Positions 1 to 64,000 of a stretch of 64,000 bases of DNA are shown here, in pieces. Location: contig CALVPQ010000004.1 of NCBI GenBank assembly GCA_944351415.1, positions 86 to 64,085 of the forward strand, read 5' to 3'. The notes under the pieces were generated by a model. That model was not told the DNA's origin. It did no database searches and saw only the letters and a program-made list of their open reading frames with translations. This stretch comes from an uncultured Clostridia bacterium (GTDB lineage Bacteria > Bacillota > Clostridia > Christensenellales > UBA1242). A program made the position numbers and the translations under genes. Every line of letters starts with the position of its first letter. The stretch's first letter is position 1.

Positions 1-234
1 GTTGCACTTTTATTTTAAGAACATTAATAGTATATGCCTTTTTTATTTATTTGTCAATACTTTTTTATATTTATTTTGTAATTTTTTGTCATTTATATTT
101 TTTTCGTTTATATCTATAATAACAAAAACTTTAAATAAAATAGTGTAGAAGTTATTTAAAATTCTTCGTAATAAAAAAACTCCTATTATTTAATTGGAAC
201 TTATCAAACAATTAGGAGTTATTTAATATTTAAT

Positions 235-903
235 TTAACTGAATAAGTATATTGATATTACAAGCATTATTAAAGCAATATTTCTAAGTGTTGAACTTGT
301 GATTGAATTTGCCTTTCCCTCTTTTAAAAAATGAGCTAAAAATTCGCTTAAAAGCATTAGAGCCATCGACACAACCGCGATAATTGCACTGATTAAATGT
401 CTGGTTGTAAAAATGCTATTTATACCAAAACCTACACCCAAACCAAGTGCAATAAATATAAAGACTGTTGAAAGAAAATTAGACGCATTTTTATATTTTT
501 TTATAGCCCATATCATAAGCCCTAGCCCAACACCTAAAAGCAAGCCACCAACTAGTGCAAGCCAATTAAATTCAGCAAGTGACATAATGCCAAGAGCAAC
601 TGATAAATATATCAAAGCCTTACTTATTCCACTAAGCATAGTTTTTGCTTGAAGGTTTGAAATTTTGCTTGTTTGCAAACCTTCATAAAACATAAAGATT
701 GCCAGTGCTATTGTTATAAAAAGTGAAAAAGCATTTATAATTGATGTTAAGTTTATTGTTATCACCGCATAAATGAGCAAAAATAAGCCTGTGAGCGACC
801 TTACAATAAAACCTTGCCACTCACCCATATCTTGAAAAATCGCGTATAAAACGCACATTGCTAGGGTTACAACACCTATTAAAATAATTGGAAGCATTGT
901 CAT
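235..903 (-). CDS. polytopic membrane protein of unknown function (YhhN-like topology, tentative)
   Basis: 222-aa ORF with ATG start. Hydrophobic helices span the whole length. The overlapping + strand ORF 413..652 is shorter and looks like antisense noise. Confidence 0.6.
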   Translation of the reverse strand: MTMLPIILIGVVTLAMCVLYAIFQDMGEWQGFIVRSLTGLFLLIYAVITINLTSIINAFSLFITIALAIFMFYEGLQTSKISNLQAKTMLSGISKALIYLSVALGIMSLAEFNWLALVGGLLLGVGLGLMIWAIKKYKNASNFLSTVFIFIALGLGVGFGINSIFTTRHLISAIIAVVSMALMLLSEFLAHFLKEGKANSITSSTLRNIALIMLVISIYLFS

Positions 904-979
904 AACTATATTTTACCCTAAAAGTTTAATAAAACAAAACATTTTAAATAAATTTTTGAAAAATACACAAAATAATTTT

Positions 980-1537
980 ATGAAAATAGTAAAAGATATA
1001 TTTTTATATTTAAGTGCCTTTGTTCCTATGTATTTTTTGATATTAACAAGACTTATAATTGATATTATAAATGATAACCTTACTTTTAATGTGCTTAACT
1101 CACTTAATATTATTTTGTTAATCACACTGATAACTCTTGGCTCGGCTGGGCTTATTATAAATGTTTTTCATAGCAAAGACATAACAAAAGAGATAATTAT
1201 TCTTAAAAAACAAAATATAACTGATAGGCACTTTCTTGGCTATTTTTCTCTGTTTGTGCTTTTTGCCCTTCAGCTTGATGTTTCTTACGTTTGCGATTTT
1301 GTGCTGTTTGTTATAATCCTTATCTTTATTGGTATTGTGTATATACATAACTCCCTTTTCTACATAAATCCGCTGTTAAATATCTTGGGCTATAACTTTT
1401 ATAATATCGAATATCTTGAGGTTAAAAGCCAAAGACAGGAAGAAGGTAAAATTTTTTATAAAGGAGAGTTGAAGGTAAACCAGAATTATTTTGTTAAATT
1501 CAAAAATGGCAACTTTGCTTTTATTGATAGAAAATAA
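980..1537 (+). CDS. membrane protein of unknown function (about 4 TM helices plus small soluble C-terminal domain)
   Basis: ORF 956..1537. First ATG is at 980; TTG at 956 is also possible, and neither has a clear SD. Ends 60 nt before the next + strand gene. Confidence 0.55.
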   Translation: MKIVKDIFLYLSAFVPMYFLILTRLIIDIINDNLTFNVLNSLNIILLITLITLGSAGLIINVFHSKDITKEIIILKKQNITDRHFLGYFSLFVLFALQLDVSYVCDFVLFVIILIFIGIVYIHNSLFYINPLLNILGYNFYNIEYLEVKSQRQEEGKIFYKGELKVNQNYFVKFKNGNFAFIDRK

Positions 1538-1597
1538 TATAAACTCTTATTGCATAAAACTAAATTTTATGATACAATCATATCTAGGAGATTTATC

Positions 1598-2260
1598 ATG
1601 AGTAAATATTTAAAAAAATTTGACTTTTATAATATTGACAAACTTTTACAAGATAGCAAAATGCTTGCTTACTTAAAACAATTTAAAACTATTCAACAAA
1701 AATACGACCATACTTGTGGTCCTTGTTGTGCATTAATGGTTCTTCATTACTTTAAAGATAAACGCTTTGCCCTGACTGATGAAATTAAAATTGCAGATAT
1801 TATGGGAACTAAACCCTTTCCAATAGGAACTGACCTGCCGAATATTGTTAATTTCTTTAAAAATAATATAAATGAAGAAAAAATCTATAAAGTTATATCT
1901 TCTATTGAATATCCAAAAGATAAAGATGGTCTTTGTTTCTCTAGTTTTGATGATTTTAAGACTTTTGTTATCTCTAAACTAAAAAATAATACTCCAATAA
2001 TTGTTGAAAATGTTGATTATGGTGGGCATTATAAGGTTATCATCGGTTATGATTGTGTTAATGATAATTCTGAAGAAGATATGCTTATATTTGCTGACCC
2101 TTCTGATTTTAATGATGGTGATAGAGATGGCTATACAGTCTTCCCTGCTGAAAGATTTTTCTATATGTGGTTTGACGACCATTGCCTTAGTCCACAATAT
2201 CGCAAACAACCTTTCGTTGCTATTGAAAAAATAGAAAAAGATGAAGAAATTGAAAATTAA
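1598..2260 (+). CDS. papain-like cysteine peptidase, C39-like fold
   Basis: Cys context DHTCGPCCALMVLHYF and downstream GGHYKVIIGYD (His) resemble C39-like/BtrH-like peptidase domains. Start moved from 1550 to ATG 1598, which has AGGAG 7 nt upstream. Confidence 0.6.
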   Translation: MSKYLKKFDFYNIDKLLQDSKMLAYLKQFKTIQQKYDHTCGPCCALMVLHYFKDKRFALTDEIKIADIMGTKPFPIGTDLPNIVNFFKNNINEEKIYKVISSIEYPKDKDGLCFSSFDDFKTFVISKLKNNTPIIVENVDYGGHYKVIIGYDCVNDNSEEDMLIFADPSDFNDGDRDGYTVFPAERFFYMWFDDHCLSPQYRKQPFVAIEKIEKDEEIEN

Positions 2261-2261
2261 T

Positions 2262-2324
2262 AAAAAAGAGTTTACTAAAATCTTGAAAGTTTAGTTCCAC
2301 AGGTTTTAAGTTAAACTCTTTTTT
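2262..2324. terminator. bidirectional terminator between convergent genes
   Basis: AAAAAAGAGTTTA (2262-2274) pairs perfectly with TAAACTCTTTTTT (2312-2324). The A/T runs give a U-tract on both strands. The interior 37 nt is only weakly structured. Confidence 0.6.
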
Positions 2325-2340
2325 ATTAATTTTCACTGTT

Positions 2341-2955
2341 TTATTTTGAATTATCGGTATCGTTATTTTGAATTTTTCCTTTTTTTACTTTACTTAATAT
2401 TTTATTGACAACCTTATCATTAAACACTATATATTTATCCCAGAAAAATTCTGTTATAAAGTTTATCACCATCATTATAGCCTCTACTAAAAGTCCATTC
2501 CACCCTATAGCTTCAAGTGCATTACCGCCAAATACAGAAGCTGGAATATATGCCGCATAGTAGATTATAACAAGAATCATCGCTAGTGGCACATTGCTTG
2601 CTGATTTGAAGGTAAATTTGCGATTAAATGTGAAATTCCATATAACTGAAAGAGTGACTGATATAAGATGAGATGGCCACCATTCTAGCCAACCCGTCCA
2701 TTCATATAGCACTGAAAAAGATAAAAATTGAATTACACCTGCAGATATAGAAAAAGCAAGGAACTTTAAAAACTGAATAAATTGTTGTTTCTTGCTAAGT
2801 TCGCCTTCTTGCAAAGGAGTTGAAGAAGTTTCTTCAGACGAAATATCGCCTTCAATCGATGTTTCGCCTTTATTTATATTTTCATTGTTGTTTTCTTTGT
2901 AAGAACTATCTTCTTTAAATTGTTCTTGCTTTATTTTCTTATTATTTTCTTTCAT
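2341..2955 (-). CDS. GtrA-like family membrane protein with acidic low-complexity N-terminus
   Basis: 204 aa. The C-terminal 140 aa has four TM helices with a GtrA-like pattern (FLKFLAFSISAGVIQFLSFSVLYEW ... WNFTFNRKFTF). AAGGGA lies 6 nt upstream of the ATG. Confidence 0.7.
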   Translation of the reverse strand: MKENNKKIKQEQFKEDSSYKENNNENINKGETSIEGDISSEETSSTPLQEGELSKKQQFIQFLKFLAFSISAGVIQFLSFSVLYEWTGWLEWWPSHLISVTLSVIWNFTFNRKFTFKSASNVPLAMILVIIYYAAYIPASVFGGNALEAIGWNGLLVEAIMMVINFITEFFWDKYIVFNDKVVNKILSKVKKGKIQNNDTDNSK

Positions 2956-3270
2956 AACTATCCCTTAAATATACGTATTATTTATCCTATTACCTAGTAA
3001 AATTTTATAAATTTGTGCTTTTATAACTCATATAAAAAACTTAAATTAATGCTAAGCTCTGTTAAATTTAGTCTTATTAAACTTAACTAACGACAATAAT
3101 ATAACACATTTTTTGTTTTTTGACAACCATTCACAATATTTGCATTTTATTTTTTTAAAGACTATAGCTAATTTGGTAAATTGCTTGCTTTTTTCCTTAT
3201 ATTTATATATAATATATTATATATAATATATATAGAGTGAAAATGCTCTTTTTTAATTTAAGGAGATATT

Positions 3271-5400
3271 ATGGAACTTGAAAAAAATATAGATGAGCAA
3301 AAAACTAGCGAAACTGAAACTTCAGAAAATAAAAATGCAAGTGAAAATGAAAACTTAGGCGCAAATAGTTCTAGCGAAAACATAGAAAAAGTTGCAAATC
3401 AAGAAGATACCGAAAAGGAAAGCAAAGAAATCGGTCATTCTGATAAAAATGAAGATACTGATAAAGAAAGTAAGGAAATCGGTCATTCTGATAAGTATGA
3501 TGCTGGTGACATTCAAGTTCTTGAAGGGCTTGAGCCTGTTAGAAAACGTCCTGGTATGTATATCGGCTCAACAGACGAACATGGTCTTCATCATCTTGTG
3601 ACTGAAGTTGTTGATAACTCTATTGATGAAGCCCTTGCTGGATATTGCACTCAAATTGATGTTATTATCAATTTCGATGGTTCTTGTTCTGTTATTGATA
3701 ATGGTCGTGGTATTCCTACAGGTATTATTCCTAAGGAAGGCAAAAGTGCTGTGGAAGTTGTGCTTACAAAACTTCATGCTGGTGGTAAATTCGGTGGAGA
3801 GGGCTATAAAATCTCTGGTGGATTGCATGGCGTGGGTGTGTCTTGTGTGAATGCCCTTTCAAAATATATGAGAGCTGATGTCTATCAAAATGGACAACAC
3901 TATAAAATTGAATTCTCTAAAGGAAAGGTTATCTCTCCTCTTGAAGTTGTTGGAGCAACTGAAAGACGTGGGACAACCATAACTTTCCTTCCTGATGATG
4001 AAATCTTTGAAACAACAGTTTTCAACTTTGACACTATGAAAAACCGTTTCCGTGAAATCGCTTTCTTAAATAAAGGACTTGTGATTTCTCTTGAAGATAA
4101 ACGTGAGGGACAAGAAAGAAAAGAAACCTTTGAGTTTAAAGGCGGAATTATTGAATTTGTTGACTATATGAATAAAAATAGAGATACTCTTCTTTCAGCA
4201 CCTGTATACTTCAATAAATTCAACAGAAATTCAAAAGGCGAACTTGAAAATGAAATTGAGGTTTGTTTTCAATATAATGATGGATATAGTGAAGTCATAA
4301 ATGCTTATGCAAACAACATTAACACCGAAGAAGGCGGAACTCATCTTGATGGTTTTAAATCTGGTCTTACCAAGGTTATAAATGACTATGCTCTTGCAAA
4401 TAAAATTATCAAAGAAAATGAAAAACTTTCTGGTGATGATTGCCGAGAAGGTATCACTGCTGTTATTAGTGTTAAACTTAGAAATCCACAATTTGAAGGT
4501 CAAACTAAGACTAAGCTTGGCAACAGTGAAATGAGAAATATTGTTTATAAAGCTATGGTTGAAGAATTTGGTGACTATCTTGAAAATCACCCTGCCGAAG
4601 CCAAAAACCTTATTATGAAATCTATCACTGCTCAACGTGCAAGAGATGCTGCAAGAAATGCAAGAGAGTTGACAAGACGCAAAAGTGTGCTTGAAAGCAC
4701 TACCCTTCCTGGTAAACTTGCCGATTGTAGCGAGAAAAATCGTAAATTCTGTGAAATTTATATTGTTGAGGGAGATTCAGCCGGTGGAACTGCTAAGACT
4801 GGTAGAGATAGGCGTTTCCAAGCTATTTTACCACTTAGAGGTAAGATTTTAAATGTAGAGAAGGCTAGGCTTAATAAAATTTTAGAAAATAATGAAATTA
4901 AATCTATGATAACCGCTTTTGGTTGTGGTATTGGAAGTGAATTTAATGAAGATAAACTTCGTTATGACAAGATTATTTGTATGACTGATGCCGATGTTGA
5001 TGGTGCACACATAAGAATACTTCTTCTTACCTTCTTCTTCCGATATATGCGACCTCTTATTGAACATGGCCACGTGTATGCAGCAAAACCACCTCTTTAT
5101 AAAGTGACAAAAGGCAAGGAAGAACTTTATTTCTATTCTGATGAAGAACTTAATGCTTGGAAAGCAAATGGAAATGACCGTGGATACCCACAACAACGTT
5201 ATAAAGGTTTGGGAGAAATGGACGCTGACCAACTTTGGGAAACTACTATGGACCCTGAACACCGCATTCTTATACAGCTGACTATGGAAGATGCTATCGA
5301 AGCTGAAAAATATTTTAACGACCTTATGGGTGAAGATAGCGAGTTAAGACGTAAATTTATTGAAGAAAATGCTACCCTTGTTGATGACCTTGATATTTAA
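3271..5400 (+). CDS. gyrB: DNA gyrase subunit B
   Basis: [18 protein letters not shown], Toprim [44 protein letters not shown]. Carries an unusual ~75-aa acidic N-terminal extension. Confidence 0.97.
3403..3498 (+). repeat. in-frame 48-bp tandem duplication inside the gyrB 5' extension
   Basis: 3403-3450 and 3451-3498 encode [16 protein letters not shown] / [16 protein letters not shown] and differ at only a few nucleotides. Confidence 0.9.
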
Positions 5401-5420
5401 AAACATAAAAGGAGATGGTT

Positions 5421-5729
5421 ATGAAAGAAGAAGAGTATTACAAGATACTTTTAGATACCTTTGGACAAGAGATACAATTTCAATGCGCAATTGAAGAAAT
5501 GGGCGAATTATTGCAAGCTATATGCAAGTATAAACGTAAACTTGCAACAGGCGACAAACAAAAAATAGAAAAAGCTTTAGAAAATTTGCAAGAAGAAATT
5601 GCTGACGTAGCTATAAATATTGGTCAACTTTCATATATGTTTGGACAAGATAAAATTAATGAAATAAAACAATATAAACTAGATAGAGCTTTAAAAAGAG
5701 CTGAAAAGAAAAATATGGAAGAAAATTAA
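5421..5729 (+). CDS. small MazG-like nucleotide pyrophosphohydrolase domain protein
   Basis: 102 aa all-helical protein with EEMGELLQAI ... LQEEIADV (EExxE/ExxD-type MazG motifs). AAGGAG 5409-5414 is best spaced for ATG 5421; ATG 5415 is also in frame. Confidence 0.65.
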   Translation: MKEEEYYKILLDTFGQEIQFQCAIEEMGELLQAICKYKRKLATGDKQKIEKALENLQEEIADVAINIGQLSYMFGQDKINEIKQYKLDRALKRAEKKNMEEN

Positions 5730-6028
5730 AAAAATAAAAAAATTTATATTTTATAGATAATTTTTTAAAAAAATTATAAGCAAAATTATAAATAATAATT
5801 ATTTATTTTAATTATATAAAAAATATAAATTCTAATTATAAAATTATTTAAAAATCAATTATTTTAATAATTAAAAAATATTTTTATTAATAAAAAATCA
5901 TTAAAATAATTCATTTATAATTAATTTTTTATTATTTAATCTGACTTTAAATTAAATAAAAATAAATTTAATAATTTAAAATAAATTAAAAATAAATAAA
6001 ACTTAAATAAAATATAGGAGCAAAAAAA

Positions 6029-8644
6029 ATGGAGCATGAAAGCAGAAAGTCTTTGGAAGAAATTTTTCAAGACACAAAAGTTGAAAAAGTCGATACTGTA
6101 GACAACCTTAAAAAATCCTTTATTTCTTATGCTATGGCGGTTAATGTGTCTCGTGCTATTCCTGATGTGCGTGATGGACTTAAACCTGTGCATAGACGTA
6201 TTCTTTATGCCATGGGTGAGATGAATAACTTCTATGATAAGCCTACAAAAAAATGTGCTAGAATTGTCGGCGATGTTATGGGTAAATATCACCCACACGG
6301 TGATAGCTCAGTTTACGATGCTATGGTTCGTCTTGCACAAGATTTCTCTATAAGATACCCTCTTGTTGATGGGCAAGGTAACTTTGGCTCAGTTGATGGA
6401 GACCCACCTGCTGCTATGCGTTATACAGAAGCAAGACTTTCAAAAATTGCTGGGCTTATGCTTGAAGATATTGATAAAAATACAGTTGATTTTTATCCTA
6501 ACTTTGATAATACACTTATGCAACCTTCTGTGCTTCCATCAAAAATTCCTAATTTGCTTATAAATGGGTCTGATGGTATTGCAGTTGGTATGGCAACGAA
6601 CATTCCACCTCATAATCTTACCGAAGTTTTAAATGGTCTGCAAGCACTTATTGATAACCCTGACATTGATATTGATGAACTTATTAAAATTATCCCTGCT
6701 CCTGACTACCCTACAGGTGGAATCATTATGGGACGGGCTGCTGTTAAACATGCTTATAAAACTGGCCGTGGCGGAATTGTTGTTCGTGGCAGAGCTGAAA
6801 TTGAAGAAATGAATAATGGCAGAAGCCGAATTATTATTACAGAACTTCCATATCAGGTTAACAAAGCTCAGCTTATTATTCAGATGGCAGACTTAGTTAA
6901 AAATAAAAAACTTGATGGTATAAGTGATATTAAAGAAGAATCTGACCGCAAAGGTATGAGAATCGTTGTTGATATTAAAAAGGATTTTAATGCTCAGGTT
7001 GTGCTTAATTCTCTTTATAAACAAACTCAACTTCAAAAAAGTAGCGGTATAATCTTCCTTGCTCTTGTTAATGGCACTCCACGTATTTTAAACCTTAAAG
7101 AAATGCTTTACTACTATCTTGAACATCAAAAAGAAGTTTTAACTAGAAAAACTCAATATGAACTTGAAAAAGCAAAGGAACGTGAACACATTGTTAAAGG
7201 TCTTGTTATTGCACTTGCAAATATCGATGAAGTGATTGCAATCATTAAATCTTCTGATGATAAACAAGATGCATCTATAAAACTTACACAAAATTTTGAA
7301 CTTGACGAAATTCAGGCAAATGCTATACTTGAAATGAAACTTTCAAGACTTACCTCTCTTGAAGTTGAAAAATTAAATGAAGAGCTTCGCCAATTAGATG
7401 CACTTATTATTGACCTTGAAGATATACTTGCAACCCCTGCTCGTATTCTTAAAATTTTAAGAGATAATTTTGAAGAAATTAAAAATAAGTATGGTGACGA
7501 AAGAAAAACTGAAATCAGTCTTGATGCTGGTGGCATTGATATTGCAGACCTTATCGAAAAAGAAGATGTTGTTGTTTCTATGACTCATCAAGGCTATATC
7601 AAAAGAATGTCCACAAGCGAATATAAGTCTCAAAATCGTGGCGGTGTGGGCGTGACTGCGCATAAAACCAAAGAAGAAGATTATGTTGAAAATATGTTTA
7701 TCACAAATACTCATGATGACCTTCTTTTCTTTACAAATCTTGGACGTGTTTATTGCATTAAGGCTTATGAAGTGCCTGAAGCCCAAAAAACAGCAAAAGG
7801 TAGAGCTATAATCAACTTGCTTATGCTGAGTGAAGGTGAAAAAGTCACAACTATTATCCCTCGAAAAGATGGGGCTGAAGGCAATCTAATCATGGCGACA
7901 AAATTTGGTCTTATCAAGAAAACTAGACTTGAAGAATTTTCATCTATACGTAAGGTTGGGAAGAAAGCTATTCACCTGCTTGATAAAGACGAACTTATTG
8001 GTGTTGAAGTTTCTTCTGGACAAGATGACATCTTGATTGCTTCTCATGATGGAAAGGCTATACGTTTCAGCGAAACTGATGTGCGTAATATGGGAAGAAA
8101 TAGCCAAGGTGTGAGAAGTTTAAAACTTAGCGAAAATGACTATATTGTTGACATGGCAATTGTTAAACCTAATTCTCAAATTATAACTATTTCTGAAAAT
8201 GGTTATGGAAAACGAAGTGACGTTGAAGAATATAGGCTTCAAAGTCGTGGCGGTAAAGGTGTTAAAGCTGGTGTATTCAATCAAAAAACAGGCAAACTTG
8301 TGGCTTTAAAACAATCAATCCTTGATGATGATATTATGCTTATTGCTGATAATGGTGTGATTATAAGAACACCTGTTGAACAAATAAGTTCTCTTTCAAG
8401 AGTTAGTCAAGGCGTAAGAGTTATGAAGCTTAGAGAAGGAAGTAAAATTGTTGGCGTTGCACTTGCAAAAAAAGAGGATGAAAATAAAGACTTAGATGAA
8501 AATATTCAAAAACAAGAAATATCTGAAAGTGGAAATGTCGAAAATGAAAATAACTTGACAAATGATGAAAAAAATGATATTCTAAAGCATCAAAACAACA
8601 TTTCGCAAACTGAAGATAATTTTGATGATGAGCCTATCAAGTAA
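6029..8644 (+). CDS. gyrA: DNA gyrase subunit A
   Basis: [48 protein letters not shown], active-site [11 protein letters not shown]-terminal beta-pinwheel repeats and an acidic tail. Confidence 0.97.
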
Positions 8645-8701
8645 AATTTGAATACTACCCTATTATCTAATATGATTATTCAAGATTATAAACTGTTTGG
8701 G

Positions 8702-8796
8702 GAGCTGTGAAGCTAATTTTTAAAATAAATTTTAAAAATTATCAAAACAACTTGTTGTTTTGAAAGAAGCCGAGAGGCTTCTTAGCTTCACAGCTC
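8702..8796 (+). ncRNA. four-way-junction hairpin module (closing stem + 3 hairpins + T6); candidate structured RNA or branched terminator
   Basis: 14-bp closing stem GAGCTGTGAAGCTA/TAGCTTCACAGCTC. Inner hairpins at 8716-8739, 8742-8763 and 8764-8783 are all perfectly paired. TTTTTT follows. Confidence 0.5.
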
Positions 8797-8937
8797 TTTT
8801 TTATGGATTCAAATGACAAATCATTTTTACTATTTAAAGTTTTCATTAAAAAGCCAAACAAAAACAGTTCTTTATAGATAATTTCGTCAAAATCTACAAA
8901 TTCTAAATAAAATATTGTGAAGTAAGGGGGAAAAATT

Positions 8938-10995
8938 TTGGATATAAAAGAAAAAGAATATCTTTTAAAAACTTTAAAAGTTATTGACAAGAAAATAATT
9001 GAAAATAATGAGAAACTTAAAGCTGTTAGAACAAAACTTAAACTTGGTGTTAGCGACCTTGCAGAAAACTTCCATGATAAAGAAAGTGACCTTTCTTCTA
9101 TATATAGCAATTTGGCAGATATTGAATCACTTGAAGGAGAAATTTTTAAAGAAAGCAAAAAGTTAACACTTCAAAAACAACACCCATATTTTGCTCGTAT
9201 AGACTTTTTGCCAAATAATAGAAAAACTGTGCAAAAAGTATATATTGGCATTGGAAATCTTGTAGATGATAATAAATTATATGTTGCAGACTGGCGTGCC
9301 CCTATATCTTCTATGTATTATGATTTTAATCTTGGCCCAGCTAGTTTTAAAATTGGAAAAACTGAATATAGCGGACAGCTTCAACTTAAAAGGCAGTATA
9401 AAATAGAAGATGGACAACTTTTATCGTATTTTGACACAGATATAACGATAAATGATGAAATCTTACAGGAAATTCTTTCTCATAATGTGTCAGTAAAAAT
9501 GAAGCAAATTGTTTCTTCAATACAAAAAGAACAAAATGAAATTATGAGAAAGGATATTGGTGATAGTATGCTTGTGCAAGGTGTTGCAGGCTCTGGAAAA
9601 ACATCTATAGCCCTTCATAGAGCAGCTTATCTTCTTTATAAACATCGTGGACAAATCAAAAGTAAGGATATTTTAATTATTTCCCCTAATAACGTGTTCT
9701 CAAGTTATATATCCGAAGTTTTGCCACAACTTGGCGAAGATAATCTTGTTGAAACAACTTTTGCGCAAATTGCTAGAGCAGAACTTAAGCGCCCTATTCA
9801 ATCAAGGGAAAGTATGCTCGACGATATAGCAACAAACCCTAAACAAAGTTTGCTTGACGAAATTTCTTATAAATCTTCTTATGAATATCTTGATAGTTTG
9901 CTTAGATTTTTAAAAGGTCCTTTCCTTGAGACATTTACCCCACAAAATCTTTCTTATGTTGTTCGAGAAAATCTTGATAATAGTGTTGAAACAATAGACT
10001 TTCCTGCAGAGCAGACAAAAGAACTCTTTTTTAAAACATTTAAGGGTCTTGACCTTTATGAACGCATTAATAAAATTGCTTGGCAATATGCCATGGTTTT
10101 CACAGAAGAACGACATTACACAAAAGAGCAAAATAAAGCTCTGCGTGATAGATTTAAACGTATATTATATAAATTTTTACCTATTCGTGACGTTAATAAG
10201 ATTTTTGAAATTTTTATGGCAAGAGAAGGTTTTAAGGTAAGCAAAAAACCTAGCATAGATTATATTGATAAAGGCACATATCTTGCAATTAAATACTTCT
10301 TATATGGTTTTGACCATGACTTTTCAGCAAAATATCTTATAATTGATGAGATGCAAGACTTTACCCCTGTTGATATATATTTATTTAGAAAACTTTGGAA
10401 CTGCCCTTGCATTGTGGTTGGTGACGTTCATCAATGTATTGAAAAAAATCCAGCACCTGAATATCTGCAAATAACAGCAGACTTTTTAGGTTGCAGATTG
10501 CTTGAACTTAAGAAAACCTACCGCTCTACAAAGGAAATTGCTAAGTTTGCAAACAGTCTTATAGGACTTAATGATATTGAATTTGTTAACAGAAGCGGAA
10601 AAGAGCCTGTTTTATATAAAACAACAAATCAAGCAAATACAATTTTGAAGATTATAAACAAAGAATGTCAAGACTATGACCACATTGCTATAATATGCAA
10701 ATGCAACAAAGAAGCAATAGCCTTACACAAAGAACTTTCAAAACTTACTAATTGCACTCTTCTTAATGAACCAGAGGATTATAATAATAGAATACTTATA
10801 ACATCTTGTGCAACAGCAAAAGGTATTGAATTTGATGCTGTGATTATCCCTAATGCTGACAGTGAAAACTATAAAAATACTATAGATAAAAATATTATCT
10901 ATGTTTCTGCAACGAGAGCACTCCATAAGCTTTTCTTTGTTTGCCAAAAAGAGCAAAGCCATTTACTTAAAGATATTGACATAATAGAAGAATAA
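8938..10995 (+). CDS. helD: HelD-type (helicase IV-like) UvrD-family helicase
   Basis: QHPYFARIDF N-terminal signature, Walker A GVAGSGKTSIALHRAAYL, IIDEMQDF, C-terminal YVSATRALHKL. TTG start with AAGGGGG 8 nt upstream. Confidence 0.8.
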   Translation: MDIKEKEYLLKTLKVIDKKIIENNEKLKAVRTKLKLGVSDLAENFHDKESDLSSIYSNLADIESLEGEIFKESKKLTLQKQHPYFARIDFLPNNRKTVQKVYIGIGNLVDDNKLYVADWRAPISSMYYDFNLGPASFKIGKTEYSGQLQLKRQYKIEDGQLLSYFDTDITINDEILQEILSHNVSVKMKQIVSSIQKEQNEIMRKDIGDSMLVQGVAGSGKTSIALHRAAYLLYKHRGQIKSKDILIISPNNVFSSYISEVLPQLGEDNLVETTFAQIARAELKRPIQSRESMLDDIATNPKQSLLDEISYKSSYEYLDSLLRFLKGPFLETFTPQNLSYVVRENLDNSVETIDFPAEQTKELFFKTFKGLDLYERINKIAWQYAMVFTEERHYTKEQNKALRDRFKRILYKFLPIRDVNKIFEIFMAREGFKVSKKPSIDYIDKGTYLAIKYFLYGFDHDFSAKYLIIDEMQDFTPVDIYLFRKLWNCPCIVVGDVHQCIEKNPAPEYLQITADFLGCRLLELKKTYRSTKEIAKFANSLIGLNDIEFVNRSGKEPVLYKTTNQANTILKIINKECQDYDHIAIICKCNKEAIALHKELSKLTNCTLLNEPEDYNNRILITSCATAKGIEFDAVIIPNADSENYKNTIDKNIIYVSATRALHKLFFVCQKEQSHLLKDIDIIEE

Positions 10996-11058
10996 ATTTT
11001 TAAAATTTAGCTATTAAAATAAAAAAAATTACAAATTTCACCATAATTTTGATGGTTA

Positions 11059-11398
11059 TGTGGACAAAAATGTGGATAACCTTATAACATTTGTTTATAA
11101 TTATGCAAAATACCTTTTAAATTATATATAAAATAATAACTATATCAAAGTTTCAAATTTTATTAAAAAAATCAATTTTTAAAAGTCAAGAAAATTATTG
11201 CAGTTTTTACAACAATCTTTATAAAATTATTTTGAAATAAGTCTGATTTTAGTTGAAATCACGAAAAATTGATGTGGAAATGTGGATAACTTGCCATGTA
11301 TAACCCTCAAAATCGTCAAAATCCCCAATTTTGCATAAAAATTAATGCTTATGTATAATTATTTATATGTGGAAATGTGGATAACTTTTTGTGGATAA
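11059..11398. promoter_or_regulatory. DnaA-box cluster (oriC-like or DnaA-titrating region)
   Basis: Perfect TGTGGATAA (complement of TTATCCACA) at 11071, 11281, 11376 and 11390. Near-perfect boxes at 11059 (TGTGGACAA), 11273 and 11368 (TGTGGAAAT). All are in one orientation inside a 594-bp non-coding AT-rich gap. Confidence 0.75.
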
Positions 11399-11589
11399 CT
11401 GTATAGTCTTTCCCCTGCTTTTTTCGTAAAATTGCTAAATTTTTGCTAAAAACCTTTTTATTTTATTTTGACTTTTTATTTCTTTGTTTTATTATTTAGA
11501 TATATTATTTTGATTAATTAATAACTTTACTTTTTTCTTCAACTACATTTTATATCTATACTATAATTTATAATCAAAAAGGAGTATTT

Positions 11590-12903
11590 ATGAACGATAG
11601 AAAACTTATAACTCCACGAAAATTGTCGGGTTTTATGGAACTTCCACCCTACAAACAAGTGGTATTTGATAAGATGATTGAAAAAATAAAAAATGTTTAT
11701 CAGAATTTTGCTTTTATGCCACTTGATACACCTGTGCTTGAATATAGTGAAATTCTTATGGCTAAAAGTGGTGGTTCTATAGATAAAGAAGTTTATGCTT
11801 TTAAAAAAGGTGACACTGATATTTGTATGCGCTATGATTTGACAGTGCCACTTGCTAGATATGTTGCTATGAATGTTAACGAGATTGCTTTTCCCTTTAA
11901 GCGTTATCAAATAGGAAAGGTATATCGTGGAGAGAAGGCCCAAAAAGGTAGATTTAGAGAATTTTTGCAATGTGATGCTGATATTGTTGGATTTGATGAA
12001 CTTCCTATTGTTGCTGATGCTGAATGTCTTGCTATTGTTGATAAGGTCTTTAAAGCCCTTGAACTTAAAATTTTAAATCACATTTCAAATAGAAATATTC
12101 TTTTTGGATATTGTGAAGCCCTAGGATATAAAGATAAAACACAAGATATATTGACTATCCTTGATAAAATTGGCAAGATTGGAAAAGAAAATGCAATATT
12201 GGAACTTAATAGCCTAGGTGTTAGCATAGATGACTGCAATAATCTTATAATGCTTACTTTAAAAAATGGGAAATTTTGTGATGTTCTAGATGAAATTAAA
12301 GATTTGACGGATAACGAAACCTATCAAAAAGGTGTAAATGAACTTAGCGAAATTTATAAATATATGCAAGCTATGGGTGTTGATGAAAATTGCTATATTC
12401 TTGATGTAGGAGTTATTCGAGGACAAAATTACTATACAGGAACAGTTTTTGAAGCAATGATGCCAGAACACCCTGAATTTTTAACAGTTTGCGGTGGTGG
12501 AAGATATGATAATCTTGCTGGCTATTATACCGATAAAAAACTGCCTGGAGTTGGGCTTAGTATTGGTCTTACAAGACTCTTTGACCTTTTAGACCAAGCT
12601 GGACTTTTAACTGAGTATAAACTTACAAATATTGAACTTCAAATTATACCACTTGGTGACACCCTTTATGAATGTTTTAAACTTCAAAAGTTTTTCAGTG
12701 ACTTTCTTGTATGTGATGTTAATTATGAAAACCGCTCTTTTAAAGCTAAGATGAAAGAAGCAAATCGCAAACAAATCCCTTTTATCCTTATTGTTGGTGA
12801 AGATGAAATTAATAGTGGTTTGTATGCCTTAAAAGATATGAATAGTGGTCAACAATGGAATTTAGCAAAAGAAGATTGTCTGAAAAAAATCACTGAAAAA
12901 TAA
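11590..12903 (+). CDS. hisS: histidine--tRNA ligase
   Basis: Class II motifs RYDLTVPLARY, FKRYQIGKVYRGEKAQKGRFREFLQCDADIVG, GGGRYDNL, plus a C-terminal anticodon-binding domain. AAAGGAG SD. Confidence 0.93.
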   Translation: MNDRKLITPRKLSGFMELPPYKQVVFDKMIEKIKNVYQNFAFMPLDTPVLEYSEILMAKSGGSIDKEVYAFKKGDTDICMRYDLTVPLARYVAMNVNEIAFPFKRYQIGKVYRGEKAQKGRFREFLQCDADIVGFDELPIVADAECLAIVDKVFKALELKILNHISNRNILFGYCEALGYKDKTQDILTILDKIGKIGKENAILELNSLGVSIDDCNNLIMLTLKNGKFCDVLDEIKDLTDNETYQKGVNELSEIYKYMQAMGVDENCYILDVGVIRGQNYYTGTVFEAMMPEHPEFLTVCGGGRYDNLAGYYTDKKLPGVGLSIGLTRLFDLLDQAGLLTEYKLTNIELQIIPLGDTLYECFKLQKFFSDFLVCDVNYENRSFKAKMKEANRKQIPFILIVGEDEINSGLYALKDMNSGQQWNLAKEDCLKKITEK

Positions 12904-12912
12904 TTGTAATTT

Positions 12913-12946
12913 AAAAAAATTGACTTAAATAGTCAATTTTTTTTTA
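12913..12946 (+). terminator. intrinsic terminator of hisS
   Basis: AAAAAAATTGACT-TAAAT-AGTCAATTTTTTT perfect hairpin followed by a T-run. Confidence 0.8.
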
Positions 12947-13070
12947 TTTGGTTTTTATTCTCAGTTTTAAGTTATTGTTTTAGGTCGATTTTTGTTTTGG
13001 CTTACAGATGGTATTTTGGCAAACTATTTATTTGCTTGTAAAACATCTTGTTTTTGTATATAATATCTAT

Positions 13071-14909
13071 ATGAATGATAAAATACGTGAAAAACTTAAA
13101 CTTTTAACCACAAAACCTGGTGTTTACATAATGCGAGATAAAAATGGCAATGTTATCTATGTTGGCAAAGCAAAGAACCTTAAAAACAGGGTTAGTCAAT
13201 ATTTTAGAAACTCCCCTAAACAAGCAAAAGTTCAAGCAATGGTTGATAATGTTGATATATTTGACTACTTTATCACTATGAGCGAAATGGACGCCCTTGC
13301 ACTTGAAAGCAATTTAATAAAAAAATATCAGCCCTTTTATAATATACTTTTAAAAGATGGCAAACAATTTCCATACATTAAAATTGATATGAAAGAGCCT
13401 TTCCCTAAACTTGAAATAGTTAGAAAGGTTAAAAAAGATGGTGCTAGATATTTTGGTCCTTATTTTGCAGGTATTGATGCAAGAGAAATATTAAAAACTA
13501 TTAATTCTGCTTTCAAAATTAGAACTTGCAATCTTAAGATAACTGAAACCTCTATGGCAAAACGCGAGTGTTTAAACTATTCACTTGGACTTTGTTCCGC
13601 CCCTTGCACTAAACGTATAACAAAGGAAGATTACTTGAAAGAAATAGATAGAGTTATCAATTTTTTGAATGGAAATGATGAAGAAATTGAAGAAATTTTA
13701 ACAGAAAAAATGCAACAAGCAGCAAATAACGAAAATTTTGAAAATGCTATTCTTCTTCGCGATAGACTTAAGATGATAGCAAAATTAAAGCAACGTGTGG
13801 TTGCGAATTTACCTAAAGATGTTAGTAAAGATGTTTTTGCATATTATACTGATGGATTAAGTGGTGTTATCACTAATATGGTTGTGCGCGGTGGTAAAAT
13901 TCTTGGTATTATATCTTATCCTTGTCTTGATGCAGAGCTTGAAGAAGGACAAACTTTATTTAATTTCATCGTGCAATATTATCAAAATCTTCTTGTGCCA
14001 AATGAAATTATTTTATCGCATAATATTGAAGATAAAGAACTTTTATACGAATTTTTTAACAAAAAGGTTAATATTATCACAAATCCTCACGGAATTAATA
14101 AAAACTTGCTTGATATGGCTCTTGTTAATGCAAAAGAATACTTGAATAAGTATATTGAAAAAGAGAAACTTAAGTATAATAATACCCTTGGGGCTATTAA
14201 AAACTTACAAGAAAAGTTACAACTTCGAGAATTGCCTAAGCGCATGGAATGTTATGATATTTCAAATATTAGCGGGACTAATAAAGTTTGCTCTATGGTG
14301 GTTTTTAAAAATGGTGAAGCAAGCAAAAAAGACTATAGAAAATTTAAGATAAAAACTGTTAAGGGAGCAAATGATTTTGCATCACTTGCAGAAGCTTTGA
14401 CACGTCGTCTTAAAAGACTTATTGAACAAAATGGTGAAAGTTTTAAAGAAAAACCTAACCTTATTATCATTGATGGTGGAAAAGGACAAATCTCAACCTG
14501 TTATAACATTTTGAAAGAATTTAAACTAGACAATAAAATCGATATGATTGGACTGGCAAAGAAACAAGAGGAAGTGTTTTTCCCAGAACGCTCTCAACCT
14601 GTGCTTTTAAAACCTGGGAGTGTTGAGCTTAAACTTATACAACGAATAAGAGATGAAGCACATAGATTTGCTATAACCTATCATCGAGAACTTCGGACAG
14701 CCAAAATGACTAAGTCTGTGCTTGATGATATTCCAGGTATCGGACCTAAAAAACGTGATGCACTTCTTAGGGCCTTTGGCACAAGTGAAGAAGTTGCAAA
14801 GGCAAGTGTTGAACTTTTGCAAACTGTGCCTGAGATTTCTCCAGCACTTGCAAGCACAATTTTTAACTTTTTTCAACAACACCCTATCGATTATATAACT
14901 GAAGAGTAA
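13071..14909 (+). CDS. uvrC: excinuclease ABC subunit C
   Basis: GIY-YIG PGVYIMRDKNGNVIYVGKAKNLKNRVSQY, UVR domain, C-terminal HhH LDDIPGIGPKKRDALL. Start moved to ATG 13071 (MNDKIREKLK), the conserved N-terminus. Confidence 0.93.
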   Translation: MNDKIREKLKLLTTKPGVYIMRDKNGNVIYVGKAKNLKNRVSQYFRNSPKQAKVQAMVDNVDIFDYFITMSEMDALALESNLIKKYQPFYNILLKDGKQFPYIKIDMKEPFPKLEIVRKVKKDGARYFGPYFAGIDAREILKTINSAFKIRTCNLKITETSMAKRECLNYSLGLCSAPCTKRITKEDYLKEIDRVINFLNGNDEEIEEILTEKMQQAANNENFENAILLRDRLKMIAKLKQRVVANLPKDVSKDVFAYYTDGLSGVITNMVVRGGKILGIISYPCLDAELEEGQTLFNFIVQYYQNLLVPNEIILSHNIEDKELLYEFFNKKVNIITNPHGINKNLLDMALVNAKEYLNKYIEKEKLKYNNTLGAIKNLQEKLQLRELPKRMECYDISNISGTNKVCSMVVFKNGEASKKDYRKFKIKTVKGANDFASLAEALTRRLKRLIEQNGESFKEKPNLIIIDGGKGQISTCYNILKEFKLDNKIDMIGLAKKQEEVFFPERSQPVLLKPGSVELKLIQRIRDEAHRFAITYHRELRTAKMTKSVLDDIPGIGPKKRDALLRAFGTSEEVAKASVELLQTVPEISPALASTIFNFFQQHPIDYITEE

Positions 14910-15068
14910 ATTTTTTGTTTATAGAATTTAATTGTTTATGTAATTTTTATAAAAAAATTTTTATTTAAGTGGCTATTATAAAAATTTAGTCACTTTTTAT
15001 TTTTAAATATTTTAATTTTTGTTTGTAAAATACTTAAAAATTTGTATACTAAAAACGGAGGTTATAAT

Positions 15069-16214
15069 ATGAGAAAAATTACTATGGTTCAATATGGTTG
15101 TGGAAAAATGAGTAAATACACAATCAAATATGCACTTGAAAAAGGGGTTAAAATTGTTGGAGCATTTGACATTAACCCTGATTTAATAGGCAAAGATATT
15201 TCTGAAATTATTGGAAGTGACAAAAAACTTAATGTTAAAGTGCAAGATGCACGCGAATTTGATGAATTTTTGAAAACTCATGATGTTGATGTTGCAATTG
15301 TGACTACTACTAGCGTTTTCGCTGAAAACTACCCTATTTATGAAATTTGTGCTAAAAATGGTGTTAATGCAATTTCTACCTGTGAAGAAGCTTTTTATGC
15401 ACAAAATTCAAACCCTAAACTTACTAAAAAACTTGATAAACTTGCAAAAGAAACTGGTTGCACAATTTGTGGTAGCGGATACCAAGATGTGTTTTGGGGC
15501 AACCTTATAAGTGTTATTGGTGGAGCTACTCATAAGATTGTTAAAATCAAAGGTAAATCCAGCTATAACGTTGAGGACTATGGTATAAGTCTTGCTAAAG
15601 TCCACGGTGTGGGATTGACAAAAGAAGAATTTCAAAAAGAAATTTCTGACCCTGAAAATATTTCTGACGAAGAACTTAAAAAACTTATCAATGCCGGTAA
15701 ATTCGCCCCTTGTTATATGTGGAATGTGAATGGTTGGCTCTGTTCTAAATTAGGACTGCATGTTGTAAGACAAACTCAACGCTCTGTTCCTCAATTTGCA
15801 AAAGAAGACTTGCACTCTTCTACCCTTAATATGACTATTCCTAAAGGTTATTGCACTGGACTTAGTGCTGTTGTTACAACTGAAACTAAAGAAGGCACAA
15901 CAATTGTTAGTGAATGTATTGGCAAAGTTTATGGTCCAGATGATTATGACTGTAACGACTGGACAATTGAAGGCGAGCCTACAACTCGAGTTGTGATTGA
16001 AAGACCGTCAACAGCAGAACTTACTTGTGCAACAGTGATTAATCGTATTGTTGAAGTGTTGGTTGCTGAACCTGGCTATACAACCACTGAACAGATGCCT
16101 GAAAACATCTATAAGGCACATAATCTTGATAAATATATTGAAATTGTTGATATTTGTGAAGATGAAAACTGTGATGGTCATTGTAAGCATGAACATAATA
16201 ATAGTAGTAAGTAA
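15069..16214 (+). CDS. NAD(P)-binding DapB-like / 2,4-diaminopentanoate dehydrogenase-family oxidoreductase (tentative)
   Basis: Rossmann N-terminus MVQYGCGKMSKYTIKYALEKGVKIVGAFD. GGAGG SD upstream of ATG 15069. Cys/His-rich tail CEDENCDGHCKHEH. Confidence 0.55.
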   Translation: MRKITMVQYGCGKMSKYTIKYALEKGVKIVGAFDINPDLIGKDISEIIGSDKKLNVKVQDAREFDEFLKTHDVDVAIVTTTSVFAENYPIYEICAKNGVNAISTCEEAFYAQNSNPKLTKKLDKLAKETGCTICGSGYQDVFWGNLISVIGGATHKIVKIKGKSSYNVEDYGISLAKVHGVGLTKEEFQKEISDPENISDEELKKLINAGKFAPCYMWNVNGWLCSKLGLHVVRQTQRSVPQFAKEDLHSSTLNMTIPKGYCTGLSAVVTTETKEGTTIVSECIGKVYGPDDYDCNDWTIEGEPTTRVVIERPSTAELTCATVINRIVEVLVAEPGYTTTEQMPENIYKAHNLDKYIEIVDICEDENCDGHCKHEHNNSSK

Positions 16215-16309
16215 ATTTTTAACACATATATAGTTCAACACTCTTTTTAAAAAAATAAGTGCGGGAAAATAAATTTATCTATAAAGGAAGTTGGTGCGGG
16301 AAAAATAAG

Positions 16310-16402
16310 GCGATTGAAAGTGCACACAAATTTTTGTGTGCCAAAAAGCATTTGGCTTTTTGAAAAATTTTAAAGTTCCTTTAAAATTTTACTTTCAATC
16401 GC
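16310..16402 (+). ncRNA. four-way-junction hairpin module in the tmk leader; candidate structured RNA or branched terminator
   Basis: 12-bp closing stem GCGATTGAAAGT/ACTTTCAATCGC. Hairpins 16322-16341 (8 bp), 16342-16362 (8 bp) and 16364-16390 (12 bp) are all perfect. TTTTT follows. Confidence 0.5.
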
Positions 16403-16422
16403 TTTTTATAAAGGAGAAAAAT

Positions 16423-17061
16423 ATGAATAAAGGTTATTTTATTTCATTTGAAGGTGGAGAGGCTTGTGGGAAAAGCACACAAATAAAGATGCTTAAAGAT
16501 TATATCTCTTCACTTTCTCAAACAGATAAATTTTTATTTGTTAGAGAACCAGGCGGAACACCTTTAACAGAAGAAATAAGAAGGCTTATTTTAAATTATG
16601 AAATTGACAAACCACTCGAAATGACAGAGTTATTGTTATTTTGTGCTGCTAGAGTTGAAGATGTTGAAAAATGCATAAAACCTGCCCTAGCGCAAGGTAA
16701 AGTTGTTGTTGCAGACAGGTTTTATGATTCAACAATTGCATATCAAGGAATGGCACGGCAAATTATGAGCAGTGAAGATATACTTACACTTACAAAAAAA
16801 ATTATAGGCGATATTAAACCAGATTTAACGTTTTATCTTAAATTATCCCCAGAAGAAGCTTTTAAAAGAAAATTATCTATGAATGGAGAACTTGATAGAA
16901 TTGAAAAAGAAAGTATAGAATTTCACAGAGCAGTTGCAAAAGGATATGAACTTATTGCATCTATTGAAAAAGAAAGATTTTATGTGATTGATGCAAGTAA
17001 GCCATCAGATAAAATCTTTAATGAAATTATTAAAGTTTTAAAAAATAAAGATATTCTCTAA
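16423..17061 (+). CDS. tmk: thymidylate (dTMP) kinase
   Basis: P-loop ISFEGGEACGKSTQ, DRFYDSTIAYQG. AAGGAG sits 6 nt before ATG 16423. The 16336 ORF start lies inside the hairpin module and is rejected. Confidence 0.92.
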   Translation: MNKGYFISFEGGEACGKSTQIKMLKDYISSLSQTDKFLFVREPGGTPLTEEIRRLILNYEIDKPLEMTELLLFCAARVEDVEKCIKPALAQGKVVVADRFYDSTIAYQGMARQIMSSEDILTLTKKIIGDIKPDLTFYLKLSPEEAFKRKLSMNGELDRIEKESIEFHRAVAKGYELIASIEKERFYVIDASKPSDKIFNEIIKVLKNKDIL

Positions 17062-17062
17062 A

Positions 17063-17093
17063 AAAAACATTAAAATTAAATTTTAATGTTTTT
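17063..17093. terminator. bidirectional terminator (tmk / M16 peptidase gene)
   Basis: AAAAACATTAAAAT-TAA-ATTTTAATGTTTTT, 14 perfect bp. Confidence 0.7.
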
Positions 17094-18414
17094 ATTTATT
17101 TTTTAATTTAATTTTTTTACAATAGTTAGGATAATCAAACTCTCTATATTTTTCATCTTCTGTTATAACAACCATATTAGGTTTTTTGTTTATAATAAGT
17201 TTAAGTTTATCAATCACCTCTTGATATGTTATTGATTTATATAAATTTTCATAGTATTCATATTCTTTGTCGCCTAAAAGTGTGCCATATCTATCATAAG
17301 AACCATAATTTTTATCTGCCTGGTCATATATTCCAAGTTGGTCAAAATTAATATTACCTATAGTTCTAGTGATTTTTGTATCAAAACGATTTTGTGTTAT
17401 TTCACTAAATATAGAATTAATAAATTCAGGATAAACATCTAAAATTTTATCTACATTACTTTCTGAACATTGAACATTAAAAGAAAAATATGTTGTATCT
17501 ATATATTGATTATAACCGACCGAACAGCTATAGCACAGCTCATATTTTTGTCTAAAGAAGTTAAAGGCTGTTTCATTTAGTAAACCAGAAACTATTCTAT
17601 TTACTGCCGCCACCCTTCTATCATAATAAATGGTTTTTTCAGCTGTCTTTTCCAGTTTATAATCTAAACTTATCAACCCTTTACCCTTTTCATAAGGTTT
17701 AGAATAATAATAATTTGGTCCTTTATCCCCAATATTATCAAGTCTTGAAAAACCCTTTTTCCCTTGTGCTTTTATTCTCGTTGAAATATATTTATCTACA
17801 AGTGTTTCTACTTCATTTTTTGAAATATTGCCAACAACATTTACTATTAAGTTTTCTTTATTAATATATGTTTTAATGAATTTTTTTATATCGCTAAGGG
17901 TTATCTTTGATATACTTTCTATACTTCCAGCGGCTGAATATTCATGATTCCTTATTTCTTTATTTTTTGCCTGCTCCTTATCAAGAATAAGCCCTAGAAG
18001 CCCAGAATTAGTGCGTCTTCTTGTGTTTATTTCATCACTTATAATTCTGAACTCTGATTCAAATTCTTTTTGTGAATAGATTAAACTATCAAATGCTTCT
18101 GTCATTATATCAACCGCACCATCAATTTCTTTGCTTGTTGCAGATGCAACAAAAGTCATCTCATAGGTTGATGTGTATGCATTAAAGTATTGATATTTTC
18201 TACGCAGTTCCGTTCTTTCATCTCTTGTATGTTTTTTTGTGGAAAATCCCATTAAAACATGTTCACAAAAGTGAGCTAGTCCTGACTTGCCTAAAGTATC
18301 ATTATTAGAGCCTGCCTTAAAATGAAGTTCAAATATAACCCCTTTTATATTTGGTATATATTCACTTATTATTGTTATTCCGTCTTTACTTTTAAAAACT
18401 GTTTGTTCCATCAC
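17092..18414 (-). CDS. M16 (insulinase/pitrilysin) family zinc peptidase
   Basis: Inverted zinc motif HFCEH (HxxEH) near the N-terminus. 440 aa with the two-domain M16 layout. Confidence 0.8.
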   Translation of the reverse strand: MMEQTVFKSKDGITIISEYIPNIKGVIFELHFKAGSNNDTLGKSGLAHFCEHVLMGFSTKKHTRDERTELRRKYQYFNAYTSTYEMTFVASATSKEIDGAVDIMTEAFDSLIYSQKEFESEFRIISDEINTRRRTNSGLLGLILDKEQAKNKEIRNHEYSAAGSIESISKITLSDIKKFIKTYINKENLIVNVVGNISKNEVETLVDKYISTRIKAQGKKGFSRLDNIGDKGPNYYYSKPYEKGKGLISLDYKLEKTAEKTIYYDRRVAAVNRIVSGLLNETAFNFFRQKYELCYSCSVGYNQYIDTTYFSFNVQCSESNVDKILDVYPEFINSIFSEITQNRFDTKITRTIGNINFDQLGIYDQADKNYGSYDRYGTLLGDKEYEYYENLYKSITYQEVIDKLKLIINKKPNMVVITEDEKYREFDYPNYCKKIKLKNK

Positions 18415-18478
18415 AACCCCTTAAAACTAGTTAGAAAAATCACAAGATAAATCTTGTGACATCTCTTTGTATAACGAA

Positions 18479-18991
18479 TTATTCTTTGTCGCTATCATTT
18501 TTTAATTTTAAATTTGCTTTCTTTTGGAATTTTCCATCTTGTTTATAAACAACAAATTTTATATCCTGATTTTTGCTAAGTTCTTGAACCCTTGCAAGAG
18601 CTTCTTCTTTAGTTTTTTTACTATCAATAACTCTAGCGGCACCATCTTTCTTTATTTTCCACATTTTATCTTCTTTATCAAATACAACTCTATATACTGA
18701 TTTTTTTGCCTTTTTTTCAGGTTCTTGTTCATTTTGAACTGTTTTTGTTTCCTCTTTTTCTGCTTTCTTGGCAGTAGTTTTCTTAGATTCAGTTTTTGAT
18801 GATTCTACTGAAGTTTTTTCTGTAGATTTTGAAGCTGTGCTTTTAGTTTGCTTTGCTTTTTTTTCTTCACTATCTTTCACAGTTTCCTTTTCTTCTTTTG
18901 TAACTTCTTGTTTAGTTTCTTCTACTTTTTGCTCTTCTTGTTTTTTGTTCTCTTTTTCTTGAGCTTTTTTCTTTTTGCTAAATGGCCACAT
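18479..18991 (-). CDS. Lys/Glu-rich protein with C-terminal DUF2188-like domain
   Basis: 170 aa. A disordered KE-rich N-terminal 95 aa is followed by YRVVFDKEDKMWKIKKDGAARVIDSKKTKEEALARVQEL, typical of DUF2188. Confidence 0.65.
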   Translation of the reverse strand: MWPFSKKKKAQEKENKKQEEQKVEETKQEVTKEEKETVKDSEEKKAKQTKSTASKSTEKTSVESSKTESKKTTAKKAEKEETKTVQNEQEPEKKAKKSVYRVVFDKEDKMWKIKKDGAARVIDSKKTKEEALARVQELSKNQDIKFVVYKQDGKFQKKANLKLKNDSDKE

Positions 18992-19132
18992 AATATTTTC
19001 TCCTTTATATAATTTTTAATCTAATTTTATTATAACATTATTATTTTGTTTTTTCAATATTTTTTATTTATTTTATAAATAAAATTTTTATTTTTTTATT
19101 TTTTATGCTATTATATCCTTAAAGGAGATTTT

Positions 19133-20314
19133 ATGAAAAATATTGGAACTATTTCTTGGGGTATAAAAGCACCTATTATTAGACCAGGAGACGACCTTGT
19201 TGAAATCACTTGTGAAAGTGTTATGAAAGCCGTTAAAGAAGGGAAAATTAAGCTTAAAGATAAAGATATAGTGGCAGTTACCGAAGCTGTTGTTGCAAAA
19301 AGTCAGGGAAATTTTGCGACCGTTGATGATATTGCTAAAGATGTGCGTGAAAAAATGGGTGAAGGCACTATAGGTGTGATTTTCCCTATCCTTTCTAGAA
19401 ACCGTTTCTCTAATATTTTAAAGGGTATCGCAAGAGGCTGTGATAACTTGATTATTCAGCTTTCCTATCCTTTTGATGAAGTTGGAAACCCACTTGTTTC
19501 TATAGATAGATTATATGAGCTTGGCATTACAAACTTTAACAAAACTTACACAGAAAAGCAATTTTATAAAATCGTTGGAAAGATTGAACACCCTTTCACT
19601 GGGCTTGATTATATAGATGTATATAAAAAAATCTGTGGTGAAAATTGTAAGATAATTCTTTCAAATGACCCTACAACTATCCTAAAATATACAAAAAAAG
19701 TTATTTCTGCTGATATTCACTCTCGCCACAGAAATAAAGCTTTGCTTTTAAAACGTGGAGCAAAAAAAGTTATAACTCTTGATGAAATCCTTAATCATTC
19801 TGTTAATGGAAGTGGTTTTAATGAAGAGTTCGGAGTGCTTGGCTCTAATCTTTCAACTGATGAAAAACTAAAACTTTTCCCTAGAGACACCAAAACCTTT
19901 GTTAGTAAATTACAAAAAAGACTTTGTGAAGTGAGTGGTGTTAAAATGGAATGTATGGTGTATGGCGATGGAGCATTTAAAGACCCTGTCGGCGGAATTT
20001 GGGAACTTGCTGACCCTGTTGTTTCACCTGCATACACAGGTGGACTTGAAGGAACACCTAATGAAATTAAATTGAAATATGTTGCTGACAATCAAATTGG
20101 AGAACTTAAAGGTAAAGAAGCGGAAGAAGCTATAAAAGATATAATCACTAAAAAAAGTAAAAACTTAAAAAATCAAAGTGTTTCGCTTGGCACTACTCCA
20201 AGACGTTATACCGACCTTCTTGGCTCTCTTTCTGATTTAACAAGTGGAAGTGGCGACAAGGGCACACCTATAGTTTTGATAACAGGTTATTTTGATAACT
20301 ATGCTGATGAATAA
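19133..20314 (+). CDS. CofE-like (F420-0:gamma-glutamyl ligase family) protein
   Basis: N-terminal GIKAPIIRPGDDLVEI ... DKDIVAVTEAVVAKSQGN matches the CofE-fold signature found in about 400-aa Firmicute homologues. AAAGGAG SD. Confidence 0.6.
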   Translation: MKNIGTISWGIKAPIIRPGDDLVEITCESVMKAVKEGKIKLKDKDIVAVTEAVVAKSQGNFATVDDIAKDVREKMGEGTIGVIFPILSRNRFSNILKGIARGCDNLIIQLSYPFDEVGNPLVSIDRLYELGITNFNKTYTEKQFYKIVGKIEHPFTGLDYIDVYKKICGENCKIILSNDPTTILKYTKKVISADIHSRHRNKALLLKRGAKKVITLDEILNHSVNGSGFNEEFGVLGSNLSTDEKLKLFPRDTKTFVSKLQKRLCEVSGVKMECMVYGDGAFKDPVGGIWELADPVVSPAYTGGLEGTPNEIKLKYVADNQIGELKGKEAEEAIKDIITKKSKNLKNQSVSLGTTPRRYTDLLGSLSDLTSGSGDKGTPIVLITGYFDNYADE

Positions 20315-20318
20315 AATT

Positions 20319-20357
20319 AAAAAATCCATAAAGTAAATTACCCTTTATGGATTTTTT
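20319..20357. terminator. bidirectional terminator between convergent genes
   Basis: AAAAAATCCATAAAG (20319-20333) pairs with CTTTATGGATTTTTT (20343-20357), 15 perfect bp. Confidence 0.75.
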
Positions 20358-20377
20358 ATATAATTGAGATTTATTTT

Positions 20378-21055
20378 TTATGTCCACCCATCTGAATTTG
20401 ATTCTGAAATTATTTCTTGGCGCAAGCGTATGTATTCTTCATAGTCGATAACACCATTTTGATATAAACTTTTTGCATCTTTAAGTCTTCGATATTGTTC
20501 TGATGAATTGTCTATACGATTATAGTAAATTGCTCCATAGTCTGAACCAATACCTACAAAATAGCCAACAAATGTTAATATAACAAAAATAAACCCACCG
20601 AAGAAAAACTGAAGTATTGAAATGCCAACTATTAGCCAAACATGCTCTATAAGTTCTTCTTGATTATATTTTGCAAAATTTTTTACTTTAAGACCGACAA
20701 TAAAACCTATTATTCCAACCACTGAAACAATAATACAACTTACCAATATCTTAGTGCGATTTTCATCATAGTCATAAGATGAATCTTGGCGAAGTTCACC
20801 ACTTCTGATAGCAAATACAATACCTAAAATTGCCATAGAAAGCACACAAAGTATACCAAAAACTACAGAAAGATAGCCAGACCATAAAAACCACTTATTT
20901 TTTGAATTACCATTTTTATAGCGTGCAAAAACAGAGCTTGTGTATTTATCATCAATCTGCTCATCGAACTCTAAATCTTCTGGTTTTATATTTCTAGGAA
21001 TTGAATCTCTAAGTTCTTCCTTTGCCTCATCACTTAGCTTATACTTGTCTTCCAT
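20378..21055 (-). CDS. membrane protein with C-terminal SHOCT domain
   Basis: Four TM helices, then LKDAKSLYQNGVIDYEEYIRLRQEII (SHOCT-like). No SD; a consensus promoter abuts the ATG. Confidence 0.7.
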   Translation of the reverse strand: MEDKYKLSDEAKEELRDSIPRNIKPEDLEFDEQIDDKYTSSVFARYKNGNSKNKWFLWSGYLSVVFGILCVLSMAILGIVFAIRSGELRQDSSYDYDENRTKILVSCIIVSVVGIIGFIVGLKVKNFAKYNQEELIEHVWLIVGISILQFFFGGFIFVILTFVGYFVGIGSDYGAIYYNRIDNSSEQYRRLKDAKSLYQNGVIDYEEYIRLRQEIISESNSDGWT

Positions 21056-21062
21056 GATTTAT

Positions 21063-21091
21063 ATTATAGCATACTTTTTGCTATTTGTAAA
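21063..21091 (-). promoter_or_regulatory. sigma-A type promoter giving a probable leaderless mRNA
   Basis: On the - strand: TTTACA, 17 nt containing TGC (extended -10), TATAAT, 7 nt, then ATG (21055). Confidence 0.55.
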
Positions 21092-21103
21092 GACAATACT
21101 TTT

Positions 21104-22135
21104 TTAAACTGTTTTTCTCTCTCCCCTAAATTTGCAAAGATTTGTTAATACTTCATATTCTGTGCTTTCTATTATTGGTGCTAAATCGCTTGCATTATCC
21201 ATTATTAAAACACTGTCGCCTATTTTGCAATTTATATCTGTAACGTCCACCATAAAAGCGTCCATACAAATATTACCTGTTGAGTGCGCTTGTTTCCCAT
21301 TTATTTTAACAATCAACCTATTAGATAATTTTCGTGGCAAGCCATCACCATATCCAAGCGGTATTGTTGCTATGGTGATATTCTTCTGGGCTGTGTAGCC
21401 ACATAAATAGCCAACATGTTCGCCTTTACTTACCTGTTGAATATCAACTATTGTGCTTTCTATACTAAGCACCGGCTTTACAAATTCATTGCCATAACCA
21501 TAGACTTCAAGTCCTACCCTAAACATATCAACATTAAGCTCTTCAAAGATACTTCGTCCGCCCCCTACATGTTTAATAGTGTGCCACTCTTCTGGGATAA
21601 GCTTAGCAAGTTTAAAAAATAGTTCTTTTTGTTTTTCTGTATAATCTCTATCTGTGGTAAGTGAAGAAAAATGTGTGTAAATACCTGTAAGAGGGGTATT
21701 TTTCTTTTTTAAATATGAAATTATTTTTGTAAGCTCTTTTTCACTTTTAATGCCATATCTATTCATACCTGTATTTAAACAAAGATGCATTTTAGGTGTT
21801 AATTGATATTTTTCTGCTATTTTTATCATTCTTTTAGCATCTAAATATGAAAATAAAGCAAAAGAAACATCATTTTGCATGCAAATTCTATAATCTTCGC
21901 ATGCACCAAAGACTATTATATCCTTCTTTGTATATTTTCTTGCTAGCAAAGCTTCACTTTGATTTGATACACCAAAATAATCAATTTTATCGTTTAAAAT
22001 TGAAATTATTTCTTTCATTCCATGCCCATAGGCATCTGCCTTTATCATAACACATATCTTGTGTCCTGCAATTTCTTGTATTTTTTCAACATTATGAATT
22101 AAATTTTTGCTATTTAAAAAAATTTTTGAAAACAT
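21104..22135 (-). CDS. alr: alanine racemase
   Basis: PLP-lysine motif VMIKADAYGHG. C-terminal beta domain with conserved YGDG-like LGYGDGLPR. Confidence 0.9.
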   Translation of the reverse strand: MFSKIFLNSKNLIHNVEKIQEIAGHKICVMIKADAYGHGMKEIISILNDKIDYFGVSNQSEALLARKYTKKDIIVFGACEDYRICMQNDVSFALFSYLDAKRMIKIAEKYQLTPKMHLCLNTGMNRYGIKSEKELTKIISYLKKKNTPLTGIYTHFSSLTTDRDYTEKQKELFFKLAKLIPEEWHTIKHVGGGRSIFEELNVDMFRVGLEVYGYGNEFVKPVLSIESTIVDIQQVSKGEHVGYLCGYTAQKNITIATIPLGYGDGLPRKLSNRLIVKINGKQAHSTGNICMDAFMVDVTDINCKIGDSVLIMDNASDLAPIIESTEYEVLTNLCKFRGERKTV

Positions 22136-22210
22136 AACATTATATATTCTAAAAAATTATTTTATGTTTAAAAATTTTTAGATTTTATAAATAATAGTTG
22201 ACACAAAAAA

Positions 22211-22301
22211 GGTCTAGCAACCACACGCATGAAATGCGTGCAAAAACGCAGAATGCGTTTGGCAACTTTTGAATTTACTTCAAAAGTTGGGCTGCTAGAC
22301 C
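22211..22301 (-). ncRNA. four-way-junction hairpin module between ltaS-like gene and alr; candidate structured RNA or branched terminator
   Basis: Closing stem GGTCTAGCA/TGCTAGACC (9 bp, plus CC/GG after one A-C mismatch). Hairpins 22224-22240, 22244-22260 (both 7 bp, GAA loop) and 22263-22289 (11 bp). The T6 tract is on the - strand (22205-22210). Confidence 0.5.
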
Positions 22302-22374
22302 TGTGGAATGACTGAATTATTTATCATAATAAAATCAATTATAATCTCTTTTTATAACTTTTTTATAATCTAAG

Positions 22375-24396
22375 TTAAACATATTGTGAGCCAAGTTTTA
22401 TTGTTCCATTAATTCCATTTTCATAGATGATTTCAAGTTCTTCCTGACGTTTAAAAAACCTATTTGCATTTTTATTGAAATTTTCAATATCTTGGTCTGT
22501 TACATTATCGCCTACAATATAGATGTCAGTGATATTTAAACTATAAATATCTTCGGTAAACATTCCATTTAAGTGTGAAGCAAAGAAAGAATTTTTTATT
22601 TCTTCAGAGAAAATAGAAAATCCATACAATAAATTGGTATTTGAAGGGAGCCCATATACATCACATATTGTAGGAAGAACATCATAAGTGTTGCAGAATG
22701 TATCTATTATCTCACCTTCTCCTTGAGTAAGTTTAGGGCTATAGAGCATTAAAGGTATATTATAGGCAAAGGTTTCTTGAAAATCAGATTTTTCGATACC
22801 TTTAACTTTTAAACTTAAGTCATGATAATAGGCATTATGGTCAGCAAAAAGCAAAATTGATGTATCACTAGCTCTTCCACGTTCTTCAAGTTCTGATATA
22901 ATATTTGCCACTGTGTGGTCAAGGTCTATGAAGGCTGCCTTATAATAATAAAAATGTTTATAGTCACTTTCATCAGTTGGAATTGTGAAAGGTGTGTTTT
23001 CTTCAACCCATACAGAATACTCTTCAAAATTTTCATCATAAATTTGATAATATTCTTCGTAATAAGGATTCCTGTATGTATAAGGTCCATGTGTTGAGAT
23101 TGTTGCAAAGAAAGTTAAAAATCTATCGGTGTCTGGAATGATATAGTCCATTAAATTGGAAGAAAAATCTAAATCGGTAAACCATTTACCCCAGCCCTTT
23201 TGTTCTTGCTCGCCTGTGTAATCTTCAAGCATATACATATAATCAAAACCTAAACCACTTATATGAGTTACATCTCTATTATAAAAATCCCCTGTATTTT
23301 GGTGCACGTAGGTTGTGACAGTTTCTTCATCACTTGATGTTGCTTTAAATAATTTTGGAAGAGCATAATCAAAGTTATAGCCATTTTCTAATGCTTCTGT
23401 GATAGAAATGTTTCTTGGTGTTGAACCATTAAGAACTATACCTTCGCTATTATTTGTTCTATTTCTTGCATGAAAACCTGTGAAGGATATTGAATTATTG
23501 CCACTTGCAATAGAATATAGAGTTGGGGTATTGAATGGGTCTATCGCATACCAATCCATGCTTTCGCACAAAATTACGATTAAATTATCTCCATATAATG
23601 GAGCATCTGGATTTTCCGCTTGATAACCTTCATCTATAAAATTTTGATAAAAATCTTTCTCATTATTATCTGCTTCATTATGAAAAATCAAATTAAGCAC
23701 ACTCTTTGTGTAGAACCCATAGTTTCCAAATTTTTCAAAAGCATCAAGCTTAAATTGAAAGTTATTCCATAAATATTTATCACTGCTTTCAATTTCTGAC
23801 TGCCCAGGTTCTGTGTCGGCAAGTGTGTGCTCTTGTAGTCCAAATAAACCAAGACCCATGGACCAACATAGCACTGTAGTTGCAAGAACTATAACAGGCA
23901 TAGAAAAGTTTTTTATTGTGACTGTTTTTTTGTTCTTTTTTACTAGAATAACCCCAGTTACAACTATAACAACATAAATTGCAAAGTTTAAAAATACTCC
24001 ACCCCAGTCTATTACATCTGCAGTTATAGCTGAAGTAGCCTCACCGCCTAAATAAAATAAATCAAAAGATAAAATATCGCCAAAGATATTATACATTGTT
24101 GAGTTTGCAATATTTAAAGCACATTGTATAAACAATAAAAGGTAGTATAGAATTTGCATAGCTATTTTGTTATGCACAACATAAATTAAGCCTGCAAGCA
24201 TTAAAATAATTGCAAAGTCAAATAAAAAATATGATGGAAAAACCATTAACGAGCCTTCTGTATTTCTAAAGCCTAGATATAAAAAGTTAGCCATTTCAAA
24301 AATGATGGCAAAAAATATAAATAATGCAGGAAAAATAAAATTATTTGTTGATATTTCTTTCTCTTTGATTTTCATACTCACCTTTAGTTTATCCAT
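22375..24396 (-). CDS. LtaS-family sulfatase-domain protein (lipoteichoic acid synthase / phosphoglycerol transferase type)
   Basis: N-terminal 5-TM block followed by an extracellular sulfatase domain (LIVILCESMDWY, ISTHGPY, LFADHN). Start is uncertain: GTG 24423, ATG 24396 or ATG 24375. Confidence 0.8.
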   Translation of the reverse strand: MDKLKVSMKIKEKEISTNNFIFPALFIFFAIIFEMANFLYLGFRNTEGSLMVFPSYFLFDFAIILMLAGLIYVVHNKIAMQILYYLLLFIQCALNIANSTMYNIFGDILSFDLFYLGGEATSAITADVIDWGGVFLNFAIYVVIVVTGVILVKKNKKTVTIKNFSMPVIVLATTVLCWSMGLGLFGLQEHTLADTEPGQSEIESSDKYLWNNFQFKLDAFEKFGNYGFYTKSVLNLIFHNEADNNEKDFYQNFIDEGYQAENPDAPLYGDNLIVILCESMDWYAIDPFNTPTLYSIASGNNSISFTGFHARNRTNNSEGIVLNGSTPRNISITEALENGYNFDYALPKLFKATSSDEETVTTYVHQNTGDFYNRDVTHISGLGFDYMYMLEDYTGEQEQKGWGKWFTDLDFSSNLMDYIIPDTDRFLTFFATISTHGPYTYRNPYYEEYYQIYDENFEEYSVWVEENTPFTIPTDESDYKHFYYYKAAFIDLDHTVANIISELEERGRASDTSILLFADHNAYYHDLSLKVKGIEKSDFQETFAYNIPLMLYSPKLTQGEGEIIDTFCNTYDVLPTICDVYGLPSNTNLLYGFSIFSEEIKNSFFASHLNGMFTEDIYSLNITDIYIVGDNVTDQDIENFNKNANRFFKRQEELEIIYENGINGTIKLGSQYV

Positions 24397-24551
24397 TTTA
24401 TCTTCTAACTTACAATATAGCACTTATTATATTACAATTTGCTATAAAAGTAAATAAAAAAATATAAATATATAAAATATTTATACAAAAAATAAAATAA
24501 AAAAAACGTTCTTGTATATAACCTTATAAAAACGTTTTTTTTATTTTTAAA

Positions 24552-24887
24552 TTAAATTAAACAAAGTGGAACTATTATTCCGGCAATAACAATAAGCAAG
24601 CAAATAACATAAAGCACTTTCCAAACAACTTGCTTTGACCTTACATAACGCCATGCTAAAATTGCAACAATAACTATCATTATTGCGGTTGCAATACCTT
24701 GTAAAGCTTTTATTGCAGTGTTAAGTGAGTTTGCATTAATTGCAGACAAAATAAGTGATACTGCATATAAAACTGTTACGGCTACTATTGTCCAGAATGA
24801 TATTTTATTAAGTCCCCAAAAATTGCTCTTCTTTGAACTTGATGATGAGCTTGAACTCTTTGAAGATGATGATTTCTTAGTTGCCAT
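24552..24887 (-). CDS. small membrane protein with poly-Ser N-terminus
   Basis: 111 aa. MATKKSSSSKSSSSSSSSKKS followed by three TM helices. Confidence 0.55.
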   Translation of the reverse strand: MATKKSSSSKSSSSSSSSKKSNFWGLNKISFWTIVAVTVLYAVSLILSAINANSLNTAIKALQGIATAIMIVIVAILAWRYVRSKQVVWKVLYVICLLIVIAGIIVPLCLI

Positions 24888-24980
24888 TTATTTATCCTCC
24901 TAGCATGCATTATACTATTATTTATTTTAGTTGTCAATTTATTGTTATATTTTCTTATTAAATTTTTTAAAATATTATTT

Positions 24981-25202
24981 TTAAGGCTCTTTTTTTATCT
25001 CAATTATTTTGTCACTATACATTATTAAATATGGTATGTATTCTTCCCATCTATAACTTCTTATCGGCATGGGGCGATGATTAGAAAAATATAATACTAG
25101 AGCAGGTTTTATTCCATTATAATTATCAACAAATCGGTAGCCAACAAGCCTACCAGACATAATTAGTTTTTTAATTTCAGCATGATAATTATAATAACTC
25201 AT
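24981..25202 (-). CDS. hypothetical small protein
   Basis: 73-82 aa ORF (ATG 25202 or TTG 25229), no SD, no recognisable motif. Confidence 0.4.
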   Translation of the reverse strand: MSYYNYHAEIKKLIMSGRLVGYRFVDNYNGIKPALVLYFSNHRPMPIRSYRWEEYIPYLIMYSDKIIEIKKEP

Positions 25203-25256
25203 AATAAAATAGTATTGTTTAATTTTCAAAAAATATTAATTAAATAGCATTTTCCC

Positions 25257-26063
25257 CTAACCTAAAGCAATATCCAAAACCATCATAAGCACAAAACCAA
25301 CTATAAAACCACACGGGCCAATATTCCCTGAGTGTGAATTTTTAGCATCTGGCAAAAGTTCTTCTGCAACCACAAAAAGCATTGCTCCTGCTGAAAAAGA
25401 TAGAAGCCAAGGCATCAAATTTGATAAAACCTTCGCTAGATAAATTCCAACCACAGCCATAACAGGCTCAACAAGGCCACTGAAAGTGCCAAAGAAAAAT
25501 GCCTTTTTACTTGAACCAAGTTGTTCTTTCATTGGAAGACTGATTGCCACCCCCTCGGGTAAATTTTGAAGACCTATACCAATAGCAAGCCATAAAGCCG
25601 AGTAAAAAGCAGATGTATCCCCTAAGATAAAGGCATTTCCAAAAGCAAGCCCAACTGCCAATCCTTCTGGAATATTATGCAACGTGACAGCAAGAAAAAG
25701 TTTCGTCGATTTGCTTAGTCCATGCTTCTTTTGAAAAAATTCTTTATTTTGAATATCATTTTTTTCTTTTTTTAAAAAATATGGTATAATTTTATCCATT
25801 ATAATCAAAAACAAACACCCTAAAATTATACCAATAGCCGCTGGTAAAAAATTAAGTTTGCCCATTTGTGAAGATTGTTCAATAGAGGGTAATAGCAGTG
25901 ACCAAACAGAAGCCGCTATCATAACACCTGAAGCGAAGCCTAAAAATAGACTTTTTAGCTTTTCGCTTACCCTTCTTCTAAACAAAAACACAACTGTAGA
26001 ACCTAAGGTTGTCATTAAAAATATAAAAGATATACCTAAAATCGTCAGTGTTAAACCATTCAC
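25257..26063 (-). CDS. zupT: ZIP-family divalent metal (zinc) transporter
   Basis: HNIPEGLAVG and LQNLPEGVAISLP signatures, 8 TM helices. GTG start with AAAGGA upstream. Confidence 0.85.
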   Translation of the reverse strand: MNGLTLTILGISFIFLMTTLGSTVVFLFRRRVSEKLKSLFLGFASGVMIAASVWSLLLPSIEQSSQMGKLNFLPAAIGIILGCLFLIIMDKIIPYFLKKEKNDIQNKEFFQKKHGLSKSTKLFLAVTLHNIPEGLAVGLAFGNAFILGDTSAFYSALWLAIGIGLQNLPEGVAISLPMKEQLGSSKKAFFFGTFSGLVEPVMAVVGIYLAKVLSNLMPWLLSFSAGAMLFVVAEELLPDAKNSHSGNIGPCGFIVGFVLMMVLDIALG

Positions 26064-26256
26064 TTTTTATCCTTTTCGCACTTCCCCCATTATCAATATA
26101 AAATATTTTAGATAAAAGTGTGAAAAATTTTTAAATTTGAGAAATTTAATTGCAATTTTATCTTTAAAACCTTTTTTATAAAAAAACTTACACAAAAATT
26201 ATTGTGTAAGCTTTTTTAAATATTTTATATTTCTATTTTATTGTAGTTTAATAAAC

Positions 26257-29200
26257 TTATTTTTCAGATTTTGAAGCTTCATAAAATTTCTTCTGAGCAT
26301 TAATTGCTTTTACTATACTGTTGATAACCTTATTTTTATTAAGCCACCAATCACGACTCCATACCCTTATAATTTTCCAACCACGAGATTCAAGAAATTT
26401 ATTGCGGTATACGTCGCGTTCCATAATTGAATCACTGCTTTTGAATGCTGCATAGTCACATTCTATACCTAAAAGGTATCTATCAATATTCTTGTCATAA
26501 ACGGCAAGTGAAAGTTTATAATCTGTGCTACCTAAGTTTGTTTCAACGCTATAACCAAGCTTTGTAAGCTCATCTTTTATATATTTCTCAAGATTATTTT
26601 CAACAATAACATCATTTGTTTCTGGCAAGGCAGGTTTAAAACTATTTAAAACATATTCTGCTTCCTTATATTTCTTGTTGGATATTGCTCTAACATATTT
26701 AAGATAACTCTTAAAAATCTTAGGTCCCGCATTCTTTGTGCCTTCAACAGCAAGTTCTTCTGGTTCTATACTTGTGACGACATATATTTTCTCTTTTGCA
26801 CGAGTGATTGCAACGTTAAGTCTATTTTCGCCACCTTCAACTGAAAGTGGACCAAAGTGAGCAACAACCTTGCCATACTCATTTCTTGCATAACCTATTG
26901 AAAAAATGATTATATCACGTTCATCACCTTGAACATTTTCAAGATTTTTAATAAATATTGATGTGTCTTCCCCATTTTCCTTTCTATTTTGCTCTCTGAT
27001 GTATGCATCGCGGAAAGCGGTGTCTTTATGACATTCTTTATCTATAGCATCTTCTATAGCATTTTCTTGCTCTGTATTAAATGTTATAATACCAATAGAA
27101 CTTTTATTTCTCTTATTTTTTATTAGTTTTTTAAGTAGTGTTACAATAGCCTGAGCCTCTTCCTCATTGTGGCGATTAATCCACTTGCCATTGACCTTTA
27201 TTCTTTCAATTGGTTTATTGCCAACATTTTTTGATATATTAGGTGCAATTTGAAGTTTACCATCATAGAAGGCATAGTTTGAGAAGTTTATAAGCTCTTC
27301 ATTTTTACTTCTATAGTGATATGTTAGGTTTGTGCTTGTATAACGAGAAGTTGCAAGGTCTAGTAAACTTTCAACTTCGAGAGCTGCCTGTGTTGCAAGG
27401 TCAATATCGTCATCACTATCATTGCCAAGGTATCTTTTCATAAAGGTTGCTGTTGGGCGGAGCTGTTTAGAGTCCCCTGCGACAACAATAAATTTTCCCC
27501 TATATATTGTTGGAAGTGTGTTTTCTATAAATACCTGACTGGCTTCATCAAATAAAATTATATCAAACATATTCCGTTTAAGAGGAAATATTGTTGAAAC
27601 ACTCTCTGGTGATAAAAGCCAACATGGGAATAATTTAAGAAGATAATCTCCATAAAGTTCCATCATCTTACGAACTGGCATAAGTGCCTGTTGTTTTGTG
27701 ATTTGATATAGATAATTTTTATTATCAGGGTCGCTATTAAAATGTTCCACATAATCACTTTTAAACTTATCAATTGCTATTTCGCTTGATATACGTTTTT
27801 CATCTGCTTTTAAAGACATAATTCTGTTACGTATATTCTCAAAATCAATAATCTTTGAAAGTTTTTCTTTGTTAAGTTCTTCATAGGTTACTGCTTCATG
27901 ATATATTCTTATCTCTAATATTCTGCCAACAATATCTTGAAATTGCCTTAAATTCTTAGAATTTGTAAAGGCAAAGTTAAGAATGGTTTTTTCATCATCT
28001 GTAAGCCCCTGAAGTGAAACATTAACATCACGAATTTCAACATAATCATCAAGAGCATTCAATAGTAACTTTAAGAAAATTGTGTTGCCGTTGACAATAT
28101 TATCAACAGTCATTAGGTATCCTTTTCTATCAAGAACTTTCTCAAGTAAAGAATAATTGCTTATATAATTTTTTATATCATTTAAAGTGCTTTCAAATTG
28201 AGATGCAATCTCTTTTTCCTTCTTGTTTAAGTTATATTTAACAAATGGATAAGCTGGGAATAGAACTTTTGACCAATTTAATGCTTTATGCAACTTTGGA
28301 TAGTCTATTTTTGAAATCATTTTTACAAGCGGTTTGGTGTTTTTGCTGTCTTCTATATCATTTTCAAGCATATATACCATAAGTTGTCTTGCATGTGGGT
28401 GTTTTGCTGTGTCAAAAGGTATAATTGTTTTTTGAATAAGTCCATTTAGATAAGTTTTCATCTGATTGATAACATGAATATCAACATCTGCCCTGATATG
28501 GTCAATAAGTGGATTTGTCTTCTTTAGTTGTATATATCTATAATAAAGTGCTGCCTTATTCTTCTCTTTTATAACTCTGATTGTTTGATAAAGATGTTTG
28601 TAGTCCATCTTCATTATTTCATGATTTTTTAGCATAAGTTTATAAAGCACATAGTCGTTGCTTGTTTTGCCAATTCTAGCAGAATTTGCATACATCTCTT
28701 GCAGTGTTAGCCCAAATGGAGTTTTTGTGAAAAGTGTGTCTGATATAACCTGCAATTCTTCCACTTCTTTTTGAATATTTTTCTCGACAATGGCATACTC
28801 ATCATTTTCTTCTCTGGCATGATATGAACCCATTAAGGCTTGATGCATTTTATTGCAACGTTCATAAAATTCCACCTTATTCTTTTCTGCATCTGTTATA
28901 AACATACATTTTGAATTTAAGGTTTTAAGACGGTTAAATACAACGTCGAGCGCAGCCTTTTTTTGAGATACAACAAGCACTCTTTTATTTTTACAAAGTG
29001 CATCAGAGATGATATTAACAATAGTTTGTGATTTACCTGTTCCTGGTGGACCATATATGACCAAATTGCCAGATTGGTTAAGTTTTGCAATCGCATTTTC
29101 TTGAGCATAGTCAAGGTCGTTTATTGTATATACCCTAGGGTCAATCTTTTTAAGTTTCTTGCTTTGCTTGCCTTGAAGAAGCTGGTCAATCGCTTCGCTT

Positions 29201-30084
29201 GTTAATCTCTTCTTCTCGAGAAGAGAGTAATCATTATATATTGCGTTTGCAAGTGGAAATCTTCCTATAACACAAGTATTAACAATTTTTAAACCATCAT
29301 CTTTAAAAGATGGTTCTTTTATGCTATCAAACCTAACAAGACCTTTATTTGCTTTTTTAAAGTCGTAATCAAACTTAAAGCCGTAAGCTGAAAGATAATC
29401 AAGAACATCTGCTATATTTTTTAATTTATAATCAACAAGGTTATCAAACTCTGTAATAAGCCCCTCATAATTAATGCGATGTTCTTTAGCATAAGCAAGT
29501 AAAAGCACCTTATTAATTTGAATAAGCTCATCATGTTTTGCCTCTATTGATACCGTTTGGTCATCTTCAATATTGATTGTGACAGGGAAAAGTATAAGTG
29601 GACCTTTGATTTGAATATCTTTGCTAAGTTGCCCTACAACAAAAGGATAGCCAATAAACATTTCATATCGGCCTGTTTCTTTTGCGAACTCTTCAATCTC
29701 TCTCTTCAAAGCCTTAAGCTGGTTTACTTGTGAAAGCAGAAGCTTTTTCATTTCTTCCTTCTTTACCCTTTCACGACGAAGGTTCTCACTTCTCTGTTCT
29801 TCAGTTGACATTCCTTTTGTGTCTACAAAAGAAGCTTTAATCTTTGTTTCAAGATTAAAATTTTTTGCAAGTCGTTGCTTTGTATCTTTTCTTATTAATG
29901 CATAGCTTGAACGTTTGCCCTTCCAAAGAAATGTAAGAAATTCATCAAGTTCGTCAGCATCATCTCCTATTACCGCACCAATATCATAGGCATATTTTTT
30001 GCTTAGATTTTTTGAATACAAACTTCGGTTTTTTCCGCTTATTTCTATAAGTCTTTCTTTATAATATGTATAAATTGATTTCAT
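26257..30084 (-). CDS. DUF4011-type SF1 (Upf1/DNA2-like) helicase fused to a C-terminal PD-(D/E)xK (DUF559/Vsr-like) nuclease domain
   Basis: GYPFVVGQL...PLILFPV (DUF4011-like), Walker A IYGPPGTGKSQT, ILFDEASQV, VVAGDSKQLRPT, YHYRS, VQGDERDIIIFS, RLNVAITRAKEKIYVV. Tail is LGIECDY...RDVYRNKFLESRGWKIIRVWSRDWW. Start set to ATG 30084 (GGAAGAG SD) to avoid overlap with rnhB. Confidence 0.8.
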   Translation of the reverse strand: MKSIYTYYKERLIEISGKNRSLYSKNLSKKYAYDIGAVIGDDADELDEFLTFLWKGKRSSYALIRKDTKQRLAKNFNLETKIKASFVDTKGMSTEEQRSENLRRERVKKEEMKKLLLSQVNQLKALKREIEEFAKETGRYEMFIGYPFVVGQLSKDIQIKGPLILFPVTINIEDDQTVSIEAKHDELIQINKVLLLAYAKEHRINYEGLITEFDNLVDYKLKNIADVLDYLSAYGFKFDYDFKKANKGLVRFDSIKEPSFKDDGLKIVNTCVIGRFPLANAIYNDYSLLEKKRLTSEAIDQLLQGKQSKKLKKIDPRVYTINDLDYAQENAIAKLNQSGNLVIYGPPGTGKSQTIVNIISDALCKNKRVLVVSQKKAALDVVFNRLKTLNSKCMFITDAEKNKVEFYERCNKMHQALMGSYHAREENDEYAIVEKNIQKEVEELQVISDTLFTKTPFGLTLQEMYANSARIGKTSNDYVLYKLMLKNHEIMKMDYKHLYQTIRVIKEKNKAALYYRYIQLKKTNPLIDHIRADVDIHVINQMKTYLNGLIQKTIIPFDTAKHPHARQLMVYMLENDIEDSKNTKPLVKMISKIDYPKLHKALNWSKVLFPAYPFVKYNLNKKEKEIASQFESTLNDIKNYISNYSLLEKVLDRKGYLMTVDNIVNGNTIFLKLLLNALDDYVEIRDVNVSLQGLTDDEKTILNFAFTNSKNLRQFQDIVGRILEIRIYHEAVTYEELNKEKLSKIIDFENIRNRIMSLKADEKRISSEIAIDKFKSDYVEHFNSDPDNKNYLYQITKQQALMPVRKMMELYGDYLLKLFPCWLLSPESVSTIFPLKRNMFDIILFDEASQVFIENTLPTIYRGKFIVVAGDSKQLRPTATFMKRYLGNDSDDDIDLATQAALEVESLLDLATSRYTSTNLTYHYRSKNEELINFSNYAFYDGKLQIAPNISKNVGNKPIERIKVNGKWINRHNEEEAQAIVTLLKKLIKNKRNKSSIGIITFNTEQENAIEDAIDKECHKDTAFRDAYIREQNRKENGEDTSIFIKNLENVQGDERDIIIFSIGYARNEYGKVVAHFGPLSVEGGENRLNVAITRAKEKIYVVTSIEPEELAVEGTKNAGPKIFKSYLKYVRAISNKKYKEAEYVLNSFKPALPETNDVIVENNLEKYIKDELTKLGYSVETNLGSTDYKLSLAVYDKNIDRYLLGIECDYAAFKSSDSIMERDVYRNKFLESRGWKIIRVWSRDWWLNKNKVINSIVKAINAQKKFYEASKSEK

Positions 30085-30184
30085 GCTTCTCTTCCTGTTT
30101 CCGTAAATTTTTATATATATATATTTTAACAAAAAAAATAAATATTTCAATATAAAAGCTAAATTTATTTTAATTATTTTTAAA

Positions 30185-30775
30185 TTATTTTTCAACAAAT
30201 TTTTTTATAAAAGTTTGTCGATGTATTTCACAGCTTCCATACTTTTTTAATGCTTCAATATGTTCCTTTGTTCCATAGCCATTATTTTTTGCAAAATTAT
30301 ATTCAGGATATATATTTGATAATTCTTTCATAAGTCTATCTCTATGCACTTTAGCGAGAATTGAAGCGGCTGCAATGTTATAACTGAGAGCATCACCATG
30401 GATTATATTTTCTTGTGGCAAATTAGTTTCTATTTTTACAGCATCAATTAAAACTATTTCAGGTGTTACAGATAAATTCTCAAGTGCTTTTTTCATTCCA
30501 AGTTTCGTGGCATTTAATATATTTATATCATCTATTATTTTTTCATCTATCTCAACTACTTTATAAGAAAGTGCAATAGAAACTATCTTTTCGTAAAGCT
30601 CTTCTCTTTTTTTCTGGCTAAGTTTTTTGCCGTCGTCTATTCCTTCTATAATTTTTTCGTCGCTTAGTGGCATTATAACACAAGCACACACAACAGGACC
30701 TGCAAGTGGTCCTCGCCCTGCTTCGTCAATTCCTGCTATAATTTTCCCCTGATATTTTCTTTCGTAGTCTAGCAT
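30185..30775 (-). CDS. rnhB: ribonuclease HII
   Basis: GIDEAGRGPLAGPVV active-site motif, 196 aa. Confidence 0.92.
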   Translation of the reverse strand: MLDYERKYQGKIIAGIDEAGRGPLAGPVVCACVIMPLSDEKIIEGIDDGKKLSQKKREELYEKIVSIALSYKVVEIDEKIIDDINILNATKLGMKKALENLSVTPEIVLIDAVKIETNLPQENIIHGDALSYNIAAASILAKVHRDRLMKELSNIYPEYNFAKNNGYGTKEHIEALKKYGSCEIHRQTFIKKFVEK

Positions 30776-30858
30776 TTTTCACCTTTTTAAAATTATAACA
30801 AATTTACATTATCTTAACAAACTTATATAAGAAAATATTTTTAAGTTGTAAAAATTTA

Positions 30859-30887
30859 TTGCATATTTAGAAAATTTATGATATAAT
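30859..30887 (+). promoter_or_regulatory. sigma-A type promoter upstream of tRNA-Arg
   Basis: TTGCAT, 17 nt, TATAAT with TG at the extended -10 position (ATGATATAAT). About 125 nt upstream of the tRNA 5' end. Confidence 0.6.
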
Positions 30888-31016
30888 ACAAAGGCAGAGT
30901 TTGAAAAAGAAATTTATCAGTTATTTAAGTTTTTATTATAGATTTAGAAATTTAATTTATAGCTAACTATCATAATTTGTTTTCAAATTCTTCATACCTT
31001 CTTTTATTTTTTTTCT

Positions 31017-31093
31017 GCGCCGCTAGCTCAGCTGGATAGAGCGTTCGTCTACGGAACGAAAGGTCAGGGGTTCGAATCCCTTGCGGCGCACCA
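31017..31093 (+). tRNA. tRNA-Arg (anticodon ACG) with encoded CCA
   Basis: GCGCCGC-TA-GCTC-AGCTGGATA-GAGC-G-TTCGT-CTACGGA-ACGAA-AGGTC-AGGGG-TTCGAAT-CCCTT-GCGGCGC-A-CCA, a full 77-nt cloverleaf. Confidence 0.95.
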
Positions 31094-31118
31094 TCTTGAC
31101 TGCGTCTTGCAGTCTTTT
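31078..31118 (+). repeat. direct repeat copy 1 (tRNA 3' end + terminator, 41 nt)
   Basis: CCCTTGCGGCGCACCATCTTGACTGCGTCTTGCAGTCTTTT, identical to 31226-31266. Confidence 0.95.
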
Positions 31119-31122
31119 TTTT
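31098..31122 (+). terminator. intrinsic terminator after tRNA-Arg
   Basis: GACTGC-GTCTT-GCAGTC followed by T8. Confidence 0.8.
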
Positions 31123-31225
31123 AGGGATTCGAACCAAGGTTCGCCCGTCCCGGCGGGGTGAAAATCTCTTTCACCCGTCTTTGGCTAAAAACTTGGACAC
31201 CGCCAAGTTTTCTTTACGCGTCGAC
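31123..31225. other. GC-rich structured insert bracketed by the tRNA-end direct repeats
   Basis: About 50% G+C in a roughly 30% G+C background. Starts with AGGGATTCGAACC, an inverted copy of the tRNA T-arm. Hairpins GGGTGAAA/TTTCACCC (31156-31176) and AAAACTTGG/CCAAGTTTT (31188-31211). Ends in ACGCGTCGAC. Confidence 0.6.
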
Positions 31226-31266
31226 CCCTTGCGGCGCACCATCTTGACTGCGTCTTGCAGTCTTTT
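31226..31266 (+). repeat. direct repeat copy 2 (orphan tRNA 3' end + terminator)
   Basis: Identical 41 nt, 148 bp downstream of copy 1. No matching 5' acceptor strand upstream, so it is not a functional tRNA. Confidence 0.95.
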
Positions 31267-31426
31267 ACAAAAAAATAATTCCATCATTTTTTATCGGAAT
31301 TATTTTTTTATTCATTAAAATTATTTTTTATATGACTTTATTCTCTTATATTTAAAAAATTTAAAATTTATTTAATTACTTTTTAAAAATTTTATATTTG
31401 TTATCCTTTTTTTTAAAAAAATACTC

Positions 31427-32302
31427 TTAAACTTCATTTTTATTCTGCATTTCCATACTTGCTTTTATTCTATCCTTATAATCTTTTGCATAATGTGAAA
31501 TAGCTTTTTCAAATTCTTGTTCGTTTATTTTGCCAGCCCTAAACAGCTCTAGTTCTTTGCAAGCGAGAAGTCCATTTTGTTTTTCAAATTCCTTTACAAG
31601 AATAGAACACTCAAGCAAAGAGTCAAATGTTCCTGTATCCAAATACTTACACTCATCAGGAAGTATGCATACCTTCGCTTTTTCACTTTTAACATAATCT
31701 TGAATAACATCTGTAAATTCATATTCACCGCGTGGAGATTTTTGCAGTGTCTCAATCTTTTTCATTGCCATATTATCACAAATGTATAACCCAACTGCAG
31801 CATAATTTGTTTTTGGTTTTGAAGGTTTTTCTTCTATGCCAATAATTTTATAATCTTGAGAAAATTCTACAACTCCAAAACGTTGTGGGTCTGATACCTG
31901 TTTTGCAAAAAGCGTCATACCTTGATTTTCTTTTATCGCTTGTTTTAATAGGCTACCCATATCTTTCATAACAAAAATATTATCACCAAAGAGCAATACA
32001 AAATCGTCATCTTTTACAAATTTCTTTGCATACTTAATGGCATTTGCTGTTCCTAGTGCCTGTTTTTGAATATAAAGTTTAACCTTCCCTTTATAAATTT
32101 CGTTATCAAACAACTCTTTAAAAGTTTTATAATCTTTCTTATTGCATACTATTGCTATATCCTCTATCCCTGCCCCAAATAATAGTGATATGCCATAGTC
32201 AATCATTGGCTTGTCATATATTGGAACTAGCACTTTCCCATAACAATCTGTGATTGGTTTTAATCGTGTTGCATTTCCTGCTGTTAAAATAATTGCTTTC
32301 AT
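31427..32302 (-). CDS. sugar-phosphate nucleotidyltransferase (RmlA/GalU-like)
   Basis: MKAIILTAGNATRLKPIT...KVLVPIYDKPMIDY N-terminal signature, 291 aa. Confidence 0.8.
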   Translation of the reverse strand: MKAIILTAGNATRLKPITDCYGKVLVPIYDKPMIDYGISLLFGAGIEDIAIVCNKKDYKTFKELFDNEIYKGKVKLYIQKQALGTANAIKYAKKFVKDDDFVLLFGDNIFVMKDMGSLLKQAIKENQGMTLFAKQVSDPQRFGVVEFSQDYKIIGIEEKPSKPKTNYAAVGLYICDNMAMKKIETLQKSPRGEYEFTDVIQDYVKSEKAKVCILPDECKYLDTGTFDSLLECSILVKEFEKQNGLLACKELELFRAGKINEQEFEKAISHYAKDYKDRIKASMEMQNKNEV

Positions 32303-32456
32303 AATACTATATCTCCTATTTGATATTATTCTAGCATGAAATATATTTTTTTAAAAATAAAAGAACGATTTTATAAATTATTTTTCTTTATTTTTATTTG
32401 TGAAATAAATTTTTTTATGGTATATATATAATAACAGCTTAATTAAGTGAGGTTTT

Positions 32457-33104
32457 ATGAAATATATTTGCAAAATTTGTGGTTTTATTTATGACGACAA
32501 TAAAGAAAAAGTGCCATTTGAAAAATTACCTGATGATTGGGTTTGCCCTGTATGCGGTGCACCAAAAGCATTGTTTGAAGTGCTTGAAGAAAATGACAAG
32601 GCAAAAAAAGATGTTGCCGAAAAGATTGAAATCAAAGAAAATGATGATATGCAAAAGTTATCTATTGCTGAAATGTCAGCACTATGTTCAAATCTTGCAA
32701 GAGGTTGTGAAAAACAATACAAGTTTGAAGAAATGGAACTTTTTAACACCCTTGCCGATTATTTTTCTTCAATTGCACCTGCCGAACAAAATGCAAGTGT
32801 TGAAAACATCACAAAGCTTATAAATGCTGACCTTGAAAGTGGATTTAGCGATGTTGATGAAAATGCAAAAAATGCAAACGACCGTGGAGCACTTAGAGTT
32901 AAGGTTTGGAGTGAAAAAGTGACAAATATGCTTAAAAGCATACTTGAACGATACCAAAAAGAAGGCGATAATTTTCTGAAGGATACAAATGTTTGGGTTT
33001 GCACTATCTGTGGCTTTGTCTATATTGGAGATAAACCACCAGAAATTTGCCCTGTTTGCAAAGTGCCGAACTGGAAATTTGAAAAGATTAAAGGGAGGGC
33101 TTAA
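32457..33104 (+). CDS. protein with N- and C-terminal rubredoxin-type Cys4 domains flanking a helical middle domain
   Basis: [12 protein letters not shown]...[10 protein letters not shown] and [25 protein letters not shown]. Stop lies 1 nt before the next start (translational coupling). Confidence 0.75.
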
Positions 33105-33105
33105 T

Positions 33106-34305
33106 ATGAAAAAGTTTGTAGCTGTTAGAAATTTAAGACTTTGCACTAAGGATTGTTTATGTTTGTATGTTTGCCCTTATGGAGCAACTGACACAGAAAA
33201 TAGTGTGATTGACGTTGAAAAATGTGTTGGCTGTGGTGTTTGTGCCAAAGCCTGCCCTAGCAAAGCAATTTCGATGGTGCCAATTGAACTTCCACCACAA
33301 CAGAAAAAAAATGAAAAAGTTGTAAATTCACTTAACAAACTTGTTAAAAATAAAGTTAAAGTGGAAAATATGGCAAAACAGATAGCAGAAAATACCGATA
33401 ATGATAATCTATATAGACTTATGAAAGCTTTTGAAAAATCTAGTAGGTTTATGGCAGAGGACCTTATAAGAGAAGCCGGATATATGCTTCCACAAAGCAA
33501 AAATACACACGATTTTCTTAAAAGTATGATAGACAATCCGCCTAGCAGCAATTTCCCTATTGAAGTTGCAAATAAAATACTTGAAAAACTGCCTTGCAAT
33601 GAGGAAAACACAGAAGAAAATGTTGATTTAAATAAAAAGGAGAAAAATATGAAAAAATATAAATGTAAAATTTGTGGAGAAATTTTTGAAGTTGAAGATG
33701 GAAAGGAACCTGTTTGCCCAGTATGCAAGGCGACAGGCAATAATTTAGAACTTATTGAAGAAAAAAAGATAAATAAATATGCAGGAACTGAAACAGAAAA
33801 GAATCTTCAAACTGCTTTCGCTGGTGAAAGCCAAGCAAGAAATAAATACACTTTCTTCTCTTCTGTTGCAAAAAAAGAGGGCTATGAACAAATTGCCGCA
33901 CTATTTTTAAAAACCGCTGAAAACGAAAAAGAACATGCAAAAATGTGGTTCAAAGAACTTAATGGAATTGGTGATACTGCTGAAAATCTTGAAGCGGCTG
34001 CCGATGATGAAAACTATGAATGGACTGATATGTATGATGGTTTTGCAAAGACAGCTGAAAAAGAAGGCTTCCCTGAACTTGCAGCAAAATTCCGTCTTGT
34101 TGCAGCCATCGAAAAACATCACGAAGAACGATACCGTGCACTTCTAAGAAATGTTGAACTGAAACAAGTGTTTGAAAAATCAGAAGTAAAAATTTGGGAA
34201 TGTAGAAATTGTGGACATATTGTTGTTGGAACAAAAGCTCCTGAAATTTGCCCTGCCTGCAATCACCCTCAAAGTTTCTTTGAAGTATGTGCAGAAAACT
34301 ATTAA
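33106..34305 (+). CDS. multidomain rubrerythrin: 4Fe-4S ferredoxin domain, linker, rubredoxin-like domain, diiron ferritin-like domain, C-terminal rubredoxin domain
   Basis: [12 protein letters not shown]; [18 protein letters not shown]; [35 protein letters not shown]; [31 protein letters not shown] before ATG 33106. An internal AAGGAG+ATG lies at 33649. Confidence 0.85.
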
Positions 34306-34332
34306 AATTATATGAAATTCCTTACAAACTTT

Positions 34333-34359
34333 AGATGGACTTAAATGTCCATCTTTTTT
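34333..34359 (+). terminator. intrinsic terminator of the rubrerythrin gene
   Basis: AGATGGAC-TTAAAT-GTCCATCT followed by T5. Confidence 0.8.
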
Positions 34360-34392
34360 ATAGTTTTTTATTTTTTATAACAAAAAATAAAG

Positions 34393-34493
34393 GGGCGAGT
34401 TTGCAAAAAAACTCAACAGAGTTTTTTTAGGCAAAACCTGTTTTGCCTTTAAAAGTTAAATGCTACCAGCATTTAACTTTTGCAAACTCGCCC
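34393..34493. ncRNA. four-way-junction hairpin module lying between two independent terminators; candidate structured RNA
   Basis: Closing stem GGGCGAGTTTGC/GCAAACTCGCCC (12 bp, extendable to 16). Hairpins 34405-34428 (10 bp), 34429-34448 (8 bp) and 34451-34481 (14 bp) are all perfect. A T-rich tract lies on the - strand side. Confidence 0.5.
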
Positions 34494-34610
34494 ACTCCAT
34501 ATCCCTCCGCTTATATATTGTTTATGAAAATATATTTTTGATTTAAAATTTATCATTAAAATTTGCCTTTTTTTTAAATTTTAAATGTATATTCTTTAAA
34601 TAATCTATTA

Positions 34611-34641
34611 AAAAAAGAAGATTGGTTGAATCTTCTTTTTT
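34611..34641. terminator. bidirectional terminator downstream of the MBL-fold gene
   Basis: AAAAAAGAAGATT-GGTTG-AATCTTCTTTTTT, 13 perfect bp. Confidence 0.75.
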
Positions 34642-34660
34642 ATAAATTTAAAATTTTAAT

Positions 34661-35794
34661 TTATAACCAAGCAGAAGGACAAATTCGATTATTTTTAAAC
34701 CAATCAGTGTCTTTAAGTTTAAGGTCGCTATCACTAAACTCAAGTTTTATAGTATTGCCAGAAACAATAAAAACTATATTGCCATTCATTGGTTTAACCG
34801 TGCCGAGAGATGAAAAGTCGCTTTTATCAACATAATTATCTACCATAGATGTGACATAAACATTATCTGTGTATGGTGCAACATTATCAATAAACTCCTG
34901 TGTTGGAAATTGGTTTTCAGAGGTATCAGTATATTCGCTTGTTCCGGCACAGCAGCACACAAATACATATTCTGGAGTGATTGTTTCCATAAGCATAGGA
35001 CAGCTTGAAGTTTTTGAGCCATGATGCCCTGCCTTATAAAGCACACAGTGTGGAAGTCCGCCATGATTTTCGGCATAATATTCAACAAGTCTTTCTTCAC
35101 CACGTTCTTCAAGGTCTCCTGTGAAAAGATAGTGATTATCACCTTGATTTATCATAACACATACTGAGTAATCATTCTCTCCTGAAGACTGAGTGTTTTC
35201 GTAATAATAGTTATATAAAATTTCAAGTTCAACATCATTTGAGAGTTGAATAATTCGGCTTGCTCCATTTTCGTTATTATAACATTCAAGTGCCGTCCAG
35301 TGATTTGCACCATCTGCTATTTCTTGCTCGCGAGCTTCATAGTATTTACCAACAACAGTTCTTTCTGTTGCTGTGCTGTTTGTAAGTGGGAAATCTATAA
35401 TATTTTCCACTTTATAATAATCAAATATTCCTACCCTTCCGGCTTCGCTATAGAAAGCAGAAATATGGTCTTCATGACCGTGGGTTGCAATTACATATTC
35501 GAGAGTGTTGTCGATGACATATTTGTCAACGTAGCTTATAATTGTTGAAGCTGAATCATTGCGAGAACCTGCATCAATCAATATATCATTTTCTCCACAT
35601 TTTATATAAACACTATCGCCTGTATACTTATTCCCAAGTTGCAAAAAATGTATTGATAAATCACCACTTATAAAGGTTTCTGTTAAAGGCTTATTTATAA
35701 TAAAAACATTAACAGCAAAACCACCAACAAAACCAATTGCAAGTATAATTATGACAAGGAATAATCCACCTATCCACTTAAATACTTTCATCAT
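34661..35794 (-). CDS. membrane-anchored MBL-fold metallo-hydrolase (ComEC C-terminal domain-like)
   Basis: N-terminal TM helix. HxHxDH motif ATHGHEDHI, later GHHGS. Confidence 0.75.
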   Translation of the reverse strand: MMKVFKWIGGLFLVIIILAIGFVGGFAVNVFIINKPLTETFISGDLSIHFLQLGNKYTGDSVYIKCGENDILIDAGSRNDSASTIISYVDKYVIDNTLEYVIATHGHEDHISAFYSEAGRVGIFDYYKVENIIDFPLTNSTATERTVVGKYYEAREQEIADGANHWTALECYNNENGASRIIQLSNDVELEILYNYYYENTQSSGENDYSVCVMINQGDNHYLFTGDLEERGEERLVEYYAENHGGLPHCVLYKAGHHGSKTSSCPMLMETITPEYVFVCCCAGTSEYTDTSENQFPTQEFIDNVAPYTDNVYVTSMVDNYVDKSDFSSLGTVKPMNGNIVFIVSGNTIKLEFSDSDLKLKDTDWFKNNRICPSAWL

Positions 35795-36143
35795 TCGCCT
35801 CGCTTTCGGCTTCTATAACTATCACTCTATAACGTTCTATACCGCGGTATCTTATATCATCAACTGTATATTTTATGTAGTATGTTCCTTCAGTAGTATA
35901 ATCAATATTTGGTTCACTTACTATCTTTGAAGAAACATCTCTGCCAAAAGAAATAGCTCTTGCACCTTCATCTTGGTAAGTTTCGCCTAAACTTAATGTG
36001 ATGGTTTGAGCTCCGATAACCTCAAAAACATCGTTGCGTGTGATATAATTTGCCGTAAAAAAACCTGCCACAGCCCCTAGAGCTATTAACACAATAATTA
36101 CAAATAAACCTATCCTTTTCTTTTTTGTTTTTCCTTTTGCCAT
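35778..36143 (-). CDS. membrane-anchored protein with Ig-like (DUF5011-type) domain
   Basis: N-terminal TM, then ITLSLGETYQDEGARA...TEGTYYIKYTV. Overlaps the downstream gene by 17 nt (operon). Confidence 0.6.
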   Translation of the reverse strand: MAKGKTKKKRIGLFVIIVLIALGAVAGFFTANYITRNDVFEVIGAQTITLSLGETYQDEGARAISFGRDVSSKIVSEPNIDYTTEGTYYIKYTVDDIRYRGIERYRVIVIEAESEANDESI

Positions 36144-36158
36144 TTTTCCCCTTAAAAC

Positions 36159-36536
36159 TTAATTACTCCATACTCCATGAAGATTGCATATTGAATAAAC
36201 TTTTTCTAAGCTTTCATCTGCTGCAAGTGAAAAAGTTGTTTCTGGCTTATCACCTGGGATAAACTCTCTTACATAGTAACCCTTATCCGTTAAAATAATT
36301 ATATGTGAAATATAATGTTCTGTTGTCATTGGGTGTTCAACTTCTCCAACTTTTACAGTTATAACATTGTTTTCTTGCTTTACAACTGGAACATGTTTTT
36401 CCACCGCTGCATCAACGGAATTAACGTTGATTTCTTGCATCATCTGCCCGCAACAAAAGACAGGAACTTTTTTATCTACAAGTTTTATTACAACATTTCC
36501 ACATACATTACATCTTAAAAAAACTAATTTTTTCAT
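36159..36536 (-). CDS. dfx: desulfoferrodoxin (superoxide reductase)
   Basis: N-terminal desulforedoxin Cys motif CNVCGNVV...FCCG. Centre II EKHVPVV...HPMTTEHYISH...CNLHG. Confidence 0.88.
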   Translation of the reverse strand: MKKLVFLRCNVCGNVVIKLVDKKVPVFCCGQMMQEINVNSVDAAVEKHVPVVKQENNVITVKVGEVEHPMTTEHYISHIIILTDKGYYVREFIPGDKPETTFSLAADESLEKVYSICNLHGVWSN

Positions 36537-36719
36537 ACTTTCTCCTTTTAAATAAATACAAACTTCACAAGTAAAAATTATATGTTTTGTTTAATGTTTG
36601 CTTAGACTAATTATACCATACAGGGAATAAATTGGCAAAATGATTTTATAAAAAACCATCTTACTTTTTTATTTGACAAATTGTATTATATATATCATAA
36701 TATACTTAAGGAGTTGTTT

Positions 36720-37151
36720 ATGGAAGAAAAGAAAAAAACAAAACGCATAAGTGGATTTTGGATTGCAAGAATAATCGCAATACTTTTGCTTGCTGGTGGG
36801 CTTTGTATGATTATAATAAATTCAGTCAATAGTGAAGAGTCGCCTGCACTGATTATATGTGGTTGTTTTTGCATTCCTATTGGATTTATGGTGCTGATAT
36901 TTAGTTTACTTCCAGCTATACAAAAAGGCATGATAAAACTTAATAAACATATTGTGGAAGAAAATAAAGAAGATTTGCAAGACTTATCTACAGCGCAAAG
37001 CGAAATCTTGAGTGAAGGAGTGAAAAATTTATCTAAAGCTGCCACAGAAGGAGTTCAAGATGCTAAGGATAAAAAGTTTTGTATGTATTGTGGCAAACAA
37101 ATAAATAATGATAGCAAATTCTGTTCATACTGCGGAAAAGAACAAAAATAA
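36720..37151 (+). CDS. membrane protein with C-terminal zinc-ribbon
   Basis: AAGGAG 6 nt before ATG 36720. Two TM helices. FCMYCGKQINNDSKFCSYCGKEQK. Confidence 0.65.
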   Translation: MEEKKKTKRISGFWIARIIAILLLAGGLCMIIINSVNSEESPALIICGCFCIPIGFMVLIFSLLPAIQKGMIKLNKHIVEENKEDLQDLSTAQSEILSEGVKNLSKAATEGVQDAKDKKFCMYCGKQINNDSKFCSYCGKEQK

Positions 37152-37177
37152 ATATAAAGAATATAAAAAAAATTTTT

Positions 37178-37204
37178 AAAATAGGGTTTTCTAACCCTAT
37201 TTTT
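37178..37204. terminator. bidirectional terminator
   Basis: AAAATAGGGTT-TTCT-AACCCTATTTT. Confidence 0.7.
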
Positions 37205-39386
37205 ATATTTCTATTGCCTTATTAATATTATCTGGCACTTCTCTATGTTGCAACTTTGTTGCTTTTAATATAAATTGGCAAGTGATAATTTTTTGCCTTT
37301 TTAAGGTAAAAATATGGTTATTTAATTTATAAGTTAAATCACTAGTATTATATTTGCAGGTATTACAGCTACTATACAGGTGCTCTTTGTATGGGCAATG
37401 TTTAAAATACATAAGTTCTGGATAATAATCTTCTAAGCAATATAAATTCACTCCACTATTTTTTATAGTTTCTATATCAAAATCTTCTTTTGATAAAACT
37501 ATGTTTTTATAGCCTTGCTCTGCATAATATTTAACCACATAACTATTAAACACATTCATATTGCTTCCTATAATTATCTTTGATTTTTCACAAAACTCTA
37601 GTGCATAATAATTATTTGCAACAATTCCCCAATTTTTGCAATAAGATATTATATTTTTAAGGACAGTTATCTCATTTTCAACCGCCATAACAGGAAGAGA
37701 AAGATAAACTTCTAAATTTTTATATTTTTCATAAAGTTCTTTTATAGTATTTAAAGTGAAATTATAAGGTTTATAAATTAATAAATAATCATTTATATTA
37801 TCAATATTATCTAGTTTATTAAAATTATCAAAAATTAAAATATTTTTATTTTTATTATTTTTATCAATTATTTCTATATTTTTTTCAATATATTTTGATT
37901 TTTCATTTAATTTATTTATTTTATTATAATTTTCTATTATTTTATTTTTTAATTTTTCAAGTCCAACTCTTCGCAACTCATTTAATTGTGATTTTGTAAG
38001 AAAAATATCTTCTATATCCAACTTTAAAGAATTTAGAGCAAAATAAACCCCCATTTTTGAAAGCTGTTCAAAACAATCATTATAAGTTAAAGGTGATGTT
38101 TTGGCTTGAGGTGCTAAAAATTCACTTTCAATTATGATATTAGAGCCACTAGCGGAGAGTTTTAATTTGACCTTTTCTCCGACCTTTGCAACAAGTAAAG
38201 CATCTACTTTTATTTTCTTTGTTTTATCTAAATATTTTTTTTCAAAATCACTATCAACAACTAATCTTACTTCGCTTTGCTCTGGTATATTAGTGGTTGT
38301 TGTTGCAAGATATAGCTTATCTGATAGTTTTTTTATATCAACCAAAGTGATTATCCCTTGTTCCATGTTATCCTTAAAAAACTTAACGACATCTCCACGT
38401 TCTAGTTTATGACCGGACTGAATAGTTATTTCATTAAATTTTTTACCCTTTTTAAATGTAATCACCTTCCCAATTTCTATACCTATATGATTTTGTGCAT
38501 AAGGATATATAATTTTCTCATCTAAAAAATAACCGTTTATAAAATTTCCACGATTATATACCTTCATTAGCGAATTTATATCATCACTTGTATATTTAAA
38601 GTTATTATCAATCGCCCTTCGGTATATGTTTGTTGAAACTGCAACATAAGCCTCTCGCCTTGCCCTGCCTTCTATTTTAAAACTTGAAACACCGCACTGC
38701 GCAAGTTGTTTTAAAGTTTTTAGCATACAAAAATCTTTTGTGCTTAAAAGATAACCCTGCTTGTTTTTATTATTATTCTCAAGTTCATATTTAAGGCGAC
38801 AAAATTGTTTACACTTTCCCCTATTGCCACTGCTATTTGCAAGCAAAGAGCATAGGTAACAATTCCCTGAAAATGCAACACAAAGTGCACCTTGCACAAA
38901 ATATTCAATCTCAATATTTGAATTTTGGCTTATTCGATTTATTTCGCTCAGTGGTGTTTCCCTTGCAAGCACAACTCTAGAAAAACCTAACCTTTCTATG
39001 GCTTTGACCCCTTCTATATTTTCAATACCCATCTGTGTGCTTGCATGAAGTTCAATATTTGGAAAATGCCATCTTAAAAAATAGCAAAGCCCTATATCTT
39101 GAACAATAAAAGCATCAACACCGACATCTAGTGCAAATTTAACATTTTTTAGAACTTCTTCAAATTCGCTATCTTTAATTAATGTATTTAATGTTAAATA
39201 AACCTTAGTATTATAAAGATGAGCAAATTCTACGGCATCTTTCAAGTTATCTATGGTGAAGTTTTCTATATTTCCCCTTGCGCTATAGCTATTTAAACCT
39301 AAATAAACAGCATTTGCACCATTATATACTGCACATTTTAAACTTTCAAAATTCCCAGCCGGTGATAATAATTCTAAATTTTTCAT
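37203..39386 (-). CDS. peptidase U32 family protein (long form)
   Basis: MKNLELLSPAGNFESLKCAVYNGANAVYLG is the canonical U32 N-terminus. Start set to ATG 39386; the 75-aa upstream extension of the ORF overlaps the divergent lipoprotein gene and is rejected. Confidence 0.85.
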   Translation of the reverse strand: MKNLELLSPAGNFESLKCAVYNGANAVYLGLNSYSARGNIENFTIDNLKDAVEFAHLYNTKVYLTLNTLIKDSEFEEVLKNVKFALDVGVDAFIVQDIGLCYFLRWHFPNIELHASTQMGIENIEGVKAIERLGFSRVVLARETPLSEINRISQNSNIEIEYFVQGALCVAFSGNCYLCSLLANSSGNRGKCKQFCRLKYELENNNKNKQGYLLSTKDFCMLKTLKQLAQCGVSSFKIEGRARREAYVAVSTNIYRRAIDNNFKYTSDDINSLMKVYNRGNFINGYFLDEKIIYPYAQNHIGIEIGKVITFKKGKKFNEITIQSGHKLERGDVVKFFKDNMEQGIITLVDIKKLSDKLYLATTTTNIPEQSEVRLVVDSDFEKKYLDKTKKIKVDALLVAKVGEKVKLKLSASGSNIIIESEFLAPQAKTSPLTYNDCFEQLSKMGVYFALNSLKLDIEDIFLTKSQLNELRRVGLEKLKNKIIENYNKINKLNEKSKYIEKNIEIIDKNNKNKNILIFDNFNKLDNIDNINDYLLIYKPYNFTLNTIKELYEKYKNLEVYLSLPVMAVENEITVLKNIISYCKNWGIVANNYYALEFCEKSKIIIGSNMNVFNSYVVKYYAEQGYKNIVLSKEDFDIETIKNSGVNLYCLEDYYPELMYFKHCPYKEHLYSSCNTCKYNTSDLTYKLNNHIFTLKRQKIITCQFILKATKLQHREVPDNINKAIEI

Positions 39387-39501
39387 ATATACTATAATAA
39401 AACATTTAATATATTTTTTCAAGTAATCAAAGATAGTTATCAATTTTAATTGACAAAATAATCTTTTAATGCTATTCTTTTTATAGTATAGGAGGGAAAA
39501 T

Positions 39502-40506
39502 ATGAAAAAATCTTTAAAAGCTTTAGCTCTTGGTCTTGCCATTGTTCCTTGCGCACTTGTGATGACAGCTTGTGGCGGAGATGGTGAAATTAAAATTGAT
39601 ACCCAGGGCAATTACATTAAAGCGGAAACAACCGAGTATGCAAATGTTCTTACAGACCTTCAAGATAGAGGACTTTCTGTTGAAGATATTGCACGCGGTG
39701 CTAGACTTACGTTAGATGTTGATGCTGATATTAATATGGCTGGGTCAATAATGAATGTTGCTATATCATCTAATAACTACTTTAAAAATAATTCAGAAAA
39801 TGGTGCTTTAGACATTTCAAAGTTCGATGTATTAAGTGAAAATGAAATTGCATTAGATTTGCCTTATTTAGAAGAACCAATATCTGGCAGTGGTATGGCT
39901 AATATGTATATGACTGGTGGAACATTATTTGCTGACCTTACTGGGGTTGAAGATGTTTTTACAGATATTGATTTAGACTTGCCAAGCTTTAAATTTAGCC
40001 AAAGCTTACTAGAAGGAGAAACAGGTGGCGAAACAACAACACCTGAAGACTCTACAACTGAAACACCTAGTTTCAATCTTGTAGACTTGCTTGAATTTTT
40101 CCCTGAAACATCTTATGGCGAAGGATTCTTAATTGAGACAAGCGAAGATGGAGAAGATTATAAAGTTAGAGTTACTCTTAATGGAACTTATATGACAAGT
40201 TATATTAATGGTATGCTTTCTCAAGATGAGGCAGAACCAGATATAGTATTTAACTCAATTGGTGATATTGTTATTTATGCAGTTTGTGATGCTGACGGAC
40301 TTGTTGGATTAAATGTTACAGGTAGTGTTGATGTTACAATAAATATTACCTATGCTGAGGACCAACCTGCTATTCCTATTACAATTTCTGGTGATATGGA
40401 ACTTAGCATGACTGGATATGATGGAAATGTTGATTTCCCAAATGGTCTTAACGCAGAAAACTACCCTGTTTTAGATGAAACAGAAGGTGGAATTTCAGTT
40501 CAATAA
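39502..40506 (+). CDS. lipoprotein of unknown function
   Basis: Signal peptide with lipobox LVMTAC followed by GGDG. GGAGGG SD. Acidic Thr/Glu-rich mature part. Confidence 0.75.
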   Translation: MKKSLKALALGLAIVPCALVMTACGGDGEIKIDTQGNYIKAETTEYANVLTDLQDRGLSVEDIARGARLTLDVDADINMAGSIMNVAISSNNYFKNNSENGALDISKFDVLSENEIALDLPYLEEPISGSGMANMYMTGGTLFADLTGVEDVFTDIDLDLPSFKFSQSLLEGETGGETTTPEDSTTETPSFNLVDLLEFFPETSYGEGFLIETSEDGEDYKVRVTLNGTYMTSYINGMLSQDEAEPDIVFNSIGDIVIYAVCDADGLVGLNVTGSVDVTINITYAEDQPAIPITISGDMELSMTGYDGNVDFPNGLNAENYPVLDETEGGISVQ

Positions 40507-40524
40507 ACTTAAAATTAAACCTAT

Positions 40525-40552
40525 AACATGGACAAAAACGTCCATGTTTTTT
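40525..40552 (+). terminator. intrinsic terminator of the lipoprotein gene
   Basis: AACATGGAC-AAAAAC-GTCCATGTT followed by a T-run. Confidence 0.8.
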
Positions 40553-40705
40553 ATTGATATATCCCTTTATATTTTATGCTTTTTTACTGGTATATCCTTT
40601 AATATTCTATGTTTTTATTGATATGCCATTTGTATGCTGTGTTTTCTATTGGTATGTTCTTTGATAATCTATATTTTTTATTGATATATCTCTTAATATA
40701 ATAAA
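40547..40705 (+). repeat. five degenerate ~32-bp tandem repeats (iteron-like)
   Basis: Units start at 40547, 40580, 40612, 40642 and 40674. Core is TTTTTTATTGATATATCC.TTAATATTCTATG, with TTATTGATAT / TTACTGGTAT / CTATTGGTAT variants. Confidence 0.85.
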
Positions 40706-40768
40706 AAATTGGTAACTTTGGTATTAAAAAATTAAAAATGGGGAAACTCTTTTTTGGAGGAATTATTT

Positions 40769-42019
40769 ATGAATTTTAACCCTTTTTTAGTTAAGCCGAA
40801 AAAAATTGAAAACATAGTTATGAATTTTAAAATGCTTGCACCAAAACCTTATAACATAAATGAAGTTGACCCTTACACTCGTGTGAGATGCATACTTATG
40901 AATGGCACTGAGTATGAAGCTGTGTGGTCAAAACACCATCTTAATAGGCATTGTGGAAATAATGATATAAGGCGAGCTGTTGGTTTTATTAGAAATTGTG
41001 AACAGCAACAACAAAAACTTATCTCCGCCCTAAAACCTGTTGATGAAAATTTATTACAGACAACTTTAGGCTACGAGCAATTGGCTGTGGATTTGACTGC
41101 AATCCTTGCACAAAGACAAACAAATGGTTTTGTTAAAAATGCACTAGACTTTGCCCTTCTTGAAGATTTTGACCATCTTTATAGGTATGCAAATCTTCTT
41201 GAAACTGACATGGGTGAACATGCTGAAAAATATATTGGCTCTTACACAGAAATAATGCCTGGCAGACCGACAGTTGCCCATCATCGTCACCCCTTTGACA
41301 ATATAAAAAAGCCTATAAGTAACATTTCTGCTGACCCAATCACAAAATGTGACGTTTCTATTATCACTGCAGCTGAACAACAGACGATGAATTATTATAT
41401 GAATTTAGGGGCTTTTTATAAAAACCAAAAAGGGCGAGAAATATACAGCGAAATTGCTATGGTTGAAGAAGAACACGTTTCTCAGTATGGTTCGCTTATT
41501 GACCCTTCTATGACTATACTTGATGACCTTTTAATGCACGAATACATTGAATGTTATCTCTATTTTTCTATGTATAATGATGAAATTGATAATCATATTA
41601 AACAAATTTGGGAGATGCTTTTTGAACAAGAGATTTCTCACCTGCATTATACACTTAAACTGGTTCAAAAATATGAGAATAAAGATTGGTTTGATGTGAT
41701 ACCTGGTGGAGATTTCCCAGAACTTATTGCATTTTCACCACAAAAAGAATATGTTAGAAAAGTTCTTGGTGAAACGGTTTGTTTGACATCTAACCTTGAA
41801 AATTATTGTGAAGTTAACAAGCTGTCAGATAATGCACTATTCTTTGAATATCAAAAGAAAGCCATAAAAGATTGCTCAGTTATGCCATCTCATCTTGTGA
41901 TTGAAGAGCATATAAAACAATTTAAAACCGACTATAGATTAGAAGATAAGGAGCACCCCATTAAGAGTTTAAGAAATAGAAAGGAGGATAATATAAATAT
42001 TGGAAGAGAAAAAAAATAA
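40769..42019 (+). CDS. ferritin-like superfamily protein (putative diiron, repeated ExxH motifs)
   Basis: GGAGG 8 nt before ATG 40769. EDFDH, EEEH and EQEISH motifs spaced as in diiron-carboxylate four-helix bundles. No closer family recognised. Confidence 0.5.
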   Translation: MNFNPFLVKPKKIENIVMNFKMLAPKPYNINEVDPYTRVRCILMNGTEYEAVWSKHHLNRHCGNNDIRRAVGFIRNCEQQQQKLISALKPVDENLLQTTLGYEQLAVDLTAILAQRQTNGFVKNALDFALLEDFDHLYRYANLLETDMGEHAEKYIGSYTEIMPGRPTVAHHRHPFDNIKKPISNISADPITKCDVSIITAAEQQTMNYYMNLGAFYKNQKGREIYSEIAMVEEEHVSQYGSLIDPSMTILDDLLMHEYIECYLYFSMYNDEIDNHIKQIWEMLFEQEISHLHYTLKLVQKYENKDWFDVIPGGDFPELIAFSPQKEYVRKVLGETVCLTSNLENYCEVNKLSDNALFFEYQKKAIKDCSVMPSHLVIEEHIKQFKTDYRLEDKEHPIKSLRNRKEDNINIGREKK

Positions 42020-42099
42020 GACTGAATACAGAATGTATTTAGTCTTTTTTATTATAAAAAAAATATTTATCAAAAAAATACAAGGTTAACCTTGTATTT

Positions 42100-43551
42100 T
42101 TAAAATAAAGAAGATAAAAGTCTCATAACAGCTTGAAGCATTTTTGTTATCCATCTCTTTTTCTTAAAAAATTCACTATTTACTTCTTGTGAATTTTTTA
42201 TATCCTCAGCAAAAATATTTTCATAAGCTTTATTTAAGTCTTCAGAATATATAATCATAGTGTCTTCAAAATTTAATCCAAAAGAACGATTATCGGTATT
42301 GCAAGTTCCAATAGAAAGTTTGTTACTATCAACTAAAATAGTTTTACTATGCAAAAAGCCATTATATAAATAGACTTTTACACCTAAATCTGCCACTTCT
42401 TTTAAATAGGATAATGTGGCTAGATATACTGTTTTTTTATCTGGAATATTTGGAACCATAACCCTAACATCAATTCCACTTTTTACAGCTATGCGAAGAG
42501 CGGCAAAGAAAACATCATCTGGAATAAAATATGGGGTTTGGATATACACTCTTTTTTTTGCATTTACAATCATTTTGATAAAGGTTTCTTTTATCTTTTG
42601 AATTTGACTGTCTGGTCCCGATGTTACAAATTGAACTGTGGCATTTCCGCAAATTCTAGGACTTGGGAAATAGCCATTTTCTAAATACAATTTCGGCGGT
42701 GTGTTATCGTTTGTGCAATAACGCCAATCATCTAAGAAACTGTTTTGAAGAGCATAAACACCACTACCTTCTATCCTTATATGAGTATCTCGCCATAGTT
42801 TAATTCTTTTATCAAGTCCAAGATGGTCATCACGTATATTTATACCACCAGTATAACCAATTTTCCCATCAATAACCACTATCTTTCTGTGATTACGGTA
42901 GTTAAGTTTTAAATTAAAGTTTCGTATATGAAATAATGGTGGAAAAAATTCACCCACTTGCCCACCAGCTTTTTTAAGTTTTTTAAAAAAACGTCGTGGT
43001 GCTTTTCTTGAACCTATTGAGTCGTATATTAATTTAACATCAATACCTTCTTTTGCACGTTTGCAAAGAAGCTCCATCACCTGCTTCCCTGTTTTATCGT
43101 CTGCAAAGATATAATACTGAATATTGATAGATTCTCTTGCATTTAAAATATCTTCTTTTAAGGCATCTATTTTATCTTTTCCATTTGTGAATATTTTTAT
43201 ATCATTCCCTGGACTAGGATAGGAGCCAAAAGAATAACATAGTGCCACAAGCTCTTGGTCATCTTTTAAAATGCCATCAAGTTTTGCCTCTTCAAGAGTT
43301 TGTATCCCATCAATATTTCTTATTATATCACGTTCTAAAATTGACTTCTTCTTAATCATTCGACGTGTAGTTACACTTAAGCCACTTCCAAAAACAACAT
43401 ATAAAAGAAAGCCAAATATTGGTAAAAAAGTTAAAACCGTAAGCCAGGCAATAATGTTCTCTGGCTTACGTTTTTCGTAAAACACCATACCTATTGAAAG
43501 GAGAAAATTGATGCATACAATAACTGTGAAACTTATTGTAAACCAATTCAT
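42100..43551 (-). CDS. cls: cardiolipin synthase
   Basis: Two N-terminal TM helices. Two HKD motifs, NHRKIVVIDG and LHSKTILVD. Confidence 0.92.
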   Translation of the reverse strand: MNWFTISFTVIVCINFLLSIGMVFYEKRKPENIIAWLTVLTFLPIFGFLLYVVFGSGLSVTTRRMIKKKSILERDIIRNIDGIQTLEEAKLDGILKDDQELVALCYSFGSYPSPGNDIKIFTNGKDKIDALKEDILNARESINIQYYIFADDKTGKQVMELLCKRAKEGIDVKLIYDSIGSRKAPRRFFKKLKKAGGQVGEFFPPLFHIRNFNLKLNYRNHRKIVVIDGKIGYTGGINIRDDHLGLDKRIKLWRDTHIRIEGSGVYALQNSFLDDWRYCTNDNTPPKLYLENGYFPSPRICGNATVQFVTSGPDSQIQKIKETFIKMIVNAKKRVYIQTPYFIPDDVFFAALRIAVKSGIDVRVMVPNIPDKKTVYLATLSYLKEVADLGVKVYLYNGFLHSKTILVDSNKLSIGTCNTDNRSFGLNFEDTMIIYSEDLNKAYENIFAEDIKNSQEVNSEFFKKKRWITKMLQAVMRLLSSLF

Positions 43552-43594
43552 ATTTCCTCCTTTTAATAATGTATGTTTTTTATATTTTTAACTT

Positions 43595-46500
43595 TTATCC
43601 ATTATAATCGGTATCCCAACTTAAGTTTAGTGTGCCAAGGGTTAGTAAACCAGATGCATCGCTATCGTTATTTATATCCCTATCTGTTCCTGAAACTTTC
43701 ATTCTGATTATAATCTTTATATATTGGTCATAAGTGAATGAATCAAAGAATGTGATTGTTCCTGCTGCGTCTACTTCCGCATTACCAGAAGCACCATCAG
43801 TTGCATCAAGTGTGAAAGTAAAGTAGTTTGTATAATTTGCTATGTCTTGAGGGTTATCTCTGTTAACATCAAGATTGCTATTTGCATATAGTAGACTGAA
43901 AGCATCACCCCAACCAAGCTTTGTAATTGTAGAAGTTCTGCTTCCTTCACCGCCATCTAAGGTTACGAATGGAATAATTTCTAAAGTTGATTCACGTTGA
44001 AGAGCATAGTATTTGCCAGTTACAAAATAGTTCTTAGATACTCTATAGTTGAATGGAGTGTCTGTGCCCTGTCCGCCAAAATCTATACTTACAATATAAT
44101 ATTTTCTTACATTATAGTATTGTCTAGCTTCCAGTAAAGATGCATTTTCAACATAAATAATATCATCTTTAATTGAAGTTATGCTTATTCTGTCTGCATC
44201 AGCAGCTGTCAGGCTTGTGCTACCAGTTTCATTATCAGTAGTTTGTGAACCATCTGTATTATCAGTTTTGTCTTCTACAAGATTTATAGCAAACGTTTCA
44301 CTATCTTCTGGTAGATATACGTTATATTGATAGTATGATGTTGAAACTATTTCTTCATTAATATCATCAGCGGTATTATAAACATAATAGAATGTTGCAT
44401 TTTGGTCACGTGGAATAATCTCTAATTCATCACCAATTTTAATATTTGTTCTTAGGTATTGAGATATAGAAATGTAAACCGTTCTTGCCCAACTATATCC
44501 TGTGTTATTAATATTTACAATAGCTGGAGTATCGTTATAACGTTCTTTCTCGCCGTCGCCATCAGTATCTCTATACAAATACAATTCAAAGTTTGTTAAA
44601 CGGCCACCGCTTACTAAAACTTCAAGCGTATCATTAATAAAACTAAATTCTATACCATCAGAATTTTCAAGGTCTTCGCCACCACTCATTATATCAAATT
44701 CATCAATTAAAGTAAAGGCTTCTCCATCACGGACAGGTGCTTGTTCTTCCTCAAGAATTGATACTTCTCTTGTGATTGTAACGTTTACCTTTAAATCGTA
44801 ATACTCAATTACACCATTGTTATTATATTCAAGTCTAACAACCATCTGAGCATCTGCGGTATTGCTTTCTTCAAATAAATCAGTGTTTTCAATACGTGGA
44901 ACTTGGAAAGGTAGATATTCCTGACCTGCTACAACATTTGGCTGTTCTGCATCGCTTCCTGGATTTCTATAAGGGTCTCTAAGTGCAGTAAGCCCATTGA
45001 AAACAGTCTCTCCGCCACCCACTTCATTTGAACTTGTTATAGTGGCAAGTGTGTAACCCGTTGTTCCACTTCTTGTTTGTATTGTTGTCTGCTGTTCTGT
45101 TGTGTCTGATTCTTCTGTTGAAAGTTGTGTTTCTGTGTCTGTATCTCCAGTTAAAACTGGTGCTTCTGTTGGTTCTATTGGACTATTAATAATTGGGTTG
45201 TCTTCCATATCATAGAACATGATTGAATCTACAGATATATAGTTTAGCATAGGCACTTCAAAATATTCTTCATCTTCTGAAAGATTTGGCCATTTTGCAA
45301 GATTTTCATCAACTTCTATTGTATAGCCACCTTCCTGTTTTGCAACTAATCCACTATCCGTGATTGATGTTGGGTCTGAACTGAATAGATAAGCCTCTAT
45401 GCCTGTGATTTCAATAAGTTCAACTGTGCCATCAACATCTTCTGGTGGATAAGTTTGTGCATTGATATAGTAGCTACTGCTATCATTATTACCGCCTTCT
45501 TCTATTTGAACACTAAGAAGTTCATATTGTGCACCAAAATCAAGATAGCCAAGTTCGGTAAGTGCAATAGTATCCGCATTTATTTCAGGAGGTGAATATG
45601 AAGACTGCAAACTGAAATATAGAATATAAGTGAAACCATAAGGGTCTACTGCTTCAATATAATAGTATTGAGTTCCAAAAATAACTTCTTTTACAGAATT
45701 AAACGTTGTATTTTGACCTTCTCTGAGTGTATAGGTTTTGCTATTTTCATCATATATCCAAACCCTATCATCAGCAGTGCCTTGTATTATTGCATTTAAG
45801 TCTTCGCCTAATTTTTGCCCTACATTTGTTTCATTATTGTATTCAACACCTTCTATTGTTGAACCTGGAACATTCATTGTGATTGTAAAGTTTGAAGTTG
45901 CAAGTTCTACCGATGTGTTTTCACCATTTGTATGTCTTACTGAAACATGACCTTCTTGACCTTCTGTAAGTGAGTCTGAATCTGTTAGTGTGAAGCTTGA
46001 ATATACATTTTGACCATCAACTGTGATAAGGCTGGCAATATTGTATACATTACCCTCGTTTGAAACTACTGCACTATTTGTATCAACTTCTACAATATTT
46101 CCGCCATAAGTTATTTGATAGTCTGGAACTATTTTTACAACAATATAAAATTCTTTTTCATAGCTTACCGAGCTATCTTTTATAGGAACAGAGTATGTGA
46201 GTCTTGTGAGAACAAAATCACCTTGATTATCTGCTCCAAGTGGCAATAACCTATAGTCATAAGCATATTGCCCTGCATTTAGAATAGCAGATGAGAAGAG
46301 ATAGACATATCTATTTGTTCCATCACTATTAGCTTCAATACTGAAGCCCTCGCTTGCAATACCATAAGTTGAAATATATCCATCAAGAATTGCAACTAGC
46401 TCGGTATCATTTTCGTCTATATCTGATACGTTATTTCTGCTTTTATAATTAACACTTTCAAATGTTAAAGTTGCTCTGTCTGCACCAAAGTCACCTTCAA

Positions 46501-49500
46501 TAATATATTCCCCTGTTGTTGGGTGGCGAACACCAAAGAGTTCAACCATGCTTTGTATTTCATAGTTTACTTCAAGTTCAATATAGTTATATAAACTTGA
46601 AATTTCTGCATCTACTGCAATATCAATACTTGGCATAAAATAATAGTTTAATGATAAATCCAAAATATTATTTGTGCTACCATCATCTTTATCAATTCCT
46701 TGTGTTCCATTGCCCTCAGTGTTATTAAATACAGGTATGAAGTTTATTGTATCTTCTATATAATTTTCAAAATCAAAGCCTGATAGTGCAATTCCATAGT
46801 AACTATAAGCAATAGGCTCACCATTTGCTCCACCATATAGAAGTTGGATTCTGTTTGTTAGAGCTATACTTGAGAATATTGATTGATTTGAATCACTATT
46901 TGCAAGTTCTCTAATATCCGCAAATGTTGCATCTTGTGTTGTTATAGTTTCCCCTGCTGTTACTTTGGAGATTATTCCATCTGTTCCAACAGTAAGCATA
47001 TTTTCTTCAAAGAGTAAAACTTCATAGGTTCCAACATAGACAAAATTGCTTCCATCTGTATTTGCCATACTGTAGCCAAGGTCTAAGTTTGCTATTTGCC
47101 CTGAATAACTTGAATCTATATATTGTGGATATGATGCATAGAATTTTATGCTTTCATCTGTGCTATAGCCACTTCTTTCAGCAAATACAACATAATACGA
47201 ACCTTGTGCTGTTACTTCATTGCTAAATATCACACTTGCCATTCTGTTTTGGCTAAATAATCCATCTGTTGAAGTTTTATCAACGTATATTGTTTCGTAA
47301 TTTACAAGTGTTTGGTTGCCACCTTCATCAGAATAAGTTCCGCTTGCAATATTGGCACTTACATAATTTATTTGGGCAACAACAGAATTTGTAAGAATAT
47401 AAACAGTATAGTCACAAGAAACTTCTTGATAAGTTATTCTGAATGTTACATAAGAATCAGTTCCATTATCATTGAATATAATTTCATTGCTACCTGATAC
47501 TGACGTAAAGGTGCCACGTCTAAATGTGATATTTTCATCAAGCCCTATCTCACTGCTTGGCAAGTAGTTCGAATAGCTAGTTACGTTATCTCCATTTATT
47601 TCGCTGTAGACACTTGCATTTGCCATTGAAAGAACTGTGATTGAAAGGTTTTCGTTATTTATTTCGGCTGGTGCGTTATTATATACAGCACTTCCTTCCA
47701 AAATCTCGCCTTGCATAATTGTGATTCTGTTAACATTGCCTTCAGAATTATTAAATGCTGGCTTATGGAATATAAAGTCTGTAAGAATATTTGTAAAGCC
47801 TGTGCCATCATCTATAAATTCTCTTGTTAATTCTTCCCCGTTAGGTGAAGGATAATTTGCTTCTAAAGAAACACTCTTATATACGTTAAATGAGAATGTG
47901 ATTGTGAATGTTTGATATACCACAGCTGATAAGTCTGAATTAGAATTATAGTTAAAGTATAATGAAACAATCATATTTACATCAACACTTGTGTCGCTTG
48001 CAATATAGTCTGTATGAATTGTTGTGCCTTCTATTGATACAAATGCTGGGCTTGAAGATGAGCCATTATATACAACGTTTGTATTGCCATAGCTATATTT
48101 AACACTAAATATACCATCTTCATCTATTATTAAATCTTCTCCTGCAAGAACAACTCCACCGTTTGCACTTGTTCTATATACAACGTTTTGCCCTAGAGTT
48201 AAGTTTGTGGTGAATGTGAAGTTTTGACCGTCATAAATACCACCTCTGAATGTGATTGTGAAACTGAGAGTTATATTATAACTTCTGATAAGGTCAGCAA
48301 CAATAAATGTTGAATTTCCATCAAATACTATAAAGTCTGTGCCATCAAAACCATTTATATCTTGGGTTGAACTTGTTATCGAATCTAGTGTTATAGTATA
48401 ATCACTTCCTGAAAGTGAGGTTTCTTCACCATTAAGTCTGATGTTGAATATATCTGTAAATTCATAAGAGTTTCCACCTGCAAGAGTATTATTATCTACC
48501 TTAACATCATAACTTGCAGTTGCATCTATATTTATTATAAGTGTTGCAAGATAACCTTGTTCTGTGTAGAGTGTGAACTCTATCTGTCTGTCGCTTGATA
48601 TATAATTTGCAAAAGTGATTGTGAATAAACCTTGATTTGCTTGAGATGAATCGTAAGTGAAAGATTCAACTGCTGATTCTACATTCAAGCCTATTTCTTG
48701 ATTTTCAGCACGTTCACCAGTCATTGAAATTTGAAGTATATCCCATACTTCTGTATAGCTTTGGGCAGAACCAGTGATATAACCTTCAAGCAATCTTATA
48801 TCCATAGATAATGTTCTATTATCTGATGATGCAATACTTTCTCTAGTAATATCCCAAGTATAAATTTCATTGTTTGAATCAGTTATAACTGTAGAGTTGC
48901 CTTCTTCAAATCTTACTGAATAATTATAGGTTGTGGTATTAAGAATAAAAGTATAGTATTGTTCGCCACCAATAACCGCTAAATCATCATCTTGAGCACC
49001 ACCTTGATAGCTGTGTTTAATGTTAATTGTGATTTGCTCACTGGTGTAGGCTGTGTAATACATCTGAGAATAGTCATCTGAGAAATAAATTCGTATATAA
49101 TTTGACCAAGTTTCTTCGCTAAAATAAGGGTTTTCACCAACAACAACACTTTCAACTTCATTAACGTAGCTTAAATCAGAGAAAACTCTTGTGCCATTGT
49201 ATATAAAGCTACCTTCACCTGTAATTATTTTGATTGTAAGAATATCGTCTGTTGCAATTTCAAAATTTTCAGTTGAATCAGGAGCTTCAGCTGCTTCCAA
49301 AGCTTCAGCAAAAACTTCTTCTAAATCAATAATTCTTTCATCTTCTGAAATGGTGACAAATTGAGCATCTGTTTTGAGTTCGCCATTGCTGTTATATAAA
49401 GCAAACCATACCTGCATTTCACTGTCTGGGATTACTTGAAGCTCTGTTATAGTGGTTTGAACTGTGTTTATTTCAGTTTCATTATACCTTATTTCTCCTG

Positions 49501-52500
49501 CACCTGAAATGCTTCTTATTGTGAATCTATCACCCCTTTCAACATCACCAAAGAGAGCTGTGAGGTCTATTGTTTTATCAAGTGTTGTGATTGTTATAAG
49601 TTGTGGCTGGCCATTAATCTCATCAGAACCATCTATTGGTGTTATTAGAACTGTCATATCACTTGTTACAGACACATCTAATGTGGTTATGATTTGTTCT
49701 TCACCACCTTCAACACCTTCGGTTCCTATTGAGTCTATTGTTATATTTCCATTTACTAAATTGCTATTGATTAAAGGTATTTGTTTTGTGATATTAAATC
49801 TCTTTTGATTTTCATTTAATGTTGTTGCACCAAATACATTATCAAGTTCCACCATATTTTCACTGTCGACATCACTTTCTAAAAATTCTGAATTTCCATT
49901 ATAGCCATAGACAGAATTATCAACAATAACGTCTGGAATGACTTTGAGAACATAATAGAATTCTCGACTGTCGCTTGAATTTGAAATTGTGTATCTTAGT
50001 GCCAAATAGAAGTTATCCATAGTGCTTGTAAGGTGATTAAGAGAAAGCTCTGCCACCCTTTCATAAACACCACTTTCAACTTGTTGTGTTTCTATAGAAA
50101 TTAATTTTTCAATTTCAGAATTTGCTTGAACCGAACCTGTTGTGTCTACAGGATAATAATCTACACTTATTGAAAAACTTGGATTTGAAAGCATATATAA
50201 GCCATTTGACAACTCTTCTCCAAAGGTATATTCACTTAAAATTTGTGTTACCTGACCTGCGGATACTGTGTCGTATATTCCATTTTCTATAAGTGTATTA
50301 GGTTCAGTCATTGCAGTTGCAAGTTTATCTGCATTATCAACTCCGCTTTCATAATTTACATAATCAAAACCAATAGATGAAATTATGATTGGCACATACA
50401 TTACTGCAATAGTTCCAGGGAACTCTGGTTTTTCACCATTGTTTTCATTATCTGAGCCAAAGTATACAACCATAAATAATTCTTCGCCATCAAGACCTTG
50501 GAATAATCTATTGCTTGAATTTCTTGTTGTAAGCCTTGTTCCTGTTAATGAAACAGCCATTCCTGTTTCATCTTCAACAATATGCCCTGTTGAATCGTAG
50601 GTTACACCTAAATAATTAGTGGTTGATTCTGCATTGCCTGATGTTGAGTATGTTCTTAAGTTGCCATAAATATTAAATCCATTATTTTCAGTTGTTCTTA
50701 CAAAATCATCATTTAAGAACCATGTTCCTTCTTGAAGCATGATATATTCAGTTGAACCTATATTTTGAACTTCTGCCTTTATATTATAGTCAGAATCATA
50801 AGATATAAGTGATGCTATATATTCATAAAGGTCAAAATTATCGCCTTCACTATTTGTATATAATCTTATTTTGATTTCAATAGAGCCAAGTTCCACTCTG
50901 TTTATTATAGTGTTATTAGCCCCACGAACTAAATAATTAATATATAGTGTTGTGGTAAGTTCAGTTGTGTTATAGTCGAATACAAAGAAAGCATCTTCAC
51001 TCTTTGTTATGTTTCCGTTTTCATAAACTAAATAATCTGAGAATACATATTCCACATCAATTCCGGTAATAGCCGTATCGACTTCGCTTCCACCAGCTGT
51101 TGACATTCTACGCAGGCTTACAAAATCAGATTCAACATAGTTTGTTCCACTATTTATTATATAGTAAACATTTTGTTGGTCGTATATAGCAAGGTCTCGC
51201 GTTACAACAAAACTTATTGTTATGCTTAATGTGAAGTTATTATCACCATCTGGAGCAAAGATTACTGAGTATGTTTGAGATGGCTCATTCCAAAAATCTT
51301 CAAATATTATCGTTCCAGCTGAAATTGTTTCATCTCCCATTGCGTAGTCTTTTACATAGAAAATTCCTACATAAGATGTTGCACTTTCTTCTAGAATATA
51401 ATTATTTCCACTTCTTACAATATAATAGAGTGATTCGCCATCATCATAGAGTGAAGCCAAAGAATTATCATAAGCTTGTGACAAGCTGTTTAGATAATTA
51501 TTTGTTACAGTATTTTCAAGTTCTAGTGAAGCACTTGCATATAAGGTTTCACCATTATTTGGATAATTTTGTGATGAAACTGATACGTTTGGCAAAAGGG
51601 TTAAGCTTAATGTTGAACTAATTGCCCCATTTTCGCCAGTATCTGAAATGGTAAATCTTATTATATGGTCTACTGAAAAATCTTTATTAATTAAAATACT
51701 TGTGATTGATTGACCACTTAAGGCTGCTCTTATTGATGCTGCAGTGCCATCTAGCCCTGATATTATACCCGTCTCACTATAAAGTGTAAGCATTCCATCA
51801 TATCCAAAAAGGTCTTCAATCATCTCATCGGTTATAGTGCTATCATTTAGATATTGTTGGCTGAATTGGAAACGAATATTGTTATATTGTGTTCTATTTT
51901 CATCTTCGCCAATATAAAATCTTGCAAGTGTGTGAAGATTGATAACATCTATAGCACCATCTGATTTTGCACCATACTTACTTACTGCAATATTTGAAAT
52001 ATCTGGTTCTTCTGTATAGTTATCGTTTGTAAATGGGTCAAGTGAATCTGTGCTTTCAGCATAAGTGATACCAACAGAAGAAATATTTAAGGTCATAAGT
52101 TGCCCATGAGTTAAACTTGTTGCATTGCCATCTATACTTTCAAGTGCAAGAGAAACAACAGCACCTTGGGCTTGTCTAAATGTGAAAGTCTGTCCGTTTA
52201 AGTTGATTGCATCGGTTGAACCACTTTCAATTATAAATCTCCACTCTCCAGCAAGAGTATCTGTTCTTTGTTTTTGGTCTGTTATAGTTACATAACTGTT
52301 ATCAACACCAAGAAGCCTAGTTAAAAGTTCGGATACACTTGTAAGTTGAGTTATTTCAAGACTGATAGTTGTTGTGAAATTACCGCTTGCATTTAAAATT
52401 TGATTTACATAGATGGTGTCTTGCCCTGTTATAAAATTGTTATAATCATAAGCACCTTCTGGGGCAATTTCAATATTTGTTGCCACTGGGCTATAAATAC

Positions 52501-54829
52501 AAATATCTGTATCAACTGGAACATCTGCCACCCAATCAATATTTGAATCGTCGTCATTGTTGTAGTTTAATATAAATTGATATATGTATATACCATTTGA
52601 AATTTCAATATTCATACCTGTATTTACGTTGATTTGATATTCAAGCATTCCTTCGCCTGTTGTTCCATCAACGGTAAATTCTCTGCCTGCTATAGAGAAA
52701 TATGATGTTATATCTGTGTTTTGTGTGCTTCTAATTATAAGACTGATATGATTATTATCAAGTTCTTCTTGGAATACAGAAACAGATTCTGCATTTACCC
52801 TAAATGCCACGCTGATTGTTTGTGTTGCACCTTGATTTATAGCAATTTCACCATTTACTTCTTGGAAAGCGCTTGTATCAATTCCACCAGCTTGAACTGA
52901 ATCTTGATAAAGTGATTTTTCGCAATTTACGGTTATATACTCATTGCACATCATGGCTATGCGATATGTTCTGTTACCACTTTGGTCTTCTTCATAAACA
53001 GGAATACCATTTTCTGTTACAACAGTTGCATAATATAATCTAAATGTTCCTGTGTTTTGAAGTGTGAGCGTGCTTCCATTTATTGCAAAGAGCATAAGAT
53101 TATCAATATCAGTTGAATAATAGCCTGTTAAGTTATAATTATATCCTGTTGCACCAATTATTGTATCTACAGTTGGAACGAGAGCATCTTTTTCACCCTC
53201 TCCAAAGTATGCAAAGAACACATAATCTTTATAAATATTATCTGTTGGGATTGAAACAAGTTCATCTAAATTAATTGTATATGGATTGATGCTTCCATCA
53301 GGGTTATAGTTAAGCATAACATTAATATCACTTGAATCAGCCCAAGAAATTTCTGATTCTGTGTGTTCTTCAACTGATAATGTAAATTCGTATATCAAAG
53401 AAGGTGTGCCAAATAATGAATAACCTCCATCTTCAGTTTCAATTAAAAGAACAACACTTACATTTATATTTGCATCTTGAAGTGATAATAAATCCCAATA
53501 ACCATAGTTCAAATTTGAAACGTTTGAGAATGGCATATAGTAGTATGTTCCATCTATTTCTACCCTTTCTCCACCACTTACAGTTAAGAAAGTATTATTA
53601 CCTATGGTTGGGTCGCCTTCATTATATTCAAATGAAAGAGCTATATTTGAAAGCATATTTTCAATAATGGCACCTGATGTTGAATAGACATTGACTCCTA
53701 AAAATTCAGCATTTAAGTCGTATAGATATTGATTAATATAAAGTCTCATTGTGCTGTCTGGATTCATTGAAATTGATGAACCTGCTTTGCTTACTGTGAA
53801 ATTATATACACTTGCTGCACCTATTCTTATATTTAATTGTGAAGAAACATCGGTGGTGGTTGGTGAATCCAGATACCCTAAAACTTGAGAATAGAAAAGT
53901 TCATCTTCTGAAGTTGTATACCGATTTTCTATTGCTTTTTGTGTTGCTGCATCTTGGAAAGTATAACCCATTAGTGTTATATTATCAATTGCTTGATTCC
54001 CTGCAATAAAGCTTACTTCATATCTTCCATCATATCTTGTTGCAAGGTCACTTGAAACTACGTTTAATGGCTGGTAGTAGGCATGTTTAACACGTCTGTT
54101 ATCCTCAGTAATTGAAAGATTATCTATATCACTATAGATATATTCACTTTTTGATGGATAGAAGATGGTATCAAGGGTGAATGCCTCGCCTGTTACAATT
54201 TGGTTTGTTGTTTCGCCGACTGAGTTGATTGCCACGGTCTCTGTCATGTAAACAGGAACGTCTACTGCTATTTGTAAAGAAATTCGGGATAGCATATTAT
54301 ATTCACTTTCTGCTTGTAGTGTGGAAATTCCGCCAACAATCCATTGAATAGATTGACCATAAGCATCAAGGATTTCATTGCCTTCACTATCAACAAGATA
54401 GTTATCTCTTATAAGCAAAACAGTGAAAGGTTGCCCAAGAGTGACAACTTCTGGAACTTGTATAATTCCATTGTCTATGTATATAACACCATTGTCATCT
54501 TCAGTTGTGTTTGGTTGAGAAATGTTTGGAAATGAAAGTGTGACTGCTGTTTCTGTGACAGGGTTTGTTGATGTTGTTATTGTTAAAGTAAAATCATCTA
54601 CTACTTCAAGTTGCCCTGTGGCTTGGTTATATAATTCTTCATCATAAGAAAAAGTTATATTCTCTGGATTTATAACCCTCTCTTCAAAACCGCCTGCAAG
54701 ATAAACGCCTAGCACCGTAATGCCAGATATAACGCCAACACCTGCAATAACTAATATAAGAGTGAGCCACAGTGGCCATTTTCTGCCACCAGTTTTCTTT
54801 GCTTTCTTTTCTTTTTTCAATCTTTTCAT
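43595..54829 (-). CDS. giant (3744 aa) membrane-anchored extracellular protein, unknown function
   Basis: Single uninterrupted 11,235-nt ORF. GGTGAGGTG SD. Basic N-terminus plus one TM (WPLWLTLILVIAGVGVISGITVLGVYLAGGF). The rest is T/S/N/Y/I/D/E-rich and beta-looking, with no LPXTG. Confidence 0.85.
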   Translation of the reverse strand: MKRLKKEKKAKKTGGRKWPLWLTLILVIAGVGVISGITVLGVYLAGGFEERVINPENITFSYDEELYNQATGQLEVVDDFTLTITTSTNPVTETAVTLSFPNISQPNTTEDDNGVIYIDNGIIQVPEVVTLGQPFTVLLIRDNYLVDSEGNEILDAYGQSIQWIVGGISTLQAESEYNMLSRISLQIAVDVPVYMTETVAINSVGETTNQIVTGEAFTLDTIFYPSKSEYIYSDIDNLSITEDNRRVKHAYYQPLNVVSSDLATRYDGRYEVSFIAGNQAIDNITLMGYTFQDAATQKAIENRYTTSEDELFYSQVLGYLDSPTTTDVSSQLNIRIGAASVYNFTVSKAGSSISMNPDSTMRLYINQYLYDLNAEFLGVNVYSTSGAIIENMLSNIALSFEYNEGDPTIGNNTFLTVSGGERVEIDGTYYYMPFSNVSNLNYGYWDLLSLQDANINVSVVLLIETEDGGYSLFGTPSLIYEFTLSVEEHTESEISWADSSDINVMLNYNPDGSINPYTINLDELVSIPTDNIYKDYVFFAYFGEGEKDALVPTVDTIIGATGYNYNLTGYYSTDIDNLMLFAINGSTLTLQNTGTFRLYYATVVTENGIPVYEEDQSGNRTYRIAMMCNEYITVNCEKSLYQDSVQAGGIDTSAFQEVNGEIAINQGATQTISVAFRVNAESVSVFQEELDNNHISLIIRSTQNTDITSYFSIAGREFTVDGTTGEGMLEYQINVNTGMNIEISNGIYIYQFILNYNNDDDSNIDWVADVPVDTDICIYSPVATNIEIAPEGAYDYNNFITGQDTIYVNQILNASGNFTTTISLEITQLTSVSELLTRLLGVDNSYVTITDQKQRTDTLAGEWRFIIESGSTDAINLNGQTFTFRQAQGAVVSLALESIDGNATSLTHGQLMTLNISSVGITYAESTDSLDPFTNDNYTEEPDISNIAVSKYGAKSDGAIDVINLHTLARFYIGEDENRTQYNNIRFQFSQQYLNDSTITDEMIEDLFGYDGMLTLYSETGIISGLDGTAASIRAALSGQSITSILINKDFSVDHIIRFTISDTGENGAISSTLSLTLLPNVSVSSQNYPNNGETLYASASLELENTVTNNYLNSLSQAYDNSLASLYDDGESLYYIVRSGNNYILEESATSYVGIFYVKDYAMGDETISAGTIIFEDFWNEPSQTYSVIFAPDGDNNFTLSITISFVVTRDLAIYDQQNVYYIINSGTNYVESDFVSLRRMSTAGGSEVDTAITGIDVEYVFSDYLVYENGNITKSEDAFFVFDYNTTELTTTLYINYLVRGANNTIINRVELGSIEIKIRLYTNSEGDNFDLYEYIASLISYDSDYNIKAEVQNIGSTEYIMLQEGTWFLNDDFVRTTENNGFNIYGNLRTYSTSGNAESTTNYLGVTYDSTGHIVEDETGMAVSLTGTRLTTRNSSNRLFQGLDGEELFMVVYFGSDNENNGEKPEFPGTIAVMYVPIIISSIGFDYVNYESGVDNADKLATAMTEPNTLIENGIYDTVSAGQVTQILSEYTFGEELSNGLYMLSNPSFSISVDYYPVDTTGSVQANSEIEKLISIETQQVESGVYERVAELSLNHLTSTMDNFYLALRYTISNSSDSREFYYVLKVIPDVIVDNSVYGYNGNSEFLESDVDSENMVELDNVFGATTLNENQKRFNITKQIPLINSNLVNGNITIDSIGTEGVEGGEEQIITTLDVSVTSDMTVLITPIDGSDEINGQPQLITITTLDKTIDLTALFGDVERGDRFTIRSISGAGEIRYNETEINTVQTTITELQVIPDSEMQVWFALYNSNGELKTDAQFVTISEDERIIDLEEVFAEALEAAEAPDSTENFEIATDDILTIKIITGEGSFIYNGTRVFSDLSYVNEVESVVVGENPYFSEETWSNYIRIYFSDDYSQMYYTAYTSEQITINIKHSYQGGAQDDDLAVIGGEQYYTFILNTTTYNYSVRFEEGNSTVITDSNNEIYTWDITRESIASSDNRTLSMDIRLLEGYITGSAQSYTEVWDILQISMTGERAENQEIGLNVESAVESFTYDSSQANQGLFTITFANYISSDRQIEFTLYTEQGYLATLIINIDATASYDVKVDNNTLAGGNSYEFTDIFNIRLNGEETSLSGSDYTITLDSITSSTQDINGFDGTDFIVFDGNSTFIVADLIRSYNITLSFTITFRGGIYDGQNFTFTTNLTLGQNVVYRTSANGGVVLAGEDLIIDEDGIFSVKYSYGNTNVVYNGSSSSPAFVSIEGTTIHTDYIASDTSVDVNMIVSLYFNYNSNSDLSAVVYQTFTITFSFNVYKSVSLEANYPSPNGEELTREFIDDGTGFTNILTDFIFHKPAFNNSEGNVNRITIMQGEILEGSAVYNNAPAEINNENLSITVLSMANASVYSEINGDNVTSYSNYLPSSEIGLDENITFRRGTFTSVSGSNEIIFNDNGTDSYVTFRITYQEVSCDYTVYILTNSVVAQINYVSANIASGTYSDEGGNQTLVNYETIYVDKTSTDGLFSQNRMASVIFSNEVTAQGSYYVVFAERSGYSTDESIKFYASYPQYIDSSYSGQIANLDLGYSMANTDGSNFVYVGTYEVLLFEENMLTVGTDGIISKVTAGETITTQDATFADIRELANSDSNQSIFSSIALTNRIQLLYGGANGEPIAYSYYGIALSGFDFENYIEDTINFIPVFNNTEGNGTQGIDKDDGSTNNILDLSLNYYFMPSIDIAVDAEISSLYNYIELEVNYEIQSMVELFGVRHPTTGEYIIEGDFGADRATLTFESVNYKSRNNVSDIDENDTELVAILDGYISTYGIASEGFSIEANSDGTNRYVYLFSSAILNAGQYAYDYRLLPLGADNQGDFVLTRLTYSVPIKDSSVSYEKEFYIVVKIVPDYQITYGGNIVEVDTNSAVVSNEGNVYNIASLITVDGQNVYSSFTLTDSDSLTEGQEGHVSVRHTNGENTSVELATSNFTITMNVPGSTIEGVEYNNETNVGQKLGEDLNAIIQGTADDRVWIYDENSKTYTLREGQNTTFNSVKEVIFGTQYYYIEAVDPYGFTYILYFSLQSSYSPPEINADTIALTELGYLDFGAQYELLSVQIEEGGNNDSSSYYINAQTYPPEDVDGTVELIEITGIEAYLFSSDPTSITDSGLVAKQEGGYTIEVDENLAKWPNLSEDEEYFEVPMLNYISVDSIMFYDMEDNPIINSPIEPTEAPVLTGDTDTETQLSTEESDTTEQQTTIQTRSGTTGYTLATITSSNEVGGGETVFNGLTALRDPYRNPGSDAEQPNVVAGQEYLPFQVPRIENTDLFEESNTADAQMVVRLEYNNNGVIEYYDLKVNVTITREVSILEEEQAPVRDGEAFTLIDEFDIMSGGEDLENSDGIEFSFINDTLEVLVSGGRLTNFELYLYRDTDGDGEKERYNDTPAIVNINNTGYSWARTVYISISQYLRTNIKIGDELEIIPRDQNATFYYVYNTADDINEEIVSTSYYQYNVYLPEDSETFAINLVEDKTDNTDGSQTTDNETGSTSLTAADADRISITSIKDDIIYVENASLLEARQYYNVRKYYIVSIDFGGQGTDTPFNYRVSKNYFVTGKYYALQRESTLEIIPFVTLDGGEGSRTSTITKLGWGDAFSLLYANSNLDVNRDNPQDIANYTNYFTFTLDATDGASGNAEVDAAGTITFFDSFTYDQYIKIIIRMKVSGTDRDINNDSDASGLLTLGTLNLSWDTDYNG

Positions 54830-55211
54830 TTAAGGCACCTCACCTTCAAAATTGTATTACAATTATATTATAAATTTTTACCACAAAAAAGGCAAATAAA
54901 TTTTGCTTTTTCTTATAGTTTTATATAGTTTTAATAAACTATTATTTATTATAATTATTTAGGGCAAAAATATTTAAAAATTTAAAAATATTAAAAATAA
55001 GATTTTTATCATTTTTTATTAAATAAAAGTAGAAATTTTTATTAAAAATAGAATTTTTTATTAATTTTTATTAATTTTTTTATTTTTTTTAAAAAAATTT
55101 TAGAATTAATTTAATTTTAATATTTTCAAGTATTTTATTTCCTAAATCACTTTTTGTTGACATACACAAATTTTTCAATTATAATTAACTAAATTTAAAG
55201 GAGATTATTTT

Positions 55212-56804
55212 ATGATACAAGTTAGTAATGTGTCTTTAGCATTTGGCGGAAGAGTGCTTTATAAAGAAGTAAATTTAAAATTCACAAAAGGTAATTGTTA
55301 TGGCATAATTGGAGCAAATGGGGCAGGAAAATCAACCTTTCTTAAAATCTTGACTGGTGAAATTGAACCAAATACTGGTGAAATTTTTATTACACCTGGA
55401 GAAAGAATGAGTGTGCTTGCACAAAACCAGAATGCTTATGATAATGAAACAGTGCTTGATAGTGTTCTTCTAGGTCATAAAAGGCTTATGGAAGTGCAAA
55501 AAGAAAAAGATGCACTTTATGCAAAGCCTGATTTTACGGAAGAAGATGGATTAAGAGCTGGTGAACTTGAAACAGAATTTGCCGAACTTGGCGGTTGGGA
55601 AGCTGAAAGTGAAGCTAAAACCCTGCTTCAAAGCCTTGGAATCAGCGAGGATTTATTCTATACTCTTATGAAAGATGTTGACCCTAAAGAAAAAGTTAAA
55701 GTTTTGCTTGCACAAGCACTTTTTGGCAACCCTGATATTCTTGTTCTTGACGAGCCAACAAATAACCTTGACTTCAAAACTGTTAGATGGCTTGAAGATT
55801 TCCTTCTGGGTTTTGAAAATATTGTTATAATTGTTTCGCATAACCGTCACTTTTTAAATAAAGTCTGCACTCATATTTGTGATGTTGATTATGGAAAAAT
55901 CAATATGTATATTGGAAACTATGATTTCTGGTATGAATCAAGTCAGCTTATTCTTCGCCAGATGAAAGACCAAAATAAAAAAGCAGAACAACGAGCAAAA
56001 GAACTTAAAGAATTTATTGCGAGATTCTCAGCAAATGCTTCAAAGTCTAAACAGGCAACAAGCCGAAAACGTGAACTTGAAAAATTAACTATTGAAGATA
56101 TAAAACCTTCATCGAGAAAATACCCATATATCAACTTTGAATATACTCAAGAAATTGGCAAAGAAGTTTTAAAAGTTGAGGGCTTAAGCAAAGCTGGAAT
56201 GTTTAAAAAATTAAATTTTAACATAGAAAAAGGGCAAAAAGTGGCTTTTTTTGCGAAAAATAGTCAAGTTTTAACCACATTATTCAATATTATCTTAGGA
56301 AATGAAAAACAAGACAGTGGAAATGTGTTTATTGGAAAGACTATAAAAATTACCAACCTGCCTCAAAATAATAATGAGTATTTTGAGGGAAACACAAGTT
56401 CTATTGTGGATTGGCTTAGACAATACTCTAAAGACCAAAATGAAACATATATACGAAGTTGGCTTGGAAGAATGCTATTTACAGGTGAAGAAAACTTAAA
56501 ACCTGCAAATGTGCTTTCTGGTGGTGAACGTGTGAGGTGTATGCTTGCAAAAATGATGCTTGAACAAGGCAATCTTCTAATATTTGATGAGCCAACAAAC
56601 CATCTTGACCTTGAAAGTATTACTGCACTAAATAAAGGTATGCAAAACTTTCGTGGAAATATTTTATTTGCAACACACGACCAAGAAATTATTGAAACTG
56701 TTGCAAATAGAATTATTGATATTATTGATGAAAACCATTATAATGATTTTACTGGAACTTATGAAGAATACTTAAATTGGCTTGAAAAAAATAGCAAAAA
56801 ATAA
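55212..56804 (+). CDS. ABC-F family ATPase (YbiT-like), second P-loop degenerate
   Basis: GANGAGKST, LVLDEPTNNLD, inter-domain ARFSANASKSKQATSRKRE, LSGGERVR, LIFDEPTNHLD, no TM domain. The second Walker A position reads AKNSQVLTT. Confidence 0.88.
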   Translation: MIQVSNVSLAFGGRVLYKEVNLKFTKGNCYGIIGANGAGKSTFLKILTGEIEPNTGEIFITPGERMSVLAQNQNAYDNETVLDSVLLGHKRLMEVQKEKDALYAKPDFTEEDGLRAGELETEFAELGGWEAESEAKTLLQSLGISEDLFYTLMKDVDPKEKVKVLLAQALFGNPDILVLDEPTNNLDFKTVRWLEDFLLGFENIVIIVSHNRHFLNKVCTHICDVDYGKINMYIGNYDFWYESSQLILRQMKDQNKKAEQRAKELKEFIARFSANASKSKQATSRKRELEKLTIEDIKPSSRKYPYINFEYTQEIGKEVLKVEGLSKAGMFKKLNFNIEKGQKVAFFAKNSQVLTTLFNIILGNEKQDSGNVFIGKTIKITNLPQNNNEYFEGNTSSIVDWLRQYSKDQNETYIRSWLGRMLFTGEENLKPANVLSGGERVRCMLAKMMLEQGNLLIFDEPTNHLDLESITALNKGMQNFRGNILFATHDQEIIETVANRIIDIIDENHYNDFTGTYEEYLNWLEKNSKK

Positions 56805-56869
56805 CTTTGCTATTTTTTATATTTTTAAGGAAAATACAACCTTTTTTAAAAAAAATAAGCTTTTATACA

Positions 56870-56907
56870 AAAAAAGATGCAAAATTATAATGATTTGCAT
56901 CTTTTTT
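56870..56907. terminator. bidirectional terminator
   Basis: AAAAAAGATGCAAA (56870-56883) pairs with TTTGCATCTTTTTT (56894-56907). Confidence 0.75.
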
Positions 56908-56918
56908 ATTATATTAAT

Positions 56919-57518
56919 TTATCTACCCATAGAAAAACAATCTTCATCTTCGCGTTCTTCATATTTTCTTTCTTTCTTTTTTGGCAGTGGTTCTTTTAAT
57001 TGATTTACTGAGTCTTTTATCTCGCTAATAATTGTTTTGTGTGTAGGTTCCATATTCACTGCACTTGTTATCCCTTTAGCAACACCAATACCTATCCCTG
57101 TGATTGTTGTGATGCCACTTAATAGTTTAAGACCTAAAATGTTATCGCGGTCTTTTAATATGGCTGGGGATTGAGAAGTATTATATAATTTCTCTTCGAT
57201 ATTGCTTTCACTTGATGAAATATCTTCTATTAAAGCATCATATCTCTCTTGAAATTCTGCTGTTGATATTTCCCCTTTTCTATAAGCTTCCTCAAGATTT
57301 ATTAGTGTTGCCTTCAATCCTTCTACTCTTAACTCTTCTTGTTCTCTTAGTTCTTCAAAATTTTCTGAAGAATAGAATTCAGCCTTAGATTTATTTTCCA
57401 AAACTGCTGACCCAACAGCACAGCCAACACCAGATGCAATAAAGAATGAGCCAAGTCCGAGAAGAGCGGATAAGCCCACAATTTTAAGACCTCTTTTAAC
57501 TTTTTTGATTATACTCAT
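56919..57518 (-). CDS. membrane protein with coiled-coil and Gly-zipper segment, unknown function
   Basis: AAGGAG SD. N-terminal TM, EELREQEELRVEGLK coiled coil, GITTITGIGIGVAKGITSAV. Confidence 0.6.
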   Translation of the reverse strand: MSIIKKVKRGLKIVGLSALLGLGSFFIASGVGCAVGSAVLENKSKAEFYSSENFEELREQEELRVEGLKATLINLEEAYRKGEISTAEFQERYDALIEDISSSESNIEEKLYNTSQSPAILKDRDNILGLKLLSGITTITGIGIGVAKGITSAVNMEPTHKTIISEIKDSVNQLKEPLPKKKERKYEEREDEDCFSMGR

Positions 57519-57667
57519 AATATCTTCTCCTTTAAAAAATCAAGACTTTCTTAAAGTCTTGACTTTAATTTCAACACTTTAAAAAGCGAGTTTTATATAT
57601 TCTTGCGTCTTTAAAACATTGTAAAAATTAAAATATACAACTTTTATATAACTATTATTAAAATAGC

Positions 57668-58675
57668 TTATTGATTTTCAATATCCTCGTCATGAGAACT
57701 TTTTGTAGAACCATATACTTTATTTACTTTAAGCTTATCTTTGCGAGCATAGCCTATTTTGTTGGCAAGTTCTTCGCCGTTCTTTACAAACTTAACAATC
57801 ATAGAAAGTTCGTAAATATTTTCTATTCTTGGAGTGACAGTTTTTATATCTTTTCCTTTATTTAAAGCATCAATAAGCTGGATAACTTTAAGTAAGCTAC
57901 GTTTTGCTCCGCTTTCCATAGTTTTCTTGTCTACACCTTTATCCCAACCAAAAGATGCTTGAAGATTGTTATAGTCTTCTAAATACTCAACAACACTCTT
58001 GCTCCATTCACTATGTAGACTTTGTGGTATAACTTTTTTACCACGAGCTATAATTTCTTCTATGCTAATTTCTCCATTTTCTTGAAGTCTTTTCTTTCTA
58101 TTAACACTATTGCTAGCATAGAACTTATCATATTTAGCTTTATCTTTTTGAGACATTCCATAAACTTTTGCATAAATTGTTTCAACTGTGTCAAACTTTG
58201 TGAATACACAGGCATCATTAAGTCTGTAAAAAACATTATTTCCTTCTGCTTGTTCTTTGCGGAAATCTTTAATAAAGTCTGCTAAGCTTCCTTCAAATTG
58301 TTTATCAGTGGCATTTAACATTGTAAGTGCATTTTTATAGCATCTTACAATACGTTCGTCACGACCTAACCCTTCTCCAAAGTTTTGTAAAACTGAAACA
58401 GCCTTTTCAGCTATTCCTAAACAAGTTTCTTTATAATCTCCTGGAAGTTGGTAATAATTTGCATGTAAAACATCTACTTCCCAATTATCATTAACTTTTC
58501 TATAAACTGATGGAACAAATGCAGTTTTACTGCCAAACTGTGCATCAAGGCTTGCAACAGAGTTTGCATCTTTTACTACAAACCATCTTGGTTCGTCGTT
58601 AAGTATTGCTAGAATATCTCTTTTCCATTCTTCATGTTCTTGAAATGCAATATTTTCTAATAATTTATTATCCAT
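57668..58675 (-). CDS. hypothetical cytoplasmic protein
   Basis: 335 aa, AAGGGGAG SD, hairpin plus T-run downstream (57540-57565 on the - strand). No motif recognised. Confidence 0.65.
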   Translation of the reverse strand: MDNKLLENIAFQEHEEWKRDILAILNDEPRWFVVKDANSVASLDAQFGSKTAFVPSVYRKVNDNWEVDVLHANYYQLPGDYKETCLGIAEKAVSVLQNFGEGLGRDERIVRCYKNALTMLNATDKQFEGSLADFIKDFRKEQAEGNNVFYRLNDACVFTKFDTVETIYAKVYGMSQKDKAKYDKFYASNSVNRKKRLQENGEISIEEIIARGKKVIPQSLHSEWSKSVVEYLEDYNNLQASFGWDKGVDKKTMESGAKRSLLKVIQLIDALNKGKDIKTVTPRIENIYELSMIVKFVKNGEELANKIGYARKDKLKVNKVYGSTKSSHDEDIENQ

Positions 58676-58769
58676 AATTCACTCCCCTTTATTTTTTAAA
58701 GTTATAACTTAATTATAGTCTGATTTGTTAAAATGTCAATACCAAAATAAAAAAATTATCCGCTTTTTG

Positions 58770-58797
58770 TTGACTTTTATTTTTATTTTACTATAAT
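58770..58797 (+). promoter_or_regulatory. promoter of the glyQS T-box leader
   Basis: TTGACT, 16 nt, TATAAT. Confidence 0.6.
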
Positions 58798-58802
58798 AAT
58801 TA

Positions 58803-58993
58803 TTGTTATGGCGATGATGGAATTGGCAACTCCTGAGCTAAACGCTTGTCGGCGTAAAGACAAAATAAGGTGTTAGACTTTTAAAACTTCTATAATTTGT
58901 TTATATTGGATTTAATAAGTTTAACATGAATTAGGGTGGAACAGCGAAATACAGTATTATCGCCCCTATGCATGAACTGCATGGGGCTTTTTT
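58803..58993 (+). promoter_or_regulatory. T-box riboswitch leader (glycine specifier)
   Basis: AATTAGGGTGGAACAGCG (58929-58946) fits the T-box consensus AAnnnGGGTGGtACcGCG. Terminator GCCCC-T-ATGCA/TGCAT-GGGGC plus T6 (58962-58993). Candidate GGC specifier at 58825-58827. Sits upstream of glyQS. Confidence 0.85.
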
Positions 58994-59099
58994 ATTAAAT
59001 AATACTAAATTTAAGCTAATGCACTACCAAAACCCTAATTTTATAGTAAAAATATTAAAAACTAAAAACTTTATAGAAATTTTTGTTAAGGAGAAAAAA

Positions 59100-60503
59100 A
59101 TGAAAGAAGAAAAAAAAGTTGAAACTATCAAAAATGAACTGACTATGGATAAAATCGTTAATTTATGCAAAAACCGAGGATTTGTTTTTCCCGGTAGTGA
59201 AATCTATGGCGGATTTGCTAACACTTGGGATTTTGGACCTGTTGGAGTTGAGTTAAAAAACAATATTAAACGTGCTTGGTGGAAGAGATTTGTTCAAGAA
59301 TCTCCGAACACTTATGGTGTTGATGCTGCCATTCTTATGAACCCACGTGTGTGGGAGGCAAGTGGCCACGTGGCAAGTTTTGGCGACCCTAAAATGGACT
59401 GCAAAAAATGCAAACAACGTTTTAGAGCAGATACTCTTGTTGAGGCGCATAGCAAAGGCAGTGTTTCTGCTGAGGCTATGACAGATGAACAACTTGAGGC
59501 ATATATTAATGAACATCATATTTGCTGTCCACATTGTGGTGGCTTTGATTGGACCCCAATACGTAAATTCAATCCTATGTTTATAACATCTCGTGGAACA
59601 CTTGAGGCCGATGCTGATAAGGTTTATCTTCGCCCTGAAACCTGCCAAGGCGAATATGTGAATTTCTTAAACGTTCAACGCACAACAAGGGCTAAAGTTC
59701 CTTTTGCAATTGCTCAAATAGGAAAATCTTTTAGAAATGAGATAACCCCTGGAAACTTTCTTTTTAGAACTATTGAATTTGAACAGATGGAACTTCAAAT
59801 GTTCTGCAAAGAAGAAAATTCTATGGATACTTACAATAACTATAAAGAAAGAGCACTTGAATTTGTTCAAAATTTAGGTTTGGAAGCTGAAAATTTACGT
59901 TTTCACGACCATGACAAACTTGCACACTATGCAAAGGCGGCTTGTGACATTCAATATAACTTCCCTATTGGTTGGCAAGAGCTTAACGGAATACATCATC
60001 GTGGCACTTGGGATTTATCTCGTCATCAAGAATACTCTGGCAAAAATATGCAATATGTTGACCCATTTACTAACGAAAAGTATATACCTAATGTTATTGA
60101 ATATTCTATCGGAGCTGATAGGTTGACGCTTGCCATTCTTTGCGGGGCTTATGAAGAAGAAAGCCTAGAAAATGGGGAAACAAGAGTTGTTATGCACTTC
60201 CACCCTGCAATCGCCCCTTATAAAGTTGCAATTTTGCCACTTCAAAAGAACCTTTCAGAAAAAGCCAAAGAAGTTTATAGCAGGCTTTCAAAAGAATTTA
60301 TGTGCGACTATGACGAAGCAGGTTCTATTGGTAAGCGTTACCGCAGACAAGATGAGATTGGAACACCTTTCTGTGTGACTATAGACTTTGAAACACTAGA
60401 AAACAATACTGTTACCATTCGCGACAGAGATAGTATGGAACAGGTAAGACTTAATATTGACGAACTTGTGGACTATGTTGAAAAACGCATTAAATTTGAA
60501 TAA
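59100..60503 (+). CDS. glyQS: glycine--tRNA ligase (homodimeric type)
   Basis: NRGFVFPGSEIYGG, LRPETCQG, FRNEITPGNFLFRTIEFEQMELQ, GADRL. AAGGAG before ATG 59100; the upstream part of the ORF covers the T-box terminator and is rejected. Confidence 0.93.
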   Translation: MKEEKKVETIKNELTMDKIVNLCKNRGFVFPGSEIYGGFANTWDFGPVGVELKNNIKRAWWKRFVQESPNTYGVDAAILMNPRVWEASGHVASFGDPKMDCKKCKQRFRADTLVEAHSKGSVSAEAMTDEQLEAYINEHHICCPHCGGFDWTPIRKFNPMFITSRGTLEADADKVYLRPETCQGEYVNFLNVQRTTRAKVPFAIAQIGKSFRNEITPGNFLFRTIEFEQMELQMFCKEENSMDTYNNYKERALEFVQNLGLEAENLRFHDHDKLAHYAKAACDIQYNFPIGWQELNGIHHRGTWDLSRHQEYSGKNMQYVDPFTNEKYIPNVIEYSIGADRLTLAILCGAYEEESLENGETRVVMHFHPAIAPYKVAILPLQKNLSEKAKEVYSRLSKEFMCDYDEAGSIGKRYRRQDEIGTPFCVTIDFETLENNTVTIRDRDSMEQVRLNIDELVDYVEKRIKFE

Positions 60504-60513
60504 ATCTTCAATT

Positions 60514-60541
60514 AAAAAAAGAGCCGAACGGCTCTTTTTTT
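60514..60541. terminator. bidirectional terminator
   Basis: AAAAAAAGAGCC-GAAC-GGCTCTTTTTTT. Confidence 0.85.
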
Positions 60542-60552
60542 GAGAATAAATT

Positions 60553-61527
60553 CTAAGCAACAATTTCAGGTGCCCCTGCGGTAGTAAAATCAATTGTTAT
60601 ATCTGAAGTTATTTCTATAACACCTGTTGAAATACTTGAACTAAGGATATATTCTTGTTCATAAATGGTAAATTGAGGATAATCTCGTGCGAGTGCAAAA
60701 GGCATAATTGATGATTGTGAACGAATTGCCCCCGCTCTCCAAATTTCAATTGTTGAAACATTGTATAGAACTAAGCTTACATCTTCGTTTGTTGGAGTAT
60801 CACCAGCGGCTTCCCAAAAGTTATTTTCTTCTCCATTATTTATTGCAAAATATGTGTCACCCTGCCAGCCTGAAGCATTTTCATAATTTAATGTTACAGT
60901 ATAGCCGTTTTGTGCAAGGCTAAGTGTGATTGGAATATTAAAATTAGAAATAGATGCCGATTTATTTGCATTGACGATGTGGAATGTTACACGATAGGTT
61001 GCATAAGATGCTGAACCTTCTGTTTTTGCATTAAGTGAAGTGGATATTGCATCATCAGTGGTGCCAGTTGATGTGTATGTGATAGAAGCGGTTGGCGAAT
61101 CTGAAACAGCAGCATTTTCAAAAACTTCTATTTTCATTGTGGCATTATCAAAGGTGCCAACAAAAGTATTTGAAATATCTGCATTTAGTACTTGCTCTGT
61201 GTGATTGTTTGTGATTGTAAATGTGATTGTTAAATCTTCGCCTTTTTGGTTAAATTGAAGTTGTAAATCTGTCCATGTTGCAAGTTCAGCAGTTCCATCA
61301 TTTTCGGCATCAAATGTTATTTCTTGCATCTTTGATGCTGCATTGGCAAGTGTTCCGCCAGATAACTCCCCTTCCGAAATTGTTGCTTGAACATCAGTTG
61401 CTTTAAAAGAAATTGAACCACCAATATTTAGCATGATATTTTGTGCTGCAAGCACACCCATTATAAACATTGAAGCAACCAAAATAAATGCACCAATTGT
61501 TGAAATTAATTTCATTTTTAAACTCAT
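60553..61527 (-). CDS. secreted or membrane-anchored protein of unknown function
   Basis: AAGGAG SD. N-terminal signal/anchor KLISTIGAFILVASMFIMGVLAAQN. Thr/Ala/Asn-rich, beta-looking mature part. Confidence 0.65.
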   Translation of the reverse strand: MSLKMKLISTIGAFILVASMFIMGVLAAQNIMLNIGGSISFKATDVQATISEGELSGGTLANAASKMQEITFDAENDGTAELATWTDLQLQFNQKGEDLTITFTITNNHTEQVLNADISNTFVGTFDNATMKIEVFENAAVSDSPTASITYTSTGTTDDAISTSLNAKTEGSASYATYRVTFHIVNANKSASISNFNIPITLSLAQNGYTVTLNYENASGWQGDTYFAINNGEENNFWEAAGDTPTNEDVSLVLYNVSTIEIWRAGAIRSQSSIMPFALARDYPQFTIYEQEYILSSSISTGVIEITSDITIDFTTAGAPEIVA

Positions 61528-61571
61528 TGTTAAATCTCCTTTTATTTTTTTATTTTGACTTTTATAGTATA

Positions 61572-61608
61572 CTAGACATTTTGTCTAGTGTCAAGATATT
61601 TTGTCTAG
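61572..61608. promoter_or_regulatory. two operator-like sites in the divergent XRE promoter region
   Basis: CTAGACATTTTGTCTAG (perfect 6-bp arms, 61572-61588) and CAAGATATTTTGTCTAG (61592-61608), centres 20 bp apart. Confidence 0.55.
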
Positions 61609-61627
61609 TTTTGGATAAAATTTATTT

Positions 61628-61834
61628 ATGGACAAAATATTCTGTGATAATTTGAAATATTTAAGGAAAGATATAGGTTTAACACAAAAGCAGGTTGCTG
61701 AAAAATTGGGGGTTGTTGAAAGTTGCTACGCAAACTGGGAGCAAGGAAGAACCGAACCTTCAATTGCTATGCTTAGAAAATTATCTATAATCTTTAAGGT
61801 TAGTATAGATGAAATGATAAATAATGTTATTTAA
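61628..61834 (+). CDS. XRE-family helix-turn-helix transcriptional regulator
   Basis: LRKDIGLTQKQVAEKLGVVESCYANWEQGRTEPSIAMLRKLSIIF, 68 aa. Confidence 0.85.
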   Translation: MDKIFCDNLKYLRKDIGLTQKQVAEKLGVVESCYANWEQGRTEPSIAMLRKLSIIFKVSIDEMINNVI

Positions 61835-62048
61835 TTTTATACAAAATAACAAACCTAAAATCTATAATTATTATACTTTATTAAGATTTTATGTTACAAA
61901 AATACAATATAAAAAATATAGCAACTTTATATTATTAAAAATTAGTTTTCAAATTTTAAAATTTTCTATAAAAAAAGTATCATGTTAAAAATGAATTATA
62001 TTGGTATTCATTCTTTATTACATGATACATTTTTTTATGTTATAAACT

Positions 62049-62765
62049 TTAGTCCCGTCTTGTCCACATAAGGAGCAAGAATAAAAATCTTAAAAAATAT
62101 GCCATTGAAACTAGGAGTGATGCAACATAAGTTAGAGCTGCAGCATTGAGCACTTTATCTGTGGCTTGAACTTCGCTATCACTTGTGCAACCAAGCTTTA
62201 TAAGCATATCTTTTGCACGTGATGATGCATTCACTTCAACTGGAAGTGTAACAAGATTTGCAACCACGGCAACCGCATACAAAGCAACCGAAATATAGAT
62301 AACAAGACTGCCAGCTATACTAACTAAAAACACTTGAAGAAGTATACCAACTATCAAAAGTGGCATAAGCATTTTAGAAACAACATTACTCACCTTGACT
62401 ACCATCTGTCTTGTCTTAAATGGTGCATAATTTTCAGCATGTTGAAGTGCATGCCCAAACTCGTGAGCAACAATTGCTTGAGCAGCAATTGATGTTGAAT
62501 TAAAATTTTCTTGTGAGATATTTATGCTTCTATCAGTTGGGTCGTAGTGGTCAGTTAACCTTCCACTGCACTGCCTTACCATCAAATTTAAGTTATAATC
62601 TGATGATAATTTTTCAGCAAGTTCTGCACCAGTCATTGTAAGAGAAGATAGTTTTTCTTTATTTTCTTCATAAGCACTATTTACCTTTGTTTGGGCAACA
62701 AGTGCAATAATTATAGAAATTAAAATCACCACTCCTGAAACAATATATCCTATATAATAACCCAT
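62049..62765 (-). CDS. membrane zinc metallopeptidase (YugP/Zn_peptidase_2-like)
   Basis: HEFGHALQH (HExxH) between TM helices. AAGGAG SD. Confidence 0.8.
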   Translation of the reverse strand: MGYYIGYIVSGVVILISIIIALVAQTKVNSAYEENKEKLSSLTMTGAELAEKLSSDYNLNLMVRQCSGRLTDHYDPTDRSINISQENFNSTSIAAQAIVAHEFGHALQHAENYAPFKTRQMVVKVSNVVSKMLMPLLIVGILLQVFLVSIAGSLVIYISVALYAVAVVANLVTLPVEVNASSRAKDMLIKLGCTSDSEVQATDKVLNAAALTYVASLLVSMAYFLRFLFLLLMWTRRD

Positions 62766-62935
62766 TTTTTTCTCCTTAAAATATTATTTTTTTATTTTTA
62801 ATATATTTTAATATATTTTTATATATTTTTTTAATTTTTTATTTATTTTTTATTTTTTTATTTATTTTTATTTTTTTATTTATTTTTTTTATAAATTAAT
62901 CTATATCAGATTATTTTTTTGATAATTAAATAAAA

Positions 62936-63646
62936 TTAAAATAATTTTGATTTTTTTGATAATGTAGTCCAGCCCAAAATTAATCTTAAGAAGTCTGCCC
63001 AATAGGTAAGCCTTGCATCTTTTAAAAATCTCTTTGCCTTTTTAAGTTCGCCTTCTGAAAGATACTCTTCAAGCATCTTTATAGCTTTTTTTGATGCATC
63101 TTTTTCTATAGAAATTGTTAAAAGTTTATTAAAAAGTGCAAGCAAAAATATTCCAGCACTACAACCAAGAAGTATAAGCCCTAAGTTGAATAATTCATCT
63201 CCAAAAAAAAGTAAAACCACACCTGCAATTATAAGAAGTGGCAAAAATATCCCAAGAATTTTACCAAGTCCTCTTAAAAAATGCAAACGTTTAAGTTTTC
63301 CACCCTCTTTATCTTGCTTTGCATGCCCTAATTCGTGTGCAATTATTGATATTGAGGCTATTGAGTTTTTATTTAAAGTGTTTGTTGATAAAAATAATTT
63401 ACCTTTACTATAAGCATCACCTGCAAGCTGAGAGATTTGAATAAATTGAAGTTTTCCATCAAAATCATTATTATTGATGTAGTTTATAAAATCATAAATA
63501 GTTAAGTCTTCTCTTAGATAAACCTTATCAAGTTCTTGATAACGTTGCAAAAACCTATCGTAAGCAAAATTCGCTATTGCGAGTAAGAAGCATATCAAAA
63601 CAGCAAATGCTATCACCGCTATAATAATTATCCATGTTGTGCTCAT
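62936..63646 (-). CDS. membrane zinc metallopeptidase paralogue (YugP-like)
   Basis: HELGHAKQD (HExxH) with the same TM/HExxH/TM layout as 62049..62765. No clear SD. Confidence 0.75.
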   Translation of the reverse strand: MSTTWIIIIAVIAFAVLICFLLAIANFAYDRFLQRYQELDKVYLREDLTIYDFINYINNNDFDGKLQFIQISQLAGDAYSKGKLFLSTNTLNKNSIASISIIAHELGHAKQDKEGGKLKRLHFLRGLGKILGIFLPLLIIAGVVLLFFGDELFNLGLILLGCSAGIFLLALFNKLLTISIEKDASKKAIKMLEEYLSEGELKKAKRFLKDARLTYWADFLRLILGWTTLSKKSKLF

Positions 63647-63754
63647 ACTATTATTTTATATTTTTTTGTAGTTTTTATCAAGTAAATGATGGTTTTTTTA
63701 ATAAAATGATTATAAAACACTATATTTTGTCTATAAAAATATACATTTAATAAA

Positions 63755-64000
63755 TTATGTTATTAAAACGACAGTTGTGCCTTCTTGCAAACTTGTGCCT
63801 GCGGGTGGAAGCTGAGAAACAATATACTCACCTTCGCCATCAAGTTCATAATATAATCCTAGATTTTTTAAAGTTACTGCAGCTTCTGTAAGGCTTAGTC
63901 CCACAACATTTGGCATATCAACATAAACAAGCTGCACACTTTCATCTTGTTTTGGCTCGTTTAGATAGTCAAACAAGTTGCTAAATACTATTTTCCCATA
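63755..64000 (-). CDS. C-terminal PASTA-domain fragment of a penicillin-binding protein or Ser/Thr kinase (5' end outside the window)
   Basis: MPNVVGLSLTEAAVTLKNLGLYYELDGEGEYIVSQLPPAGTSLQEGTTVVLIT is a PASTA repeat. The frame stays open to the window edge (YGKIVFSN...). Confidence 0.8.
   Translation of the reverse strand, partial: YGKIVFSNLFDYLNEPKQDESVQLVYVDMPNVVGLSLTEAAVTLKNLGLYYELDGEGEYIVSQLPPAGTSLQEGTTVVLIT

Follow-up and report, generated by a model that had tools for sequence, protein, structure and literature searches.

Perfectly paired four-way-junction modules in uncultured gut Clostridia: a possible branched terminator and 3'-end cap between convergent rubrerythrin and MBL-fold genes

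In the window, by which we mean the whole 64,000-nt stretch of DNA analysed, a rubrerythrin gene and an MBL-fold gene converge, and the spacer between them holds a 101-base structured module, M4 (34393–34493). It lies 168 nt past the stop codon of the MBL-fold gene, on the same strand. The rubrerythrin gene ends in a plain hairpin terminator on the plus strand (34333–34359, −12.3 kcal/mol), called by the consensus terminator scan as 34333–34354 plus a T-run, in agreement with the initial annotation. That annotation also gave the MBL-fold gene a terminator of its own. A plain hairpin does exist at 34611–34641 on the minus strand, upstream of M4 on that strand and recognisably conserved in the relatives' locus L085, but it is weak (−12.2 kcal/mol, with only two G-C pairs).

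M4 is a perfect four-way junction, in which a closing stem surrounds three abutting hairpins to give 44 bp, with only two unpaired bases at the junction. The closing stem is formed by GGGCGAGTTTGC (34393–34404) and GCAAACTCGCCC (34482–34493), with G-C in 7 of its 12 pairs. Within it lie hairpin 1, AAAAAAACTC-AACA-GAGTTTTTTT (34405–34428, 10 bp), hairpin 2, AGGCAAAA-CCTG-TTTTGCCT (34429–34448, 8 bp), a TT linker directly after hairpin 2 (34449–34450) and hairpin 3, AAAAGTTAAATGCT-ACC-AGCATTTAACTTTT (34451–34481, 14 bp), giving helices of 12, 14, 8 and 10 bp with linkers of 0/2/0/0. The coordinates proposed at the outset all match the sequence, the alternative 16-bp register of the closing stem is present (GCAAAA/TTTTGC), and RNAfold bears out the statement that only the 2-nt linker is unpaired; the string written for hairpin 1 was one base short per arm, the real stem being 10 bp. 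The junction is both the minimum free energy and the centroid structure on both strands, at −52.7 kcal/mol (z −10.8) on the plus and −53.8 kcal/mol (z −11.3) on the minus strand, each equalled by 0/200 shuffles. With DNA parameters the value is −40.5 kcal/mol (z −12.1), and homology between the arms permits 4 bp of branch migration. Three more assemblies of this species, made from other samples, carry M4 without a single difference (100% identity), and it shows zero variation within the species as sampled, so there is no within-species covariation to read. Since both M4 and M2 (below) are identical in independent assemblies, an assembly artefact is ruled out, as is chance folding by the z-scores and by zero matches in 745 kb of control loci. 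One contig, L125, breaks in the loop of M4 hairpin 3.

The flanks of M4 differ between the strands. On the minus strand a U-tract, C-TTTATTTTTT-G (34381–34392), directly adjoins the 3' side of the closing stem, and a G-rich, SD-like flank, GCGGAGGGATATGGAGT (34494–34510), precedes the stem. The flank pairs with the U-tract: AUGGAG of the one and CUUUAU of the other form six additional pairs, A-U and G·U, worth −5.5 kcal/mol, on the minus strand only. No T-run follows M4 on the plus strand. The minus strand, on which the covariance model described below also matches, is probably the functional one. A promoter scan, which the initial annotation had proposed, gave a weak site on the minus strand (ATGATA-16-TATATT, 9/12, read 34556→34529) that is no better than chance, five promoter-like sites being found in the spacer against 2.4 ± 1.4 expected. 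What remains there may be a degenerate version of the strong promoter that heads the L116/L126 cassette (below), but it does not count as evidence of function. A 14-codon ORF (MEWASLQKLNAGSI and stop), opened by GGAGG and ATG and running into M4 on the minus strand, was rejected as chance and is unconserved in L126b and L085.

M4 is one of several such structures. When the window was folded in sliding segments of 110 nt, the four lowest-energy segments all consisted of a closing stem plus three hairpins, M4 being the best, and a purpose-built topology detector returned exactly M1–M4 and no others. M1 (8702–8796, plus strand) lies 58 nt past the gyrA stop codon, is followed by TTTTTT and has an orthologue in L119. 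M2 (16310–16402, plus strand), between a DAP_DH_C-like gene and tmk, is followed by TTTTT and then by the tmk RBS, 8 nt beyond its end, and has orthologues in L115–L122. M3 (22210–22302, minus strand) lies 73 nt past the stop codon of a sulfatase-family gene, with TTTTT on the minus strand, and has orthologues in L115–L121 except L119, where it is absent. These three are placed inside co-directional gene pairs, 58–96 nt from the upstream stop codons, and are the only terminator-like structures downstream of the gyrA, DAP_DH_C-like and sulfatase-family genes, respectively. The initial annotation had held that a lack of other genomic copies would count against M4; M1–M3 share its topology. No further module was found in the 10 kb past the right end of the window; at the left end the contig ends.

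All 18 modules, counted in the window and in its relatives, have three hairpins. They measure 83–125 nt, with closing stems of 9–13 bp, hairpins of 5–15 bp and 0–5 unpaired junction bases, and occur at a density of about 1 per 10–18 kb. Their cores are more than 98% Watson–Crick, with 11 G·U among ∼811 pairs, as against ∼10% G·U in candidate plain hairpins with a T-run. Long and short hairpins occur in no fixed order relative to transcription, and the loops and junction hold no conserved unpaired nucleotides. A geometric rule, equal coaxial stacks of ∼20–22 bp, was found to be approximate only and within expectation. A covariance model, R1, for which only the M2 orthologues were used, matches M3 (3e-9), M1 (1e-7) and, on the minus strand, M4 (1.5e-3), together with the modules of L091, L116, L126 and L085; in 745 kb from other Clostridia it gave no match (best E 0.69). 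We defined the family by a closing stem with exactly three hairpins, at most five unpaired junction nucleotides, a significant R1 match, an intergenic position and occurrence in this Clostridia clade, and M4 has every one of these properties. It is thus a member of a previously undescribed fold family limited to one group of uncultured gut Clostridia, and searches of the full-text literature returned no description of four-way-junction terminators or repeats. Apparent matches in G+C-rich relatives were rejected as chance folds in coding regions.

Orthologous modules in relatives at 57–77% protein identity keep the fold through compensatory substitutions, as do same-junction orthologues in species whose flanking proteins are 72–76% identical. 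Eight pairs are changed on both sides among the M2 orthologues, compared with 2.8 ± 1.2 in shuffles (0/500) and 0–3 in slid registers; for the M3 orthologues the count is again 8, compared with 3.4 ± 1.1 (0/500) and 0–1. M1 and its L119 orthologue differ by four such pairs, and one compensated pair is seen even at strain level (GTACA/TGTAC against GTAAA/TTTAC).

Modules at different loci can also be related in sequence. M4 is related to the gyrA-helicase module of L116/L117 (L116_M1p, z 9.6) and to L126b (z 8.7), both at non-orthologous loci, L126a to the L116 leader module (z 13.6) and M2 to L091 (z 6.2), each at 0/200 against a structure-preserving null. Hairpin 1 of M4 is common to L116_M1p and partly to L126b, and hairpin 2 with the TT linker is the most conserved part among these relatives. 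The four window copies are mutually unalignable (M4 against M1, M2 and M3, z ≤ 1.0). The 3' region of the MBL gene carries a module in four lineages (the window, L085, L126 and L002/L128), and one junction can house unrelated modules (M1 and L116_M1p; M4, L085 and L002b). Presence differs among relatives, M3 being absent in L119, as noted, and the MBL-site module in L127. Judged from these sequences, some form of module duplication or mobility is real. To the conservation check proposed in the initial annotation the answer is that M4 itself is fixed in the species, that other modules stand at the MBL 3' site in relatives, and that the sequence relatives of M4 lie elsewhere. The intergenic DNA at the M4 site is too diverged from L126 for deletion end-points to be mapped.

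Some modules, placed in 5' leaders or between divergent genes, have no U-tract (L116/L117 at 15631–15755, L126b, L091 and L002a); termination is therefore not the sole role of the family. The homologous modules of L116/L117 and L126 stand directly downstream of a near-consensus promoter, TTGACA-N16/17-TAnACT, and the leader-type copies (L116/L117, L126b) lie between this strong promoter and the RBS of DUF6273-family genes. The DUF6273 gene that comes after the M4-like module in L126 is missing from the window.

Elsewhere the flanks follow the direction of transcription. In the sense of the gene upstream, M1, M2, M3, M4 and most orthologues run straight into a T-run at their 3' side, and at 5 of 10 independent loci the 5' side of the sense strand carries a G-rich patch (background 1.6%). 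When the closing helix is extended by pairing one flank with the other, the sense strand gains 55 pairs, 18 of them G·U, and the antisense strand 24, of which 1 is G·U, although these G·U and flank statistics count non-independent orthologues, and the sign test over independent loci is only 7 to 1.

How do the modules compare with known systems? Like an intrinsic terminator, M4 has a stem and U-tract on the transcribed strand (closing stem GCAAACTCGCCC, then C-TTTATTTTTT) and stands in sense orientation past a stop codon at the end of a transcription unit; instead of a simple hairpin with a 3–8-nt loop, however, its stem encloses 77 nt with three hairpins, and it escapes the consensus terminator scan. 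The likeness extends to the family, since intrinsic terminators too lie downstream of stop codons with a G+C-richer stem and then a U-tract at once, purines lying upstream in a tract can base-pair with the U's, and a tandem position behind a weaker hairpin is common. In the modules, by contrast, three perfect hairpins replace the 'loop' and close a four-way junction, the three-hairpin topology is fixed, covarying and clade-specific, and some copies sit in 5' leaders without a U-tract. Tandem or 'cluster-hairpin' terminators are known, and the published clusters are hairpins in series with no enclosing stem (PMC8355165).

REP/BIME elements of Enterobacteria are likewise dispersed, structured and intergenic, at gene 3' ends and between convergent genes, in lineage-variable locations (bioRxiv 10.64898/2026.03.23.713779). 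REPs are, however, single imperfect palindromes of 20–40 nt with a conserved sequence, hundreds of similar copies and a link to RAYT, whereas the modules share topology rather than sequence and are perfectly paired, four-armed and 83–125 nt long. The four window copies have no sequence consensus, none of the modules is a single imperfect 20–40-nt palindrome, and no RAYT (Y1 transposase) is found among the annotated genes of the window and the relatives' loci. As in MITEs, the closing-stem arms are perfect terminal inverted repeats of 9–13 bp. No abutting direct repeat of at least 4 nt was seen at M1–M4 or at most other copies with boundaries varied by ±3 nt, and neither near-identical copies nor a parent IS were found in 74 kb of this genome and ∼190 kb of the clade. 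Integron attC sites resemble the modules in that structure is kept and sequence is not, in folding from one strand, in lying at gene 3' ends and in their association with variable gene cassettes; they differ in being single imperfect hairpins with R/L boxes (GTTRRRY), extrahelical bases and an adjacent integrase, all of them missing here, and most modules flank core housekeeping genes. At M4 itself, a search for R''/L''...L'/R' boxes, a GTTRRRY core, extrahelical bases and IntI found perfect helices with no core at the ends and, as neighbours, rubrerythrin and the MBL-fold gene.

Pneumococcal BOX/RUP, Neisseria Correia and Bacillus cereus bcr elements are intergenic repeats of ∼100–150 nt with stable predicted RNA folds, some of which are co-transcribed with their neighbours, affect termination or processing and show compensatory changes. 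What defines those families is a consensus sequence with terminal inverted repeats, in many cases accompanied by target duplications, and to our knowledge no perfect four-way junction enclosing exactly three hairpins has been described among them. The cloverleaves of tRNAs and tRNA-like elements are also four-way junctions of similar overall size, but the modules have no unpaired junction or variable-loop nucleotides, no conserved D/T loops and the wrong helix lengths. ARAGORN and Rfam are silent at the modules, the only tRNA in the window being tRNA-Arg (31017–31093), which is also the only match to Rfam 15 over the whole window; a permissive Rfam scan of 34300–34660 reached at best 26 bits against a threshold of 60. 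A plasmid or phage origin was rejected, since comparison with PLSDB plasmids gave no similarity and IMG/VR contigs contained no exact match.

The explanation that we favour, and to which we give about an even chance of being right, is that M4 is an RNA-acting member of this clade-restricted family, a branched intrinsic terminator and 3'-end cap, and probably the relic of a leader module. In minus-strand RNA, which has the sense of the MBL-fold gene, the inner three hairpins would fold before RNA polymerase exits M4 and draw the strands of the closing stem together. The G+C-rich stem would then zip directly before the tract C-UUUAUUUUUU, and the transcript would be released as at an intrinsic terminator, its terminal U's held in a helix with the G-rich 5' flank by A-U and G·U pairs. 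Behind the weak MBL terminator there would thus stand a very strong stop, which would keep antisense transcription out of the convergent rubrerythrin gene. The 3' end, fully base-paired and offering exonucleases neither a long continuous duplex nor a single-stranded toe-hold, could act as a stabilising cap. The probable ancestor of M4 is a structured-leader module of the DUF6273-family gene cassette that relatives have at the same site and the window species lacks.

Since the plain MBL hairpin is weak, M4, in tandem behind it, is plausible as the main or back-up stop. The initial annotation had concluded that M4 is not needed for termination and is no ornate terminator; the U-tract and G-rich flank on the minus strand, in the same layout as in M1–M3, speak against this. 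Its broader proposal that M4 has a function of its own fares better, though not the words 'rather than' an ornate terminator, because a conserved, covarying, clade-specific family of fixed topology with relatives at non-orthologous loci argues for a function or dynamics of its own. E. coli REP elements, which are dual 3'-UTR terminators and mRNA stabilisers and also lie between convergent genes (bioRxiv 10.64898/2026.03.23.713779), offer a functional analogue that would fit the terminator and cap explanation. Against it, the MBL gene has its own hairpin and T-run, and little transcription may therefore reach M4. A core more than 98% Watson–Crick on both strands is also unlike the usual outcome of selection on RNA only, and the unfixed order of long and short hairpins counts against it too.

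If the terminator and cap explanation holds, one lineage of uncultured low-G+C gut Clostridia has swapped part of its plain hairpin terminators for a standard four-armed RNA fold that is conserved by covariation yet almost free in sequence. The modules would be a natural branched intrinsic terminator and RNA end-cap, and would raise the question of whether a multiloop-closing stem can release RNA polymerase. For RNA decay, the interest lies in a fold without a single-stranded entry site and with no helix longer than 15 bp. The modules could also be of use in synthetic biology, as compact, sequence-programmable insulator parts in AT-rich hosts. How such palindromic modules arise, stay perfect and move becomes a testable question, given the near-absence of G·U and the related copies at different loci.

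Rather than ending the MBL transcript, M4 might be a free-standing small RNA of ∼130–140 nt on the minus strand, made from its own promoter (∼34556–34529), comprising the G-rich leader and the junction, ending at the U-tract and acting in trans or as a protein-binding scaffold. The promoter-like site is on the correct strand upstream of M4, the homologous modules of L116/L117 and L126 directly follow a promoter, and the window's AAATTTTAATGATA is similar to the cassette's AAATTTGCTTGACA. The U-tract would supply a defined 3' end, and M4 is fixed in the species. We nevertheless consider a small RNA unlikely, as promoter-like sites in this AT-rich spacer are near chance level, none is conserved upstream of the L085 module, the loops and junction lack conserved unpaired nucleotides for target or ligand recognition, and M1–M3, inside their co-directional pairs, have neither room nor signal for promoters of their own.

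The relatedness between non-orthologous loci (z 6.2–13.6, each 0/200) is what would be expected if the modules were selfish, MITE- or REP-like mobile DNA, with the cloverleaf as the single-strand form seen by a transposase, as in REP/RAYT and IS200/IS605 ends, and M4 a neutral insertion. The occupation of one junction by unrelated modules, their variable presence among relatives (L119, L127) and the near-pure Watson–Crick pairing on both strands are in keeping with this. However, there are no target-site duplications, no near-identical copies within a genome, the window's four being mutually unalignable, no transposase among the annotated neighbours and no copies on viral contigs or plasmids, and flank polarity follows transcription. 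Moreover, orthologues persist at the same junctions with compensated substitutions while the surrounding intergenic DNA no longer aligns, and selection in place therefore has to be assumed. Purely selfish mobility is accordingly an improbable account of M4.

A more speculative explanation, which we also regard as doubtful, makes the modules a new kind of structure-defined, sequence-free genetic element. A junction-binding protein peculiar to the clade would recognise the folded junction, the same machinery would copy the modules from locus to locus, and the host would have recruited them as universal transcript end-caps. Recognition of the folded form, as single-stranded or cruciform DNA or as RNA, would then keep the pairing Watson–Crick on both strands, and the system would be a cloverleaf analogue of REP/RAYT, with topology and not sequence as the recognition code.

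Two further explanations seem to us very unlikely. The module could work as DNA, a cruciform or single-strand cloverleaf mimicking a Holliday junction. A junction-specific or nucleoid protein would bind or process it, with a role in replication, recombination or chromosome organisation. M4 would suit such a role: it is a perfect 4H junction, all but free of unpaired bases, has scope for branch migration and is equally stable with DNA parameters; the strong avoidance of G·U lets both strands fold equally well, and the internal hairpin order is non-polar. Arms of 5–15 bp are, however, short for extrusion from duplex DNA, and a symmetric role does not predict a T-run and a G·U-dependent flank pairing that are strand-specific and track gene direction. 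Every copy also lies in a transcribed intergenic position by gene ends or in leaders, and the neighbouring genes for helicase and recombination functions are of ordinary housekeeping type.

The other is that the module is an RNA processing or stability element and not a terminator, forming a nuclease roadblock that shields the downstream mRNA from the 5'-exonuclease RNase J and the upstream mRNA from 3'-exonucleases, or directing an endonuclease cut in the G-rich flank, with M4 an orphan leader remnant without a current role. The leader-type copies without a U-tract fit this, as does the DUF6273 gene missing from the window, and M2 ends so close to the tmk RBS that the tmk mRNA must include M2 or start inside it. 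This explanation overlaps largely with the terminator and cap explanation, and sequence alone does not separate the two. A decaying relic would nevertheless need neither the well-placed U-tract nor the invariance of M4 in all sampled strains, an argument weakened by low species diversity.

The modules also mislead gene callers: in three assemblies tmk is extended by 42 codons across M2.

The fold placed at 34393–34493 in the initial annotation (M4) matches the sequence exactly, in both its coordinates and its four arms. A closing stem of 12 bp (34393–34404 with 34482–34493) encloses hairpins of 10 bp (34405–34428), 8 bp (34429–34448) and 14 bp (hairpin 3, 34451–34481), and the junction is fully paired but for a TT linker. 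RNAfold gives the four-way junction as both the MFE and the centroid structure on both strands, at −52.7 kcal/mol for the plus strand (z −10.8) and −53.8 kcal/mol for the minus strand (z −11.3), with none of 200 shuffles as good in either case; with DNA parameters the value is −40.5 kcal/mol (z −12.1). The two plain terminators said to flank M4 are also present. The hairpin and T-run on the rubrerythrin side (34333–34359) were found by a consensus terminator scan, and the hairpin of the convergent MBL-fold gene (MBL; ∼34611–34641) has just −12.2 kcal/mol and 2 G-C pairs, and is recognisable in one relative, with the conserved core AGAAGAT...ATCTTCT. A 14-codon ORF on the minus strand (MEWASLQKLNAGSI*), its ATG 5 nt beyond a GGAGG, enters the M4 closing stem and first hairpin (34494–34510, 34452–34496); it is not conserved in the L126b module or at the L085 locus of relatives.

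M4 is one of a family, with three more modules of this topology in the window. In a 110-nt sliding fold of the whole window (31% G+C), four segments far outrank the rest, and all four consist of a closing stem and three hairpins. A second detector, using closing stems as seeds and counting branches, returned M1–M4 and nothing else. All are neighbours of core genes: M1 (8702–8796, T-run side on the plus strand) lies between gyrA and a UvrD-like helicase gene, M2 (16310–16402, plus) between a DAP_DH_C-like gene and tmk, M3 (22210–22302, minus) between a sulfatase-family gene and alr, and M4 (minus) between the MBL gene and a ferredoxin-rubrerythrin fusion. The four sequences show no mutual alignment. 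The window species has 4 modules in 74 kb, and the frequency in the clade is about 1 per 10–18 kb. Extremely AT-rich tracts with dense long imperfect inverted repeats also occur at 5741–6001, between a gyrB-adjacent small ORF and gyrA, and at 54976–55135, upstream of a 3744-aa gene and an ABC-F gene.

Structurally the modules form a single class that is confined to one clade. From four M2 orthologues alone we built a covariance model (R1) that detects all the other modules, namely L091 (E 4e-10), M3 (3e-9), the L116 leader module (7e-9), M1 (1e-7), L126a (2e-5), the L116 gyrA-site module (2e-4), M4 (1.5e-3), L126b (4e-3) and L085 (0.012), and outside these it finds none in 414 kb. It has no match in loci of other Clostridia totalling 745 kb (best E 0.69), and in relatives whose MBL protein is at most 68% identical only plain hairpin terminators lie behind that gene. 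Across the 17–18 modules compared, the closing stem is 9–13 bp, in some extended with bulges to ∼27–31 bp, and always encloses three hairpins of 5–15 bp each; loops are 3–6 nt without consensus, summed junction linkers 0–5 nt and base pairs 36–50 per module. Long and short hairpins follow no set order with respect to transcription, M1 and M3 fitting the M2 model better in reverse orientation. Recombination between the two arms of the closing stem would flip the interior and leave the fold unchanged.

Gut-sample MAGs of uncultured Clostridia come closest to this genome, at no more than 86% protein identity. Relatives fetched via the M16 peptidase (72–76% identity) and U32 peptidase (57–77% identity) keep the gene order with modules at the same junctions. 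In the M2 orthologues the closing stem and one hairpin are almost unchanged, and the other two hairpins differ through compensated substitutions. Eight of 38 M2 pairs are double-changed, where shuffles give 2.8 ± 1.2 (0/500) and slid registers 0–3, and so are 8 of 39 M3 pairs, where they give 3.4 ± 1.1 (0/500) and 0–1; M1 and its L119 counterpart differ by four compensated pairs, and a strain-level change within one species converts GTACA...TGTAC to GTAAA...TTTAC. The intergenic DNA around the modules is scarcely alignable between relatives, and the pairing is therefore under selection in place. The window species is present in several independent assemblies, where M2 and M4 are base-for-base identical; one contig stops in the loop of M4 hairpin 3, the kind of break that assemblers typically make at palindromes. 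The tmk calls of L115, L117 and L118 (e.g. L115 11376–12149) grow from 215 to 257 residues by read-through of the M2-orthologous module, a stretch that is by chance open in frame; the extension is an annotation artefact due to the module. A direct repeat, GTGCGGGAAAA(A)TAA, stands twice upstream of M2 (16261–16275 and 16295–16309, plus strand), its second copy abutting the closing stem.

The module core is palindromic and its flanks are asymmetric. On the sense strand, that of the gene upstream of the module, a T-run lies directly 3′ of M1 (+), M2 (+), M3 (−), M4 (−) and most orthologues, and no hairpin structure other than M1–M3 lies between the stop codon upstream of each and the gene that follows. 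A G-rich, SD-like patch (≥6 G in 10 nt) occurs on this same strand, no more than 25 nt 5′ of the module, at 5 of 10 independent loci, against 1.6% of random 25-mers from the window; when flanks are folded too, its bases form A-U and G·U pairs with those of the U-tract. With M4, AUGGAG pairs with CUUUAU (−58.9 kcal/mol). Over all modules, orthologues being non-independent, flank–flank pairing gains 55 pairs on the sense strand (18 G·U) and 24 on the antisense strand (1 G·U); over independent loci the sense strand leads 7 to 1. Within the modules G·U is very rare (sense strand 11 of ∼811 pairs, antisense strand 5), compared with 24 of 247 in plain hairpin-plus-T-run candidates taken unvetted from this window. 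That the wobble-dependent pairing is confined to one strand and follows gene direction speaks for a role at the RNA level.

M1–M4 are laid out like an intrinsic terminator in which three hairpins take the place of the loop. These inner hairpins would form first, drawing the closing-stem strands together, and the closing stem would shut ahead of the U-tract; once the RNA is released, its terminal U's would pair with the 5′ flank. The RNA end would then offer no single-stranded toe-hold and no helix above 15 bp, and so, on established principles of termination and RNA decay, should resist 3′ exonucleases while avoiding a long perfect duplex. M4 would be a strong second stop with a weak first one ahead and convergent genes on either side. 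E. coli REP elements act as dual terminator and stabiliser, convergent genes included (bioRxiv 10.64898/2026.03.23.713779). We predict, with moderate confidence, that M1–M4 are branched terminators which also furnish a stabilising RNA end. Leader-type copies (L116/L117, L126b) have no U-tracts, which suggests a further role of this fold as a barrier on the 5′ side. M2 itself stops 8 nt short of the tmk RBS, and its 3′-most hairpin, almost identical in all relatives, carries the spacer's only promoter-like site (16360–16387, plus strand; TTGAAA-16-TAAAAT, 10/12); thus tmk may be transcribed from inside M2, combining stop and next start.

Selfish MITE- or REP-like DNA would account for the dispersal and the Watson–Crick purity of the modules, but is unlikely given the lack of target duplications at them and of similar copies within one genome, their long conservation in place and flanks oriented with transcription. 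That M4 is a free-standing small RNA, one of the options first raised by its position between two terminators, is improbable, its promoter match being at chance level. There is a slim chance that the modules mimic a DNA junction; the perfect 4H junction and the symmetry fit, whereas the strand-specific G·U extension does not. A role in processing or stability alone, or none at all as an inert relic, is very doubtful as a separate account and overlaps the branched-terminator reading. The modules would work like terminators and like REP, BOX and Correia-type structured repeats, but they lack what defines each of these, being no simple hairpin and having no sequence consensus. They contain no attC boxes or tRNA features and have no Rfam match. 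The ‘cluster hairpin’ terminators of the literature consist of serial hairpins with no enclosing stem (PMC8355165), whereas here a stem encloses all three; our literature search turned up no terminator or repeat described as a conserved four-way junction. The structure, the family and the covariation are firmly established as well as unusual; the function is our inference.

The closest rubrerythrin relative (L001) has only a bidirectional hairpin beside that gene, which assigns the module to the MBL side. There, a module stands 8 nt behind the MBL stop in L002, L128 and L129, and L127 has none (spacer 71 nt). In L085 (MBL 91% identical) the MBL gene is followed by a homologous plain terminator, a long-outer-stem module and a signal-peptide gene (MSLKIKLMS). 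L126 reads MBL, plain terminator, module a with T-run, near-consensus promoter (TTGACA-N16-TAAACT, G-rich spacer), small GC hairpin, long leader with module b, DUF6273-family gene (MSLKIKLMS...), bidirectional terminator and rubrerythrin on the opposite strand. The same promoter–hairpin–module–gene cassette lies between uvrC and hisS in L116 and L117, where L115, of the same species, has other sequence. This variable cassette (L116 15560–15810, L117 9000–9245, L126 15020–15600), whose loci differ between genomes, comprises TTGACA-N16/17-TAnACT with an unusually G-rich spacer, the GC hairpin GATAGYCGCC...GGCGRCTATC, a four-way module and a DUF6273-family signal-peptide gene (MS[FL]KIKL...). Scored against a fold-preserving null, M4 is significantly similar to only two modules, L126b (z 8.7) and the L116/L117 gyrA-helicase module (z 9.6; 0/200 each), sharing with them the hairpins AAAAACTC... 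and AGGCAAAA...TTTGCCT as well as the TT linker; further similarities link L126a to the L116 leader module (z 13.6) and L091 to M2 (z 6.2). It follows that related modules occupy different loci between genomes, and unrelated modules can share one junction. The DUF6273 gene and the cassette hairpin are both absent from the window species, and M4 may be a remnant of a cassette leader. In L002, a 15-nt direct repeat, TCTTCTGCAAGCCTC, forms the 3′ end of module a (12574–12588) and recurs 36 nt downstream (12624–12638); LRR_5/BspA-like coding sequence on the minus strand abuts this module, and the arrangement may be a trace of module insertion or duplication.

Left of window ∼31.4 kb, close to a tRNA-Arg gene (31017–31093), one strain carries a rolling-circle Rep gene (L123 1–70; PF23343 REP_ORF2-G2P) where another has RNase HII (L124 1–170); the Rep region looks like an integrated small ssDNA element. 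A giant ORF of 3744 residues (43595–54829, minus strand) is conserved in position, adjoining a cardiolipin-synthase-like PLD gene; its syntenic relatives have 3557–3655 aa, with no Pfam matches recorded. A 1313-aa DUF4011/AAA_11/AAA_12/MTES_1575 helicase-nuclease gene (26257–30198, minus strand) and a gene whose product matches KwaA (956–1537, plus strand; PF28043, annotation from L132) may be defence-related.
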